From the NCBI GenBank assembly GCA_964187785.1, contig OZ076409.1:248001-312000 (forward strand): a DNA stretch of 64,000 nt, read 5' to 3'. This DNA comes from Amphiscolops sp. MND2022 (taxonomy: Eukaryota). The notes beneath the pieces were generated by a model, which worked only from the letters and a program-made list of their open reading frames with translations, was not told where the DNA came from and made no database searches. A program made the position numbers and the translations under genes. How positions within the stretch are numbered: position 1 is the first letter of the stretch; the number at the start of each line of letters is the position of its first letter. Below, one piece after another: positions 1 to 64,000 of this stretch.

Positions 1-904
1 CAATTTACGTGACAGGTTTGTCACACGTTCTAGCTTATAGGAAGCGAAGAACTAGCTTATAGGAAGCTGAGAGTTAAATAAAATAGTTTTAGCCTATATG
101 ACCAGCCAATTACTAGGTCGAAGACAGGATTGTCTTGAGCATAGACTTATAAGAAGTCTTGCGAATCTAAGTAAATTAAGGGTCCTATCTAACCAGCATT
201 CGCTAGGTTTTTGTTCGGACAAGATTGCCGATTGGGCTCGATCCAGAGGTTCGGTGCCGTGTTCTAAGAGTTTTAACCTATTGCAATGGACCAGCAAGTT
301 TGCTAGGTCGAGAGGAAGACAAGTTTGTCTAAAGACTTTGAAGAAGTCTTGTGAGTCTAAGTGAGTTAAAGGCCTTATTTCAACCAGCAGTTTGCTAGGT
401 TGCTTTTTAGACAAGATTGTCAGAATTCTGTTCAATACTTTATAAGGTTACATGCATTTTACTTTTTAATCAGTTTGTTTTACTTGCAAGTTAGCTGCAG
501 TTATTGAAATGATCTAGACTAGCAGTAGCTAAGTCTTGACGCAATCGCGTACTAAGAGGAAAGTGATCTCCGTCGAGAATTGTTTGGGAGCGTTTAGCTC
601 TAGTTAGTTTTCCCTATGATTTTCATTGGAGAACCTTGTCGGTTGTTTGTCTCTTCAGTCACTAGGACTGGGGGTTGTCTATAAAAGACAGGTAGGAAAA
701 GGGAGCAAAGAAAAAAGAGAAAAATTTTGAGTTGTGAATTTTGAAGTTATTTTCTAAGTTAAAGAAAATAACTAACCTGAAGTTTGAAGCAAAGATTGGG
801 TCGGAGAGATTTGTTCTCGCAAGAGAGAGATTTTTTGAGAGAGATGATTTATAGCAGAGGCGAAGAGGAGAGTCAGAGTGAGAGTGTGCAAGAGATTTAT
901 GCGA

Positions 905-1065
905 GAAAATTATGAATCAATTTGCTAGAGTCCGGCTTTTTATACGAGCCGACCAAACGGTACAACCAATCAAATCGATTGGCGTTTTTTTATTGGATAC
1001 GAAATTATTTCGTCATTATCTCGTCAATATTTTGTCCATAATTGGAATCGCATTCACTATTGGAT
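905..1065 (-). promoter_or_regulatory. Putative Pol II promoter facing left (TATA plus CCAAT cluster)
   Basis: TTTTATA at 938-944 (TATAAAA on minus), with CCAAT/ATTGG boxes near 966, 978, 992, 1041 and 1059. A candidate minus-strand intron lies downstream at 776..679 (CAG|GTTAGT ... TTTTATAG|). Confidence 0.4.
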
Positions 1066-2562
1066 GCAACCGAATAGAAGTCGGCGGGGATTGCATCAGC
1101 TACCGAATATGTTCGGCTAACCGAGTTGGCTGACGCAACTCTTTGTATTTGTCAGGGGAATTAATCCTCTCAAGTGGGGGACTTTGTTCCCACTTGAGAA
1201 TTCTTTTGTTTAAAATTGAGAATTTGGCCGTACAAGTGGCGCCTATTATTCTCTTTTCAGAGATATTTACTGGCACAAGTGGCGTCGCATATTGTCTTTT
1301 CAGGGGAGATAAAAGATAATTGTTTGCACAAGTGGCAAGCGTTTTCTTTTGTAGAGGGGAATTCTCCCTTTCATATGACGCGCAGCTGTAATTTTGTTTA
1401 TCTCTAAAATTCTTTTGAGCGTGCCTGGAGAATTGAAAGGATTTGAGTAAGAGTTCACAAAAATTGAATTAAAAAAATTCTAGCTCCGATTGAATAATTT
1501 TCTAAATATGTTTTTTCAAATATTAAAATGAAGAAAAAGTTGTGTTAAACATAACAAAAAAGAATTGGTAGATATTGTCAGATGTTACAAACCGTTGTTG
1601 GAACTTTTTTTGGCTCAGAATTTTGAATGGTCCGGATATTCTATTTTTAAAGGGGTAATGATTCATCCGCATTATCTTTTTGAGATGATCCTTCTGCAAT
1701 TCGAAAGTACGTCGATTTCCGTCTACGCAGCAACTGTATTTCTGCAGATAGGGGACATCAGCCGCGAGGGCATAAACCACAACATTCACAGAAAGAAAAG
1801 CTTGTGTAATGCCAGCCGACCAGTGTTTCTGTCGAGCGAAGTTTCTCACTGCTTGAATCATTGCTTGAAAAATACAGCCTTTTTCTTCCCTAAAAATTGT
1901 GATTTATTTTCAGTTTTATGTTAACTATGCACGATCCGAAATTTAATTTCTGATGGTATTTGTCAACTTCAAGCAATAAATGTCTTGTTTTGTCCCTTTG
2001 TTTTTACGTTAGCTTACCAAACAGTTACAATTTGGAAATGGTTAGGTTACAATGTCGAGTTTTTGGGTTACATTCGGATCTCCTTAATAAACACCGCCCG
2101 CAGTTTCCATTCTAAATTTGCTACTTGGGAATACGACAATACATGTATCTTTTGCAATGCTCTGAATACCATCATTCCTAATTGAGATGTTGACGAATCA
2201 ACTGCTACTTTGCAACGTAGTGGAATTGGCATTTAAATTCAAAGACGAGTGATTTTTTGATCTGTTCGCTTTCGATGCAAACAATGTATACGTTTAGCAG
2301 TACCACCATATTAAGACTCGCGTGCAGGGTTAACCAGAGTAGTGAGAGACTACGAAAAAGTATGAATCCAATATGTTTGAAAGCAAATACACACATTGTG
2401 TTCATCAGATTTTTGGAGGAAGTTGCTGAGCCGAAAAACAGCAGAAACTGTTGGATTGAATGTCCTTCTGAGAAATTACGTCATCTTATATTCGTGTTTG
2501 AGTGTCTTCACTGGATTCTTTCAGTCTTAAGTACACTACTCATAGAAAACAAATTTGATTTT

Positions 2563-3254
2563 TAGTCGGCGCTTTTCTTAAGAGAAGAGTCGACTATAGT
2601 AATCGCTTTTCGTAAGTTTTTTTTGCGATACACCTGAAGTGACCAAAATAGTAGTACCAAAAGTTCTGCAAAATTTATTTTAACGCTCCAAAGTGTACCT
2701 GTTCGCCGAGGAAACTGAACCAAAACGGCTTATCCTTTTTTCCGCGTAACATGCAATACCGGAAGAGACTAAAGGGTTCCACCTTTGAGATTTTTCGGCA
2801 TTGTGAGACCAATTTTTTCGGAAAAAAATTATACCCAAAGGGTTTCCTTCCATTTTTTCGGTGTTTTGCGACCGAATGGATGTTAAAAAATTGCAAAGGG
2901 TCCCCTTTTCAGTTTTTTCGGCATTGTGAGACCTTATTTGAAATCATTTCCCCAAAAGGCCCCCCTTCAATTTTTGATGTTTTGCGACAAAATGGATGTT
3001 GAAAAATCCCCCATTTCAGTTTGTTTCAGCATTGTGAGACTTTTTTTCCTGAAACATTTCCCCAAAGGTTCGCCCTCCAATTTTTTGATGTTTTGTAACA
3101 ATGGACACTTAAAGATCCAAAACAGTCCCCCTTTTAGCTCGCCAGGGGCCCGCGCTAGCGTGCACCTGGCGCGCCAGTTCGGTCGTCTGGGTTTTTCCAA
3201 AGTGCCATTTTTTGCCGTTTTGAGCCTTAGATATATCGCCGTTTCCGGCTTGTT
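2563..3254 (+). mobile_element. Non-autonomous Helentron/DINE-1-like element, copy A
   Basis: Starts TTAGTCGGCGCTTTTCTTAAGAGAAGAGTCGACTA (imperfect hairpin), has internal TTTTCGGCATTGTGAGAC repeats, and ends GAGCCTTAGATAT..CCGGCTTGTT. Same ends as the reverse copy at 20893-21229. Confidence 0.6.
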
Positions 3255-4319
3255 AAAGCTTGTCGTTACTAGACAGGCAACTTAGGTTTTATTGTTTTTT
3301 TTGCATTGCGTGACTTTTTTCAAATTTTCTTGATGTAGCCAAGGGGTTCCCCTCTTTGGTTATTTAGATTTTCTGCAACAAACTGGATGTCGCGATTTTC
3401 AGCACCATGAGACTTTTTCCGAGAAGTTTTCTCACCCTTTGGAACATGGGTTTTCTCAATAATTGTAGAAAAAACCTAAGGTTTTTTCGACACTGTGCAA
3501 TTTTTTCGATTTGATTTTCGTTTGGTCGTAGGGTACCAAACCCTTCAGTAGTAAAAGTACGCGGCATTATAGGTGGGGGGGGGTTGAGTGAGTAACCAAA
3601 CATGGCCATAACGCGAACTCCAAATGACGTCATGATGGCGACACAATGACGTAACCGAAGGTCAAAAAATACTCACTCACGGAGAGCCGACTAGAAACCG
3701 AAACAAATATACACAACCTTGAAAAATCCGAGCCCGGAAATTTTTTTTGTTTCTATTTCAGGCAATGAAAGGAAATTTCCTTACCTTTGCGTGCTGGAAA
3801 GTAATAAAAAATGGAAGGAGCAGTTTGTTAGGAATGGAAATTGCGGCCGTGATAAAAGGAAACAGGATCAATAAAAGGTGCTTTCATCTACCAACGTTGA
3901 AATGAATGTGCTTCTACTTACTTCCTTTTGATGCTAGTGACCTTTATTGATGCGTGATTTCCATGGATAAAATTTCCCTGAAGTTACCTTCATTTGCGTA
4001 ATGGATAACATTCTTTATCATTCCAACCATCAACCGCCAAAAATATCTCCACCTTTACACAACGCCATATTTTCACACCGAGTAACATGGAAATGTGACC
4101 TGTAAATTGTGAAAATTGCTAAAGAAATTGACGAAAAAAGATGATGAAATGCTGTAAAAAGTATACTTTTTCTCATGTATAGAAGACTGAAAGAGTTTTC
4201 ACAGTGTTGAATAACGAAGTGCCGGACACGAAATAAGGGCATATTTTTTTACAAATGCGCAGAGTAGCCCCTGAAATAGCTACTATTTTCTACTAGGATC
4301 TCTACAGAGATCCTATAGT

Positions 4320-7300
4320 AATATACCGTATTTCGAAATATAGATCGAATATAAGTTCTACGCGACTGTGTTCATTGAATCTTAGCTACTTTAGCCCTAC
4401 AGTATTGTACTGTATATTGAAATATAGATCGAAGATAAGTCCTACACTACTATGTTCATCGAATCTTAGCTACTTAGACATATAGTATTGTACTGTATAA
4501 TGAAAGATAGATCCAATATAAGTCGTATACGCCTATGTTCATTGAATCTTAGCTACTTTAGACTTATAGTATTGTACTGTATATAGAAAGATCGATCAAA
4601 TAAAAGTCCTTTACAGCTGTGTTCATCGAATCTTAGCTACCTTAGACATATAGTATTGTAATGTATTTCGACTGATAGATCTAATATAAGTCCTATACGC
4701 CTATTGTCATTGATTCTTAGCTAATTTAAACTTATAGTATGGTACTGTATATAGAAAGACAGATCGAATATAAAACACATACGACCCTGTTCATCGAATC
4801 TTACCTACTTTAGACCTATAGTACGGTACTGTATGTTGAAAGATTGTTCAAATATAAAAGCTATACGATCTTGTTAATTGAATCTTAGCTACTTTAGACC
4901 TATAGTATTGTACTGTATAATGAAAAATAGATCGAATATATGTCGTTAACAGCTGTGTTCGTCGAATCTTAGCTACCTTAGACGTATAGTATTGTACTGT
5001 ATATTGACCGATAGATCCAATAAAATTTCTATACGCCTATGTTCAATGAATTTTAGAAACTTTAAACTTACAGTATGGTACTGTATATAGAAAGATAGAT
5101 CGAATATAAAACATATACGACACTGTTCATCGAATCTCCGCTACTTTAGACCTATAGTATGGTACGGTATATTGGAAGATAGATCAATTATAAGTCCTTT
5201 ACAGCTGTGTTCAACGAATCTTAACTACTTTAGTCCTAAAGTAAGGTTCTGTAATTTGAAAGATAGATCAAATATGAGTCCTATACAACTATGTTTAATA
5301 AATCTTAGCTACTTCAGACCTATCTTACAGTACTCTATATCGAAAGATAGATCAAATATGAGTCCTATACGACCGTTTTCATCGAATCTTACCTACTTTA
5401 GACGTAAAGTATTGTACTTTATATAGAATGATAGATCCAATATAAGTCCTATACGTCTATGTTCATTTAATCTTAGCTACTTCAGACTTATAGTATGGAA
5501 CTGTATATTGAAAGATAGATCAAATATAAAACATATACGACCCTGTTCATTGAATCTTAGCAACTTTAGACCTATATTATGATACTGTATATTGAAAGAT
5601 TGATCGCTTATAAAAGCTATAAGATCGTGTTAATTGAATCTTAGCTACATTAATCCTATAGTATGGTACTGTAAAATGAAATACAGATCAAATATGGGTC
5701 CTATACAACTTTGTTCATTGATTCGTAGCTACTTTAGAGCTATATCATGGTACTGTATATTGAAAGATCGATCGAATATAAAACCTATACGATGGTGTTA
5801 ATTGAATCTTAGCTACTTTAGACCTATAGTTTTGTACTGTATTTTGAAAAATAGATCGAATACAAGTTCTTTACAGCTGAGTTCAATGAATCTTAGCTAC
5901 CTTAATCCTAGAGTATGGTACTGTGAAAGGAAAGATAGATCGAATATGAGTCCTATACAACTTTGTTCATAAAATCTTAGCTACTTTAGACCTTTAGTAT
6001 GGTACTGTATATTGAAAGATAGATCAAATATGAGTCCTATACGACCGTTTTCATCGAATCTTACCTACCTTAGACGTAAAATATTGTACTCTATATTGAA
6101 TGATAGATCCAATATAAGTCCTATACGTCTATGTTCATTGAATCTTAGCTACTTCAGACTTATAGTATGGTACTGTATATTGAAAAATAGATCAAATATA
6201 AAACATATACAACCCTGTTCATCGAATCTTAGCTACTTTAGACCTATTATATGGTACTGTATATTGAAAGATTGATCGCCTATAAAAGCTATACGATCGT
6301 GTTAATTGAATCTTAGCTACATTAATCCTATAGTATGGTACTGTAAAATGAAATATAGATCGAATATGAGTCCTATACAACTTTGTTCATTAAATTGTAG
6401 CTACATTAGAGCTATATTATGGTCGAATCTTGTAAAATCTATATAGATCGAATATGAGTCCTAAACAACTTTGTTCATTAAATTGTAGCTACTTTAGAGC
6501 TTTATTATGGTACTGTATATTGAAAGATCGATCGAATATAAAACCTACACGATGGTGTTAATTGAATCTTAGCTACTTTAGACCTATAGTTTTGTACTGT
6601 ATATTGAAAGATAGATCGAATACACTTTCTTTACAGCTGTGTTCAATGAATCTTAGCTACTTTAATACATAGTATGGTACTGTAAATTGAAAGATAGATC
6701 AAAGATAACTCCTATACAACTTTGTTCATAAAACCTTAGCTACTTTAGACCTTTAGTATGGTACTGTATATTGAAAGATTGATCGAGTATAAAACCTATA
6801 AGATTGTGGTAATTGAATCTTTGCTACTTTAGACCTACAGAATGGGACTGTATATCGAAAGATATATCAAATATAAGTCCCAAACGACCGTTTTTATTGA
6901 ATCTTACCTACCTTAGACGTAAAGTATTGTACGCTATATAGAATGATAGATCCAATAGAAGTCCTATATGTCTATGTTCATTGATTCTTAGCTCTTTTAG
7001 ACTTACAGTATGCTACTGTATTTTAAAAGATAGATCGAATATAAAACATATACGACCCTGTTCATCGAATCTTAGCTACTTTAGACCTATTTTATGGTAC
7101 TGTATGTTAAAAGATTGATCGAATATAAAAGCTATACGATCGTGTTAATTGAATCTTAGCTACTTTAGACCTATAGTATTGTACTGTATTTTGAAAGAAA
7201 TACTGAATATAAGTCTTATACGGCCGTGTTCATTGAAATTTAGCTACCCTACTCCTATAATTTGGTGATGTATAATGAAAGATAGATCAAACATAAGTCC

Positions 7301-7495
7301 TCTACGGCTGTGTTCATTGAATCGTAGCTACTTTAGAGCAATAGTATGGTACTGTATATGGAAAGGATGATCAAATATGAAACCCATACGATCGTATAGG
7401 GGTATTATAGACCTATAGTATTGTACTGTATAATGAAAGACAGATCGAAGACAAGGCCTATACGAAAGTGTTCATCGAATCTCAGCTTCTTTAGT
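4320..7495 (+). repeat. 84-bp tandem satellite, left arm
   Basis: GAATCTTAGCTAC recurs at 4377, 4461, 4544, 4628 and onward. A higher-order offset of 672 bp (8 monomers) separates the blocks at ~5343 and ~6015. Confidence 0.95.
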
Positions 7496-7638
7496 ATTGA
7501 CTGCATAGCTCAGATGAAAACCGTTTGAAATGGTCAAAATCCGAATTATTGAATCAAAAAAGTCAGGTCATCGTGAAGGTAAAAAAACATTTTTGCGGAA
7601 AAAACGGTTCAATTGTTTCATTCAAAATATGGGTTTGT

Positions 7639-10600
7639 ATCGTATGGGTTTCATGTTTGATCATCCTTTCCATATACAGTACCATACTATTGCTCTAAAG
7701 TAGCTACGATTCAATGAACACAGCCGTAGAGGACTTATGTTTGATCTATCTTTCATTATACATCACCAAATTATAGGAGTAGGGTAGCTAAATTTCAATG
7801 AACACGGCCGTATAAGACTTATATTCGGTATTTCTTTCAAAATACAGTACAATACTATAGGTCTAAAGCAGCTAAGATTCAATTAACACGATCGTATAGC
7901 TTTTATATTCGATCAATATTTTAACATACAGTACCATAAAATAGGTCTAAAGTAGCTAAGATTCGATGAACAGGGTCGTATATGTTTTATATTCGATCTG
8001 TCTTTTAAAATACAGTAGCATACTGTAAGTCTAAAAGAGCTAAGAATCAATGAACATAGACATATAGGACTTCTATTGGATCTATCATTCTATATAGCGT
8101 ACAATACTTTACGTCTAAGGTAGGTGAGATTCAATAAAAACGGTCGTTTGGGACTTATATTTGATATATCTTTCGATATACAGTCCCATTCTGTAGGTCT
8201 AAAGTAGCAAAGATTCAATTAACACAATCTTATAGGTTTTATACTCGATCAATCTTTCAATATACAGTACCATACTAAAGGTCTAAAGTAGCTAAGGTTT
8301 TATGAACAAAGTTGTATAGGAGTTATCTTTGATCTATCTTTCAATTTACAGTACCATACTATGGATTAAAGTAGCTAAGATTCATCGAACACAGCTGTAA
8401 AGAAATTGTATTCGATCTATCTTTCAATATACAGTACAAAACAATAGGTCTAAAGTAGCTAAGATTCAATTAACAGCATCGTATAGGTTTTATATTCGAT
8501 CGATCTTTCAATATACAGTACCATAAGATAGCTCTAAAGTAGCTAAAATTTATTGAACAAAGTTGTATAGGACTCATATTTGATCTATATTTCATTTTAC
8601 AGTACCATACTATAGGAATAATGTTGCTAAGATTCAATTAACACGATCGTATAGCTTTTATAAGCGATCAATCTTTCAATATACAGTACCATAATATAGG
8701 TCTAAAGTAGCTAAGATTCGATGAACAGGGTCGTATATGTTTTATATTTGATCTATCTTTCAATATACAGTACCATACTAAAAGTCTGAAGTAGCTAAGA
8801 TTCAATGAACATAGACGTATAGGACTTATATTGGATCTATCATTCTATATAGAGTACAATACTTTACGTCTAAAGTAGGTAAGATTCGATGAAAACGGTC
8901 GTTTGGGACTTATATTTGAAATATCTTTCGGTATACAGTCCCATTCTGTAGGTATAAAGTAGCAAAGATTCAATTAACACGATCGTATAGGTTTTATATT
9001 CGATCAATCTTTCAATATACAGTACCATACTAAAGGTCTAAAGTAGCTAAGGTTTTATGAACAAAGTTGTATAGGAGTTATCTTTGATCTATCTTTCAAT
9101 TTACAGTACCATACTATGTATTAAAGTAGCTAAGATTCATTGAACACAGCTGTAAAGAAAGTGTATTCGATCTATCTTTCAATATACAGTACAAAACTAT
9201 AGGTCTAAAGTAGCTAAGATTCAATTAACACCATCGTGTAGGTTTTATATTCGATCGATCTTTCAATATACAGTACCATAATGAAGCTCTAAAGTAGCTA
9301 CAATTTAATGAACAAAGTTGTTTAGGACTCATATTCGATCTATATAGATTTTACAAGATTCGACCATAATATAGCTCTAATGTAGCTACAATTTAATGAA
9401 CAAAGTTGTATAGGACTCATATTCGATCTATATTTCATTTTACAGTACCATACTATAGGATTAATGTAGCTAAGATTCAATTAACACGATCGTATAGCTT
9501 TTATAGGCGATCAATCTTTCAATATACAGTACCATATAATAGGTCTAAAGTAGCTAAGATTCGATGAACAGGGTTGTATATGTTTTATATTTGATCTATT
9601 TTTCAATATACAGTACCATACTATAAGTCTGAAGTAGCTAAGATTCAATGAACATAGACGTATAGGACTTGTATTGGATCTATCATTCAATATAGAGTAC
9701 AATATTTTACGTCTAAGGTAGGTAAGATTCGATGAAAACGGTCGTATAGGACTCAAATTTGATCTATCTTTCAATATACAGTACCATACTAAAGGTCTAA
9801 AGTAGCTAAGATTTTATGAACAAAGTTGTATAGGACTCATATTCGATCTATCTTTCCTTTCACAGTACCATACTCTAGGATTAAAGTAGCTAAGATTCAT
9901 TGAACTCAGCTGTAAAGAACTTGTATTTGATCTATTTTTCAATATACAGTACAAAACTATAGGTCTAAAGTAGCTAAGATTCAATTAACACCATCGTATA
10001 GGTTTTATATTCGATCGATCTTTCAATATACAGTACCATGATATAGCTCTAAAGTAGCTACGAATCAATGAACAAAGTTGTATAGGACTCATATTTGATC
10101 TATATTTCATTTTACAGTACCATACTATAGGATTAATGGAGCTGAGATTCAATTAACACGATCTTATAGCTTTTATAAGCGATCAATCTTTCAATATACA
10201 GTATCATAATATAGGTCTAAAGTTGCTAAGATTCGATGAACAGGGTCGTATATGTTTTATATTTGATCTATCTTTCAATATACAGTTCCATACTATAAGT
10301 CTGAAGTAGCTAAGATTAAATGAACATAGACGTATAGGACTTATATTGGATCTATCATTCTATATAAAGTACAATACTTTACGTCTAAAGTAGGTAAGAT
10401 TCGATGAAAACGGTCGTATAGGACTCATATTTGATCTATCTTTCGATATAGAGTACTGTAAGATAGGTCTGAAGTAGCTAAGATTTAATAAACATAGTTG
10501 TATAGGACTCATATTTGATCTATCTTTCAAATTACAGAACCTTACTTTAGGACTAAAGTAGTTAAGATTCGTTGAACACAGCTGTAAAGGACTTATAATT

Positions 10601-11466
10601 GATCTATCTTCCAATATACCGTACCATACTATAGGTCTAAAGTAGCGGAGATTCGATGAACAGGGTCGTATATGTTTTATATTCGATCTATCTTTCTATA
10701 TACAGTACCATACTGTAAGTTTAAAGTTTCTAAAATTCATTGAACATAGGCGTATAGAACTTTTATTGGATCTATCGGTCAATATACAGTACAATACTAT
10801 ACGTCTAAGGTAGCTAAGATTCGACGAACACAGCTGTTAACGACATATATTCGATCTATTTTTCATTATACAGTACAATACTATAGGTCTAAAGTAGCTA
10901 AGATTCAATTAACAAGATCGTATAGCTTTTATATTTGAACAATCTTTCAACATACAGTACCGTACTATAGGTCTAAAGTAGGTAAGATTCGATGAACAGG
11001 GTCGTATGTGTTTTATTTTCGATCTGTCTTTCTATATACAGTACCATACTATAAGTTTAAATTAGCTAAGAATCAATGACGATAGGCGTATAGGACTTAT
11101 ATTAGATCTATCAGTCGAAATACATTACAATACCATATGTCTAAGGTAGCTAAGATTCGATGAACACAGCTGTAAAGGACTTTTATTTGATCGATCTTTC
11201 TATATACAGTACAATACTATAAGTCTAAAGTAGCTAAGATTCAATGAACATAGGCGTATACGACTTATTTTGGATCTATCTTTCATTATACAGTACAATA
11301 CTATATGTCTAAGTAGCTAAGATTCGATGAACATGGTAGTGTAGGACTTATCTTCGATCTATATTTCAATATACAGTACAATACTGAAGGGCTAAAGTAG
11401 CTAAGATTCAATGAACACAGTCGCGTAGAACTTATATTCGATCTATATTTCGAAATACGGTATATT
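7639..11466 (-). repeat. 84-bp tandem satellite, right arm (inverted)
   Basis: Reverse complement of the left array (GTAGCTAAGATTC), with an extra ~755-bp (9-monomer) block; compare 8101 and 8856. Confidence 0.95.
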
Positions 11467-12245
11467 ACTATAGGATCTCTGTAGAGATCCTAGTAGAAAA
11501 TAGTAGCTATTTCAGGGGCTACTCTGCGCATTTGTAAAAAAATATGCCCTTATTTCGTGTCCGGCACTTCGTTATTCAACACTGTGAAAACTCTTTCAGT
11601 CTTCTATACATGAGAAAAAGTATACTTTTTACAGCATTTCATCATCTTTTTTCGTCAATTTCTATAGCAATTTTCACAATTTGCAGGTCACATTTCCATG
11701 TTACTCGGTGTGAAAATATGGCGTTGTGTAAAGGTGGAGATATTTTTGGCGGTTGATGGTTGGAATGATAAAGAATGTTATCCATTACGCAAATGAAGGT
11801 AACTTCAGGGAAATTTTATCCATGGAAATCACGCATCAATAAAGGTCACTAGCATCAAAAGGAAGTAAGTAGAAGCACATTCATTTCAACGTTGGTAGAT
11901 GAAAGCACCTTTTATTGATCCTGTTTCCTTTTATCACGGCCGCAATTTCCATTCCTAACAAACTGCTCCTTCCATTTTTTATTACTTTCCAGCACGCAAA
12001 GGTAAGGAAATTTCCTTTCATTGCCTGAAATAGAAACAAAAAAAATTTCCGGGCTCGGATTTTTCAAGGTTGTGTATATTTGTTTCGGTTTCTAGTCGGC
12101 TCTCCGTGAGTGAGTATTTTTTGACCTTCGGTTACGTCATTGTGTCGCCATCATGACGTCATTTGGAGTTCGCGTTATGACCATGTTTGGTTACTCACTC
12201 AACCCCCCCACACCTATAATGCCGCGTACTTTTACTACTCCCTTC

Positions 12246-12509
12246 ACTTTGTCAAATGCTTTCGGCCTGAAAAAAGCGGTCGACGTGCTTAAAGTTTTTC
12301 CGCACTATGAAACTTTTGCTCGAAGAAACTTTTTTGAGAAAAAATATCAACAAATTGATATTTCAGAGAATATGTTTCAAGTTGACAAAAAGCAGTTTTC
12401 GAGTCGTATGAGTAACCCTTCAGGTTATTTTTCGGCATTGTAACTTAGTGTCCCTTCGCATATTTAACCCTGGAGCGGGGCGCCGATTTGGATTGTTACT
12501 GGCTTGTTT
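12246..12509 (+). mobile_element. 3' part of a Helentron-like copy split by the palindromic element (5' part ~3290-3540)
   Basis: Contains TTTTCGGCATTGT and ends GGGGCGCCGATTTGG..GGCTTGTT like the other copies. Confidence 0.45.
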
Positions 12510-12974
12510 ACAAAACTTCGACGTTTAGATAAACATTGACAGGTGCCTCAACCGTTCAAATTTTTTGATAAAACGTTCTAGTTATGAATATCGTCTTTTC
12601 TAGTCGGCACTTTTGTAGAACGAGCAGACTATACTAGTGACGTTCCGTTTATTTCCAAGACCAACGAACTGGCAGATTTTATGAGCTTTAGAGGCTGTTG
12701 CTTACTAACTTGTAACTTTTTTTACCAATCGGTGTAGGGGGAACTCAGTGATCGCGAGTTCGAGTCAATACTTTAGCCCGAAACTTTTCCGTGCAGTTGC
12801 CAAATTGTACAAGACTCATGGGTCCTCATTTGAGTTTTTCGGCTTCGTCATTCTTTTTTTCGAAAACTTTTCAATATCTCCAAAGGGTCACTCCTTCATT
12901 TATTGACATTTTGCAACAAACTAAATTGTCAAAAATCCCAATGGGAAACTGTGGTAGAGTTGTAAATTGACATT

Positions 12975-15950
12975 CAATCTCGGTTTTGGAGGTATAAAAA
13001 ACTTCAACTGGACAATACACATTAGTTCCAGCGTTTTGGGAAACTTCACAGTACCCACCGCTACAAAGAAAATAATAACTTTAATCTACCTTTCGATTGG
13101 GAAAACTGACAGAAAGATGATAACCAACAAGTTCCCGCATACAAACATCTTCGTAATTGAGATTGCAGATATGTTGGAGAGATGCAGATCGTAATTCGAG
13201 ATGACAAACAACCGCAAATTGGACAGACACGCGTTCCTGTCAAGCAGACAACAACAAGTGGGGTCACTTCACCAGTTTTGGAACATTTTGAACGGTCTTG
13301 CCGCAAAATGTGACCTTGGAGTACAAACGCAAAGCTTAGTGTACGACAATCATTCTAAAAATGTGTAATAAGCACGTGCAAGAGAAGCTTTGCCCTGAAC
13401 CAAAAGAAGATCCGGCAAAAGCACTTCAGTACGCTATTGCATTTGAGGAAGCCATAAGAAGACCGCAAACTATTGGCCAGCCAAGTGTATGCGTGAAGGT
13501 AAAAAAACAGTGTTTGTGGTTTCTGTTCAAGAAAATGAAAGAGAATGCTGGAGATGCGGAGCAGAAAATTTTACGGCAGCACATTTGAAAGTTTGCAAGG
13601 CACCTGAAACACAAGTTACTAATGCGGCATGAAACGTCATTTAGAGAAGTGTTGTAATTCGGAACAAACTGAAGAAAATTGCCATTCCAAGAAACTTTGA
13701 CAGACGTGATCAAAACTCCACAAGTGTTCAAAAACTGTTTGATTACTTCGAAGAGGACAAAGACTCTGGAAACGACAAGATGGGGTTTAACGTTGAAGCT
13801 GAAGGGACACAGAAAACAGAGCCTTACTACATGGAAGGGTGGATCAATGGTTTTCGTTTCAAAACAAGGATAGATATGGGCTCAGCTCTCATTATTTTTG
13901 CTGTTGATGAGATAAAGAGAGGAGATCATGTGCAGAAAGGACCAAGTCAGAATAATGATAGAAGGGGAGAAATATGTCGACTTCAATTGTAAACACATAA
14001 ATCTTGGGCAACGAGATATCTGTCAGTTCCAAGGGAGCGAATAGTTGATCAAGAAAGCAAGGATTCTAGTTGCAAAAGAAGACATGAAGTCCACAGTGAG
14101 AAGAGAGTTAAAGTCAAGATGGTTCAAAACCCAGTGGCTGAGTCAGAAATTGATGTAATTGATAAGGAAGAAGAACAGTTAAGTTCTGGAACAAGAACAT
14201 TTATAAAGGAACTCCCAAACCTTTTTTTCGAGAAAAGAGGAATAACAATTTCATGAAAATATTAAAAAAGACAGATGCCACAATTTCAAAAAAAGGAAGA
14301 AGAACACCCATTCAAATGCAAACAGCGGTAGTTTTGGAGATTAAAAAAAATTACTAAAAATTGGTCATATTGAACAAGTTGATGAAATTAAGGACGATTC
14401 TTACAGTCGGCTGGATAAAAACATCTATCAGTAATTTTTCTGTCTCCGAATCTACCGCTTTTTGCATTTGAATGGGAATTCGTTTTCATTCTTTTGAGAA
14501 ATCGTGGCATCTTTTCTCAGTTTTGATTTAATTTATAATTTTTCCTTTTTCTCGAAAAAAACTGGGAGTTAGTTTTAAAAAGTATTTGGTTCCAGCACGT
14601 AACTGTTCTACTTAACGTTTTGGATTTGGCAAATTTGCTAAACAAAGCAGAAACGTGCAAATTCGTACAAAGTCAAATTGAGTGGCTCGGGTTTCAATTG
14701 ACTAATTCATGAGTGTCGCCATTCATTGAAAAACTGCAAGGCATCACAGAAAGATTGCCACTATTGAACTTGAACGAACTAACTGAGATCGTATCCAGGT
14801 GCCATTAATCAGTTGAATGAATCAGTAATCAAATCAGAGCAAATGTTCAACTATTGGTTTACAGTTTACCATGTAAATCAATTTGAAGGAGATTTAGCTG
14901 AAGCGATTACGGCGAAAGAAGAGTACCCAGCAAAAAATGTTTTGCCAATTAGAAGCAAAAACGTGCGTATTTACAGTATATCAGCAAAACGACGGCGTGC
15001 TACAAAACGCTAAAACAAATAGGAGCGTCAAATTTGATTCAAAAGCAAGAAATAACTTGATGGACGGGAACTCGCGAACTAGTGCAGTGTACGTTCAGTC
15101 GTATTGCAAAAAGGAAAGACAAGTGCAGGAAATGACCATAATTTTCCAAAACTGGGACTCTGTCCAAATTACACGTCTCGCACCACCTTGACGGAAAAAA
15201 AGATTGATTCATTTAGCTTAGATTCAAACAATTTATTCAATCTTTACGAGCGATTATTTATACCTAAAGACATACGGGAAAACTGACGGCGATTCACTTT
15301 GGGGATGCTGGCAGGGATGCCATGTTGAGAGAAATCGCACAGGTTTGGTAGTCCAGAATTCACCAGAAAATCATAGAGAGGGCGAACAATTGCCCAGAAT
15401 GTACCAAAGCAAGTAAAAATTTAAAATGTCTAAAAATTCAAAAAGAAGTTTGAACATTAGGTAAAGCCTAAAAACCAAACGAAAATTTTTATTCGATTCC
15501 GCAGGCCCTTTCCAAAACGAAGCTCAAGAAAACAAGTACATGTTGATTTATGCAGATAATGGGATGGCAAGAGGCGCTATTTTTAACCGATCAGACTACC
15601 GAAAAGGTTTTAGATTTTTTGGCGGAATATATAGCACAACACGGAACTCCTCAGAGAATAAGGACCAACCCAGGAACAGCGTTCAGAAGCGACAAATTCA
15701 GACACTTTTGTAAAGTTAATAACATGAATCATTAGTTAATCCGATAAAAGGTCACAGAGGAATTGGGAAGTTTGAAAGAAAACTTAGGACAAAAAACGAG
15801 AGACATCGCTTCTAGGAGGAAATAAAGGGTCGTTCTAGGAGGAAAAATAATATTCTTTCAAGGATCCATTTTGCACTGAGTACTGAGATAGGTAAAATGG
15901 ATAATCGGCCTTTGAACGTCATAAGACCCAAAAATCCGATACTCCAAAAT
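12975..15950 (+). pseudogene. Frameshifted gag-pol remnant
   Basis: gag (VQEKLCPEPKEDPAKALQYAIAFEE; knuckle ECWRCGAENFTAAHLKVC), protease (INGFRFKTRIDMGS), RT pieces (GHIEQVDEI; CKFVQSQIEWLGFQL), integrase (IHFG..GRDAML..CPEC; FLAEYIAQHGTPQRIRTNPGTAF). Many stops and frameshifts; RT catalytic core not found. Confidence 0.88.
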
Positions 15951-16902
15951 CTGCAAAAAAGATTGATTTCATTTCAGAAAGGGATCCAAATCTCCAAATA
16001 TAAGAAGAGCACATCAGCCTCGATGCGGACACGACAGTTTTAATCCGAGAAAGGATGAGAGGGTCCAAATTAACATTTTCCAAAAGAGTTAACTTTTTCC
16101 AAAAGAAAGGCCAAGATAGTGTCCGAACATAGAAACACTATCACCATTTTGCCTAATGAAAGAAACCCTGTTATTTTGTCCAAAAGAGACCTGGCACTCC
16201 GACGCCACAAACCCACAAAAGAAAGAAAGGAAGTAGAAAAATGGCGAAGTTGGAAGAACTGCCACAAGGCAGCAAAATGGCAAGTTGCGCGAAATGGACG
16301 GAAAAGGAGCAGACACTAAGGCTAGCATGATCATCGAGCGAAGAAGATGTTGAAGAGACGGTTGGGGGAAGAAGCATTCTGGTGGATCAAGAAATGCCGA
16401 CCGGAAGCGGCCAGAAGAACCCCATTCCAAATCTGGCACGAACCAAATTGCAGAATCTGGCCAAGTGACCGAAGTGGAAGAAGGAGGGGTCACTGAGGGA
16501 ACGAAGTCCGAGTCGGAAACAATCGGTTATGTGCAATCGGAAGAAGAAGAAGAAGGAGAAGTAGTTCCTGAAAAAGTGCGCATCCAAGGAGAGGCAAGTT
16601 CGGAAGTCTCAAGAAGAAAAACGCGCTCAGGAGGACTGGCGAAGAGATCAGAATGGCTTGCTCAAAACGTCATGATTAGCTCAGTGGAAGAAGGAAAGCC
16701 GGAGGAAGAAGCTTAAAAGTAACACCAAACATTGTTAAAGACCCGAAACCCGTTTCATTGTTGCATTTATTGTGTTGTAGCCATTTGGCGACAATAAGTT
16801 TGTATTATTGTTCTTAGTAAATTCTTAATGCAAAAGTGAGTTACACATTCTTAGTAGATCCACAAATTGTAATCCGTAACTATTTGTATGAACAAAGGGG
16901 AA

Positions 16903-17072
16903 TGTGGTAGAGTTGTAAATCGACATGTTAAAAATATTAGTTAACATATTATGTAATTTACTGAAGTATCTGCAAACTCAGGAGCGTGAGAATTGATAAC
17001 GTAACAGTTACGTCAATTCACACTCGTTTGCCATTTCTGATTCTTTTGCCAAGTCTGAGATTAACCTCAACA
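16903..17072 (+). repeat. 3' LTR (170 bp, TG...CA)
   Basis: Follows the polypurine tract; its first ~23 nt match the 5' LTR stub at 12950. Confidence 0.8.
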
Positions 17073-17959
17073 GGAACGCTTTTACAAATTCCGGCATTTG
17101 AGATTTTTTCTGCTTAAAGTTAAGTTATCTCAGCACGCTATATCCGAGTTTAGTTTTTTAAAAGGCCAAATCTTTTCCATGTAATTTTTTTCTAATTTGC
17201 TTTTATCGAAGTCTCCTCAATTTTCAGTAGAAAGAAAACGTCTTGCGAACATACAGGACTCTTTATTCTTTTCGGCACTATGCGATTCACCGGAGACTTC
17301 CATCAAAAACTTTTCCATTTGGGGAAAAATGGTTATTGAGTTTCATCCGTATCCCATGGGGTATTTTTTGGTATTGTAAATTTATGAAAGTTTTAGTATT
17401 TTAGGCCTTAAGCGGGGCACCGACTTGGGCCGTTCCCAGCTTCTATAGACTATAATTGGTTGTTTTGAACGTTTGATACGTATTCACAAATTTTTCGTGA
17501 AAGTTTGCTGACAACGCGACCATAAATTTGATTCAAAAGATTTACGTTATCAAAAGTTGATGAGAAACTTGTTTAGAATGAAGCTATTCTATTTGAAGAC
17601 TCTACTATATAGCCAGGCATGCAGTTTTACTGGTTTTACTGTGTTCTGTGATGCTAGAAGGCGGCGAGAGAAGGCGAGTAAAGGGGCACGTGTGTTTGAC
17701 TGGAACAGAGCAGCTCTCTCTCTCTCTCATTTCTGCTTCTTCTCTCCAAATCTGTCTCGATCTGCGCATGTACAGCAGTAAGTACGTACTGTAGATAGAG
17801 AGTGTGCAGTACACATAAGGAGTACAGTGCATACATGTACAGCAGAGTGTGCAGTCAGTTGGTAACACAGTGATTTAGTGACAGGTCATTTAGTCAAGTC
17901 TGATCAGAGCCGAGCAGAGCAGCTCTACTTTGTGACACTTCAATTTGTGACAAACAACC

Positions 17960-18074
17960 ATGCCAGCCTCTTCAGGTGCCGCCCAGGGTGCAAACAAACA
18001 ATCACAGACACAAACAGTCGTCCATGCATGTCTCTCAAAAATGAGCTCTCCTCGATTCAATCAATGGAAAATAA
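17960..18074 (+). CDS. SPATIAL-domain (TBATA/C4orf17-like) gene, coding exon 1
   Basis: AACCATG start, MPASSGAAQGANKQ...RFNQWKI, donor A|GTAAGA in phase 1 matching the next exon. Confidence 0.6.
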
Positions 18075-18357
18075 GTAAGAGTGATAAGGTGAAGTTTCCC
18101 CAGAAAACAATTTTTAGAAAATGTTAAATCACAATTTGAAACGAAACAATTTTCAAAGTAGGACAGAAATGGTCAAAAAGGTTGGCTGTCGTTCACAAAA
18201 AAGTGAGTTTGTTCATTATTCTCGTTCGTTTCTGGTTGTTTCCACATAATCAACTTGTATCAACGATGGAAGCACGTGAAATGTCTGCTGTCAGTTGAAG
18301 TGTTTGTTGAGTTTGTTGGACTTGCACCCTTGGGTGGTTGGGTGGCTGCTGCATCAG

Positions 18358-18618
18358 CTGCTGTGGACTCGGAGTTGGACTACCCCAACAAGGCGCTGGT
18401 CGTGATCGGCACCGACGGCAGGTCCGCCAGCAACAAGTTCGACTCGCAGAGCCACTACCACCAGCAGTTCAACACCAGCCCCACCAAACACTCCTCTGAC
18501 CCCCCGGGTAGGCAGCAGCAGCAGCAGCCCATCAGTGGGTCGTTCACCCCCGTGCTCACCTACAGCCAGTTCCTCACCCGCCACGCCCCACACCCCTTCC
18601 GGGTGAGACACATGAAAG
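18358..18618 (+). CDS. SPATIAL-domain gene, coding exon 2
   Basis: CAG| acceptor, GC3-rich codons, ends [20 protein letters not shown] with donor G|GTGAGA (phase 1). Confidence 0.85.
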
Positions 18619-20566
18619 GTGAGAGGGAGTCTTCTTCTTTTCTTCTTCTTTATTCATCGCATGTACTGATTGTGACATGACTCTTCTCTCCCTCTTCGCT
18701 CCCTCCTTTCTCGGCTGGGCCGCCCTTTCCGATCTTGTTCAAACTAGACTGTAGAGGTCAAACTGAAAAAAAATTGCTTATTACATTCTATCACTCGCTA
18801 CGAAAGAGTGATGAATATGGGATGAAATCCGTGTGCGAAGTCAGCAAATTGTAATAGTACAAAAATTAAAGGAAAGAACAAAAAACTTCACCCTTATGTT
18901 GCCCTGGAAACTTTGACGCATGTCTTGAGCAAAACTACGAGTCGTCTTCTTCACTCGACGTGAATCGCATTACCACCCTAGTTGAGACTGCAGGATCTTT
19001 TTACATGCTGCAGGCCTGCATGCAGGGTAATTCTTTATAAAACCTAGAAAGTTCAATGGTACTTCCGAGGGTAAATATTGTAGAAATACACTGCATTTTC
19101 CACTACTGCAGTTAAATTTGAAAATAAATACCACTTCAGCACCCACCGAGTCGATCACTTTGTATTTACACTTTGTTTTCTCAACTATTCATCATGTGAT
19201 CACCGCTTCTCAAATAGGACGCTAAACATGACACTAATTTGCAGTTTATTACGTGACTGAAGTTACATGTATTTGGCATTAAAATGGCTGTTAAACTGAG
19301 AGCGATTTATTTGCTTTTAAAATTAAAACTGCTTCTTAATAAAACCTGCAAAACTTCAATGCTTAAATTTGCCGCTAAAACTTTGATGAATCTTTTGAGG
19401 AGCTTGATGAAAGTCGAATACAACAGGTAACTATTCTCGCATGAAAGTTTCCGTAAGAGTTTTAGAAAATCAAATTTAAAATTGCTGGCAACATTAAAGT
19501 ACATGCAAAAAGTTCAAGCAGTTTCAACAAGGGCACACAACACTGTAGGAATTTAGAGTTCGAGGCCGCAGAAATTTTTTAACTAACTAAAACAGAAGGT
19601 TGCGAATAAAGCTTTGATGGGTACGTTTCGTTTCAATGGACTGGCCTTGCTAGGATTCTCTCCACAATATGATATTTCGGCTCAGTTGAACTGTCCAAAT
19701 TGAAGTACTATTTGAATTACTTTTATTTTAAAACGGCAAATCACTGTCTTCAAAAATGATCGCTAACTAACCACTCACGATTCAGCAGTTATGCGAAACC
19801 GCAAAACACAAAGTCTCGTACTTGCTATTTCTATCTGTTCTAAGTTTAGCTTACGGAACTAGCGACATTGCAACCTTCTAGTGAAGTACAATGTCTCTAA
19901 CTCTTAGTTCTCTAGCTCGGTTGTGTGTTTTCCCGTATTCCAATTCCGCCTCAATTATCTTAATTTGTCACGCGTGTTGCCAGTGGTCTCTACGCCACAT
20001 TCCGTCATGCTTGGCATTTACAATACTGAGTGTTGTCGTTTTGAGTTTGCACGTTTTTATTTATCCTTTTATTGCATAGTGAACGTTTCTGTCAAACACA
20101 TTTCCACTTCGATTACGCATTCCTTGGCGCCCCTTGAAGATAGTTCAAAAACCTACCTGAAATTCACATTACATGGTATTTCAAGTCCACCAAGATCTTT
20201 CTGTAGTAAAGGCGATCGCTAGAGGCCTTCGGTTACATGATTCAGATGTTCTTCACACGTGAAGAGCCTTCTCCCGTCAGTATGAATTCAGCGCATATCG
20301 AATCTTATCGCCTGATTAAAATGCATATATTTGCATATATTTGCATATCACGCAAATGATGCTGGCTTTCAGGTTTTATTGTATGTTTTTCCAATTGTTA
20401 GGGGTTTGTTTATATAGGGGTCTCGGTCACAAGCGGGGTGTCCGGTTCGGTCCAAAACGTTCTACACTGCTTACTAAAGTTCCACCAAGGCAAAAAAGTC
20501 AAGGACCCACTTAGTAGAATTTAGTACACATGAGTGAGATGAGTGAGTGTTTGTTTGTTAATTGAG

Positions 20567-20830
20567 GTTTGCTGGACATGCCCATCTGCAACGTGGTGGA
20601 CGAGGTGCCGGAGGGGCAGCAGAGCAGTCGCTTCCACAGGAGCATCTCCACCCCCGAGAGAGCCAAGACCTACTTCAACGGCAGACTGCCCATGGACCAG
20701 ATGGACATCTCCCTGCGACTGAAGCACCCCAAGCAGCTGCTGGACACCCACTCGGGGGGCACAGCAGCCAAAGTGACAACGGCCCCCGTGGTCAGCACCA
20801 CCGGCAGAGACTACAAGATGCCCCAAATCA
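20567..20830 (+). CDS. SPATIAL-domain gene, coding exon 3
   Basis: Joins in frame to give [29 protein letters not shown], resembling the RHxPHPxxVxHIxGLxxxPICxVxD motif I recall for TBATA/C4orf17. Donor A|GTAAGT at 20831. Confidence 0.85.
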
Positions 20831-20892
20831 GTAAGTGCACGTGCACCTGTTTGCTCTTCATTCCCTGATATTGGCGGCATCTTCCTAGGAAG

Positions 20893-21229
20893 AACAAGCC
20901 GGGACCGGCACGAGTCGGCGCCATATCTAAGGCTCATAAATAGCAAAAGGACTTCAAAGTGTCAAAGTATTGGTGAATTGGGGACCCTTTGATGAAAATT
21001 TTTTTGAAAAAAGTCCCACAATACCGAAAAAACTCAAAGGTGGGACCATTTAGTCTCGCCCGGTATTGTATGCTACGCGGAAAAAAGGAAGACCCTTTCT
21101 GGTTCAGTTCCCTGGGCCAACAGGTAGAACTTGTAGAACTATTTTGGTCACTTCGGGTGTATCGGAAAAAAGACTGACGATAACCCATGACTATAGTCGA
21201 CTCTTTCCTCAAGAAAAGCGCCGACTAAA
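20893..21229 (-). mobile_element. Helentron/DINE-1-like short element, best-preserved copy
   Basis: On minus: 5' TAGTCGGCGC, 3' GCGCCGACT (sub-terminal inverted repeat), then a GCCGG-TC-CCGGC hairpin and TTGTT; no TSD. Confidence 0.7.
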
Positions 21230-21677
21230 AAGGAGAAAAAAAATCATTTATTCAGTTGGGCTTATGTATTAGAGATAGAAACTGACGAAATAATTCGTAA
21301 AAATTTGCGCCACAAATTGACATCTCGGTTTCATCAAACATTCCATTTAGTCCTGAAATGGAAAGCTATTGCATAATTTGTTTAATTTATTGGCCAGAGA
21401 TCGTATTTTTGAGAAAATGCTTTCTGATTTTCTTTAGGTAGGCATCCAATGTTATGCCTATGTCACTGATTCACTGTCACTATTATTTCACGCAAATGAA
21501 TCTCGATTTTACACGCCGTGAATTTCTGCCATCCCCAGTTGGATTGTGATTATAATGAGTGCTGCACTAATGTGTGATAGACAGTTCTAGGACAATATGC
21601 CCAAGGAAATTACGCCCAAGCAAATTAAGCTCTTCAAAGCGAATAGCAGCAATTTTTTCAGGTTATAATTTGAAGAG

Positions 21678-21800
21678 GTTAGCATATTTGTTGTATGGCT
21701 CTATCGCTTCGCTCCCTTGGCCAAGTAGCAACATTGAGGCATGGCCATATGGCACGTCGCTTCGCTCCTGCATTTAGGGCACTAGGGGTATGTGAATACA
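21678..21800 (+). mobile_element. Short Helitron-like module (TCGCTTCGCT ... GGGCACTAG)
   Basis: Copies at 34819-34872 (+, ending CTAG|T) and 38995-39130 (-). This copy lies between inverted ATTACGCCCAA repeats (~21590-21640 and ~21830-21870). Confidence 0.45.
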
Positions 21801-21920
21801 GCTGATAACATTATCGTAATTTACTTGTGCATAATTTACGTTTGGGCGTAATGTCCTTGGGCGTAATGTGCGGACACCATGAGAGACATTTCAAGAAGAG
21901 ATCAACTTCATTCGAAAACG

Positions 21921-22030
21921 TGCGTGTACGAAACCAGAGTTGGTGGGACATAGACCCCACTTTTTACTAGGCCTTGGTGGGACGGGCACAAGGTGGGACA
22001 TAATAAGTGGGACGTCATTTTTCACATAGT
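21921..22030 (-). repeat. GTCCCAC x4 module (dispersed family)
   Basis: GTCCCACCAAGGCCTAGTAAAAAG..GTCTATGTCCCAC also near 25920, 30675, 32945, 37890, 41955, 42390, 46535, 46665, 56636, 60905 and 61095. Confidence 0.9.
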
Positions 22031-22564
22031 GCAAAACGCCTAAAATTGACAAAGAAACCATTTGAGAAAATGTTCCACCAAGTGCCTTACACTCCACACC
22101 TACACATTTTTACAGCGCCGACAAGCGGCCAAAAGTTGTCATCGATGAAATCCGCGTTTTTGATTGGTTAAACGGATTGTGTGTATGTCCCACCAACAAT
22201 GCGTGAAATGGCCCCATGCGCCTCGGCCTCTGATTCGTTGGCGAGAATGCTGTGTGTATGTCCCACCAACGCGGGTTGTAAACATCGGCTTCTGATTGGT
22301 CGACGACATGTCGAGTGTATGTCCCACCAAGTGATGGGTTTTTGAAAAAGAACGAACGCCGACCTCGGATTGTCAAGTCGTTTCTGTCGGTGTAAGTCGC
22401 AGCAAGTATGATAATTTTCTTTTGGTCATTGACCTCTTTAAACGTTCATGTTGCTTCTTTCTAACACCACATTACTATGATTCATTCATGATGTGACCGA
22501 CAGGGTATGCACCAACAATGCTTGTCCCACCAACTCCAAGTTTCGAACAGTTTTTGAAAATCAA

Positions 22565-23245
22565 TTCTATCCTTTTCAGAAAGGCTGCAGAATGAAGATA
22601 TCATAACTGCATTAGCGAAATTTCTCGCATTTACAAAGTAATTTATTCACCTATTCACAAAACCACCCCCCCCAAGCAAAAGAGTAAAATGAAACAAAAT
22701 AAATACTCAACAACGATTTCAAGGTCCTAATCAAAATTATTTCAGTTTATTTTTTGGAATAAATGCTATCATTTTCAGAAAGGCTGCAGAATGAAGATAT
22801 CGTAAATGCATTAGCGAAATTTCTCGCATTTACAAAGTAATTCATTCATCTATTCACAAAACCACCCCCCTTCACGCAAAAGAGTAAAATGAAACAAAAG
22901 AAATACTCAACAACGATTTCAAGGTCCTAATCAAAATTATTTCAGTTTATTTTTTGGAATAAATGCTATCATTTTCAGAATGGCTGCAGAATGAAGATAT
23001 TGTAAATGCATTAGCGAAATTTCTCGCATTTACAAAGTAATTCATTCTTCTATTCACAAAACCACCACCCCTTCACGCAAAAGAGTAAAATGAAACAAAA
23101 GAAATACTCAACAACGATTTCAAGGTCCTAATTAAAATTATTTCAGTTTATATTTTGGATTAAATTCTATCATTTTGAGAAATGCTGCAGAATGACGATA
23201 TCATAAATGCATTAGCGAAATTTCTCGCATTTACAAAGTAATTTC
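22565..23245. repeat. ~200-bp tandem repeat, ~3.4 units
   Basis: TTTTCAGAAAGGCTGCAGAATGAAGATAT or a close variant at ~22573, 22772, 22972 and 23173. Confidence 0.95.
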
Positions 23246-23699
23246 ACGGAAAAAAGTGGCGTTGACATTTGACAAAAATCGAAATCACACGGCGTTGCTT
23301 TTTCATTGAAATTACAATTAAAGATAGGCTATAAGAATTGCATTTAGAGAATTGCTGATTTTTATTTGATATCGAAAAATTTTTTCAATCAAATCATATC
23401 AGCATCCTCAAGACATTTGGGGGCAAATGATCAACTAAAAATTTTTCAAAACAAATTTTTCAAATTCGTGAAAACCAAGAAAATGTGGAAATTTGATGAA
23501 ATTTTGTCAAAAATTCCGATTTCTAACTTTCGTAATTTTCGTCGCAGAAATTTCAAACAAACAATTTTGTAAACTAAATAAAATTCTAAGAAACTTTTGT
23601 AGCTGACAGTTTTTTGTATTTGTGACAGTCTCAAAGATATTTGGATTTGAAACTCGCAATTTCAAGAAATGGAGTTGCGATACTTCAGAACACTACTGT

Positions 23700-23880
23700 A
23701 CTCGAAATCACATCGCGTTGCTATTCCACTTGGAGTTGCTCGAAATCACATCGCGTTGCTATTCCACTTAGAGTTGACCGAAGTCACATCGCGTTGCTAT
23801 TTCACTGGAATTACTCGAAATCACATCGCGTTGCTATTTCATTGCTATTATTCCCTCAAATCACTCCGCGTTGCTTTTTT
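23700..23880. repeat. ~37-bp minisatellite (CTCGAAATCACATCGCGTTGCTATTTC...)
   Basis: Five tandem units; further arrays at 34520-34745, 57836-58025 and 58430-58695. Confidence 0.95.
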
Positions 23881-24226
23881 CAACCAATCAGAGCGCTTAT
23901 TGCTGGCTTCTCGTAAGCGAACAATACAATACCGTGATTAGGAAAACGTCCCCCGGGCGATTTCAGGTTCGATGTTCTCGAAATCGGTCAAAGATTTTGA
24001 AAAACATCAGAGAAAAAAAGCTCTTTAGAATTTCATGTAGTTCACATCTATTTTGAAATTTTTAAATTTTTTTTTAAATTTTTGACCGCTTTATCCACTC
24101 TTGTTTTGGCAATTAATTGATGTATTTTGATTATTGGATAAGTAATTTGTGAGTTTCTATTCATCAATTAATTGATTTTGGTTAAAATCTATTCCTTTTA
24201 GCATTTCCTACTTTTAAAAGTGTACT

Positions 24227-25560
24227 TAGCATATTTTTGTACTAGAATATTTAAACTTAGATTTTTGAAACCCTTTAGAGGCCAGAATTTTCTCGGCGTG
24301 GGTCTTGTTATGGGCGACACTATGTGATCCCCTAACTGAGAGCCTCTTTAAAACTTAATTTTACTGGGCAAAAGTAACTTTTCGTTTAGATTTGTAATCT
24401 CAGCTGTTATTTGTGCCCGACAAAAAATGTTCTCATTCACGTGAAACTTTGCGTTTACTACAGTTATACCGGTTAACTACAGTTTTTAACTAGTTATACA
24501 ACGTAATGTTTAACAACGTGCCGTGTGGGAGCAGCAGAAAATGAAAATTTGGTCCAATACAGCAGGATTCAAATACAGCAGAAAATCAAATTAGCTTTTA
24601 GTGCTGTTACAGCTAATATGCATGGAACTTGATTTATTTGGAAGGTTAGCAAACTTGTAGTATGGCTCGGTCGCTTGAAGCGACAGTTCAGGGAAGGTGC
24701 GAATTTGTTTGAGCAAAAGTTGTGACGTTATGCTCGGCTGCTAAAATGCGAAGCGAGTCGCTTCGCATTATAGCAGCCGAGCATAACATCACAACTTTTG
24801 CTTAAACAAATTCGCACCTTCCCCGAACTGTCAATGCCCTTAGTTGGCACAGTGACTTCTTTAATTAGCAGTGCTAATTTAGCACGCTGTGGCTATGAAT
24901 ATTCGCAAACACATGTACTGTAAATTTTGTAATACTGATTTGAGTTGAAATTCAGTTTTGATGAACTTATTTCCGGCATTTGTTACAATTTTGTTTATTT
25001 TCGGAAGTTTTATTCTAATCAATATTTTCGGAATAATGATGTTTCGGAATAATGGAACGCCCCCACTTATTTTCCCCCTAATTCCTCTGAATTTCAAGTC
25101 GTTCCAAGTCCAAGTATCTCAAACCTTTTGTCGGAAGTGGTTTCAAGCATGGCTTACATATTACTTTGAAGAGTTTCGAGGATTCCTGGAATTACTTTTA
25201 TCTTGTTTCTTCAGCTCTCTTTCTTAATATGTCATACAAAGCCTAACCGACAGGTGACCTAACTCGTTTTTTTGTTGGTTAGTTATTTTTTTGATTAAAC
25301 TTATTCAATTTTCTAATTGTCCAGATAAACGTGAATTTCCAAAGAGCAAATAACATAAAAACTCAATTTCAATTACTGTATCTTGTTCCAAGCGTGAACG
25401 TTTGCAATTTTGGACAATAATATCAAAAAATTATGGAATTTTTACCTGAAGTGTCCAACCAGTTGTAGAGACAATCCTCTAAGTATAATCTAAGTATAAG
25501 TATAATATTCTCTTATTAGTTAAATATTTTTTTTCCAGAAGAAAATGTGCTTTCGTGTTG
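24227..25560 (+). repeat. Segment duplicated, with indels, at ~35509-36560
   Basis: Shared collinear blocks TTAGCATATTTTTGTACTAGAAT ... GGGTCTTGTTATGGGCGACACTATGTGATCCCC ... CCAGAAGAAAATGTGCTTTCGTGTTG. Confidence 0.9.
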
Positions 25561-26599
25561 GTTGGTGTACCTGGTATTTGAACCTTTGGTCTTATCCCCC
25601 GCCGCAATTTGGCGGGGATAGATGACAGTCCTTTTAGTCAACATAGAGTAGACTATGAAGTTCTTGAGCATGCTCTAACAATCATATCCCCAATTTTGGA
25701 ACTGCTCAATAATGGCCAATCTGGGAGGTCCCACCTGTCTCACCTAATTCTCGTCCCCCAAGGCCTAAAATAAGTGAAAAAGTGGTCTATTTAACACTTG
25801 GGGCCAACGTTCAATCAATGGAAATCTAATTTTTGTTGTTTTGGTAATTTTTCGTTTCAAAGGAATTTCTTTTGGTGGTAGGAAATACTTAGTGGATTGT
25901 GTTGAGGAAACCAGACTTAGTGGGACATAGACCCTTTTCTACTATGCCTTGGTGGGACGGGCATTTGGTGGGACATAAAAGGTGGGATATTGTTTGAGTT
26001 AATGTAGAGAGAGAAACGCAATATGATTGAGATTAGATGTGTATTGTTTCACTAGAAGTATGATCTAAAAGAAACGCAATGTGATAGATATTGGATTTGT
26101 ATTGTTTCACTAGGCGTATTATCTAAAAGAAACGCAATGTGATAGATATTTCTTTTCTATTGTTTCACTAGAAGTATGATGTAAAAGAAACGCAATGTGA
26201 TTGATATTGATTGCAAACACTTTGGGATATCAAACATGTTGCGTCTCTGTGCCAATATTTTTATTTTGCGAAAAAGAGTTTAACTTTGCCATCAAAAAAT
26301 TTTGTTTGAGGTGAAAATAAGGCGTGCTTTTCATGCTCGATATAAAAGCCTTTTTTTCAGGCTCAATCACATTGAGTTTCTTTATCAGTTCAGTTCTCAA
26401 CACAACAAAATTAGTCCCACTTACCATTTACAATATGAAATTGAATTCATTTAGCATAAAAAAAAACAAATTCCGTATACTGTATTTTTGTTTATAACAG
26501 TATGGTTAAGCTAAAACAAACGAAGTTTGATGGAACGCGGCGTGGAGTATTTACATGTATTGCGTATATATATATTCAAGTTAATTTATCGTAAATAGG

Positions 26600-26780
26600 G
26601 GACTATGGCTCAGAGCAACAGCATGCGCTCGTTAGATCACCGAAGTTAAACACTCTGATGCTCCACCGGGGCAGAATAAGAGACTTGCTCCATGAAGTCC
26701 AGATTCATCAAGTAAGTATCTGTTGTCGCCTATCTCTAGATATCTGAGCACCTGTCCCCATTTTGTAGAAGATTGAAACT
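26600..26780 (+). repeat. Dispersed repeat with 5S rRNA-like head (SINE3-like)
   Basis: CTCGTTAGATCACCGAAGTTAAACA resembles 5S CTCGTCCGATCACCGAAGTTAAGCA. Copies at ~32648-32836, ~39770-39930 and ~59625-59790 (-). Confidence 0.55.
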
Positions 26781-27368
26781 ATTTTAGAAAAGAAACGCTG
26801 TATGATGAGAATGGTTCGCTTGCCTTACTACTGTTATACATGTACGGTATTTGTTTAATATTATCATTTTTATTATGCTTTAACGTTTCTCCAATCACCA
26901 ATTAAAATAGATTGAATCAATAGTAGCCAGAGAGTAGCTGGTGTTGGAGGGGAACCTGAAATGCAAGTTCATGCCATCTAAGCTGGATCGTTTAGATTTC
27001 TGCTTTACTACTGAATTCAACAAAAACATCTTTTCAAAAATGTCGGGCTTTTGTTAATGTTGTGATCAGAAATCACAACATATAGTCACGCTAGCCCAGT
27101 ATTCTGTGATTTTAAAGAGGCTCTCAGTTAGGGGATCACATAGTGTCGCCCATAACAAGACCCACGCCGAGAACGTGGCCTCTGAAGGGTCTCAAACAGT
27201 GGTGTTAAAATCGATTAGTTGCCAACTTTTACAATTATTTTTCACAATATAAACGTATGAATAATCACAGTTATCTCGAAGACGGCAAGGCCCGTGAAAA
27301 TGGTAGACGCAAATTTGTATGTACATTTGTTGTGAAAACTGCTGATACATGTAAAATGGGACGCTCAA

Positions 27369-27677
27369 CAGGGGTTTTCAAAAATTAATTTTTGGGAAAC
27401 AATCAATTATCAAAGATTGCAATCAATTAATTTAATTTTAGAAAAAATAAATCCTTTAGTTGCAATTAATTGCAATTAATCGTTGTTATGCACAGCATTT
27501 TGAAACAAGTTCTTCGTCCCAAAATTTTTGTTTGTTTTCAAGAACAGCTACCTTTCTCAGTTCATAGGTGTCATATTTTGGCGGAAATTAATTGCAATTG
27601 CTGGAAGTCTGCAATCAATTAAATGATTGCAATTATATGCATTTGATTTTTCTCCAATTAATTTTTGACAGCCCCTG
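27369..27677. mobile_element. hAT-type MITE
   Basis: TIR CAGGGGTTTTCAAAAATTAATT / AATTAATTTTTGACAGCCCCTG; 8-bp TSD ACGCTCAA/ACGCTGAA. Confidence 0.8.
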
Positions 27678-28065
27678 ACGCTGAATTCTTTTATTCACAC
27701 TCACTGTTCAATTCTGTTATTAATTCTGTTCATTATGAAAATGCAAATTCAGCAAAAATGGGGAAGGGTAAAAGTCCGAACAAATCGCAACATCCCTCAT
27801 TAACTGGATAACATTTCGTTTGTATTTGCATCTGATTGGCCCATGTTATAACAATTTTTTTATAATATGTTTGTTATAACATGTTTCAATTTCATTTCAA
27901 TTTTTTTAAAACTTGTAACACAAAAAATTTTTGCTCACATTTGATTGGCTGTCGCATTCGCCAATGAGTATTTTCGTTAAAATGAGATAATTTTTTTTCT
28001 TTTAACACCACTGTCCGTAAACGAATTAGTACAATGAATTTACAAAATCTACAAAATTTACAGAA

Positions 28066-28275
28066 CTAAGAATATAAAACATTATCTACAGGTAATCTAC
28101 ATAAAGGACATTTAAGTACATTTACAAAACTAACTAAAAGGGTATCTAAACAGTCTCTACATACTAAATGTAATCTATGTTTTTCATGCAAACTCTGTAA
28201 TTCTACTGATCTATATTCATCTAAGCAAATTAAACAACTACTGTAATTCTTCTGGGGCGTTCGCTTGACCCTCAT
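28066..28275 (-). CDS. Small atypical RING-finger protein (69 aa), copy 1
   Basis: CLIC...HEKHRLHLVCRDC...KCPLCR; TATAAAA about 60 nt upstream of the ATG; paralog at 47796-48020. Confidence 0.75.
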   Translation of the reverse strand: MRVKRTPQKNYSSCLICLDEYRSVELQSLHEKHRLHLVCRDCLDTLLVSFVNVLKCPLCRLPVDNVLYS

Positions 28276-30321
28276 GCTCTTGACTCCTGAAACCTCGTGA
28301 AAAAATTAGTTGAGCACTCTGTATCGAACATCCGTTTTTTATACTTATAGTATATGTTTATAAATATTTCTTCCTAAAAAATAATAATTATTAAATTATT
28401 AAATATTTTTTATTCTTAGATAATATAATAGTATTATTACTATTTCTTAGATTATATTTTAATGATAATACTACTTTAATTATATATATTATATGTTTTG
28501 TTGCTTTTGCTAATATCACTAATGTAGTAGTATTCAATTCGTCGACGTATCTTGATATATTGGTAATATATTGATCGAAGTATCTTAAAATATTGAAATT
28601 CAAGTAGTAGTTACTTGAAATTAATTTTCCTGTAACGTTTATCGCCCTCTTACCCCTACCGATTATTCCCCACCCCGGAAATCTTCGACAATACAATTTT
28701 CAACAATTGCAACATCTTTATCACAGTTACCATTTTAACGTTCTTACCTGTTGAACAGAATATCAACAGAATAAAATTCAATATAACCAAGTAAATAAAA
28801 TTTCAGAAACGCAATTCTGACTGGTTATTCTGATAAGAATTGAAAAAATTCTGTTTCACGCAAATGTAGACCAAATAACATAAGGGCAATTTATAATTTA
28901 ATTTAATGACAAGATTTAAAGACTTTTCATTTAATGACATTCATTTTATGACAGTTTCCTTGACGAATGACAATGGATTTCATTTTCAAATGACATTTCA
29001 TTTTATGACAAATTCATTGACAAATGACAGTTGATTTCGTCTTCAAAGGACTTTTCATTTAAGGACAAGTTAATTTTTAGGATCTGTGAAACTCTTTTCA
29101 GAAAACCAATATTTTATAAAACTAAATTCGTTTCGGAATTGTGATTTTGTTTCAATTAACTGAAATGAGTTTCACAAAACCTGAGATTTAAACTTGTTCA
29201 CTGAATTGTGTTCGCTTTTGCTATTTGGTCATCATAGAAAATGTAGATAATTCAATAGTGGAGATAATTTTAAATTCGAATTGGTGTTTGCTTTGAAGGT
29301 GTTTGCTATTTGCTATTCAGACAACTGCAAGGCGAACGAAGAAATTGGAAATCCGTTTACGAACCATGCCGGGACTGAACGAAATATTCACAATTTTTGT
29401 ACGCGCTGTGATTAACGTAGAAAATTGAAATTGAGTACTTGTTTGCTCCTAATTAGTTGGTTTCTCTATGTTTCTGAAGTATCCCTATTGTCTAAAATAA
29501 TAAAATTGAAAATTGTAGATTCACAAATAACTTGAGAGCAATGGTCATACTTTCAAAATTGGTGTGAATATTCAAATTCAAAAATTTCTCATTTTTCAAA
29601 ATAACTAAAAATTTCCACAAATTTTAACCCAAAGCGGCAATTTAGAATCTTGACAAGCAAATCTTTTCCAAGCATCAGAATGGAAAATGCTCAGCATTTC
29701 GTTTTATTGAAAATAACATTTAAAAAAAATGCAAGTCTAGTGTCACATAAATTTACCATCATTTGATTTGGGGTATTAGTGGAAGGGATGTAAAAACGTA
29801 GTTCATGGCAAAATAACTGCCCTCTCAAAGACATCTCTCTATGGCTATTAAATCCCCGAAAATATAAATAGAAACAATCCTTTCCAAGTGTTTTTGATTC
29901 AAACTTCCAATTAATCTGCAAAAAATTCAAATAATTAGCAATAGCGATCAAAATGAAAATGCAAACGAAGATATTAGACGCCCCCCGTTCAGAATTGTAC
30001 CCTTAAAAGTACCAAAAGGTCCCCTTTCTAGGTTTTCACCCATGTTTGCCCGCATGTTTTTAGCCATGTTTTTAACGACCCCCCCTGTTAAGAAACTCCG
30101 CCTCCCCGTTGAGAAAAAATTTTGCATTTTTTATTGCTGTAGAAATTGTATATCAGTTTATATGTAGTTTCAGTCAGAATTCAAAATGCAAGTCTTTTTT
30201 CTTTCCATATGTTCTGGGAAATATTACAAAGAATGAAAGTAAAACTTTTTTTTAATACAATAACAAAATATATACAATTGAAAAATAAATAAAATTTGTT
30301 CATTTGAAAAAGTTTTATAGG

Positions 30322-30414
30322 GTCTTCTGCAGGTGGATCGAGCTCTCATTTCTGCAGGTCGATCGAGCTCTCATTTCTGCAGGTCGATCAGGCTCTCAAA
30401 TCTGCAGGTCGATC
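30322..30414. repeat. ~26-bp tandem repeat
   Basis: TCTGCAGGTCGATCGAGCTCTCATT, about 3.5 copies, right after the RING stop codon. Confidence 0.85.
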
Positions 30415-30422
30415 ACGCTTGA

Positions 30423-31032
30423 TCAAGCTTTCAGTAGGGATTCTTTCCTACACAGAGGGCACTTCACCCAAATGATGCTGTCAGTGGTCGTTTGCCTGTA
30501 ACTCACAATATGGATGATTTTTGAATATCATGAATAAGTTTGTTTTATATCAAGCTTCTAGTTCCGTTTTCCTCATTGTTGGTTTTTTCTGAAAACGAAG
30601 CCAATGTGCCAGTATTAAGCACTCGGTCGAACTTTAGCCACTTTCAGTCACTTTTGACTACGCCTCATAGGAGGTCCCACCTTTTATGTCCCACCTAATG
30701 CCCGTCCCTTCAAGGCAGAGTGAAAAAGAGGGGGTCTGAGTCCCACTAAGTCCCACTAAGAAAAACAGAAGAGTAATAGTTTCATAGCATCAAAAAACAA
30801 ATCGGTGAAATGTCGGGTTCTTTTCGATATTCGTCAGTGATAATATGGGAAAATTTTGAAGTGAAAAAACTGTCATCTTCAACTACAAATTTCAAAATCA
30901 GAAAAGTTGTGAAACTTGCCTCTCGAGGACTTTGATCCAAGCATCGCGGCACTCACTGCAGATCGCGTGGTTCTCATCAAGCGACCAAATGAAGTTGTAC
31001 AGTTCCTCCCCACAAACGGCGCATATCAGCAT
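30423..31032 (-). CDS. Spliced small RING-finger protein (~61 aa); exons 31032-30920 and 30495-30423
   Basis: MLICAVCGEELYNFIWSLDENHAICSECRDAWIKVLE-R-QTTTDSIIWVKCPLCRKESLLKA*. AG|GCAAGT donor and CAG| acceptor join in frame. Confidence 0.65.
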
Positions 31033-31889
31033 TCTGAGACTTCGTATGGTATTGCGTTAAGGTATTCTGATGTTCAGGTATATTTTTGATAGTGTATTGC
31101 GTTTTGAAAGTCTGATTGTCAGTGTTTTGAAGGAAGCGATCGTTTTAGTGTTTGGAGATTGAATGATCAATGGAGCCAGATCATTGACAAAACACATCGT
31201 TACTTTACTCTGTCTTTTACTCGTAACTTGCTTTGTTTTCAGAAGTTTGTTTTGTCCTTTCACTCAAGTAACCAACTAGTTAAATAATTGAAATAACGTC
31301 TTGCACTTGACCAATTAACCTTACTTTTAAATAAACTAAGTCAGTAATAACAATTTTCTAAGTTAGTGATATTAGAGAATCAAGTAAATTACCACCCAGT
31401 TTTGAAATAAAAGATGATATGCCAAAACTGCTCTCAATTTAAGTTTCGAAATACAGTGAATAAAGAATCACAAGGAAAATACGTATTTTGAAAGAAAATT
31501 TAAATGAAAATTTTAGGTTTTAAATCAAAATGGTGTTAAACCACACCGTTCAAACCAGCGCTAATTACCAAGCTGATTGGTATTGTTTGATTCACAGCAA
31601 GCAGCGATATCACCTGAGAGCTTCTCTTCTGTTTTAAAGTTCTAAACAGTTCTTAAAAACACCTTTTAAATAAATTTGATTTAAATTGAATTTAATTTTG
31701 AACATTTTTTGGATAACTCTGGGCCAAATCGTCCATTTTGTTCCACCGCAGCTCTAAGTGGGGGGGGGGGTAAGACGTCTGGGGTCCACCACAGATTTTT
31801 TTAAAGTCGGGAAGATGGTTTAAATCACGAATCCGGATTAAGATATTTTAAATCCTATTTGTCTGTTTAAAATAAATAAAAATCATAAT

Positions 31890-32075
31890 TTGATCAACCC
31901 TGGCACATCTTGATAGTCTATTTTGAACTCTCCAAGGGTAATACTGCAGTACATTACTACTCCAATATGTCACCCATTCTCGTACAAAGCTTTGATTTTT
32001 CGCCCTACGTCTGGATGACAAAGTGTCACTGAATTCTTCATCGAACCTGGGTATAGGCCCGCTTCTTCCACCACA
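31890..32075 (-). pseudogene. Tudor-like domain remnant
   Basis: A minus frame reads LCHPDVGRKIKALYENG*HIGVVMYCSITLGEFKIDYQD, a Tudor-type VGxxIxAxY..GW..G.V....F.I.Y.D pattern with TGA at the Trp position. Confidence 0.4.
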
Positions 32076-35000
32076 TTTAAGCAACTTTTAAGCAACCGTT
32101 ACGTTCAAATCGGCCACTTCAGCTAAGCCACGCTGAGCCTAGAGCCCTATGATTGTTGCTTTCCAAAAAAACTTGTTGTAATTAAGTTTTAAAGAGGCTC
32201 TTGGTTTGGAGGTTCCCAATAATTTATATTGTTGTAGATATGGTTATTTTAAATAAAATCAATATTTTATATTCCATTCAAATTAAGAATAAAAACGGAC
32301 ATCACCGAATTACTCAATAATATTAATAATAATAGATTAGTCGCATAAAAAACATAAAGAGGAAAGTTATTTTCATATAACAAAAATATAGCTGAATACC
32401 CGATTAAACTTTTGAACTTAAGAGTTTTTCTCTGTAATTTTCATACTTTTCCATTTTTGTTGTTTGAAAAATATTTACTCTTATGTTATTTGGGAATCCA
32501 CCATCTAAAAGAAACGCAATGTGATTGGAATTAGATTGGTTTTGGTTCACTAGGAATAAGAGCTGAAAGAATGTGAATGAACACGGCATGGAGTATTTAC
32601 ATGTTTTGCGTATACTGTATATACTCAAGTTAGTTTACCGTATATAGGTGACTATGGCTCAGAGCTTCAGAATCCGCTTCTTAGATCACCGAGCCTAAAC
32701 ACTCTGACAACTTGAGGCTCCATCGTGACAGAATAGTCTACTTGCTCCATAAAGTCAAGGTTCATGAGGTAGGTATCTGTTGTGGCCTATCTTTAGATAT
32801 CTGAGCACCTGTCCCCATTTTGTGAAAGATTGAAACGAAAAATTCAACTTTTGAAATTAAATACACTTTTTTAAAATATGATGTAAAAGTTTATATTGGC
32901 TGATGATGTGTACAAAAATCCAATTCGGTTGCCAAAATCTGTATGTCCCACCTAATGCCCGTCCCACCAAGGCCTAGTAAAAAGGTGTCTATGTCCCACC
33001 AACGCTAGTTGCCTCAACGCCTCAACTCGTATTGAAAAATTGAGAAACTTTCACTTGAATAGTTTTTAGCAGAAAATAGTTGCGGAGATATCGGTACCTT
33101 TTGTTCAGTCCAAATCATTTTCACAATCAGTGGTCCAATTTATTTTTTAGAGTGTGAAAAAAACTGTTTAATTATGAAATAGGTTTACCTACACGTCAGG
33201 TTTTCCTAATACGGTATGGCGAATGTAAGACTGCCTCTATAACATCAGCCATAATAAATTGCAATAATTACATTAAAACCCAAATATTGTGGAAATTATG
33301 TGAATTATCAATTTCCATATTCTGTCACGTAAATACTTGCCACGAAAAAGATTCAAGTTTCAAAACTCAATATTATAAAGAAATCTAATCAACATCCCAC
33401 ATTTTGGCTCTTTGCTGTTAAAACCATCCCCCCCCCACCGCCGATTGTTTTTGAGAAATTAGTAAAAAATATCACAAAACATAAATTATTAACCATAAAC
33501 TTTTAATTCTATCTTTATTTCCATGGTGACAGTTTAGAATTAAGATACAAATTTGTTGACACTATTTTGTGCAGTCACAAGAAATTCAACGACTTTCTGT
33601 TTTGAGTTGAACTTTCTTCTGTTTTATTTTTCGCGATAAATTTCCCCGAAATTATTTTTTGAATACCCCTGCCGGAATATACGGTAAAGTATTTTGTATT
33701 TTTAACTTTTTCAAAAAGGGTCGTAGAAATTTCCATTAAACATTTTTGTGAACTAGATCAAATTCTTAAAAACTTCCATAGCTGACAATTTTTCGTATTT
33801 GTGACAGTTTCCAACAAATTTGGATTTGAAATTTGCAATTTTAAGCAGTGGAGTTGCGATATTTTAGAAAGCTACATTTACTGAACGCTACTATCATATT
33901 AATTATGACGTCACAGCAGTCCTGACACTCGGTGAAAATTCCGTTCAGTCTCGGCATGGTTCGTAACGGATTTACAAAATTTCAACTTCGTTGACACTTG
34001 AGACTTCTCAGATTTCTCAGAATTCTTCTCCAATTAAACTTAATCAGTTTCACTCACATTCATCATTTATTCAACACAAAAGTTTTGCAATTATTTATTT
34101 TTGAGAATAGAAATAAAATAACTGTATTTTTGGCTAAAATATTATCAAAATAACATTTTCGGTAACCCTGATCACACCGCGTTGCTTTTTCATTAAAACT
34201 CAAATGCTTAAAATTGCAAATTTCAAATCGAAATTTCTTGAAAACTGTCACAGATACGAAAACGTGTCAGCTAGGAAAGTTTCTTAAAATTTTATCTAGT
34301 TTACAAAAATGTTTGTTTGAATTTTCTGCGACAAAAATTTCAAGAATTAGTAATTTGAAATTTTGACAAAATTCATTCAAGTTTGTACTTTTTCCGGATC
34401 TTCACAAAATTGAAAATATATTTTTGAAAAAATTTCAGTCAATCAATTGCCACCAAATCTCCTGATATTTGGTTTTGAATTTTGCCATTTTATGCTATGA
34501 GGTTGCGATATTTTAGAATTGAACTCGAAAACCACATCGCGATGCTATTTCAAAGAAGGTACTCGAAAATCACATCGCGTTGCTATTTCACCGAAGTTAC
34601 TCGAAATCACATCGCGTTGCTATTTCATCGAAGTGCTCGAAATCACATCGCGTTGCTATTTCAGATGAAATTACTCAAAATCACATCGCGTTGCTATTTC
34701 ATCGAAGTACTCGAAATCACATCGCGTTGCTCTTTCATCGAAGTAGTTCAAGACTTTTTAACGCAAATGTTCTCACGATTTGTTTAATTTCAATTCCGCA
34801 ACTTTCTAGGGGCCGTGAACATTGAGGCATGACCATATGGCACCTCGCTCCGCTCCTGCATTTAGGGCACTAGTAATTATACTAGTAACTGAAAATCAAG
34901 ATCAGTTATTAGTACCTTTCTCATTTTGAACATTCCTGCCCTCTAATACAAAATTTCCCCCACTGTAAATGAAGAACGCCGTCGCAAAACCTTTGTATGT

Positions 35001-38000
35001 CCGTGCACAATGTTTATTAGTTTCGAGTTTCTAGGTAAATACCCGTTAAAAGGTATTTTGTACAATTAAAATTTTGTAAAAGTGTAGTTATTAGGGCTTC
35101 CGCTTGTTTAACAAGTAATTGTGATTTTTTTGCCTGGAATGATGCATTGAAATGTGACGCACACTAGAAATTATTAATGAAAAAATGGAAAACACAAAAC
35201 ATGTCTGATTAGTTTGATATTGATTTCATAGTGCCGAACTCTAATTATATGGAAAGGTTCTTTACTACCGCGGATTAGGCCTTATACGGTTTCAGATAAG
35301 TATTTTTCCAATGAACCCTTGAAATTTTTGAAGATGAATAGACTATCTTGGGATGAAAGTCTTAAGAATATTATTACCGAAAATAATGCTTCAACTATTG
35401 CCAATTAAATGATCAAAAGCTTGCAAGTTTCTATTATTCAAATAACTGATTTTGGTTCAAATTATTTGAATTATTTGATCCCAAATAAAATTTCGGAAGC
35501 TCTGGTAGTTAGCATATTTTTGTACTAGAATTTGTAAACTTAGATTTTTGAGACCCTTCAGAGGCCACGTTCTCGCCGTGGGTCTTGTTATGGGCGACAC
35601 TATGTGATCCCCTAACTGAGAGCCTCCTTAAAACTAAATTATACTGGGCAAAAATAACCGTTGAGATTTGTAATCTCAGCTGTTATTTGTGCCCGACAAA
35701 AGATGTTCTCATTCACGTGAAACTTATCTCCAACTGCAACTGAACTTCACATGCCCATCACACGGCGCTTGTTTTTCAGAGTTGTGAAGTTGCTTGCTAG
35801 CAGCAGGCTCAATAGCATGCTCATCAATGATGAGTCATCCCATTGCCTTTCCTACAGTAGTGTTTAACGTGCGATGGCCGTGTGATAGCAGCCGAGCATA
35901 ACGTCACAACTTTTGCTTAAACAAATTCGCACCTTCCCCGAACTGTCAATGACCTTAGTTGCCACAGTGACTTCTTTAATTAGCACGTTGCGGCTATAAT
36001 ACTGAATTGAGTTAAAATTCAGTTTTGATGAACTTATTTCCGGCATTTGTTATAATTTTTGTTCTCCCGCATAATTCCTCTGATTTTCAAGCCGTTCTAA
36101 GTCCAAGTATCAGTACAAATTACTTTGAAGAGTTTCGAGGATATCTGGAATCACTTTTATCTTGTTTCTCCAGCTCTCTTTCTTAATATGTCATACAAAG
36201 CCTAACCTACAGGTGACCTAAATCGTTTTCTGTTGGTTAGTTAGTTTTTTGATTAAAATCTTTCAAATTTCCACAGCACTGTTTGTATTTTTATTTCAAA
36301 TTATCTGCTGAATTATTTTCTAATTGTCCAAATAAAGGTGGATTTGCAAAGAGCAAATAAACAAAGAGAACTAAATTTCAATTAATGTATCTTGTTCCAA
36401 GCGTGAATTTATGCTATTTTGGACAATAATATCAAAAAATTATGGATTTTTTACCTGAAGTGTCCAAACAGTTGTAGAGACAATCCTTTAAGTAAAAGTA
36501 TAATATTCTCTTATCAGTGAAATATTTTTATTCCAGAAGAAAATGTGCTTTCGTGTTGGGTGGGAAATTCGTACCAAGGTGTACATGGGGGGGAGAGATG
36601 ACATGGTCCGAGTTTATTGTTTCACTAGAATTATGATCTATATAAATGTAAGTCACGGTTGTTAAAAATGAAAGGCTAATTTCTTGAAAATTGCCACAAA
36701 TACAAAAAATGTCAGCAAGGAAAGTTTCTTTGAATTTTATCTAGTTTACAAAATTATCTGAATTTTCTGCGAAAAAAAATTTGCAAATTTTTTGTGGATG
36801 AATTGCCGCCAAGTATCGTCAGGATGCTGATATAGTTGGATTGAAAAGCTTTTTCGATTTCAAATTATAATTGTCAGCTTTCTAAAAACAATTCTTATAC
36901 CCTATCTTAATACATGTACTTCAGTGCTCATAGACACAAAATATATTGTATTTCGAAACAAATTCTCGATGAAAACATCAGTAGGTTGGGGAAAATATAG
37001 CGAGTGTCCGGATGAAAAAAAGTCTAAAAACTTTGATTCTACGTTACTTAATTTTCGTGACAGTTTACCAGATATTTGGGTTTGACTTTTGACATTATAA
37101 GCATTAAAGTTGCGATATTTTAGAACGTTAGAACGCTACTGTGGAAATATGATCTAAAAGAAACAATGCAATATGAAGAATATAAACGCAAAATTGCGCA
37201 CCCCTGATTAGAACTACCACAAAATGCTGTTGGCTGCAGCGTTCTTATATCTTTATTATTTCGCAATAAAATTGCTATATGAGCTGCAACACGAGCAGAC
37301 AATTCAAGGTCTTGTTGGAGTAGTCGGTTGCGCGAAAGATTGCTCTCACACTAGCTGCATAGTGAAATGGTGGTTCGAACCACGGTAGGAGCAACCGACA
37401 TGGTTCATGGAATAGATACCACTGTGATTGTTGATGTTTCAATCGCCTCCACAGTGGAAATAATGCAGCGGTGTTGAGAGCAATGTTCCTTTCCACTTCC
37501 TCGCGTAGTATGATTACTCCAACCAGGTTTTTTGGAAGTACAACCTACTCATACACTTTCATACCTGAGTCTCATACAGCAGAATTCAAACTACCAACTT
37601 TTAGTGCTGTTACAGCCAATATGTATGGAACTTGATTTCTTTGAAGAAAATTTTTCCCCAAACAAGAAAACTCATTCATATAAAGGTCCCTTATTGGTCA
37701 AGTTATTTGACATAAAAGGGACTATTACATGATTGTAAATCAGGGTTGGATAAAAAACGTTTAAAAGTATTTTTATACGCTTCAAACGTTTTAAAACAGT
37801 GTTTCAAAACTGTTTCAAAACAGTCTGTTTTAAAACATGCCAACACTGTTGTATATATTTAGTGGATTGTGTTGAGGAAACCAGATTTAGTGGGACATAG
37901 ACCCTTTTTATTATGCCTTGGTGGGACGGGCATTTGGTGGGACATAAAAGGTGGGATCTTGTTTGAGTTAACGTAGAGAGAGAAACGCAATATGATTGAG

Positions 38001-41000
38001 ATTAGAAGTGTATTGTATTGTTTCACTAGACGTATGATCTAAAAGAAACGCAATGTGATAGATTTGATTTGTATTGTTTCACTAGAACTTCTAGTGAAAC
38101 AATACAAATCAATTCTCTATCACATTTTCATCTCAAAGAAATTTTTTTAATGACGAAGTTAATCTAATTTTCACAAAATAAAAATATTGGCACAGAGACG
38201 CAACATTTTTGTTATCCCAAAAGTTTGCATTCGATATCAATCACCTTGCGTTTCTTTTAGATCATACCGTATATCCCGGCAAATAAGCCCCCCTCGCCAA
38301 TTGTGAAAGGGAAAATGTTGATCTACGGTATGTTCGTCATATAAGCCCCCCCCTAAATCAAGAACAATAAAAGAAAGTATAAGTTCATTAGAAAAGAAAC
38401 GCAGTGTAGTTGAGGAAAGATAGTTTCAAAAAGAAGCGGAATGTGATAGAAAATAGATTCGTATTCTGTCCGATAAGCTGATGATTTGCCAATACATGTA
38501 CAGTATTGTGATTAAGAAATCGTCCCACAAGCGACTTTAGGTTCTGATTTTTCGAAATTTTGAATTACATCATAAGTGAAAGTTTCTTAGACTTTCATCT
38601 AGTTTTTATTAGTGTTTTAAAAATTCTCTGCGACAAAAATTGAGAATTGTTACGAAAAGAATTTTTCGAACTATTAATCTCGAATCAAATCAGATTGAAA
38701 TTAGTCCCAATTAGCATTTGGAAAATGAAATTTGATTCAAATAAATATAAACATAAAAACAAAACTGACTTCCAGGGTAAACAAAGTCCAAAAATTACTA
38801 TTCGGAAAATTTTTGTTCATGTGAAGATTTTACTTTTCTGTTTAGTTATTTGTGGTTTGTGTTGACATATAAGTTAGCCCGTAAATCTTAGCCATATTTA
38901 ATTTAGCCACCTTATATGTTCGCCACATACAAGTTCACCACATTTTCGGCCAATCAAATTCGATCATTCAAAATTAGGATAACGTAGTCAGATATGTTCA
39001 CATACCCCTAGTGCCCTAAATGCAGGAGCGAAGCGAAGCGAAGCGGAGCGACGTGCCAAATGGCTATGCCTCAATGTTGCTACTTGGCGAAGGGAGCGAA
39101 GCGACCGAGCCATACAACAAGTATGCTAATCGCCACTAATCATAACCAAATGAAAATATTCGCTGATATGGAATTCTTTCATTAGCTGAAATGTGGCGAA
39201 AACAAACGTGGCGATCTTATATGGTGGCTAACTTAAAGGTGGCTAAATTGTAGGGGCTAACTTATACGTGGCGAACTTAAATCTGGCGAACTTACAACGG
39301 CACCGAAATTTTGCCAGCTAGGAAAGTTTGTTAGAATTTTATCTAGTTTACAAAAATGTTTGTTTGAAAGGTCTGCGAGAAAAAGTGATCTGAATCTGCA
39401 AATGATTGACTGAAAATTTTGCAAAAATATATTTTTAATTTTGTATACAAACTTTGTACAGAAAAAGTACAAATTTGATTAAATTTTGTCAAAATTTCCA
39501 TTTTCTAACTTTTGTAATTTTTGTCGCAAAAATTTCAAACAAACTTTTTCGTAAACTAGATAAAATTCTAAGAAACTTTCCTAGCTGACACTTTTTCGTA
39601 TTTGTGACAATTTTCAAGAAATTTCGATTTGAAATTTGCAATTTTAAGCATTGGAGCTGCGATATTTTAGAACGCTATTGTACTACATCATAGAACACTA
39701 CTGTACATCATCAATATAACAGCATGGTATGAGCTAAGCTATTAATATCGAATTTAGTTTACCTTATGTAGGGGAATATGGCTCAGTGCAACAGCTTCCG
39801 CTTGTCAGATCACCAAAGTTAAACACTCTGGCAGAATTGTTCAATAAAATCTAAGTTCATGAGGTAGGTATCTCCTGTCGTCTATCTGTAGATATCTGAG
39901 CCAATGTCCCCTTTTGGTATAACATTGAAACAAAAACTTAAAATGTTGAATTTTAGGACCATGTGTCTTATTCCACCAAATCAGGCGTGTTCAGTTTTAG
40001 AAGCAGCTAGACTTTGATGCAACTCGTCAGTTCAAAATTAGAAGTAAATAAATTAAACAAATAAAACAAGGCAGACACGTTACACGTACGCTAATCACAA
40101 AAACATGCTCAATCACATTGCGTTTCTTTTCAGTCGTTCAATCCTCCAGCTTTGCTACAAGCTAGCTCTAGGTTGAGAATGAATGAAAGAAATTTTCATG
40201 CTCAGTCACATGGCGTTTCTTTATCAGTTCAATTCCCATCACAACGAACCAAATTATCATTACCGAGTTTCTTTTTCCTTTTTCTGCAGTGATTTCGCTG
40301 CTTATATTCGAAGAAATACAGTAAGATATGGCTTTTATGATAAACTTTTCATGCTTAATCAGGGGCTCCGAAAAAATAATGGCCATATTATGGCACTCCA
40401 AAAATAAAAAATTTTTATTTCTCGTACAGAAAAATGAATTATTTTGATTTCTCAGCAATAAAAATAAATAATGGCCATTATGGCAAAAAGCAAAAAATAT
40501 TTTTTCGACAGTTTGCACATCCCAGAATGATCTATTTACAAATAGAAAAACAGATCCTTCAAGATGCATGGGGGTCATGTTTTGTCTCAGATACCCCTGC
40601 GTCAGTTTTGATCGGCTGAAAAGTCTTTCGCGCGTTAATTCGTCCTCTTCGCGGTCACAGACACAATGGCGGCACTCAAATGGCGGTGGTCACAAAAATA
40701 ATTTTTCAATAATGGATCTGAAAAAAAAATAAATTTTATTTCTAATATCAAAAAATAAATAATTTTTATGGAAAAATCAAAAAAATAAAAAATTAATTAA
40801 AATAATTTCGATGAGAAATTACTTTTTGGGAGCCCATGTGCTTAATGTGGCTTCTAATCGAGAAGCGAATGATTTTTATTCCATGATCTCAAAAATAAAT
40901 TATTGTTATTGCTTGATTGCAGTTATTTTCATTGAAATGATTTTTTCGGTAACCTTGTATGTTGTTTGGTACGTAATCATTTTTATCAAGTGAACAACTT

Positions 41001-41060
41001 TAAGACCATGTCATTTATTCCACCCCCCCAGGTAAAAAGAATTTGAAAAGAATCTTTAAC

Positions 41061-41486
41061 CAGGAATTGGAAAATTTTGATTGATGAACAATAAATTGCA
41101 ATTTTTCAATGAAAATATTTTTATTGGGTAATTTTAAGACGTCAAAGAATTGATTGGAAAGTAGGCAATGAAAACCAATACATTGCAATTCTCTTAGCCT
41201 ATTTCTCGGGCATATTTGTATAGCCAAACATAGCTAAATGAATTGAGTGCATACTTGGCAAATATTAACGTAATTCCAGGCGCTAATTTGTTGCAAATTT
41301 CGTAAAAGGCTTATTCCGAACATCATTTTTGATTGTGATAGTATGAATGAAATTTTAAATGTTTTTCGTTGAAATTAATTGCCAAATAATTGATCAATTG
41401 AATTGGAGTTTTTCGAAAAGTGCAATTAATTTTTTGTGCCATTTTTGAATATCAATTAAATTGCAATTGATATTTTCCAATTCCTG
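41061..41486. mobile_element. hAT-type MITE
   Basis: TIR CAGGAATTGGAAAAT / ATTTTCCAATTCCTG; 8-bp TSD TCTTTAAC/TCTTCAAC. Confidence 0.85.
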
Positions 41487-43931
41487 TCTTCAACTGATAA
41501 AGTTTGGTACATAGCGATAAATTTAGTAGCCTTGTTTGCTGCTAATGTCAAAAGAGCTGTAAAGACAACCCTATAGGTTTTTACGTTCATTTAACAGTTG
41601 CAATTTGATAGACAATGGCTTTGGGAGAAAATGACGGAAATATCCAAAACAAATTGATCGAAACAATGCTCGAATTATCATGGCTGTCATTTCGTACTCG
41701 ATTATTCGGGTCCCATGGTTTTGCAAAGGTTTGTCGATCTCTGGCACTAAACCACAAAGTTTTCTTATGCTTCCAGAAGTAGAGGGGTGACTAAAGTGTC
41801 CGCCCTTAGGGTTTTTTCAGCACTATGCGCCTTTTTTGGCGCCGACTTTTTACAAGAAGCGTCTTTTTCTTACATAAAAAAATTCATACTGGAATCGAGA
41901 AGGCTCACCTCTTTAAGCAATGGCCCTATATTTTTTTTTCAAAAGAAGTGGCCATCCCACCAAGGCTTTGTAAAAAGGCGGTCTATGTCCCACTAAGTCT
42001 GCTTTGTTCAACTTGAGAAATATTTGTGATACTATCACATTTGAACTACAGTGATATACAAAATATGATTGAACGAATTGGAATTAAGTTGCCGTAGCAT
42101 ATTAGAGTTTACGTACAAATCCAAGTGACCGAGTATTATACCTCCCGCAAAACTGCAAAAATATTTTGTTCTAGATCATTTCAAAAAGGCCTCAATATTT
42201 TAGCACCAGAGTTTTGGGTGGATCCGGAATTTTCTTGGTCCAGTTAGGGTTAACAAGCTACAGAAATAGAATTCAAGACATCGATAGATACTTTCAGCTT
42301 CTTCATCAGACTCCGAATCTTTTGCTCTAACCATTCGGCTTTTAATTCTTATTTGTTTACTTTAACTCATTCATATGGCGAACCTTTTATGTCCCACCTA
42401 ATGCATGTCCCACCAAAGCCTAGTAAAAAGGTGTCTATGTCCCACCAACGCTAGTTGCCTCAACGCCTCAACTCTTATTGAAAAATTGAGAAACTTTCAC
42501 TTGAATAGCTTTTGGGAGATTTTTGTATAAGATAGAAACGGAATTAGTTCTTTTTTGAAATGAAATACTCTTTTTAAATTCCAAAACATTTTTGTAAACT
42601 AGATAAAATTCTAAGAAATTTTAAGCAAAGGAGTTGCGATATTTTAGAACTAACTGTACCCAGGGGTGCAAAATAAATAGTTTATTGATACATAATTTTC
42701 AATAAATACAAAAAAATTATTTATTTTAGCCCAAGGATTAAGTCAATATCCAACCTGCCTGAGCGACTATTTAGCTCCGTTCGTGCCGTTTTTATTGATT
42801 ATCGATAATTTTGTCTTATTAGTGAAATTGTTTTATTAGAGAACAAAAAGTGCTTTCGTGTTGTGGGGGGAACACCAAATGAGATTGCAAATTTCTCAAA
42901 AACTGTCGAATTTTCCGAAATATGTTAAAAACAAAAGTTTCTTGGATTTTTGTCTAGTTTCCACTCGTCTAATAACCGGTAGATAAACAAAAACTAATCA
43001 AAACTGTTTGGCAAAAATTAAAAACTTCGGATCTTTTTTGTTCATACCCCCCTTCCCCCCCCCCCGCACAGTAAGCGCGGAAACTTTAATTCCCCACCAC
43101 TATCAGCGATGAGTTTCAGTTGCAGTTAGAGTTATAAAATACTGCAATTTGATTGTTTGTTACTATTAATTCAATCAAAATTTCATTTGTCCGCTTAACT
43201 GGTAGGGAATAAACAGAAAAGGTTCAAAACTTGGTTGACAAACCAACTTTTACATAGAGAGGTATTGGGAGCTAGTTTCCCCCAATATTTGCCATAGAAG
43301 TTTCAAAAAAACAAATATAAACTAGGTTAAATTTTGAGAAACTTTTATTTGAGACATTTTTCTTGAATATCAATAGTTTCAGAGATATGGGCAGAAAAAT
43401 TAGGTGTTCCAAATATTATTACCAATTTGTGGTTCCATTCTTTTATCACAGGACTGTATTACCTTGTACATGTAAGCTATAGTTTTAGGAGCAACATGTA
43501 CATGTAAATTAAATAAACAAAGGCAACTTGGCAGACCCGTTGCACGTATGCTCAATCTCATTGCGCTTCTTTCCGTCGTTCAATGAACTTCAATTCTCCA
43601 GCTATGCAACAAGCTAGCTTGAGAATCAAAATAGGCGTGCTTTTCGTGGTCAATATAACACCTTTTCATGCTCAACCACATTGCGTTTCTTTATAATTTC
43701 TTTTCTGGATCTGATTATAACTACCACAAAATGTTGTTTTGCTGCTGCGTTCGGATAGGGTCCAGTTTTATAGGTAATGGAGGTTCATGAGGTAGGTATA
43801 TATCTAGTAACCGCATCTCTTTAAAAATTGAATTAAAATTTTTGCGCTTACTATGGGGGAAGTAACAGAAAAGAACATATTTTGGTTTCAAAACTTAAAT
43901 TACCTTGGACCATATGGTAGGGTGTCACGAA

Positions 43932-44356
43932 CAGGGATATGCAATAAAATATTGCAATACTATTGCTTTTACGCAGCAAAAACTTAATATTTTTTGGCCT
44001 GCTGAATAAATTATTACAATTTTTGGTTTTGAAAAATTATTAATTGCAAATTTTTTTGTCAAAACGCAATATTCAGAATGTTAATTATCATCAGGAATCA
44101 ACAAACTTTGAACAGTTTGACTATTTTTTAATGCAGAATAATGAGGTTTGTATATGCAGTTTTCAACGCCTGTTTACGCATTACTCCACAGAAATATTAA
44201 TATTAAATAATTTAGAAGTTTGACCCAGTTTTTCCGCAGTTATTTTTATAGCTAACTCCTGAAAATTAATTTTAAATAATATTTACGTCAAGGAATAAAT
44301 TATTTTGAAGAAATATTGCAGTTATTTTGCAGTTAATTATTTATTGCGTATCCCTG
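43932..44356. mobile_element. hAT-type MITE
   Basis: TIR CAGGGATATGCAATAA / TTATTGCGTATCCCTG; perfect 8-bp TSD GTCACGAA. Confidence 0.9.
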
Positions 44357-44696
44357 GTCACGAAGCAGAATATTCACTAATTCTAAAAATTTCAACGCAA
44401 ACGATGTCGACATAATGGTATTTGAACCTTGTGTCTTATTTTTCTACAGTTTGGGGGGGGGATTGATGACATGGTCCATTACCTTGTAATCATGTTTAAA
44501 TGTCAATATTCAAATAATCAATAACAATTTTTTCAAAAAGTTTCTACTAAAACAGAAAATCAACTGAACAAATATTTGAAACAATTACACAAACAACTAT
44601 TTTTTTATAAATGAATAGGCTGATACAAATGGAAACAAAAAACACAATAAGTGCGTGCAATTAGAGTTTTATGTTAAAGAATGATTTGTCCAAAGA

Positions 44697-45038
44697 CTAG
44701 TCAAATAGTTTTTCGAAAGAAATCTCCTTGCTGGACATAAAGCACAGCAGTTCTTCCAGTAGTGGATCCTTGTTGTCCAGAGCATGGCAGCACAGCACTT
44801 CGTACAAGTCCTTGAAACTTTTTGACTGAGGGTGAAGGTGTATGTTGAATTTGGTTGGGGTCTTTTTCACGGGTAGCGGATGAGAGCGGTTGAATTGAAT
44901 TCCAAAGAAACAAACTCTGATGACTTTTCCTCTGAAGGTCCAATATATTTTTGTGATTGTAACTACCTCAATATCGAGGTTTTTGAGCTCTTGTGGAACT
45001 ACCCACTGTAAGTTCAAAAATAGTTTGTCGCAAGGCAT
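44697..45038 (-). CDS. Hypothetical protein (113 aa), no recognised domain
   Basis: ATG-initiated, non-repetitive and less AT-rich than its flanks; CCAAT boxes at ~45343 and ~45375 upstream. Confidence 0.45.
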   Translation of the reverse strand: MPCDKLFLNLQWVVPQELKNLDIEVVTITKIYWTFRGKVIRVCFFGIQFNRSHPLPVKKTPTKFNIHLHPQSKSFKDLYEVLCCHALDNKDPLLEELLCFMSSKEISFEKLFD

Positions 45039-47795
45039 CAGTAGATTAGGTGTTACAGACTAGACTAAACAGACTGAGTTCAAAGAGACTGAGAAAGAAC
45101 TGGAGTTCCACAGTACCCCTTCCAAAAACGTCCTAGCCACAATTGTCTCAAAATTATTCGCGAGTAATTATTCGGTGTTCAGTTGTGATATAGTTCAAAG
45201 TGAATTACTTTGGTAACCTAACCGGCTATAGATAATCAAGTAATTAGGAACAGCAAAGTCGGAAACGATTTGAAATCAAAAAATTGTAAGTGGGTCAAAA
45301 ATTCAAAAAACTAAAACCTGATGTTTTGCACGTTGCTCTCAACCAATGAAATGAGCGCGTGAGACCTTGATCGGCCAATGAGATTTGTTCATTTGCTTTC
45401 TTTCGCGTGCTATGTTGCTTCTTCTAGAATAACTACTGCATATCCCCACCTTATGCTCCACCAAGTACCATGATTTGAACAGGTTTTTGATCAGGTATGA
45501 ACCGCATCCTCGGAATGAGACGGAGAAGTCGCTGTTATCGTTGTATGTCCCACTAAGAAAGGTATATTTCTTTGGTGATTGACCTCGTTTTGTCCATAGT
45601 GCGTCATTCTAACATGTTGTTGTTTTTGTTATGAATAATTCTTATAGTGGGTCAATTTGGTAAAAAGTCTATGTATGTAGTAGAAATAAAGAAGCATGTG
45701 TCCTGGAAATGTTGTAGAATTGCGTTCTAAAATACGAGTAGAAATTATTTATTAACTATTTGTGTTTTTTTTCAAAACTATTTATTCAATTCTACATATA
45801 TTTTGTTTTAATAAAGCTATTTTAAAATACTGTTATTGATTGATTATAGCATAGACTACAATGAATAGACTACACCCAGTTTTTGTAAGATTACCTTAAT
45901 AAAAACACCAGCCTCAGAAAGTCAAAAAATTAGGAACATTTTAAGGACACCACCGAGGCCAAACTAGAAAGTGACAGCCCGTTTTTAGAAAAAAAATCGT
46001 TGAATCGTCTGTCAATAATGCGGTTGATAAAAACTTTCCAATGCATGTCGAACCCATTGAGTATTTAAAATACGACGCTCACGCGCAGTGAGAGACTAAG
46101 GGTACCACGTGTGTAACAATATAATGAAAAATAAATATAATATATAAGATATTAATATAAAGGTTAATTTCAGGATATTTTTTACTTGGCCCTGGTGGGT
46201 CTTGGCGTAACAACTGCTGGCTGAGAAACTGTCCTCATTTTGTTCCATTGTAAGAGGCTATTATGTAAATGTTAAATGAAACGATTTATTTTTAGAACGA
46301 TGGAATAATATTTTCTTTTCGAATCTCGAAATACAAGTTTTCACCAGCCAAAAACATTCCGCTATAATGAATTGCGTCGTCAGCCAATTGAATTTTGTCG
46401 CAATAAATGCAGTATGGTTTCAAATGCCGGCTATCTTTGTATCGTTTCCTTAGAAAAATGTTCTAAAAGAATTACAATGTGATCAGGGTTCCTGAGAAAT
46501 GTTTTTGAACGAAAACACTATGTGTGAAATGGCGTCCCACTTATTATGTCCCACCTTGTGCCCGTCCCACCAAGGCCTAGTAAAAAGTGGGGTCTATTTC
46601 GTACACGACCAATTGAATCTGAGTGAGAATTCTTAGAGGATTGTGTGATTTGAGGAAAGCAGACTTAGTGGGACATTGACCCCTTTTTAAATAAACTTTG
46701 GTGGAACGGGCAAAAGGTGGGACATGAAAGGTGGGAACTCCTATGAGACAGTGAAAATTGACAAAAATTGGAAAAGGACTGAGCGAAGGAAACGCAATGT
46801 GATTGGGTTGAGATTTGATGTGTATTGTTTTGTTAGACATATTACCTAAAAGATTCAACCGTGGGGAACCAAGAGGGGCATTTTGTCTGTTCTTCCCAGT
46901 TCAAGAGGAGAGGAAACGCGTTAAACATGAAATCATTTATGATTTAAAAAATGAATCATTTAAAACTTTACAGAATTGTCTGACGTACATATATTGAAAG
47001 TTAATTTTCCGACCCTCAAAAAAAATTCTGAGACCAAGTAAACCAAAAAAAATCTGTAGAGCATAAAAAGAACTCAAACTCTTTCAGGAAAATGATTAAA
47101 AAGTAATTTTCCACAACTTTGAAAAAAAAATGATTTTTCAATTTTTTGCTTCCAAGTTGCAGATGGTACAACGCCGCGAACCCATAATGCATTCTCAATT
47201 GATGTAATATGGTATTTAGATTTCAGCACTGCTACTGATTTTCACAATGACACATTTTCGAAATGTTGGGCCTTTGTTAATGTTCTGATCAGAAATCACA
47301 ACATACAATAACACTAGCCCAAAATTTTGTAATTTTAAAGAGGCTCTCAGTTCGGGGATCACATAGTGTCACCCTTTAACAAGACCCACGACGAGAACGT
47401 GGCCTCTGTAAGGTCTCAAACAGGGGTGTTAAAAATTATCGTTTAGTCAAATGACAAAATGAACCAAAATGACAAACCAAAATGACGAACCAAAAATGAA
47501 CCAAATGACAAAATGAACCAAAAAGAAATGCACTGAAAGATTGAAACCAGATGGGTGAATGGACTAAATGGCAGTAATGACTTAAGATTGATTTAAATAA
47601 CAAAAAAGGGAGACTTTTAACACCACATGCAAAATCCAATGAACCAAAAAAAAATGCACTGAAAGATTGAACCCAGATGGGTGAATGGACTAAATGGCAG
47701 TAATGACCTAATGTTGTCCTAAATAACAAAAAAGGGAGACTTTTAACACCCCTGTCGTAAATTAACTAATAAAATAAACTACAAAATTTACAAAA

Positions 47796-48020
47796 CTAAG
47801 AATATACAATGTTATCTACAGGTATTCTACATAATGGACATTTAAATACATCTGAATATACAAAAAGGGAATCTAAACAGTCTCTACATGCTAAATGTAA
47901 GGAATGTTTTCTATGAAAGCTCTGTAATTCTACTGATCTAAAGTCCTCTAAACAAATAATACATCTACTATAAAGTTTTGTTGGCCTCAAGTTTTTGGGT
48001 CTCATCTTGCATCTTGACAC
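47796..48020 (-). CDS. Small atypical RING-finger protein, copy 2 (ATG at ~48005)
   Basis: CIIC...HRKHSLHLACRDC...KCPLCR; all putative metal ligands are conserved with copy 1. Confidence 0.75.
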   Translation of the reverse strand: MSRCKMRPKNLRPTKLYSRCIICLEDFRSVELQSFHRKHSLHLACRDCLDSLFVYSDVFKCPLCRIPVDNIVYS

Positions 48021-48226
48021 CTGGAACCTCGTGAAAAAATTAGTTGACCACTCTGCATCCGTTTTTTAAAAGCAGTTGTGTACCCGTTTTAGTTTCAAAA
48101 CAAGCTTCAAATTCGAATAATACAAAAATCTCTTGGGAGAATATCAAATGAAAAAAGTTAGGTTGCACCCGGGTTCTAACCAGTGACCGCTTGAGCTGCA
48201 GCCGGATGCATTAAATCTAATAATCT

Positions 48227-48958
48227 AATAATATAAATAATCTAATAATAATCTAAGGACCAGATTTCTTTGCCCCCCTTTTTTTCTTCATAAGATATTG
48301 CTTTTTTGATGTTCTTTGAAAAAACACGAAAAGTTCTGAATATCTGAATTATTCGTTACTATTGCGCTTTCTTATTGGCCGAGAATTCAACCAATTAGGC
48401 ATCTGAATCAAAAGTACAAAGTTTCACACTTTTGAATGATGATTTAAGTTGATTCAAATATTATTTAATTTCACAGTATTATATAATTATTATATAACAA
48501 ATATCATTTTAAAATAATTTTAAAAAGTGTGGGGGTAAATTGTTGTTTTTGCAATTAATTATAGTAACGGAACTTTGTCCTCCCCCCCTCCCACACTTTT
48601 CAAAATGTTGTTTATGCAATTGAATATAGTAACGGAACTTTTTCCTTTCCCCCCACACTTTTTAAAAATATTTTAAAATGATATTTGTTATATAATAATT
48701 ATATAATACTGTGAAAATAAATAATATTTGAATCAACTTAAATCATCATTCAAAAGTGTGAAACTTTGTACTTTTGATTCAGATGCCTAATTGGTTGAAT
48801 TCTCGGCCAATAAGAAAGCGCAATAGTAACGAATAATTCAGATATTCAGAACTTTTCGTGTTTTTTTCAAAGAACATCAAAAAAGCAATATCTTCTGAAG
48901 AAAAAAAGGGGGGCAAAGAAATCTGGTCCTTAGATTATTATTAGATTATTTATATTAT
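48227..48958. repeat. Fold-back with ~310-bp inverted arms
   Basis: 48227-48535 is the reverse complement of 48649-48958; the spacer carries a short direct duplication (ATAGTAACGGAACTTT twice). Confidence 0.92.
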
Positions 48959-49089
48959 TTTAGTACTGTGACTCTCCTCCCTCCCTTGTTTCCTCAAAAA
49001 AAGGACAGTGACTCAGTGTTTCCAGTCAAAAGGGTGTTTCCAGTCAAACACTTAAAAGATCAAAACAGCAATAAAAATTCGCATTCCAA

Positions 49090-49172
49090 ACCCGCCCAGT
49101 CTGGGATTCGAACCCCGGTTTGCGATGAACAAGCCCGAACAACCAGCCCACTTAACCACTGAACCACCGTCC
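49090..49172 (-). repeat. tRNA-derived sequence (SINE head or pseudo-tRNA)
   Basis: Minus strand has A box TGGTTCAGTGG and B box GGTTCGAATCC; no convincing cloverleaf. Confidence 0.55.
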
Positions 49173-51619
49173 CCGTTATCATTTCGATTTCAGTTGTTTA
49201 TATATTTGATCAACTTTGATCGAAGTTTCCTCGGAACTTTAATTTAATTTATATCATACTTTAATTCTTATTCTGATGAATAACCAATGGTCATGTTTGA
49301 TTTTTCTGCATAAAATTGTCACAAAGTAATTTACTTCTTGAAAAGTGTCCTCATTATGATTTTATCAATAATTCATTAATTTTTACCTTTTAAACTAATT
49401 AAAATAATTAAAACTCTGAAAAATTTTGATTTATCTAAGATATTTTGATTTTCATCTTAATCAATAATTCATTAATTTCTGCTTTTTAAACTAATTAAAA
49501 CTCTAAAATTTAAAAAAATTAAACTCTAAAAATAAACTTCCTCTACTGAACTTTTAACTAGACTTTTAATAAACAATCATGGAGAGGGGTTGGGGTGATG
49601 GGTTGGGCTGATGGGTTGGGGTGATGGGTTGAGGTGGGGGGATGGGGTTGGCTGCTTATTTTTCTTTCCTCACATTACCTCAGATAATTATCAAAGGTTT
49701 AGATGTCTTTCACCTGTTAGACTCATTTTCACTCATTTAGAATTAACACCTCTCTCTCAACACCTCCTTTCAACCTAAAAACCCCCCATCTTATGACGTT
49801 GATGATAGTTGAATTCAATGGACAAATTCGAAATAGGAATCCTAATAACTTTCTTCGAATTCTTTAAGTTTATTTCTTCAAAAATTCATAAGTTTGTTCA
49901 GTTAATTCTATAAGTTTTCGAAGAAAATAGCAACACTACCTAAAACTTTTAACCCCGGAGTAACCCTTTAAATGTTCTTACCGTATAAGGAGTAATAGAA
50001 GTATAATGGCAAAGAAGGCAAGTATTAATGGCAAGTATTAAAGAAGTATTAATGGCAATTTAATAATGGTAGAAGTTAATTTGCCAATGAACAATTTTTG
50101 CCAATAAACTGCATCGAATGTAGACCAAATAACATAAGTGCAAATTTATAATTTAATTTAATGACAGATTCAATGACATTTCATTTAATGACAATTTCCT
50201 TGACAAATGACAATGGATTTCATTTTCAAATTTTTGTAAGACTATTTTTGTTTCGGTCTTGTGAATTTGATTCATTTAGCTGAACTGAGTTTCACAAATC
50301 ATACGAAGTAAATAGCTATTATGTTATTTGGTCATCATAAGAATTGTTTGCTGTTTGCCTTTTGCGATTTACAATGCGAACGTTACAATACAAACGAAGA
50401 AATTGGAATTGAATTGAAATGAATTCAATTGAACGAAGAAATTGGAAATCCGCTTACGAACCATGCCGGGACTGAACGAAATTTTCACAATTAGTTGGTT
50501 TCTCTATTTCTCTAAAGTATATCTGTTGAATAGCAAATTAGTTGGTTTCTCTATTTCTCTAAAGTATATCTGTTGAATAGCCATTTGATATATGGTTTCT
50601 TGAAATATGGAATTATTATTACTTGTACTGTTGGCTACAATCCCTAGTAAAGAATATACTATATTCACAACCAGTTAGCTGCTGTTATTGAAGGAAATCT
50701 ACAGCAAGTTCAATTCAGACTAACTGGATCCCAGAATTCAAATAAACATTCGATTGTCTGTTTGTTTGTCAATATACGTTAGGAAAGCATGCTGTTATTC
50801 TCAGTGAACGAAAAAATGGAGGGAAAACCAAAGCATGCCAATATTTTTATTCATTTTTGTAGATCTTTTAAGCAGAGTTGGCTGATTAAAATCAAATGAT
50901 TATAAAATGTTGAATACTGTTGAAAAGTATATCTGTTGTTAAAATTGATGTGATCATTCAAATTCGAAAAATTGTTCAAATTTCAAATCAAAAGTGGCAA
51001 TCCAGAACCTTGACAAACAAATCTTTTTCAAGCATCAGATTGGGTAATGCTCAACGTTTCGTAAAATAAAGGCAAAATAAAGGCCCCTTCAAAGTCATCT
51101 CCCTATGGCTACAATATCCCAGCTCTCTGCATTTTTCGCATGCAAGATTGAGTTGAAGTTTTTCCAGTATGTGACTAAAGACTTTGTATTCAAATGATTG
51201 GTAACTTTATTTAAAAGCTATGAGAGAATGCATTTTGTCTGGGGGTGCGAGAGGTGCAAGCCCTCGGAGTCAACTCTCCCTATGGCTACAAAATCCTCCC
51301 TATGGCTACAAAAAAACGTACGCCTTCCGATTATCATTTGATTCCTCCTCAGAACCTAATACTATTCATTTCAGTTCATTTCAATACGTTTCGCAGAGAG
51401 TTCCGAGTATTCACAGTTTTTGCATTGCAAAGTGGTTCTCAGATTTGTGATCTGTATTACTACTTAAAAAATCACATGCTACTTGGACATAGTTTTAGTA
51501 GTAAATCTGATACCATTTTGCTCTTGGTAGTAGTAGGTGCATTTCGGTCTTGCGATTTTTCGAGGTCATGCAAAGTGGTACACGATTTTGGAATTGTGGT
51601 GCAAAATGTCACCGCGAAC

Positions 51620-51856
<237 letters not shown>

Positions 51857-52122
51857 AATAGACTTTAGGGCGTAGCCCTAGGAGGTTTCCCCCTTTATTA
51901 CAGATTATTGACATCATTTTTCCGAAATCAAGAAAACGGGAACAAAAATTATTTTAAAATGTGAGCGCAGAACATCCGTTTTCCAATTTTTGTTTGTGGC
52001 CACTCTTCTTTCTACCTTTCCAAGGTAGCTTGCTTTTAAAACATGAAATGGAGAATTAGATGAAAAAGGTCAATTGATTTTGAAAAATGTAAACAAAAAA
52101 CGACAAATAGTAACATGAAATA

Positions 52123-52527
52123 CTATCTTGTTGTTCGGCAGTTCAATATATAACACGGCTCGTCGTCCAGAGCCCCAGGTTTCCAGTATTCATTGGGTGC
52201 ATTGAAACATATCACGGACTCCATTACTTGTCCATTTGGTAGTATAGCTCTTTCAATGAAAGAGAACTTGACTGTTACTGGTTTTTTGTTCCTTTTTGTA
52301 TTTTCACTCCGTAGAGAAGAGATTAGAGTGAGCGAGGTTGTTGGGGTTGTCTCAGGAATGGGTTTGCTTCTTTTGATCCTCCAAGCTCTCGGATGTGTCG
52401 GAGAGGTTTGATTGGTGGTTGAGTCGGCAAAATGCACGTTTTTTCTGTGTGGTGGTCCATAATTTGAGAGCAGTTCATCTATCGGACGAATACACGACCT
52501 GATTGGCATTGCTGAGGGATTGAACAT
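52123..52527 (-). CDS. Hypothetical protein (134 aa) with RVxF-type PP1-docking motif
   Basis: ATG-initiated unique ORF containing PIRSCIR ... RKNVHFAD; a CCAAT box (plus-strand ATTGG at ~52814) and a tandem repeat lie upstream. Confidence 0.5.
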   Translation of the reverse strand: MFNPSAMPIRSCIRPIDELLSNYGPPHRKNVHFADSTTNQTSPTHPRAWRIKRSKPIPETTPTTSLTLISSLRSENTKRNKKPVTVKFSFIERAILPNGQVMESVICFNAPNEYWKPGALDDEPCYILNCRTTR

Positions 52528-52823
52528 GATAGGGTTGATGTCAGCTCGGAACTGGGCTTGCTATGTGCTCTTTGACCAGCTGATGAATGTAGACTTCCTT
52601 GGAATCCTTTCAGCTCTATGCAGTATAATCTGCAACGCTAGTGTCGTTTGAACTAGCTATATCAATACTTTTGTGTTGCTATGAACTTATGAATTTGATT
52701 GTATTTTGTAAGCCTTGGAAATCTTCTTCCTTCTTAGGCGACAAAACAACGCAATACTAACTCATGGAATGAGAAATGACGTTGAAAAAAAATTGGATAA
52801 AAATTTGAATTTGATTGGTTGTT

Positions 52824-53450
52824 GCACTTGGTGGGACCTGTCACTACTTTACTAAGCATTGATGGGACATTTTAACGCAGTTGTTTGTTTTCATTCACCA
52901 AGTAAATCAGTGATTGCTCTCTCTCTTGATTGCCAGCTTGGATGCCAAGCTTTCAACTTGGTTCATTCACCACCAAACACCTTATGGGACTGGCGGGGTT
53001 TCTTGACGCTTCTGTTGTTAATGTTTGAAAAACAAATAGGACGTTTTCGAAAAAGCACTTGGTGGGACCTGATACTTTAATTTATTAAGCATTGATGGGA
53101 CTTTTTAACACAGTCGTGTTTGCTTCCATTTACCATGTAAATTAGTGATTGCTCTCTCTTGATTGCCAGCTTGGATGCCAAGCTCTCAACTTGGTTCATT
53201 CACCACCAAACACCTCATGGGGCTGGCAGGGTTTCTTGACGCTTCTGTTGTTAATGTTTGAAAAACAAATAGGACGTTTTCGAAAATGCACTTGGTGGGA
53301 CCTGAAACTGTAATTTACTAAGCATTGATGGGACTTTTACCGCAATCTTGTTTGTTTCTATTCACCAAGTAAATTAGTGATTGCCCCCTCTTGATTGAAT
53401 CCAAACCAACAGCTTGTATGTCAAGCTCTCAACTTGGTTCATTCACCACC
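52824..53450. repeat. ~232-bp tandem repeat, ~2.7 units
   Basis: GCACTTGGTGGGACCTG at ~52824, 53056 and 53288. Confidence 0.95.
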
Positions 53451-55789
53451 CAAAACCGGGATGACTGACATGGGTGGATGACCGAAGTGGATGACTCTCC
53501 TGCTGTAATTGGTAAATTTAAAGGATTGTCCCACTGCGTCAAAAATTTTTACAATGAATTTTTTATTGAATTTTTTGGAGCATACTTTCGAGAATACTAG
53601 TATTATTAAATAATCACATGGTTAAAAAAACGTTCTTTCTAGAAAAACGTCGTTTTTAATGTTTTTTTTTCAATCAAAATAGCGATTTAAATCGATTTTT
53701 TTCCAAAACCGTTTCTCGAAAATTTCTTTCAAAACGAGGGATGTTAAATATTTCAACAAAACGCATCAAAAATTTCAATTTTTCAGCCTTTTTTGGCATA
53801 AGCTCACGTTTCTGAGCTTTCTCGTGAGACAATTTGTACAATTCAACACGCGGCCTTCGACAAAAAATATCAATGAAAAAACCGGCGAACTAATTCCCGA
53901 ATTGAATTGCGATTTAAATTGGTGCGAATTTTTTGACAACCCTGCATTATCAATCCACCTCATTTGCTCTTGTTATTTGGTAATCCACCAAATGAAACTA
54001 TAGTATATGGCAAGAGAATAAAAGATGTGACTGAATAAAAGATGTAAAGAAACGATGTGACTGAGTGTTTGTCCGTTGACGAATCCGCACTCAGCGGGAC
54101 TTAGACCCCTTTTGTACTATACATACTTGGTGAGAATTGAAAAAATACTCTAGCTTGGCCATGGGGGGGCATGGATTTTTTCAGAATCACATTGCGTTGC
54201 TTTTTTATTTTACTTCCATAATGGAAATAAAATAAAAAAAGCAACGCAATGTGATTGTGCGTTGACGACTTGTCAGCGCGCAAATCTCATTGCGTTGCTT
54301 TTTTATCTTATTTCCATAATGGAAGTAAGATAAAAAACAAGCAACGCAATGACGAAGTGGGGGTTCGTCAATGACAAAGTGGTGGTAACAGAGGTGCTCA
54401 AAAATTAATGGAAACTATTATTTTTTAATTGTTCAAAACAGAAAATCCATAAAGTTTACAAATGTTTACATCAATAATGGCCATAATGGCTATTGATGGC
54501 TCAAATTTTCTCATGGCGCAAACAGCTGGAGTTTACAGGAGTTCTGGTATTTGATTCGTAAAATTAACCTTGATTAACACGAATAACAATTATCCTCTAC
54601 AATAAATAATCTTGTATTGTATTCAAATGGAATTTATTGAATTTTATTGATGTCCCTATTTGTTGCGTAGCAAATAAATGAAACTTAAATTGTACATTAT
54701 TTCAGACACTATAGCCTAATCGGTACAGTGCTTGAATTATAAACGCAAGGTCAAGGGTTCGAAACTCGGTATTAGTCGATCTTTGCAAAAACACCAATTG
54801 GTTATACATGCACTTTTGCAAACATTATTCAAAAGAACACTTCGTTTTCAAAACTTTGTATATAGCTATTTGTTTTTAATAATTAAAGTTGATCTTTTTT
54901 TCAGTCGATGTTGCTATGATTTTGAATATGCTATAATCATTTATTGGGACTAAAAATTGCAAATTACAATACATTCTTGCCCTATCTCCTTTAACCGATC
55001 CTCGCGACTGTCAATATCTTTATAATATGTGTTTTCAAAATTGAAACCCAGTTCATTCATCAAAACAGCTCAAGAATTGAAATCGTCTTGTATTCATTAG
55101 AAGTTTGAATATATCAATGAAATACATTCCCTCAATAAATTATCTTTGAAATCAATTTGAAGTATCATCAAGTAAAACACGGGAATTATGAGTGTGACAA
55201 ACATTCTAAGGAATTAAAAGATAAACCCACCCTCTCTTGGCAAATGATTGAAACTTTTCGCCTGAAAATCTCTCTAACTATTTCAATCCTATGTTTAATC
55301 ATTGTACTCAGTAAATGATTTTTGGCTCATAGTCAAATGGGACCATCTGTTTAACTCCGAGGGATGCCAAAAAATATTTCCTATGCACACTGTTCTTCTG
55401 GTAAAATTATTTGACACTAAAAATAAATTATTTGTATTTTATCAGAGAGAAAGTAAGTTATTTGTATTTTTTTTCGCGTTCCATTAAAATACTTTGATTG
55501 TATTTATTGGAATTATTTAGGCAAAAATTATTTTTAAATCATTATTTTGACAATCAATGTATTGTATACAATTATGTCGACATCAATTGTTTTCTTGATC
55601 AAAGTTTCAACGCAAACGATGTCGACAATGGTATTTGTCTTATCCCCCCTGCGACCGCATGATTCGACAAATGTTTTTCACAAAGTCAATATAAAGTCTT
55701 TTTTTTCTACAAATCGTCAAATCAACTTTTGTAATTTTTACGTTATTATTTGTTCGCCCTGCTCATCAAACACCAGCATACATCATCTT

Positions 55790-55910
55790 TTTCCAATCTG
55801 CCAAATTTCGGCTATTGTGATTGGTTGATCAACCAAAATCCGGCTAACGTGATTGGTCGATCTTGAGCTGCTGAGACGAAGTCAAGTTACAGTTTCAGGT
55901 TCAGTTTGTG
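55790..55910 (+). promoter_or_regulatory. CCAAT-rich putative promoter of the ZnF-JmjC gene
   Basis: CCAATC at ~55793, GATTGG at ~55819 and ~55851, initiator-like TCAGTT at 55901, about 90 nt before the ATG. Confidence 0.45.
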
Positions 55911-55993
55911 TTGAACATTTGTCCCGTGCAGTAGTAGACATTTGGTAAACTTTCTACCACCTTCAATAAAAGACCTAGATTGCAGATTCCAGA

Positions 55994-56079
55994 ATGACCT
56001 TCACTTGTATCAAACTGCTTCAAAGAGTTTGATTCCAACAAGCAATGGTTCTACACGCGTCATCAATCTACATGCCTTG
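55994..56079 (+). CDS. ZnF-JmjC gene exon 1 (C2HC finger 1; one extra base at ~56009)
   Basis: ATG ACC TTC ACT TGT [A] TCA AAC TGC... gives MTFTCSNCFKEFDSNKQWFYTRHQSTCL if one nt is removed; donor G|GTGAGT in phase 1. Confidence 0.65.
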
Positions 56080-56379
56080 GTGAGTTCAGATATTATGTTG
56101 GATTTGAAAAATATTTTCAAAATGAGAAATTTCGAAATTTTTTTGAAGCCAAGTTTTGGGGAAAAGTTTTAGTTTAAACCCCGAATGAAACAAACAAAAA
56201 GAAAACGAATATTTGTTGACTATTGTTTTCCTTTTTCATGCTATCATAAGTGAGGCCCAAAGTAGTGTTTTCTATGTAACTCATGCTTTGCCATTTAAAA
56301 TTTGAACTAATTCCATTTTTATGTTCTTTGATCTTATGTTATTTGAAGATCTAGAGATATTAACTTCATTCTGTTTTAG

Positions 56380-56556
56380 CTCATCAACAACGGAAAACTT
56401 TGAGTATTCATCGCTGTACTTGTCCTGAATGCGGTCTGATTTGCGCCAGCACTGGAAAACTCAAGCAACACCTGTCAAAAAACACTTGTTTGAGACGTCA
56501 GCAAGAAATCAGAGAGCGAGGAATTGAGGCATCCGACTTGTATTCACCAGAACCCA
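56380..56556 (+). CDS. ZnF-JmjC gene exon 2 (C2HC finger 2)
   Basis: TTTTAG| acceptor; CTCPECGLICASTGKLKQHLSKNTC; donor A|GTGAGT; phase 1 at both ends. Confidence 0.75.
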
Positions 56557-58309
56557 GTGAGTTCTTTTCTTGTGAATTCTTGACAATGTAATTTTTACTA
56601 GTTTATTTTTTTAACTAGTGACTTTACCTTATTTCCGTCCCACCAAGGCCTAGTAAAAAGTGGGGTCTATGTCCCACCAACTCTGGTTTCGTAAACGTTG
56701 GGTAAATTAAAATCAGGAGCATTTTGAGTGAGAAAATAATGTAATATTTGAAAAAGAAAATAAAACATAACAGTATAAAACTGAATGAACTTGGTACTGT
56801 CTCACTCAATCAGAATAGGCATCGAATACTTTCCTTTCAAGTGAAATATTTCAAGTCAAGTGGTTTATTAACTTGGACGGTGATGTTGCTCGGCGCCGCA
56901 CTGGTACTATATGAAAACGATATGAACACTACAGTATAGCCCCAGTTTTGCACCGAGACGAAATTCGTCGTGTTACAATTGAAGAATTTCTGATTATTGA
57001 TATAAATTAACGGATCTTGTTTGCTAATACCCACCCCCACCCCACTCACAGGAAAATTTATCTGTCCCCAGAGTGTTTGCAGAAAATTGCCACCTTCACG
57101 GAAATTAATCAATTATTGAATCTAAGCTTTCGAATGTTTCAAACAAAAACTATGAAGTCAGGTTCGTTCCACGCTTGTGTGAACAAGAAAAGGTGATCAT
57201 TGATTGGAAAATGAAGGTTGTCACGCTGCATGAACAACTTGACTTTCACTTCTAAGATCCCGGTCAACACGTAAAATGGCTCTATCCAAAATGAATTTAA
57301 GCAAACTCGTGACCATTACCAAAACTAAATGGGATACTGTTGCCCTTTATCAGTAAGCTGGGATAATTCCTCTGACAAAACAGTGAAAAAACGACTACGC
57401 TGAAAATCCAAAACTTTTAAGTGGGAAAAGGGAAATAAGTTCGCGGGAGCCATTAGCAAACAATATCCAAATTAAACTTGATTTGACATATTTCGACTAG
57501 CACTTTCCTGAGGTTTATATAAAATGCAGTACATATAAGACTCATGATAGTGTCTAGATGATCTACGTTGAGCTAAAAATAGTTCCTTTTTCTTCAATGT
57601 ATCTTGTTATCTTGTTAAAATATCGATGTTATAAATCAATATAATACAGTACAGTGGCGTCTTTGGTGGCGTCTTTGAACCCTTAAACAACAAAAGACAA
57701 CACAAAAATGTCTCCCCTTCTAGATTATTTCAATCGTATTGCAAACGCAACAATAGTTTTTATATTCATTCCCATCAGGATGCTTCTTTATGCTGCTTTA
57801 TTTTCTGCTGTTAGAATAGGCCCCCATTAGAAAAAACTCGAAATCACATCGCGTTGCTATTTCACTTTAAATGACTGAAAATCACGCCGCATTACTATTT
57901 CAATGAAATTCACTGGAGAAAACCACATCGCGTTGCTATTTCAATGAAGTTACTCGAAAATCACATCGCGTTGCTATTTCACCGAAGTTACTCGAAAATC
58001 ACATCGCGTTGCTATTTCACCGAAGTTTGAAATTAGCTATAGGAAAAGCTGCTCTATAGATCGTTTTGAGAGTCAAAAATAGAAGCAGTAAATACTTGAT
58101 TATTCGAGGCCAAGTTTCGAACCCACAATGATAACAAAGCAATCAAATTATTAAATGTAAAGCGGCAAAAAGAACGAAAAAATTAAATAATATTTGACAA
58201 CAATTAATTGCAAACAACAGTAACACAAATAGCAAGGCCTTTTCTCGAAGTTATTTTACTGAAATCAAGAAAAAAATTTAGATCTTATTTCCGAAATAGG
58301 AAATATTTT

Positions 58310-58380
58310 ACCTGTCCGGGAATCGCACCCAAGACCTTATGGTTCGAAAGCTAGCGCACTAACTATTTGGCCATAGCGCC
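58310..58380 (-). pseudogene. Degenerate tRNA-like sequence (anticodon-position TCG)
   Basis: GGCGCTATGGCCAAATAGTTAGTGCGCTAGCTTTCGAACC..GGGTGCGATTCCC; the acceptor stem does not pair. Confidence 0.45.
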
Positions 58381-60088
58381 TTGAAAATGAACAACTAAAA
58401 TTTGCTTTTAATCTTATTGCTTGTCAACAAAGTTACTCGAAAATCACATCGCGTTGCTATTTCAATAAGTTACTCGAAAATCACATCGCGTTGCTATTTC
58501 ACCGAAGGTAGTCGAAAATCACATCGCGTTGCTATTTCACCGAAGTTACTCGAAAATCACACCGCGTTGCTATTTCAGATGAAATTACTCAAAATCACAC
58601 CGCGTTGCTATTTCATAAGAAACTGCTCAAAATCACACTGCGTTGCTATTTCACAAGAAATTACACAAAATCAGACCGCGTTGCTATTTCAATGAAAGTT
58701 TGAATTGTATTTAGAGAATTGATGATTTTTAGGTACTTTCCTGAAACCGGAGTCTTTAAGTCAATGAACTGATTGTACGGTCTCTATATAGTGCGTCCGG
58801 TCTATTAGGAATGGTTTTTCAATTGTCCGGTCCATTAGGAAAGTACCGATTTTTATTTTAAATAGAAAAAATTTTCAATGAAACCATATCAGCATCCGCA
58901 GGAGACTTGGGGGCAAACGATGGATAGAAAATTTTCCAAAAATATTTTTAACTTTGTGAAAATCAAGAAAAAGTGCAAATTTGATGAAAATTGTATCTTT
59001 TCTGTTATTCCCCCCTCCCCCAAAGTAAGCTCGGAAGTTTAATTCCCCACCACTATCAGTGATGAGTTTCAGTTGCAGTTAGAGCTATAAAATACTGCAA
59101 TTCCATCGGTTGTTAATATTTATTCAATGATAATTTCTCTTGGCCGCTTAACGTGGTGGGGGGATTACCAGTAAAGATCCTGAAATTTTGTCAAATTTTC
59201 GTATTTCTAACTTTTGTAATTTTTCTCGCAGAATTTTCAAACAAACATTTTTGTAAATTAGATAAAAGTCTAAGAAACTTTTGTAGCTGACAATGTTAAA
59301 GATATTTGAGTTTTAAATTCGCTATTTTGAGCAATGGAGTTGCGATCAGGGATTTGCATTAAAAGAATATATTATTAATGGATATCCTACATTCAATAAA
59401 TGCATTACTTTGACTGGCATTTTCATTAAATACTCTAACTTTCAAACAACATTAATTAATACATTTATTGTACAATAAATTGCCGAGTTTTCATTTTTTC
59501 CTCGCCGTTGAGCACTTTTTGCACACTTTCTCGGTTACAGAATGAACCATTCTTGGTCATTCTTGGCGCTTATTGAAATAGTACAGTGTTTCATTTCAAA
59601 AATGATTTTCAACATTTTTTAAAAAGGGGACATTTGCTCAGAGCCAGCAGTTGATATAGTTGATATCTGAGACCTATCCATAGATATCTACAGATATGTT
59701 ACAGATATCAAACGCCTCCGCCTGCCAAGTGTTTAACTTTGGTGATCTGACAAGCGGAAGCTGTTGCTCTGAGCCATAGTCCCCTATTCACAGTAAAGTA
59801 ATTGGAATATATATACACAGTACATGTATACATTCCGCGCCGCGCCTCATACCACACTGTTACGAATGAAGTGGCGCTTGAACGTGATAATTGACATTCG
59901 AAAATGATGAAGGGATCTTTTCTGTTAGCACAAAAATTATTAATTGGTAGGCTTGTATTGCATTGCAATACAAAATTACCAACCCCTGGTTCCCCCACCA
60001 ATTTAATACCCCCAGTTAAGAGGTCAAGTGAAATTATCATTGAAATAGTAGTATTAATAATAATATTTGTAATAAAAAAATATTTATA

Positions 60089-60685
60089 CAATAGTGTAAG
60101 AAATAAACTGAACCCTTATTTGTAAAAAAAGAATTGGACCAAAACAAAACTAGCTCTGATTTCTGCTATCATCCAAGTTATTTGAAAATCAAATAAACAA
60201 ACATTCTGAAATTTTGTTGCGCACTTGAAATGTAAGTTTGCAAATAATGAAGAAACTTCTTAATTTCATTTTTGATTGATTGTATTTACTACTGAATTGG
60301 CATAGGGGACATCATTTTGGACAATTTTGTAACATTTGGCACCTAATTTGGAACTTTTATTTATTTGGCAGACACTTCTTCATTTACTGAAGCCATTCAT
60401 TTTTTTTACATTAAGGTAATTGGTATTTTATAGTTTTTGAAAGGGGTTCTCTTCTATTACATTTTATTTACTATTTTAATACGTGGGACACAGCTATTTT
60501 TCGCAAAGATTGGGAATTATGCTTTCGGTTTTAGATTTTTAACCGATAAAATTATAATCACGAGAATCTGCTAACTAAGGCGATTATGCCCATTATCTTA
60601 GACATTCAATTTATCCTTGCTATGTTTACATGCAGTCCAAATTATTTCTCACAAATAAGGGTTCAGTTCTTTTCTTACACTATTG
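60089..60685. mobile_element. Tc1/mariner-type MITE in an intron
   Basis: ~35-bp TIR CAATAGTGTAAGAAATAAACTGAACCCTTATTTGT and its inverse, flanked by TA on both sides. Confidence 0.8.
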
Positions 60686-61547
60686 TAACTCTAACTGCAC
60701 CTGAATAAAACTCATCGTTGATTCTGGGGAAAATTACAATTTTCGCTCTTACTGTGAGGGGGATTGGCTTTGGTAAACAGAAAAGATCCTGATAAAGTGT
60801 TTGAAATAAAAAACATGAGTACAAAATCATTCAATACGTGGAAAACACTTACAATTGATAATCATATAATAAATCCAATAAAGAAGTACATGAATATACA
60901 TTTTATGTCCCACCAAGGCCTAGTGAAAAGTGGGGTCTATGCAAGGTTGTAAAAATAAGTATTTTTAAATAAATATTTTTAAACAGATATAATTATTTTT
61001 CGACTCAAACAGTTTAGTGAACAAACACGGTCAGCTGTTTATAACGGGGCTGTTTATAATGGCGTAAAAATGTTTCATAGCGGCTCTCAACTTTTATGTC
61101 CCACCAAGGCCTTTTAAAAAAGGGGTCTATGTCCCACTAAGCCGGCTTTGCATAAACAAGTGAAGAAGTTTCCTGGAAATGATATGTATTTATAATGATC
61201 ACCAGAACAAAAAGTCTTATTGGTATTCACTGATTACCGTTTATAGGTTTTTTGTACTGATGGTTGATTGAGTGACATGTTGTAAAAAAGCAGGTCCATG
61301 TCCCACCAAGTGCGTTTTGGTCCCCACGGTATTGTAACTATTGAAGCACGGCCTAACACCCAGTCATGCCAGAATTATCAAGATATTGATGAATTGACTA
61401 CATTGAAGACTCATACCAATGAAAGAATCAAACGCATTTAAAGTGATATAAACAAATCACAAACCTAAAAAATTCTACGGGAAAACAAATTCAGATAAAT
61501 ATATAGATGAAAGTCTTTAATAACGTATCAACTAAAACTTGTTTCAG

Positions 61548-62802
61548 AACGTCAGAAGGGCTCATTCGAATGCAATTCTTGTGGGAAGATACTAACGAGA
61601 CATTTCGATTTGCTCCGTCATCGACAAACAAATAAACAATGTAGAGGTCTGCAAGCTAGAACCACATCGTGTATTACAACTCCAGTAGATGTTCCTGTTG
61701 ATGTAACCGGAGATGATGTACCTTCTCCCGAACCCGATGCTGCAACAACTTCTCTCGACAGGACACCCAGAGTTAGCCCTGAAAGGCAACAGTCTGTTCC
61801 TCCCCTAGGAGAACTTTTCGGTGAAACAGTTACTTTTGAAGAAGTAATTGCTTCTGGTGAAGTGTTTCCCCCCGAATTAATAACCCCTCCTAGAGAAAGA
61901 GAGACTGCTCGTGAAGTGACTGCTCGTGAAGAGACTGCTCGTGAAGAAGAGACTGCTACTGAAGAAGAGACTGCTCCTGAAGAAGAGACTGCTCCTGAAG
62001 AAGAGACTGCTCCTGAAGAAGAGACTGCTCCCGGAGGAGAGATTGCTCTTGAAGAAGAGACTGCTCTGAAAGAAAAACAAAAGATACCGGAAATTGAACT
62101 GCCGTATTTAGATTCCTTCAAATGGGGTTCAAACAATCGTTCCAAAGTTGGGTCAAAAAAGTTTTTGGATTTAATTCGAGGGAAAGTACCAGTCACCCAA
62201 AGTTTCACTGTCAACAACCGCCAGGATTTCAAGAACCGAATGACGAGAAGTACACCATGTCCTGTAGTTTTGAGACAAGCTAGGGGCAAACTTGCTGGTC
62301 TTGTTGTTCCTAGTGCCATACACGGTACCTTCCGTAAATTAACTGAGGGAATCCCTTGCAGCAGGAAAGTAAATGTGTGTTTTTCAGCACTCCAGGAAGT
62401 GGAGAACAATATGACCTTGGCAAGTTTTTTGGGGCATCATGAAGACCCATTCCGCGAGCGAGATCTTCATCCAATGAACATCATCGACCTTGACATTGGT
62501 CCGCATCAGAGGACAATGAAACACACATTTTCGATTCCAAACTTGATAAAAGAATATTCTCTGGGTCATACTTACACCTCAAGAATGGATCCCTCAATCC
62601 GAGAAGAGTTTGACTTCACTGCTGGCATCAGCAATTACCTCTTGATGACTGAACAGGAAGCACAGACGGATTGGCATCAGGATTTCACCGGAAGTTCTGT
62701 TTTTTACTTTTTGTTGAAGGGAAGGAAAGAATTTTTCATCGTGGAGCCAACCCAGAAAGCCCAACAGCGTTTTGACGAATGGCGAGAGAGTGAATGGAAA
62801 AG
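61548..62802 (+). CDS. ZnF-JmjC gene exon 3 (C2HC finger 3, acidic repeat, N-half of JmjC)
   Basis: TTTCAG| acceptor; FECNSCGKILTRHFDLLRHRQTNKQC; EEETAP repeats; YLLMTEQEAQTDWHQDFTGSSVFYFLLKGRKEFFIVEPT; donor AG|GTTTGT. Confidence 0.88.
61900..62070 (+). repeat. Coding 15/18-bp tandem repeat (EEETAP)
   Basis: GAAGAAGAGACTGCTCCT units, frame-preserving. Confidence 0.95.
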
Positions 62803-63063
62803 GTTTGTAAAAAGGAAAACTCAGTTTTTACTTCAGTTTAGATTAATAATTGTGATCTTTTTCCTTATTGTTAAGTTGTAATTGGTTATGTGATTGTTGT
62901 CAACAACTGTTAAAAGCTGAAGGTTATGACTGAAGATATTTCCAAAAAAGGGTTTGCTTTTCACGAGTTACAAGATACCTTCAAGGGGCTGAAACTTCTT
63001 AGAAAATTTCCGATGTTTAAAGTAGAAGTTAGTTCTCTCAACTTTGATTAATGTTGTTTTCAG

Positions 63064-63520
63064 CTCCACTTTCTTCGGTTTCCATCGAGATGTCACATGC
63101 TATCATATTGTGGTAGAAGAAGGAGACGCTATCTTCTTACCAAGCCAGTGGATTCACTTTGTTCACACCCCTGTTGATAGCATTGCTTATGCGTGTAACT
63201 TCATTATGGAAACCCACCTCCACCAGAGTGCCCTAGCCTTCAAGAAGGAGCTAGACGCAGGTTTGGCAAGACGTTTCTTGTTCCCAAACTTCCCAGGTTT
63301 GATAGTGATGCAGCTCTACATGGAATGGGCTAATAAAAACCGCGTGAGTCCTATCACGAAAGCCGCCATGCGTGAGATGCTGCAGATCATAAAAGCTGAT
63401 GAGCGACCAACTGGTAAAGAATTTCCGCTGGAAAATCCCTGGGCAGAGTTCTTGTATCGCTATGCAGCAACTGTCAGCGACTTGCATTGGGATGTAATTG
63501 AGGATTGGCTACAACGTTGA
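63064..63520 (+). CDS. ZnF-JmjC gene exon 4 (C-half of KDM2/KDM7-type JmjC)
   Basis: TTTTCAG| acceptor, in-frame join; FFG..CYHIVVEEGDAIFLPSQWIHFVHTPVDSIAYACNF..FPNF; stop at 63518-63520. Confidence 0.9.
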
Positions 63521-64000
63521 GGAGAAACAACAGAGTCCAGAAAGTGCAGCTTGAGGAAGTCTTCAATTTCAGTTTCAAAACTTGATTTTCGGCTCTTTAT
63601 TGACTGATGAACATGCAAACAGTTTGCTTTCTTTATTTAGTGTCATGTGTTTTTTACTTACTGAGCACTTTTGCTTACTTTTTTTACTTACGTAGTAAAT
63701 ACTATACCAGCAGAGGTGTGATCGCTAACAATTTTATCGCAAATCGCTAACATCGCTAATGGCTTGATTTCATCGCTATCGCTACAACAAAATGGGTGGT
63801 TCGCTAACGCTATCACTATTTTAAAAACCTGATTTTCAGAAAGATCATATGAAAATTTCAGAATGTACTTTAAAATTAATAAATTTTGAAGTTTTGGGCA
63901 AATTGTACTTCGCCTACAAAGCCGGGCTCATCGAATAACTGTTCGAAAGGAAAAAGCCAAAATGATGTGTCAAGTTATTCGCAATAATTTTTTGCATTAG

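Follow-up and report, generated by a model that had tools for sequence, protein, structure and literature searches.

Between positions 3547 and 12239 of the window, the 64,000-nt stretch of Amphiscolops sp. MND2022 DNA analysed here, lies an 8,693-bp sequence that is most probably a non-autonomous, gene-less fold-back derivative of a Maverick/Polinton, and a private, centre-deleted copy of its family. It is non-coding, consists almost wholly of an inverted repeat, and runs from AGTAGT (3547-3552) to ACTACT (12234-12239) between perfect target site duplications (TSDs) of 6 bp. An end motif of (AGT)2//(ACT)2 or (AG)3//(CT)3 together with 6-bp TSDs is given for Mavericks in passages of PMC8097293, and passages of PMC3014272 likewise treat both as hallmarks of these elements. 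Maverick terminal inverted repeats (TIRs) are present in an extreme form, as arms of 3.8 and 4.6 kb. By contrast, published Polinton/Maverick TIRs measure about 2 kb in butterflies (bioRxiv 10.1101/2025.02.07.637071) and 46-1,447 bp in vertebrates, according to passages of PMC8097293; the family's arms reach about 8 kb, and those of the window copy hold 38-45 units of an 84-bp satellite. The ends, perfect TSD, arms, spacer of about 246 bp and absence of genes reported in a preliminary description are all confirmed. The coordinates it gave, 3541-12245, locate the element correctly but include both TSD copies.

Positions 3547-7377 pair with 8409-12239 (3,831 nt, 97%) and, in a second register, 6441-7392 pair with 7639-8590 (952 nt, 98%). 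The left arm (3547-7392) is 3,846 bp long and the right arm (7639-12239) 4,601 bp, with 246 nt between them. The features are as follows.

3541-3546, no strand: left TSD copy CCCTTC, the same hexamer as at 12240-12245
3547-12239, no strand: element proper, 8,693 bp, with inverted repeat, ends and no genes
3547-3600, forward: left terminus, (AGT)2 plus the stretch common to a class of about 18.3 kb (first 22 nt; nt 33-53), with pattern matches also at both ends of the 18-kb elements that hold an ATPase fragment
3547-4311, forward: left terminal non-satellite region, 765 bp, family-specific past about nt 55-95
3625-3654, forward: TGACGTCA and TGACGTAA, inside the left terminal region
4312-7494, forward: left 84-bp satellite array, 38.0 units, without 755 bp (9 units) found in the right arm
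6420-6449, forward: irregular satellite unit, private to the window copy and mirrored at 9337-9366
7386-7397, no strand: 12-bp palindrome ATACGATCGTAT, its centre being where the right arm's inner end maps
7393-7638, no strand: asymmetric spacer, 246 nt, comprising a left-arm-only continuation and filler
7495-7631, forward: 137-bp remnant of the family's inner non-coding region, from alignment to a full-length copy
7632-7638, no strand: 7-nt filler GGTTTGT, the deletion junction, with a junction 28-mer unique in the genome
7639-11474, reverse: inverted right array of the 84-bp satellite, beginning at what is arm position 4345 in a full-length copy
11475-12239, reverse: right terminal non-satellite region, with (ACT)2 at its end
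12240-12245, no strand: right TSD copy CCCTTC

No ORF of at least 120 aa is present in the element, the longest stop-to-stop frames being a mirrored pair of 111 aa within the satellite. None of 21 inner-region ORFs of at least 63 aa matched Pfam, and an Rfam search of the whole window matched no family. An ORF scan, Pfam and a tblastx comparison with a coding Polinton resident in the genome detected no pPolB, integrase, capsid, packaging ATPase or adenain-like protease in the element, which can therefore only be a non-autonomous derivative. The end motif, perfect 6-bp TSD and TIRs, and the near-helper length of full-length members, are features of Polintons/Mavericks; the lack of genes, and an inverted repeat making up about 97% of the window copy and nearly 100% of full-length copies, are not. 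Elsewhere, the sole Pfam match among 12 window ORFs of at least 130 aa was a weak one to JmjC/cupin, far from the element, and TGACGT shows no enrichment across the whole window, with 25 matches where 20.5 are expected.

The 97% figure understates the identity of the arms: of the 108 mismatches behind it, 84 sit in the inner 630 bp and come from a shift of register. Once a single indel of 755 bp (9 units) is allowed for, the satellite parts of the two arms (38.0 units at 4312-7494; 45.3 units at 7666-11474) mismatch at 27 of 3,082 nt, an identity of 99.12%; over the terminal 764 nt the left and right arms are 99.48% identical. The mirroring of an array irregularity, noted previously, is exact: 6380-6480 is the reverse complement of 9306-9406, with 100% identity over 101 nt, and two other copies lack the 30-mer of this unit in all four of their arms. 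Such mirrored private variants and unit indels support the earlier suggestion that the satellite had already diversified when one arm was copied from the other. Between copies, single-HSP BLAST identities of 89-91% for the satellite arrays proved to be register artefacts, gapped alignment giving 97.1-99.0%; a six-sequence MAFFT alignment also shifted registers, and its site counts are left out.

The terminus pattern of the element has 325 matches (161 forward and 164 reverse) in the 1.07-Gb genome, against none for the control. Some 60-80 elements have the architecture of the window copy, namely a 765-bp end, the 84-bp satellite and a 3.4-kb non-coding inner part; a 29-mer at about nt 515 has 76+75 matches in the genome, a block at nt 97-117 has 57+55, and the centre motif 60+59. 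All 30 family termini inspected start with AGTAGTA, before which any of the four bases can stand, and all four testable pairs are flanked by perfect 6-bp TSDs, each different (CCCTTC, CAAAGT, GAGAAG and AATATA). The search for other palindromic copies with different TSDs, proposed in the preliminary description, thus yielded dozens. Full-length members are near-perfect palindromes of 14-20 kb (about 16 kb) with arms of about 8 kb, which in two copies match at 99.77% across 7.9 kb and at 99.92% across 7.7 kb. Among the titles and passages of the literature covered, no description of palindromic Polinton derivatives was found.

A second class, about 18.3 kb long and present in roughly 100 copies, agrees with the fold-back family in its (AGT)2 end motif and over at least its first 53 nt. 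The first 22 nt, including subfamily variants, and the block at nt 33-53 are identical in both classes, at both 18-kb ends. Among the first 100 matches listed, 14 of 33 plus/minus terminus pairs span 17,990-18,328 bp. In one such pair (L068) the midpoint forms no palindrome; it contains a 66-aa open frame with 46% identity (E = 1e-16) to the C9 Polinton's Pox_A32-type ATPase ORF, an identification resting on this pairwise match, since the fragment has no Pfam match at E <= 1. The DNA of this fragment recurs at 99-100% identity in all 40 scored of 101 candidates, and nine of the scored matches sit mid-pair between termini about 18 kb apart. Of the 93 PF03175 (pPolB) matches scored, from 91 of 1,908 candidates, none falls within an 18-kb pair or near a family terminus. 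The class is known from 200 nt read plus pattern matches, and its pPolB and integrase are putative. As exact matching excludes nt 97-117 from the common end, the link between the two classes rests on about 55-95 nt and the length of the TSD.

The fold-back family thus has its termini in common with a coding element of the same genome, as would a non-autonomous partner, and the class of about 18.3 kb is its likely helper. This supports the Polinton/Maverick affiliation originally proposed, together with the (AGT)2//(ACT)2 ends and 6-bp TSD, and favours the accompanying suggestion of mobilisation in trans. Integration would be performed by the putative integrase of the 18.3-kb Polinton, recognising the ends common to both elements. 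The helper's protein-primed polymerase may also copy the element, which is possible because such polymerases use the repeated AGT end motif. The search for full Polintons, also proposed earlier, found this class with its ATPase fragment and a resident coding Polinton of 14,313 bp, with AGTAGTAAT... ends, a TATATT TSD, pPolB, rve, A32 ATPase and adenain-like protease, but with other termini. To this Polinton, the only one compared and a member of a different family, the arms have no blastn or tblastx similarity. More than 95% of the element is without a match to it.

Relative to full-length members, the window copy lacks about 7 kb around the centre. Positions 7408-7631 (224 nt) correspond to arm positions 4452-4675 of a full-length copy, at 98% identity, and the copy as a whole retains positions 1-4675 of the arm on its left side and 1-4345 on its right, joined by the 7-nt filler. 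This filler and the TATG preceding it repeat the nearby TATGGGTTT (7643-7651), as in a microhomology/filler junction, and the junction 28-mer has 1+0 matches genome-wide, i.e. only this locus. The 12-bp palindrome reported at the end of the left arm (7386-7397) is found there, the arm itself ending at 7392.

Taken literally, the earlier interpretation would make the element a de novo copy-back defective genome, formed from a Polinton in one round of protein-primed replication and then integrated. An arm extending to 4675 followed by its reverse complement from 4345 could arise through a single template switch onto the nascent strand, to which a unique junction with microhomology and a short templated filler would be suited, and the ends are those of a Polinton. 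However, the arms contain no Polinton sequence beyond these ends, and the combination of end, satellite and inner region already exists in dozens of palindromes of about 16 kb; hence the parent was palindromic beforehand, and simple deletion of its centre accounts for the copy just as well. Furthermore, the arms differ by the 755-bp indel and 31 substitutions, which is not what a fresh perfect copy would show. A single copy-back event at this locus is therefore not supported, and is an unlikely origin. More simply, the window copy would be a private derivative of the family, a member that has lost about 7 kb around its centre. This loss might have occurred during or after insertion, through breakage and microhomology-mediated joining or a further template switch.

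The centres of the family coincide with short local hairpins and are nested. Those of gap-free full-length copies have a 19-nt loop, and the local centre hairpin folds at -28 kcal/mol (z = -7.1). Nested centres seated on hairpins point to repeated snap-back events, whether through replicative copy-back or host fold-back repair. The palindromic form would then have had more than one origin, a single strand each time folding back at a short inverted repeat and being copied to its own end, which would reset the arms to identity; between such events both arms would be copied faithfully, with divergence following insertion. The structure, the nested hairpin centres and the unique microhomology junction are compatible with polymerase template switching, and host fold-back repair would give the same result. 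Inverted duplications in yeast and cancer also have palindrome centres on short natural hairpins (PMC10622511, PMC7467729). The family resembles such fold-back-primed palindromes in the position of its centres and in the proneness of long palindromes to central deletion, but whereas they are chromosomal rearrangements at breaks, its members are mobile units with transposon ends and TSDs.

In other genomes palindrome arms are well known to undergo gene conversion, and host conversion between inverted repeats, rather than snap-back, might keep the arms of this same family alike; this would account for young-looking copies with arms 99.8-99.97% alike and for the mirroring of unit indels. However, over the inner 1.5 kb the arms of gap-free copies are only 97.3-97.5% alike, and one arm each of the C4 and C6 elements has closer relatives among the arms of other elements than in its partner, which implies that conversion is not efficient in situ. 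As conversion would also leave the different nested, hairpin-seated centres unexplained, it is very unlikely to be what maintains the arms. The hypothesis that the partner arm is always the closest relative was likewise rejected, the partner not being nearest in one of four pairs over the terminal 764 nt, nor in the C4, C6 and C8 elements over the inner 1.5 kb. In the C4 and C6 elements, whose own arms are only 97.3-97.5% alike, each arm matches arms from other copies at 99.1-99.6% identity, which implies that arm asymmetry has been inherited through transposition. This pattern counts against an obligatory re-templating of the arms.

In textbook fold-back transposons, long TIRs of tandem sub-repeats are separated by little or no loop and there are no genes; TSDs are 9 bp in FB and 7 bp in Galileo, which are assigned to MuDR-like or P-like families. 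FB elements are mentioned in PMC6431247. The present family has the same very long TIRs of tandem sub-repeats (arrays of 38-45 units), variation in array length, tiny loops (19 nt) and absence of genes. Were it a classical cut-and-paste element of this kind, like Drosophila FB or Galileo, with no Polinton gene inside, the resemblance to Polintons would be coincidental. Yet the (AGT)2 ends and 6-bp TSD fit the Mavericks of the relevant passages of PMC8097293 and not the TSDs of FB or Galileo, the ends of the ATPase-bearing 18-kb elements are matched exactly by the first 22 nt, subfamily variants included, and by nt 33-53, and the likely helper is a virus-like, self-synthesising element, all of which makes this explanation extremely improbable.

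Scarcely credible is an assembly artefact, in which a hairpin or chimeric long read or a collapsed repeat made the palindrome: palindromes are a known long-read artefact, a 200-N run occupies the centre at 14 of 20 centre loci and in two further copies, most full-length centres being unseen, and several contigs begin or end at a family palindrome centre, but the window contains no N, the two outer junctions run into distinct single-copy flanks bearing a perfect TSD, the insertion lies in an older repeat whose copies at two other loci have the two flanks contiguous, the arms differ by the 755-bp indel and 0.8% substitutions, unlike those of a self-folded read, and there are many independent family insertions with TSDs.

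It is possible, though on balance doubtful, that in the fold-back Maverick family the germline preserves snap-back defective-interfering genomes derived from an endogenous polintovirus. These would have kept only the 55-95 nt or so of helper end that serve replication and integration, become hairpin-like palindromes through repeated U-turns of the protein-primed polymerase at short inverted repeats, and had their length selected by packaging; the proximity of 14-20 kb to the 18.3 kb of the helper would then result from packaging in its capsid. Adenovirus defective genomes with long inverted terminal duplications provide a comparison for snap-back or copy-back. Snap-back genomes are described as highly symmetric palindromes in passages of PMC13506859. 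The family resembles such defective viral genomes in consisting of one end and its reverse complement, in being non-coding and helper-dependent, and potentially in competing for the helper's replication and packaging machinery. It differs in that, beyond the retained helper end, the remainder is foreign non-coding DNA, and in being germline-integrated and multi-copy, with TSDs.

The replication and movement of Mavericks/Polintons have so far been inferred chiefly from gene content. A gene-less, multi-copy family with only Maverick ends and correct TSDs indicates which cis requirements are sufficient for integration. Its palindromic build, nested hairpin centres and near-helper length are traces expected from a protein-primed polymerase and size-limited packaging, making the family a natural test bed for this model. 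If the defective-interfering reading were true, Mavericks in this host would form particles, harbour parasites of their own and use strand displacement to replicate extrachromosomally. In practical terms, palindromes of about 16 kb break the assembly at their centres, and such elements risk being mis-annotated as satellite DNA or unclassified fold-back elements.

The inverted repeat reported in the window is real, and lies far above chance. In a long register, positions 8409-12239 pair with 3547-7377 (3,831 nt, 97%), and in a second register 7639-8590 pair with 6441-7392 (952 nt, 98%), leaving a gap of 246 nt between the arms. The clustering of the long-register mismatches, 84 of 108 of which fall within the inner 630 bp, is a register effect; once a single 755-bp (nine-unit) indel is allowed for, the satellite portions of the arms agree at 99.12% (27 mismatches over 3,082 nt), and the terminal 764 nt at 99.48%. 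The left junction reads ...aaaCCCTTC followed by AGTAGTAAAAGTACGCGGC..., and the right end is its mirror image. As both ends were read, the element proper can be placed at window 3547-12239 (8,693 bp), within a perfect 6-bp target site duplication (TSD), CCCTTC; the span originally proposed includes both copies of the duplication. Its parts are as follows.

Terminal part of each arm: 765 bp, non-repetitive, then the 84-bp satellite
Window 4312-7494: left 84-bp satellite array, 38.0 units
Window 7666-11474: right 84-bp satellite array, 45.3 units

The irregular satellite unit is mirrored in the other arm at 101 of 101 nt, and its 30-mer is missing from both arms of each of two other copies; the 12-bp palindrome is found at window 7386-7397. 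The element has no open frame of at least 120 aa, an Rfam search of the window gave no match, and the window contains no N. The preliminary description of the structure is confirmed. The flanks (3247-3546 and 12240-12446) lie in an older interspersed repeat (70-75% identity for both flanks, 70-85% over hundreds of candidates), and directly adjoin one another at C1:20849822-20850343 and C4:84050746-84051246, so that these two loci are in effect paralogous empty sites.

A search of the 1.07-Gb eukaryotic assembly with the terminal 770 bp returned 543 candidates, of which 40 were scored, all at 96-100% identity. Each of the 30 termini fetched starts AGTAGTA, and the base before it can be any of the four. 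Other copies with different TSDs do exist: all four testable pairs have a perfect 6-bp duplication, and all are unlike (CCCTTC, CAAAGT, GAGAAG, AATATA). Exhaustive pattern counts over the genome, for each of which the reversed-pattern control was zero, indicate roughly 60-80 elements with the architecture of the window copy, out of about 160 carrying these ends.

Genome-wide matches to patterns from the palindromic family (forward + reverse)
22-nt terminus: 161 + 164
Block at nt 33-53: 132 + 121
Block at nt 97-117, exact: 57 + 55
Block at nt ~136, up to 2 mismatches: 106 + 105
29-mer at nt ~515, up to 2 mismatches: 76 + 75
Motif beside the family's centre, up to 1 mismatch: 60 + 59

Two ~16-kb copies on contig C10 are palindromes, one with arms 99.77% identical across 7.9 kb and the other with arms 99.92% identical across 7.7 kb. 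Each arm is made up of the 765-bp end, then 42-45 satellite units, then about 3.4 kb of inner sequence, in which no frame of at least 120 aa was found outside the N-run; none of 21 inner-region ORFs of at least 63 aa matched Pfam. In three gap-free elements the palindrome continues through the centre, with a loop of only 19 nt in two of them. Exactly 200 N stand at the centre in 14 of 20 centre loci (among stretches L038-L063) and in both C10 copies (L031:8440-8639, L033:8172-8371), and contigs C1204, C1039, C987, C1827 and C1051 start or stop at a palindrome centre. The assembler seems to break there, and the majority of full-length centres lie hidden within N-runs.

When placed against a full-length arm, the left window arm covers the entire satellite and 137 bp of the inner region (window 7408-7631 corresponding to arm positions 4452-4675, 98% identical), and the right arm, preceded by a 7-nt filler, GGTTTGT, begins at arm position 4345, within the satellite. 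With the left arm running to 4675 and the right from 4345, about 7 kb of central sequence is thus missing from the window copy, and the 246-nt spacer is the left arm's excess over the right. The central junction has TATG microhomology, and the filler repeats adjacent sequence. As a 28-mer spanning this junction occurs once in the genome, the window copy represents a private derivative. It could have arisen from a full-length palindrome by breakage and microhomology-mediated joining or, alternatively, by one further template switch, and its structure is compatible with either. In the form given, the proposal that a copy-back genome formed at this locus from a Polinton is not supported. The window copy belongs to a palindromic, satellite-bearing, non-autonomous family that already existed, and has lost internal sequence.

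Palindrome centres vary among copies and are nested. The centre of the C6/C4 type (19-nt loop) is a mere local hairpin (-28 kcal/mol, z = -7.1) in C7- and C10-type arms, which extend about 150 bp beyond it to a second hairpin centre; arms of the C8 and C5 types include the whole of this second centre, then reach deeper. Centres on short inverted repeats are as might be expected of fold-back priming or a polymerase U-turn (for comparison, PMC10622511 and PMC7467729). Variants private to a copy, and its unit indels, recur in mirror image in the other arm. Between family copies A and B there are a 252-bp indel and 1% substitutions, against one and two mismatches between their own arms, and the window copy is 97.1-98.3% identical to them, against 99.1% between its own arms.

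Re-making of the arms at each transposition is ruled out by a divergent arm type common to two independent insertions, C6:224471-230583 and C4:8715181-8721291, which have unlike flanks and each carry one divergent-type and one common-type arm. Compared with each other, the divergent arms show 99.06% identity, against 97.3-97.5% with their own partners, and the common arm of each is 99.5-99.6% identical to arms of other copies. This implies a hybrid or asymmetric palindrome whose arms stayed unequal when it transposed. In-place homogenisation is weak, since the arms of the older, gap-free copies assembled through their centres are about 2.6% apart. A reading that fits the nested centres, mirrored variants and unequal C4/C6 arms is that arms would be reset to identity by occasional snap-back events, with both copied faithfully in between and drifting apart after insertion. 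The snap-back itself might be performed by the Polinton polymerase or by host repair.

The genome is rich in protein-primed DNA polymerase B (pPolB): the 91 scored of 1,908 candidates gave 93 matches, with frames of up to 1,288 aa. One complete Polinton, C9:7111865-7126177 (14,313 bp), which belongs to another family, was read over its whole length; it has AGTAGTAATAGCAGGGGGGG... at either end, is flanked by a TATATT duplication, and encodes pPolB, an rve integrase (E=1.2e-9), an A32-type ATPase (4.3e-7) and an adenain-like protease (4.2e-5). It also has a 505-aa ORF with C2H2 zinc fingers, and its 19-nt terminus occurs 58+61 times, with many pairs about 14.3 kb apart. Only the first 8 nt are common to this Polinton and the window element, and no internal similarity between the two was found.

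The decisive link to Polintons came from the spacing of window-type termini. Among the first 100 places, 14 of the 33 plus/minus pairs read span 17,990-18,328 bp; one ~18.3-kb element is C1:44564170-44582473. These ~18.3-kb pairs lack the fold-back centre motif, except C2:98521830, and those on C1, for which all matches were listed, lack the 29-mer at nt ~515. In the sequence examined, 200 nt at the midpoint of one pair, there is no palindrome, and an open 66-aa frame has 46% identity (E=1e-16) to the ATPase ORF of the C9 Polinton over residues 158-220 of the latter; a Pfam search did not recognise the fragment alone. Of 101 candidates for further copies of this ATPase-fragment DNA, 40 were scored; all are 99-100% identical, and nine of these sit mid-way in window-type terminus pairs. 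The block at nt 33-53 is found at both ends of ATPase-bearing ~18-kb elements, and that at nt 97-117 is not, at the exact-match level. A young ~18.3-kb coding Polinton family of about 100 copies, with putative polymerase and integrase, thus has its (AGT)2 motif and no fewer than the first 53 nt in common with the fold-back family. Together with the end motif and 6-bp TSD, these ends support the suggested Polinton affiliation, and also mobilisation in trans, the candidate helper having been read over 200 nt only.

According to sections of Barreat & Katzourakis (PMC8097293), vertebrate Mavericks most commonly end in 5'-(AGT)2//(ACT)2-3' with perfect 6-bp TSDs, have TIRs 46-1,447 bp long and are constrained in size (16.9 ± 1.7 kb), and the repeats within their end motif serve jumping back in protein-primed replication. 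Passages on the anole (PMC3014272) report a typical TSD of 6 bp, a typical TIR of 584 bp and no non-autonomous copies, and part of a preprint (10.1101/2025.02.07.637071) describes butterfly polintons whose ~2-kb TIRs contain genes. Among the Polinton/Maverick papers listed, none on palindromic or fold-back derivatives was found. The window element has the cis features of these elements but none of the coding ones, and its fold-back architecture is otherwise known from FB-type transposons; it is a non-autonomous Polinton derivative with fold-back architecture.

Several minor observations were made. The 18,326-bp window-type pair C2:98521830-98540155, absent from the ATPase matches, has fold-back inner sequence on one side only (98528792-98529403), and may be a chimera or nested insertion. 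Tiny pairs of window-type termini (168 bp, C1:36670890-36671057; 475 bp, C4:17985201-17985675; 3.9 kb, C4:35757489-35761384) and of C9-family termini (286 bp, C5:71168671-71168956) suggest MITE-like mini-derivatives, known from coordinates alone. CRE/ATF-like sites, TGACGTCA and TGACGTAA, lie about 80-105 nt from each end of the window element (3625-3654 and 12132-12161), with similar words, TGACGTAACC and TTACGTAACG, either side of the family's central hairpin; over the window as a whole there is no enrichment of the motif. Finally, a 456-aa open frame at window 61511-62881, with no Pfam match, and an adjoining 164-aa frame at 63026-63520, with a weak JmjC/cupin match below the cut-off (E about 1e-4), are probably host exons with no relation to the palindromic element.

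Follow-up and report, generated by a model that had tools for sequence, protein, structure and literature searches.

The four-exon gene at positions 55994 to 63520 of the window (the whole 64,000-nucleotide stretch that was analyzed) is, in the reading that we favor with some reserve, part of a ~50-kb tyrosine-recombinase DNA transposon, and its product would be a finger-targeted, probably anti-silencing chromatin modifier. In the 657-amino-acid product, three zinc fingers of the C2HC type precede an acidic repeat and a JmjC dioxygenase domain of the PHF8/KDM7/KDM2 type.

Gene structure and the broken copy in the window

All four exon intervals have canonical borders, with AG preceding exons 2 to 4 and GT following exons 1 to 3, and in the frame that encodes the fingers all four exons have matching phases.

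55801..55862, forward strand: tandem repeat, a 32-bp duplicated motif with GTGATTGGT (inverted CCAAT-like box), candidate promoter element
55994..56079, forward strand: exon 1, start codon and finger 1, frameshifted in the window copy near 56012-56015
56380..56556, forward strand: exon 2, finger 2, with AG/GT borders
61548..62802, forward strand: exon 3, finger 3 and a linker, then the acidic repeat and two thirds of the JmjC domain from its N-terminal side, with WHQD
61892..62089, forward strand: 18-nt tandem repeat (six amino acids, acidic, EEETAP-like) from tandem-repeat detection, with a unit number that differs among copies
63064..63520, forward strand: exon 4, JmjC C-terminal part with WIH, followed by a helical tail and the stop codon

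The earlier note had joined the four exons into one gene. The borders and phases bear this out for the finger frame, but the ATG at 55994 opens a frame of 12 codons that ends in TGA, and the finger frame of exon 1 begins at 55998, immediately after a stop. The window copy reads ATCAAACTGC where all six other copies examined read ATCCACTGC, which is one base shorter and free of the lesion. The ATG frame ends early because this extra base lies between the start codon and finger 1, parting the start codon and the first cysteine from the remainder of the finger. An uninterrupted 657-amino-acid open reading frame with the same borders, three C2HC-type fingers, the acidic repeat, and the JmjC domain was present in five of the six other copies; in the sixth, copy c3, the gene is broken, and the acidic repeat has two extra units. 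The window copy also has a one-base excess (A8 versus A7) in the last recombinase exon, and this copy of the element is a dead member. Exons 3 and 4 are also open, with the same splice sites, in s80 and s88, two copies from subfamilies whose JmjC part has 80% and 88% protein identity, respectively. The continuity of the reading frame and its conservation suggest that the finger exons are spliced to the JmjC exons. The duplicated 32-bp motif sits ~130 bp 5' of the ATG and is possibly a promoter element.

The fingers have the forms C-x2-C-x14-H-x3-C (finger 1, in intact copies), C-x2-C-x12-H-x5-C (finger 2), and C-x2-C-x12-H-x6-C (finger 3). The claim that each of exons 1 to 3 carries such a finger thus stands for fingers 2 and 3, whereas finger 1 is split between frames in the window and whole in intact copies; the acidic repeat that had also been reported is the 18-nt tandem repeat listed above. 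Pfam zf-C2H2 matched the window exons below the cut-off (E 0.014-0.021). Among the 150 genomic matches listed for the 28-amino-acid exon 1 product of an intact copy, 96 were 100% identical and 147 were free of stops, as were 147 of the 150 listed for exon 2. BLASTP found no likeness between the fingers of this gene and those of the recombinase.

JmjC domain and selection

Comparison with the PDB placed the domain in the KDM2/KDM7 class, as first proposed. Exon 3 matched KDM7A (E 9.4e-11) and PHF8 (E 2.2e-9), as well as KDM2A and PHF2, and exon 4 matched PHF8 (E 1.3e-10). PHF8, KDM7, KDM2A, or PHF2 accounted for 14 of 14 PDB matches of exon 3 and 14 of 16 of exon 4; the remaining two were designed helical-repeat proteins (E 0.0049). 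The Pfam JmjC profile scored 23.3 bits on exon 4 versus a cut-off of 24 (E 9.4e-5). WHQD and WIH align to the HxD and distal histidine of KDM7A/PHF8, and the T and K of TDWHQD...GRK, at the 2-oxoglutarate positions, align with PHF8/KDM7A residues. A distant homologue, P0011, matched PHF8 with an E value of 7.4e-24. The HxD...H residues and the 2-oxoglutarate T and K are retained in the window subfamily, s80, and P0011; in s88, G replaces the W of the WIH motif and the frame stays open. Pfam found no PHD, CXXC, F-box, or LRR domain in the gene product, in agreement with the earlier note.

The combination of fingers and JmjC domain is rare, with 14 unnamed clusters among 5.8 billion proteins. 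A related protein with fingers, repeat, and JmjC domain from another species is 33-45% identical and likewise multi-copy: its 18 cluster members lie on different contigs.

The finger exons are under strong constraint between subfamilies, and the JmjC part is less so. Exon 2 differs from that of s80 by six synonymous and two non-synonymous changes (omega ~0.09), both amino-acid changes fall outside the finger, and mismatch between subfamilies is 4.5% in exon 2 versus 18% in the adjacent intron. The exon 1 protein of s80 is 100% identical, and subfamilies that share it differ in intron length and sequence. Between subfamilies, omega for the JmjC part was 0.49-0.57; a value of ~0.5 indicates moderate constraint, may in part reflect decay after insertion, and also fits a relaxed need for catalysis.

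The repeat unit and its recombinase

A genome-wide copy count, suggested in the earlier note, yielded no fewer than 151 matches for the JmjC part (window 62102-62800), drawn from 1286 first-look candidates and located on all large scaffolds of the 1.07-Gb genome; in-frame stops were present in 36 of the 150 matches listed. Six further copies stay colinear for >26 kb and are 98.2-99.7% identical. At least ~150 copies make up this young family.

21921..64000, forward strand: part of the giant element in the window; the unit is ~50.4 kb and runs ~8.3 kb past the window end
21921..21950, forward strand: left terminus TGCGTGTACGAA...TTGGTGGGAC, repeated imperfectly and in inverted orientation at the right terminus
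22551..23243, no strand: subterminal 200-bp tandem repeat, 3.5 copies, also in other copies of the element
28069..28305, reverse strand: exon-like open reading frame for a C3HC4 RING finger, belonging to a further gene of the element (Pfam zf-C3HC4_3, E 3.9e-6)
47799..48065, reverse strand: second exon-like open reading frame with a RING finger (Pfam zf-C3HC4_3, E 1.7e-5)
56626..56700, reverse strand: internal copy of the left-terminal sequence in intron 2 (repeat families D7 and D16 and terminus comparison)

The ends of the unit are well defined. On the left, 36 of 39 other copies begin to match at window positions 21919-21924 (query 4420-4425 of window:17500-22550), and the remaining three start at query positions 4404, 4413, and 4418. 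On the right, where the element ends at ~8312 of L021 plus an A(TG)n tail, eight of eight copies finish with ...CTTCGTACAC and an A(TG)n stretch, beyond which the flanks are unrelated. The motifs of the left end recur in opposite orientation in the right terminus (...GTCCCACC...TTCGTACAC). The terminal sequence in intron 2 may stem from a short derivative of this element family that is nested there. No target-site duplication or signature and no empty site were found for the insertions.

The earlier note had taken the gene for a lineage-specific demethylase. The view that it is a host locus cannot be maintained, because the gene lies at 151 or more dispersed places within a ~50-kb repeat unit that has defined ends and a SET-recombinase gene; the window copy, moreover, is frameshifted.

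The recombinase gene lies ~1 kb downstream of the JmjC gene on the same strand; its 1339-1674 codons encode a tyrosine-recombinase catalytic domain fused to a SET domain, a 38-amino-acid repeat, and zinc fingers. Its four-exon model is open in four of the six other copies, and a recombinase exon lay 6-13 kb downstream on the same strand in 83 of the first 100 JmjC matches. For the recombinase, P0016, 2383 relatives were found at E<=0.001. Among 30 that were scanned, 11 have a SET domain, N-terminal in six, and two, one of them a SET carrier, gave weak Phage_integrase matches. In a 25-sequence alignment, R, K, R, H, and Y were invariant or nearly so. Foldseek ranked XerH first for the AF2 model (pLDDT 82), followed by XerA, topoisomerase IB, Cre, Flp, and lambda Int. 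VIA-align gave Z 11.6 to XerH and 71 chains at Z>=8, and the top 49 of the 50 entries listed (Z >=8.0) were tyrosine recombinases, integrases, or type IB topoisomerases. Pfam found no DUF3435 "captain" domain in P0016, even at E<=10. The SET domain of the recombinase family (P0074) is closest to KMT5A/SETD8 (E 3.2e-25; next family, ~1e-13). The element's own SET aligns to it with 28% identity (E 7e-11) and had no PDB match at E<=0.01. Among 80 open reading frames of at least 62 amino acids in window 21900-55990, none matched a reverse transcriptase, DDE transposase, or helicase. We take the unit for a giant DNA transposon that is probably Crypton-like.

Possible role of the JmjC protein and comparison with known systems

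A tyrosine recombinase alone is not a sufficient explanation for the rise in copy number. In the model that we favor, the ~50-kb transposon would move by its recombinase, and upon excision as a circle the imperfect inverted arms would form a lox-like site around the A(TG)n spacer. The fingers may direct the JmjC enzyme to DNA or chromatin of the element itself, where it would strip repressive lysine methylation, such as H3K9me, H3K27me, or H4K20me1, and so keep the element transcribed and open to its recombinase. Its probable target is chromatin of the element, not host genes.

Another role, which seems rather unlikely, is that of a transposition cofactor, an eraser paired with the KMT5A-like SET writer for one mark (e.g., H4K20me1), which would ready the chromatin of donor or target sites or reset it. 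PHF8 is an H4K20me1 and H3K9me demethylase, and the JmjC domain is closest to PHF8/KDM7, just as the family SET is closest to KMT5A/SETD8 and aligns with that of the element; the two genes also neighbor each other in the same orientation, and this linkage holds in 83 of 100 copies. However, substrates are not readable from sequence, the element's own SET lacks a PDB match at the threshold used, and most recombinase relatives have no JmjC partner in the data. With 14 JmjC clusters against 2383 recombinase relatives, the recombinase in general does not need a JmjC protein.

Large elements capture host genes, and the gene might be one of these, or a composite of captured host exons, copied along with the element and serving neither it nor the host. 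The JmjC omega of only ~0.5, the stops in 36 of 150 copies listed, and the broken genes of the window copy and c3 would fit this. It is quite improbable, however, given the low omega of exon 2 with its finger spared, an exon 1 protein that is identical across subfamilies with differing introns, exons 3 and 4 that are open with catalytic residues in subfamilies 12-20% diverged, and the same multi-copy architecture in another species. Very improbable, in our assessment, is a JmjC domain that is non-catalytic, binding heterochromatin proteins as Schizosaccharomyces pombe Epe1 reportedly does, or that acts on a non-histone substrate, for instance by protein hydroxylation. In its favor, the fingers are far more constrained than the catalytic domain, s88 is open despite the G in WIH, and the literature passages available on Epe1 describe non-enzymatic anti-silencing by this JmjC protein. 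Against this, the HxD...H and 2-oxoglutarate residues are kept in the window subfamily, s80, and P0011. An element-encoded anti-silencing enzyme remains the reading that we prefer.

Cryptons are DNA transposons that Goodwin et al. reportedly described in 2003. As far as the available passages describe them (Kojima and Jurka 2011, PMC3212892), they resemble the element in that a tyrosine recombinase is the only recognizable transposition enzyme. The element likewise keeps introns and has no reverse transcriptase or target-site duplication that we could find, and the circle-excision model suits its ends. Cryptons are presented in passages of PMC9406493 as simple single-ORF elements, whereas the element is ~50 kb with at least four genes, has a recombinase fused to SET, and ends in imperfect inverted arms and a variable (TG)n rather than just 4- to 6-bp direct repeats. 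The available passages of PMC3212892 contain none of the terms "SET domain," "methyltransferase," and "JmjC." Starships, in the portions of the literature available, are giant cargo-carrying tyrosine-recombinase transposons of fungi and, like the element, encode the recombinase at one end. Unlike them, the element has a recombinase without the captain domain, a nonfungal host, a far higher copy number, and chromatin enzymes as cargo. In the passages of the literature searched, no transposon-borne JmjC demethylase or SET-recombinase fusion was described.

The JHDM1-type proteins PHF8, KDM7A, KDM2A, and PHF2 share the JmjC sequence and the aligned iron and 2-oxoglutarate positions. The element protein differs from them in its three N-terminal C2HC-type fingers and acidic repeat in place of PHD, CXXC, F-box, or LRR domains, and its gene occurs in many copies on a transposon and not as one orthologue in the host. 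In plants, the host gene REF6 encodes a KDM4-type JmjC demethylase that is guided by C2H2 fingers at its C terminus, a reasonable analogy for how the element protein might find its sites, with its own fingers as the likely targeting module; the transposon-borne gene described here differs in having a KDM2/7-type domain and N-terminal fingers with a final Cys. Epigenetic factors carried by transposons include VANC of VANDAL, DNA methyltransferases in retrotransposons, and TET/JBP genes with KDZ transposons. As far as is known, these factors include neither a JmjC demethylase nor a SET-recombinase fusion; they resemble the present case in that a mobile element encodes a factor for its own epigenetic state.

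Copy number and borders of the element

The JmjC gene at 55994-63520 had been read in the earlier note as a lineage-specific demethylase. It is not a host gene, as at least 151 places in the 1.07-Gb assembly match the JmjC part of its third exon (window 62102-62800). The matches, drawn from 1286 first-look candidates, are spread over all large scaffolds at 77 to 99% identity, and 114 of the 150 listed are without a stop. Six other copies with flanks were colinear to the window for more than 26 kb, with 98.2 to 99.7% identity. For annotation, the more than 150 copies of the element should go into the repeat mask instead of being tallied as a family of demethylase genes.

The right end of the element is common to eight of eight copies and reads ...CTTCGTACAC, followed by A(TG)n, in which n varies between about 3 and 27, and then by unrelated DNA. 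When window positions 17500-22550 were used as the query, 39 other copies began to match at query positions 4404-4425, 36 of them within 4420-4425 (window 21919-21924). A left border at window 23449, indicated by a single copy (c7), was rejected as a truncation of that copy; most copies extend further left. In the window copy, the element begins at 21921 and runs past the window end by about 8.3 kb, which gives it a length of roughly 50.4 kb. The ends of the element are imperfect inverted repeats, with arms that are about 28 bp long. The left end, which starts with TGCGTG, is TGCGTGTACGAA...TTGGTGGGAC, and the right end, which closes with (TG)n, is ...GTCCCACC...TTCGTACAC. The three copies for which both flanks could be compared showed no duplication next to the element.

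The right flank is single-copy, and the left flank holds an unrelated dispersed repeat of about 290 bp (21589-21878, just outside the left end; 1928 first-look candidates, 87 to 91% identity). Positions 3547-7494 and 7639-12239 are inverted copies, about 4 to 4.6 kb long, of another unrelated repeat that has many genomic copies with 77 to 98% identity and that dominates the genome matches of a 20-kb query covering 3001-23000.

Gene model and domain class of the JmjC protein

The earlier note had proposed a gene of four exons.

Exons of the JmjC gene in the window copy
55994-56079, plus strand, exon 1, finger 1
56380-56556, plus strand, exon 2, finger 2
61548-62802, plus strand, exon 3, finger 3, acidic repeat and first part of the JmjC domain
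63064-63520, plus strand, exon 4, remainder of the JmjC domain

The proposed exon borders were upheld, with AG before exons 2 to 4 and GT after exons 1 to 3 as canonical borders, and with exon phases that fit, as joining in the finger frame gives an open frame down to the TGA at 63518-63520. The proposed start at ATG 55994 fails in the window copy, where 12 codons are followed by TGA; the finger-1 frame of exon 1 opens at 55998, right behind a stop. The window has ATCAAACTGC versus ATCCACTGC in all six other genomic copies, a one-base excess that puts the start codon and the first Cys out of frame with the remainder of finger 1. In five of these six copies, joining at the same borders yields a 657-amino-acid protein without interruption, and in the sixth (c3) a deletion shifts the frame of exon 4.

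The C2HC-type fingers read in exons 1 to 3 are present as such in intact copies, and the reading fails only for finger 1 of the window copy, which is frameshifted. The three fingers are C-x2-C-x14-H-x3-C, C-x2-C-x12-H-x5-C and C-x2-C-x12-H-x6-C, respectively. C2H2-type fingers have the pattern C-x2-4-C-x12-H-x3-5-H, whereas here the last ligand is Cys; the zf-C2H2 Pfam scores of exon 2 (E = 0.014) and exon 3 (E = 0.021) were under the 25.2-bit cut-off. The fingers are followed by a linker and by an acidic repeat of six amino acids, which is encoded by an 18-nt tandem repeat (61892-62089), and the last intron splits the JmjC domain.

Matches to solved structures and conserved residues agree with the earlier assignment of this domain to the KDM2/KDM7/PHF8 type. 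In a comparison with all solved structures, 14 of 14 matches to exon 3 were KDM7A (E = 9.4e-11), PHF8 (E = 2.2e-9), KDM2A and PHF2, and PHF8 (E = 1.3e-10), PHF2, KDM7 and KDM2A accounted for 14 of the 16 matches to exon 4; the remaining two were designed repeat proteins (E = 0.0049). P0011, a full-length relative of 595 amino acids from another species, matched PHF8 at E = 7.4e-24. Exon 4 of the window copy scored 23.3 bits for JmjC in Pfam (cut-off, 24) and 21.8 bits for Cupin_8 (cut-off, 27.4), and P0011 was over the cut-offs for Cupin_8 (38.1 versus 27.4) and JmjC_2 (25.1 versus 22).

The exon-3 alignment places TDWHQD on TDFHID and GRK on GEK of KDM7A/PHF8, and the exon-4 alignment places WIH on WIH of PHF8. 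These alignments indicate that the iron ligands HxD...H are kept, together with the T and K columns, which we take, after the PHF8 structure papers, to be 2-oxoglutarate-binding residues. KDM7, PHF8 and PHF2 have a PHD finger and KDM2 has CXXC, PHD, F-box and LRR domains, whereas none of these was detected by Pfam in any exon (E ≤ 1) or in P0011 and P0013, the latter a further related protein of the other species (E ≤ 10). By sequence, the JmjC domain groups with KDM2/KDM7/PHF8; because the reader domains of these proteins are absent, the element protein cannot be counted as their orthologue.

The SET-recombinase gene and the remainder of the element

About 1 kb past the JmjC stop, four long ORFs are found on the same strand in L021, the 10 kb directly after the window end.

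ORFs of the element downstream of the JmjC gene
L021, plus strand, SET-domain ORF (Pfam SET, 33.2 bits versus a cut-off of 22.4)
L021, plus strand, ORF with the SET-domain end and a 38-amino-acid repeat
L021, plus strand, 528-amino-acid ORF with Cys/His finger-like motifs
L021, plus strand, 280-amino-acid ORF (product, P0016), tyrosine-recombinase catalytic domain

The ORFs can be joined, at GT-AG junctions present in the sequence, into one predicted four-exon gene (L021:477-5810), which encodes, in this order, a SET domain, a tandem repeat of 38 amino acids (114-bp units), Cys/His fingers and the tyrosine recombinase. This gene is open in four of the six other copies and has 1339 to 1674 codons, depending on the repeat number. 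The last recombinase exon has A8 in the window copy versus A7 in all six others, a second frameshift. Both frameshifts of the window copy, in JmjC exon 1 and in the last recombinase exon, could in principle be assembly errors; the lesion in exon 1 is no simple homopolymer change. For at least 83 of the first 100 JmjC matches listed, a recombinase exon was located 6 to 13 kb downstream on the same strand.

Invariant residues and fold matches identify P0016 as a tyrosine-recombinase catalytic domain. R65, K117, H212 and Y221 were invariant in an alignment of 25 sequences, and R186 was nearly invariant. T183 is at the first-His position of HxxR, and the Y of P0016 is nine residues past the H, the same spacing as in XerD. 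The AlphaFold (AF2) model of P0016 had a pLDDT of 82, and its best Foldseek matches were XerH (E = 2e-3; probability, 1.00), XerA, topoisomerase IB, Cre, Flp and lambda Int. VIA-align gave XerH a Z score of 11.6 over 167 aligned residues (rmsd, 3.7) and placed 71 chains at Z ≥ 8. A PDB profile search with P0016 reached XerH at E = 0.27; phmmer returned no significant PDB match for P0016 or for the SET exon (E ≤ 0.01 for the latter), a word-index search with P0016 among longer proteins returned no match, and Pfam returned no Phage_integrase match for P0016.

A search of 1.84 billion representative proteins gave 2383 relatives of P0016 with E ≤ 0.001. A SET domain was detected in 11 of the 30 relatives scanned and was N-terminal in six. 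Weak C-terminal Phage_integrase matches were found in two of the 30, one of which is a SET carrier; these matches, of the relatives P0074 (E = 2e-4) and P0090 (E = 5.6e-4), both scored short of the cut-off. The SET domain of P0074 is closest to KMT5A (E = 3.2e-25), and the element SET aligns to it with 28% identity. The two P0016 relatives examined by name come from fishes and carry no annotation beyond 'uncharacterized', and the SET plus recombinase layout recurs in such fish proteins. Because the recombinase has relatives in fishes and other animals, the host of the element is probably an animal. A derivation of the JmjC fingers from the recombinase C2HC finger found no support by BLASTP, but sequences of this shortness do not make the result an argument against the idea.

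The remaining 34 kb of the element in the window have two minus-strand RING-finger exons and many short internal repeats.

RING-finger exons and repeats within the element
28069-28305 and 47799-48065, minus strand, RING-finger (C3HC4) exon-like ORFs
22551-23243, 200-bp tandem repeat just inside the left end
23701-23879, 34489-34739, 57836-58027 and 58430-58691, 38-bp tandem-repeat arrays, two of them within JmjC intron 2
46553-46600, 56626-56700, 60896-60943, 61099-61150 and others, GTCCCACC-type terminal copies, scattered and mostly intronic
48227-48959, near-perfect inverted repeat (221-nt arms, 99% complementary, 106 nt apart; 98-nt outer arms)
L021:7552-8212, 67-bp tandem array with laddered self-matches, right subterminal

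The two RING exons are probably parts of further cargo genes. RING, SET and JmjC were the only domains that Pfam recognised in 80 ORFs of at least 62 amino acids (21900-55990) and in long ORFs elsewhere. No reverse transcriptase, DDE transposase or helicase was found among the 80 ORFs scanned, a set in which short exons could hide domains, and ARAGORN found no tRNA in the element. The 38-bp arrays may serve for protein binding or may be short nested elements. The element's own terminus is copied within JmjC intron 2, and the internal copies of the terminal sequence resemble short nested derivatives that share these ends. The inverted repeat at 48227-48959 is also present in other copies of the element.

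Constraint, proposed role and class of the element

Exons 3 and 4 are open in s80 and s88, diverged subfamily copies with 80% and 88% JmjC protein identity, and the same splice sites and catalytic residues are kept. The omega values of the JmjC part in subfamily copies (0.49 to 0.57; Nei-Gojobori) indicate that the catalytic domain is moderately constrained. Exon 2 has six synonymous and two non-synonymous differences from s80 (omega, about 0.09), with both replacements outside the finger, and its mismatch is 4.5% versus 18% in the neighbouring intron. In the s80 copy, exon 1 encodes the same 28 amino acids without any change, although intron 1 is 757 bp long there compared to 300 bp in the window. 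Among the 150 exon-1 matches listed from the genome, 96 have 100% identity and 147 are without a stop. The low omega of exon 2 and the identity of exon 1 therefore indicate that the fingers are strongly constrained. Elsewhere, the finger and JmjC architecture is rare, with 14 clusters, all unnamed, and those at 33 to 51% identity are from other assemblies. One of these clusters has 18 members on different contigs, which indicates that the gene is multi-copy there too.

An intron-bearing finger and JmjC gene on a transposon, its intact catalytic signature, its tight linkage to a SET-recombinase gene, recent amplification and constraint on the fingers were observed. The most likely role of the element-borne JmjC protein is finger-guided anti-silencing. 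The fingers would guide the JmjC enzyme to DNA or chromatin of the element itself, and the enzyme would strip repressive lysine methylation there. Copies would thus stay expressed and recombination-competent, and the protein would be an element-encoded anti-silencing factor. Given the strong constraint on the fingers, it seems improbable that the JmjC gene is a neutral passenger. A JmjC domain that is non-catalytic or has a non-histone role, considered next to the kept iron ligands, seems more improbable still.

In an attractive but less probable variant, the JmjC protein would be one half of a pair of writer and eraser. KMT5A is an H4K20 mono-methyltransferase, and PHF8 is an H4K20me1/H3K9me demethylase. 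Because the SET of the recombinase relative P0074 is nearest to KMT5A and PHF8 acts on H4K20me1, the element may carry a candidate writer (SET) and a candidate eraser (JmjC) of one mark.

The element is best read as a giant, multi-gene DNA transposon of the Crypton kind, because its genes keep introns and the recombinase is the sole transposition enzyme recognised. If the ends were joined in a circle, two inverted arms would flank an A(TG)n spacer, and inverted arms around a spacer are the usual layout of tyrosine-recombinase sites. An LTR or DIRS-type retroelement was rejected for the lack of a reverse transcriptase and the retention of introns, and a Helitron for the lack of Rep/helicase. 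The (TG)n tail suggested a non-LTR element, but the size, introns and inverted ends speak against it. An endogenous virus was rejected because the scanned ORFs had no capsid or polymerase domains. A literature search of limited scope turned up neither a SET-recombinase fusion nor a JmjC gene carried by a transposon, and the passages searched in PMC9406493, PMC3212892, PMC4738411 and PMC6431247 mention neither.

It is possible, if somewhat doubtful, that this genome hosts a recently active family of tyrosine-recombinase cargo transposons of about 50 kb, a metazoan counterpart of Starships with its own chromatin toolkit. A KMT5A-like SET-recombinase and a zinc-finger-targeted, PHF8/KDM7-like demethylase would write and erase histone marks on the element's own copies or target sites, by which the element would escape silencing and control its mobility, and the SET-recombinase fusion would mark out an unnamed group of animal transposons that is both large and widespread, with 2383 relatives. 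Transposons are usually viewed as targets of silencing by histone methylation; if the proposal is true, this is a mobile element that edits its own chromatin state, in a system that is directly testable because many intact, near-identical copies are available. Giant tyrosine-recombinase cargo transposons would then extend from fungi to a probable animal, and many 'uncharacterized' SET-recombinase proteins in animal genomes would gain a name and a mechanism.

The element resembles Cryptons in its features, as a tyrosine recombinase but no reverse transcriptase or other enzyme of transposition was found. However, Cryptons are without TIRs or LTRs and have direct repeats of 4 to 6 bp at both ends, whereas the element has imperfect inverted arms of about 28 bp, and it further differs in its length of about 50 kb, its several genes and its SET fusion. 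Starships have a captain recombinase with DUF3435 and a fungal host, whereas P0016 had no Pfam match to DUF3435 at E ≤ 10 and the recombinase relatives named are from fishes. The likeness of the element to the fungal Starships lies in its size and the scale of its cargo.
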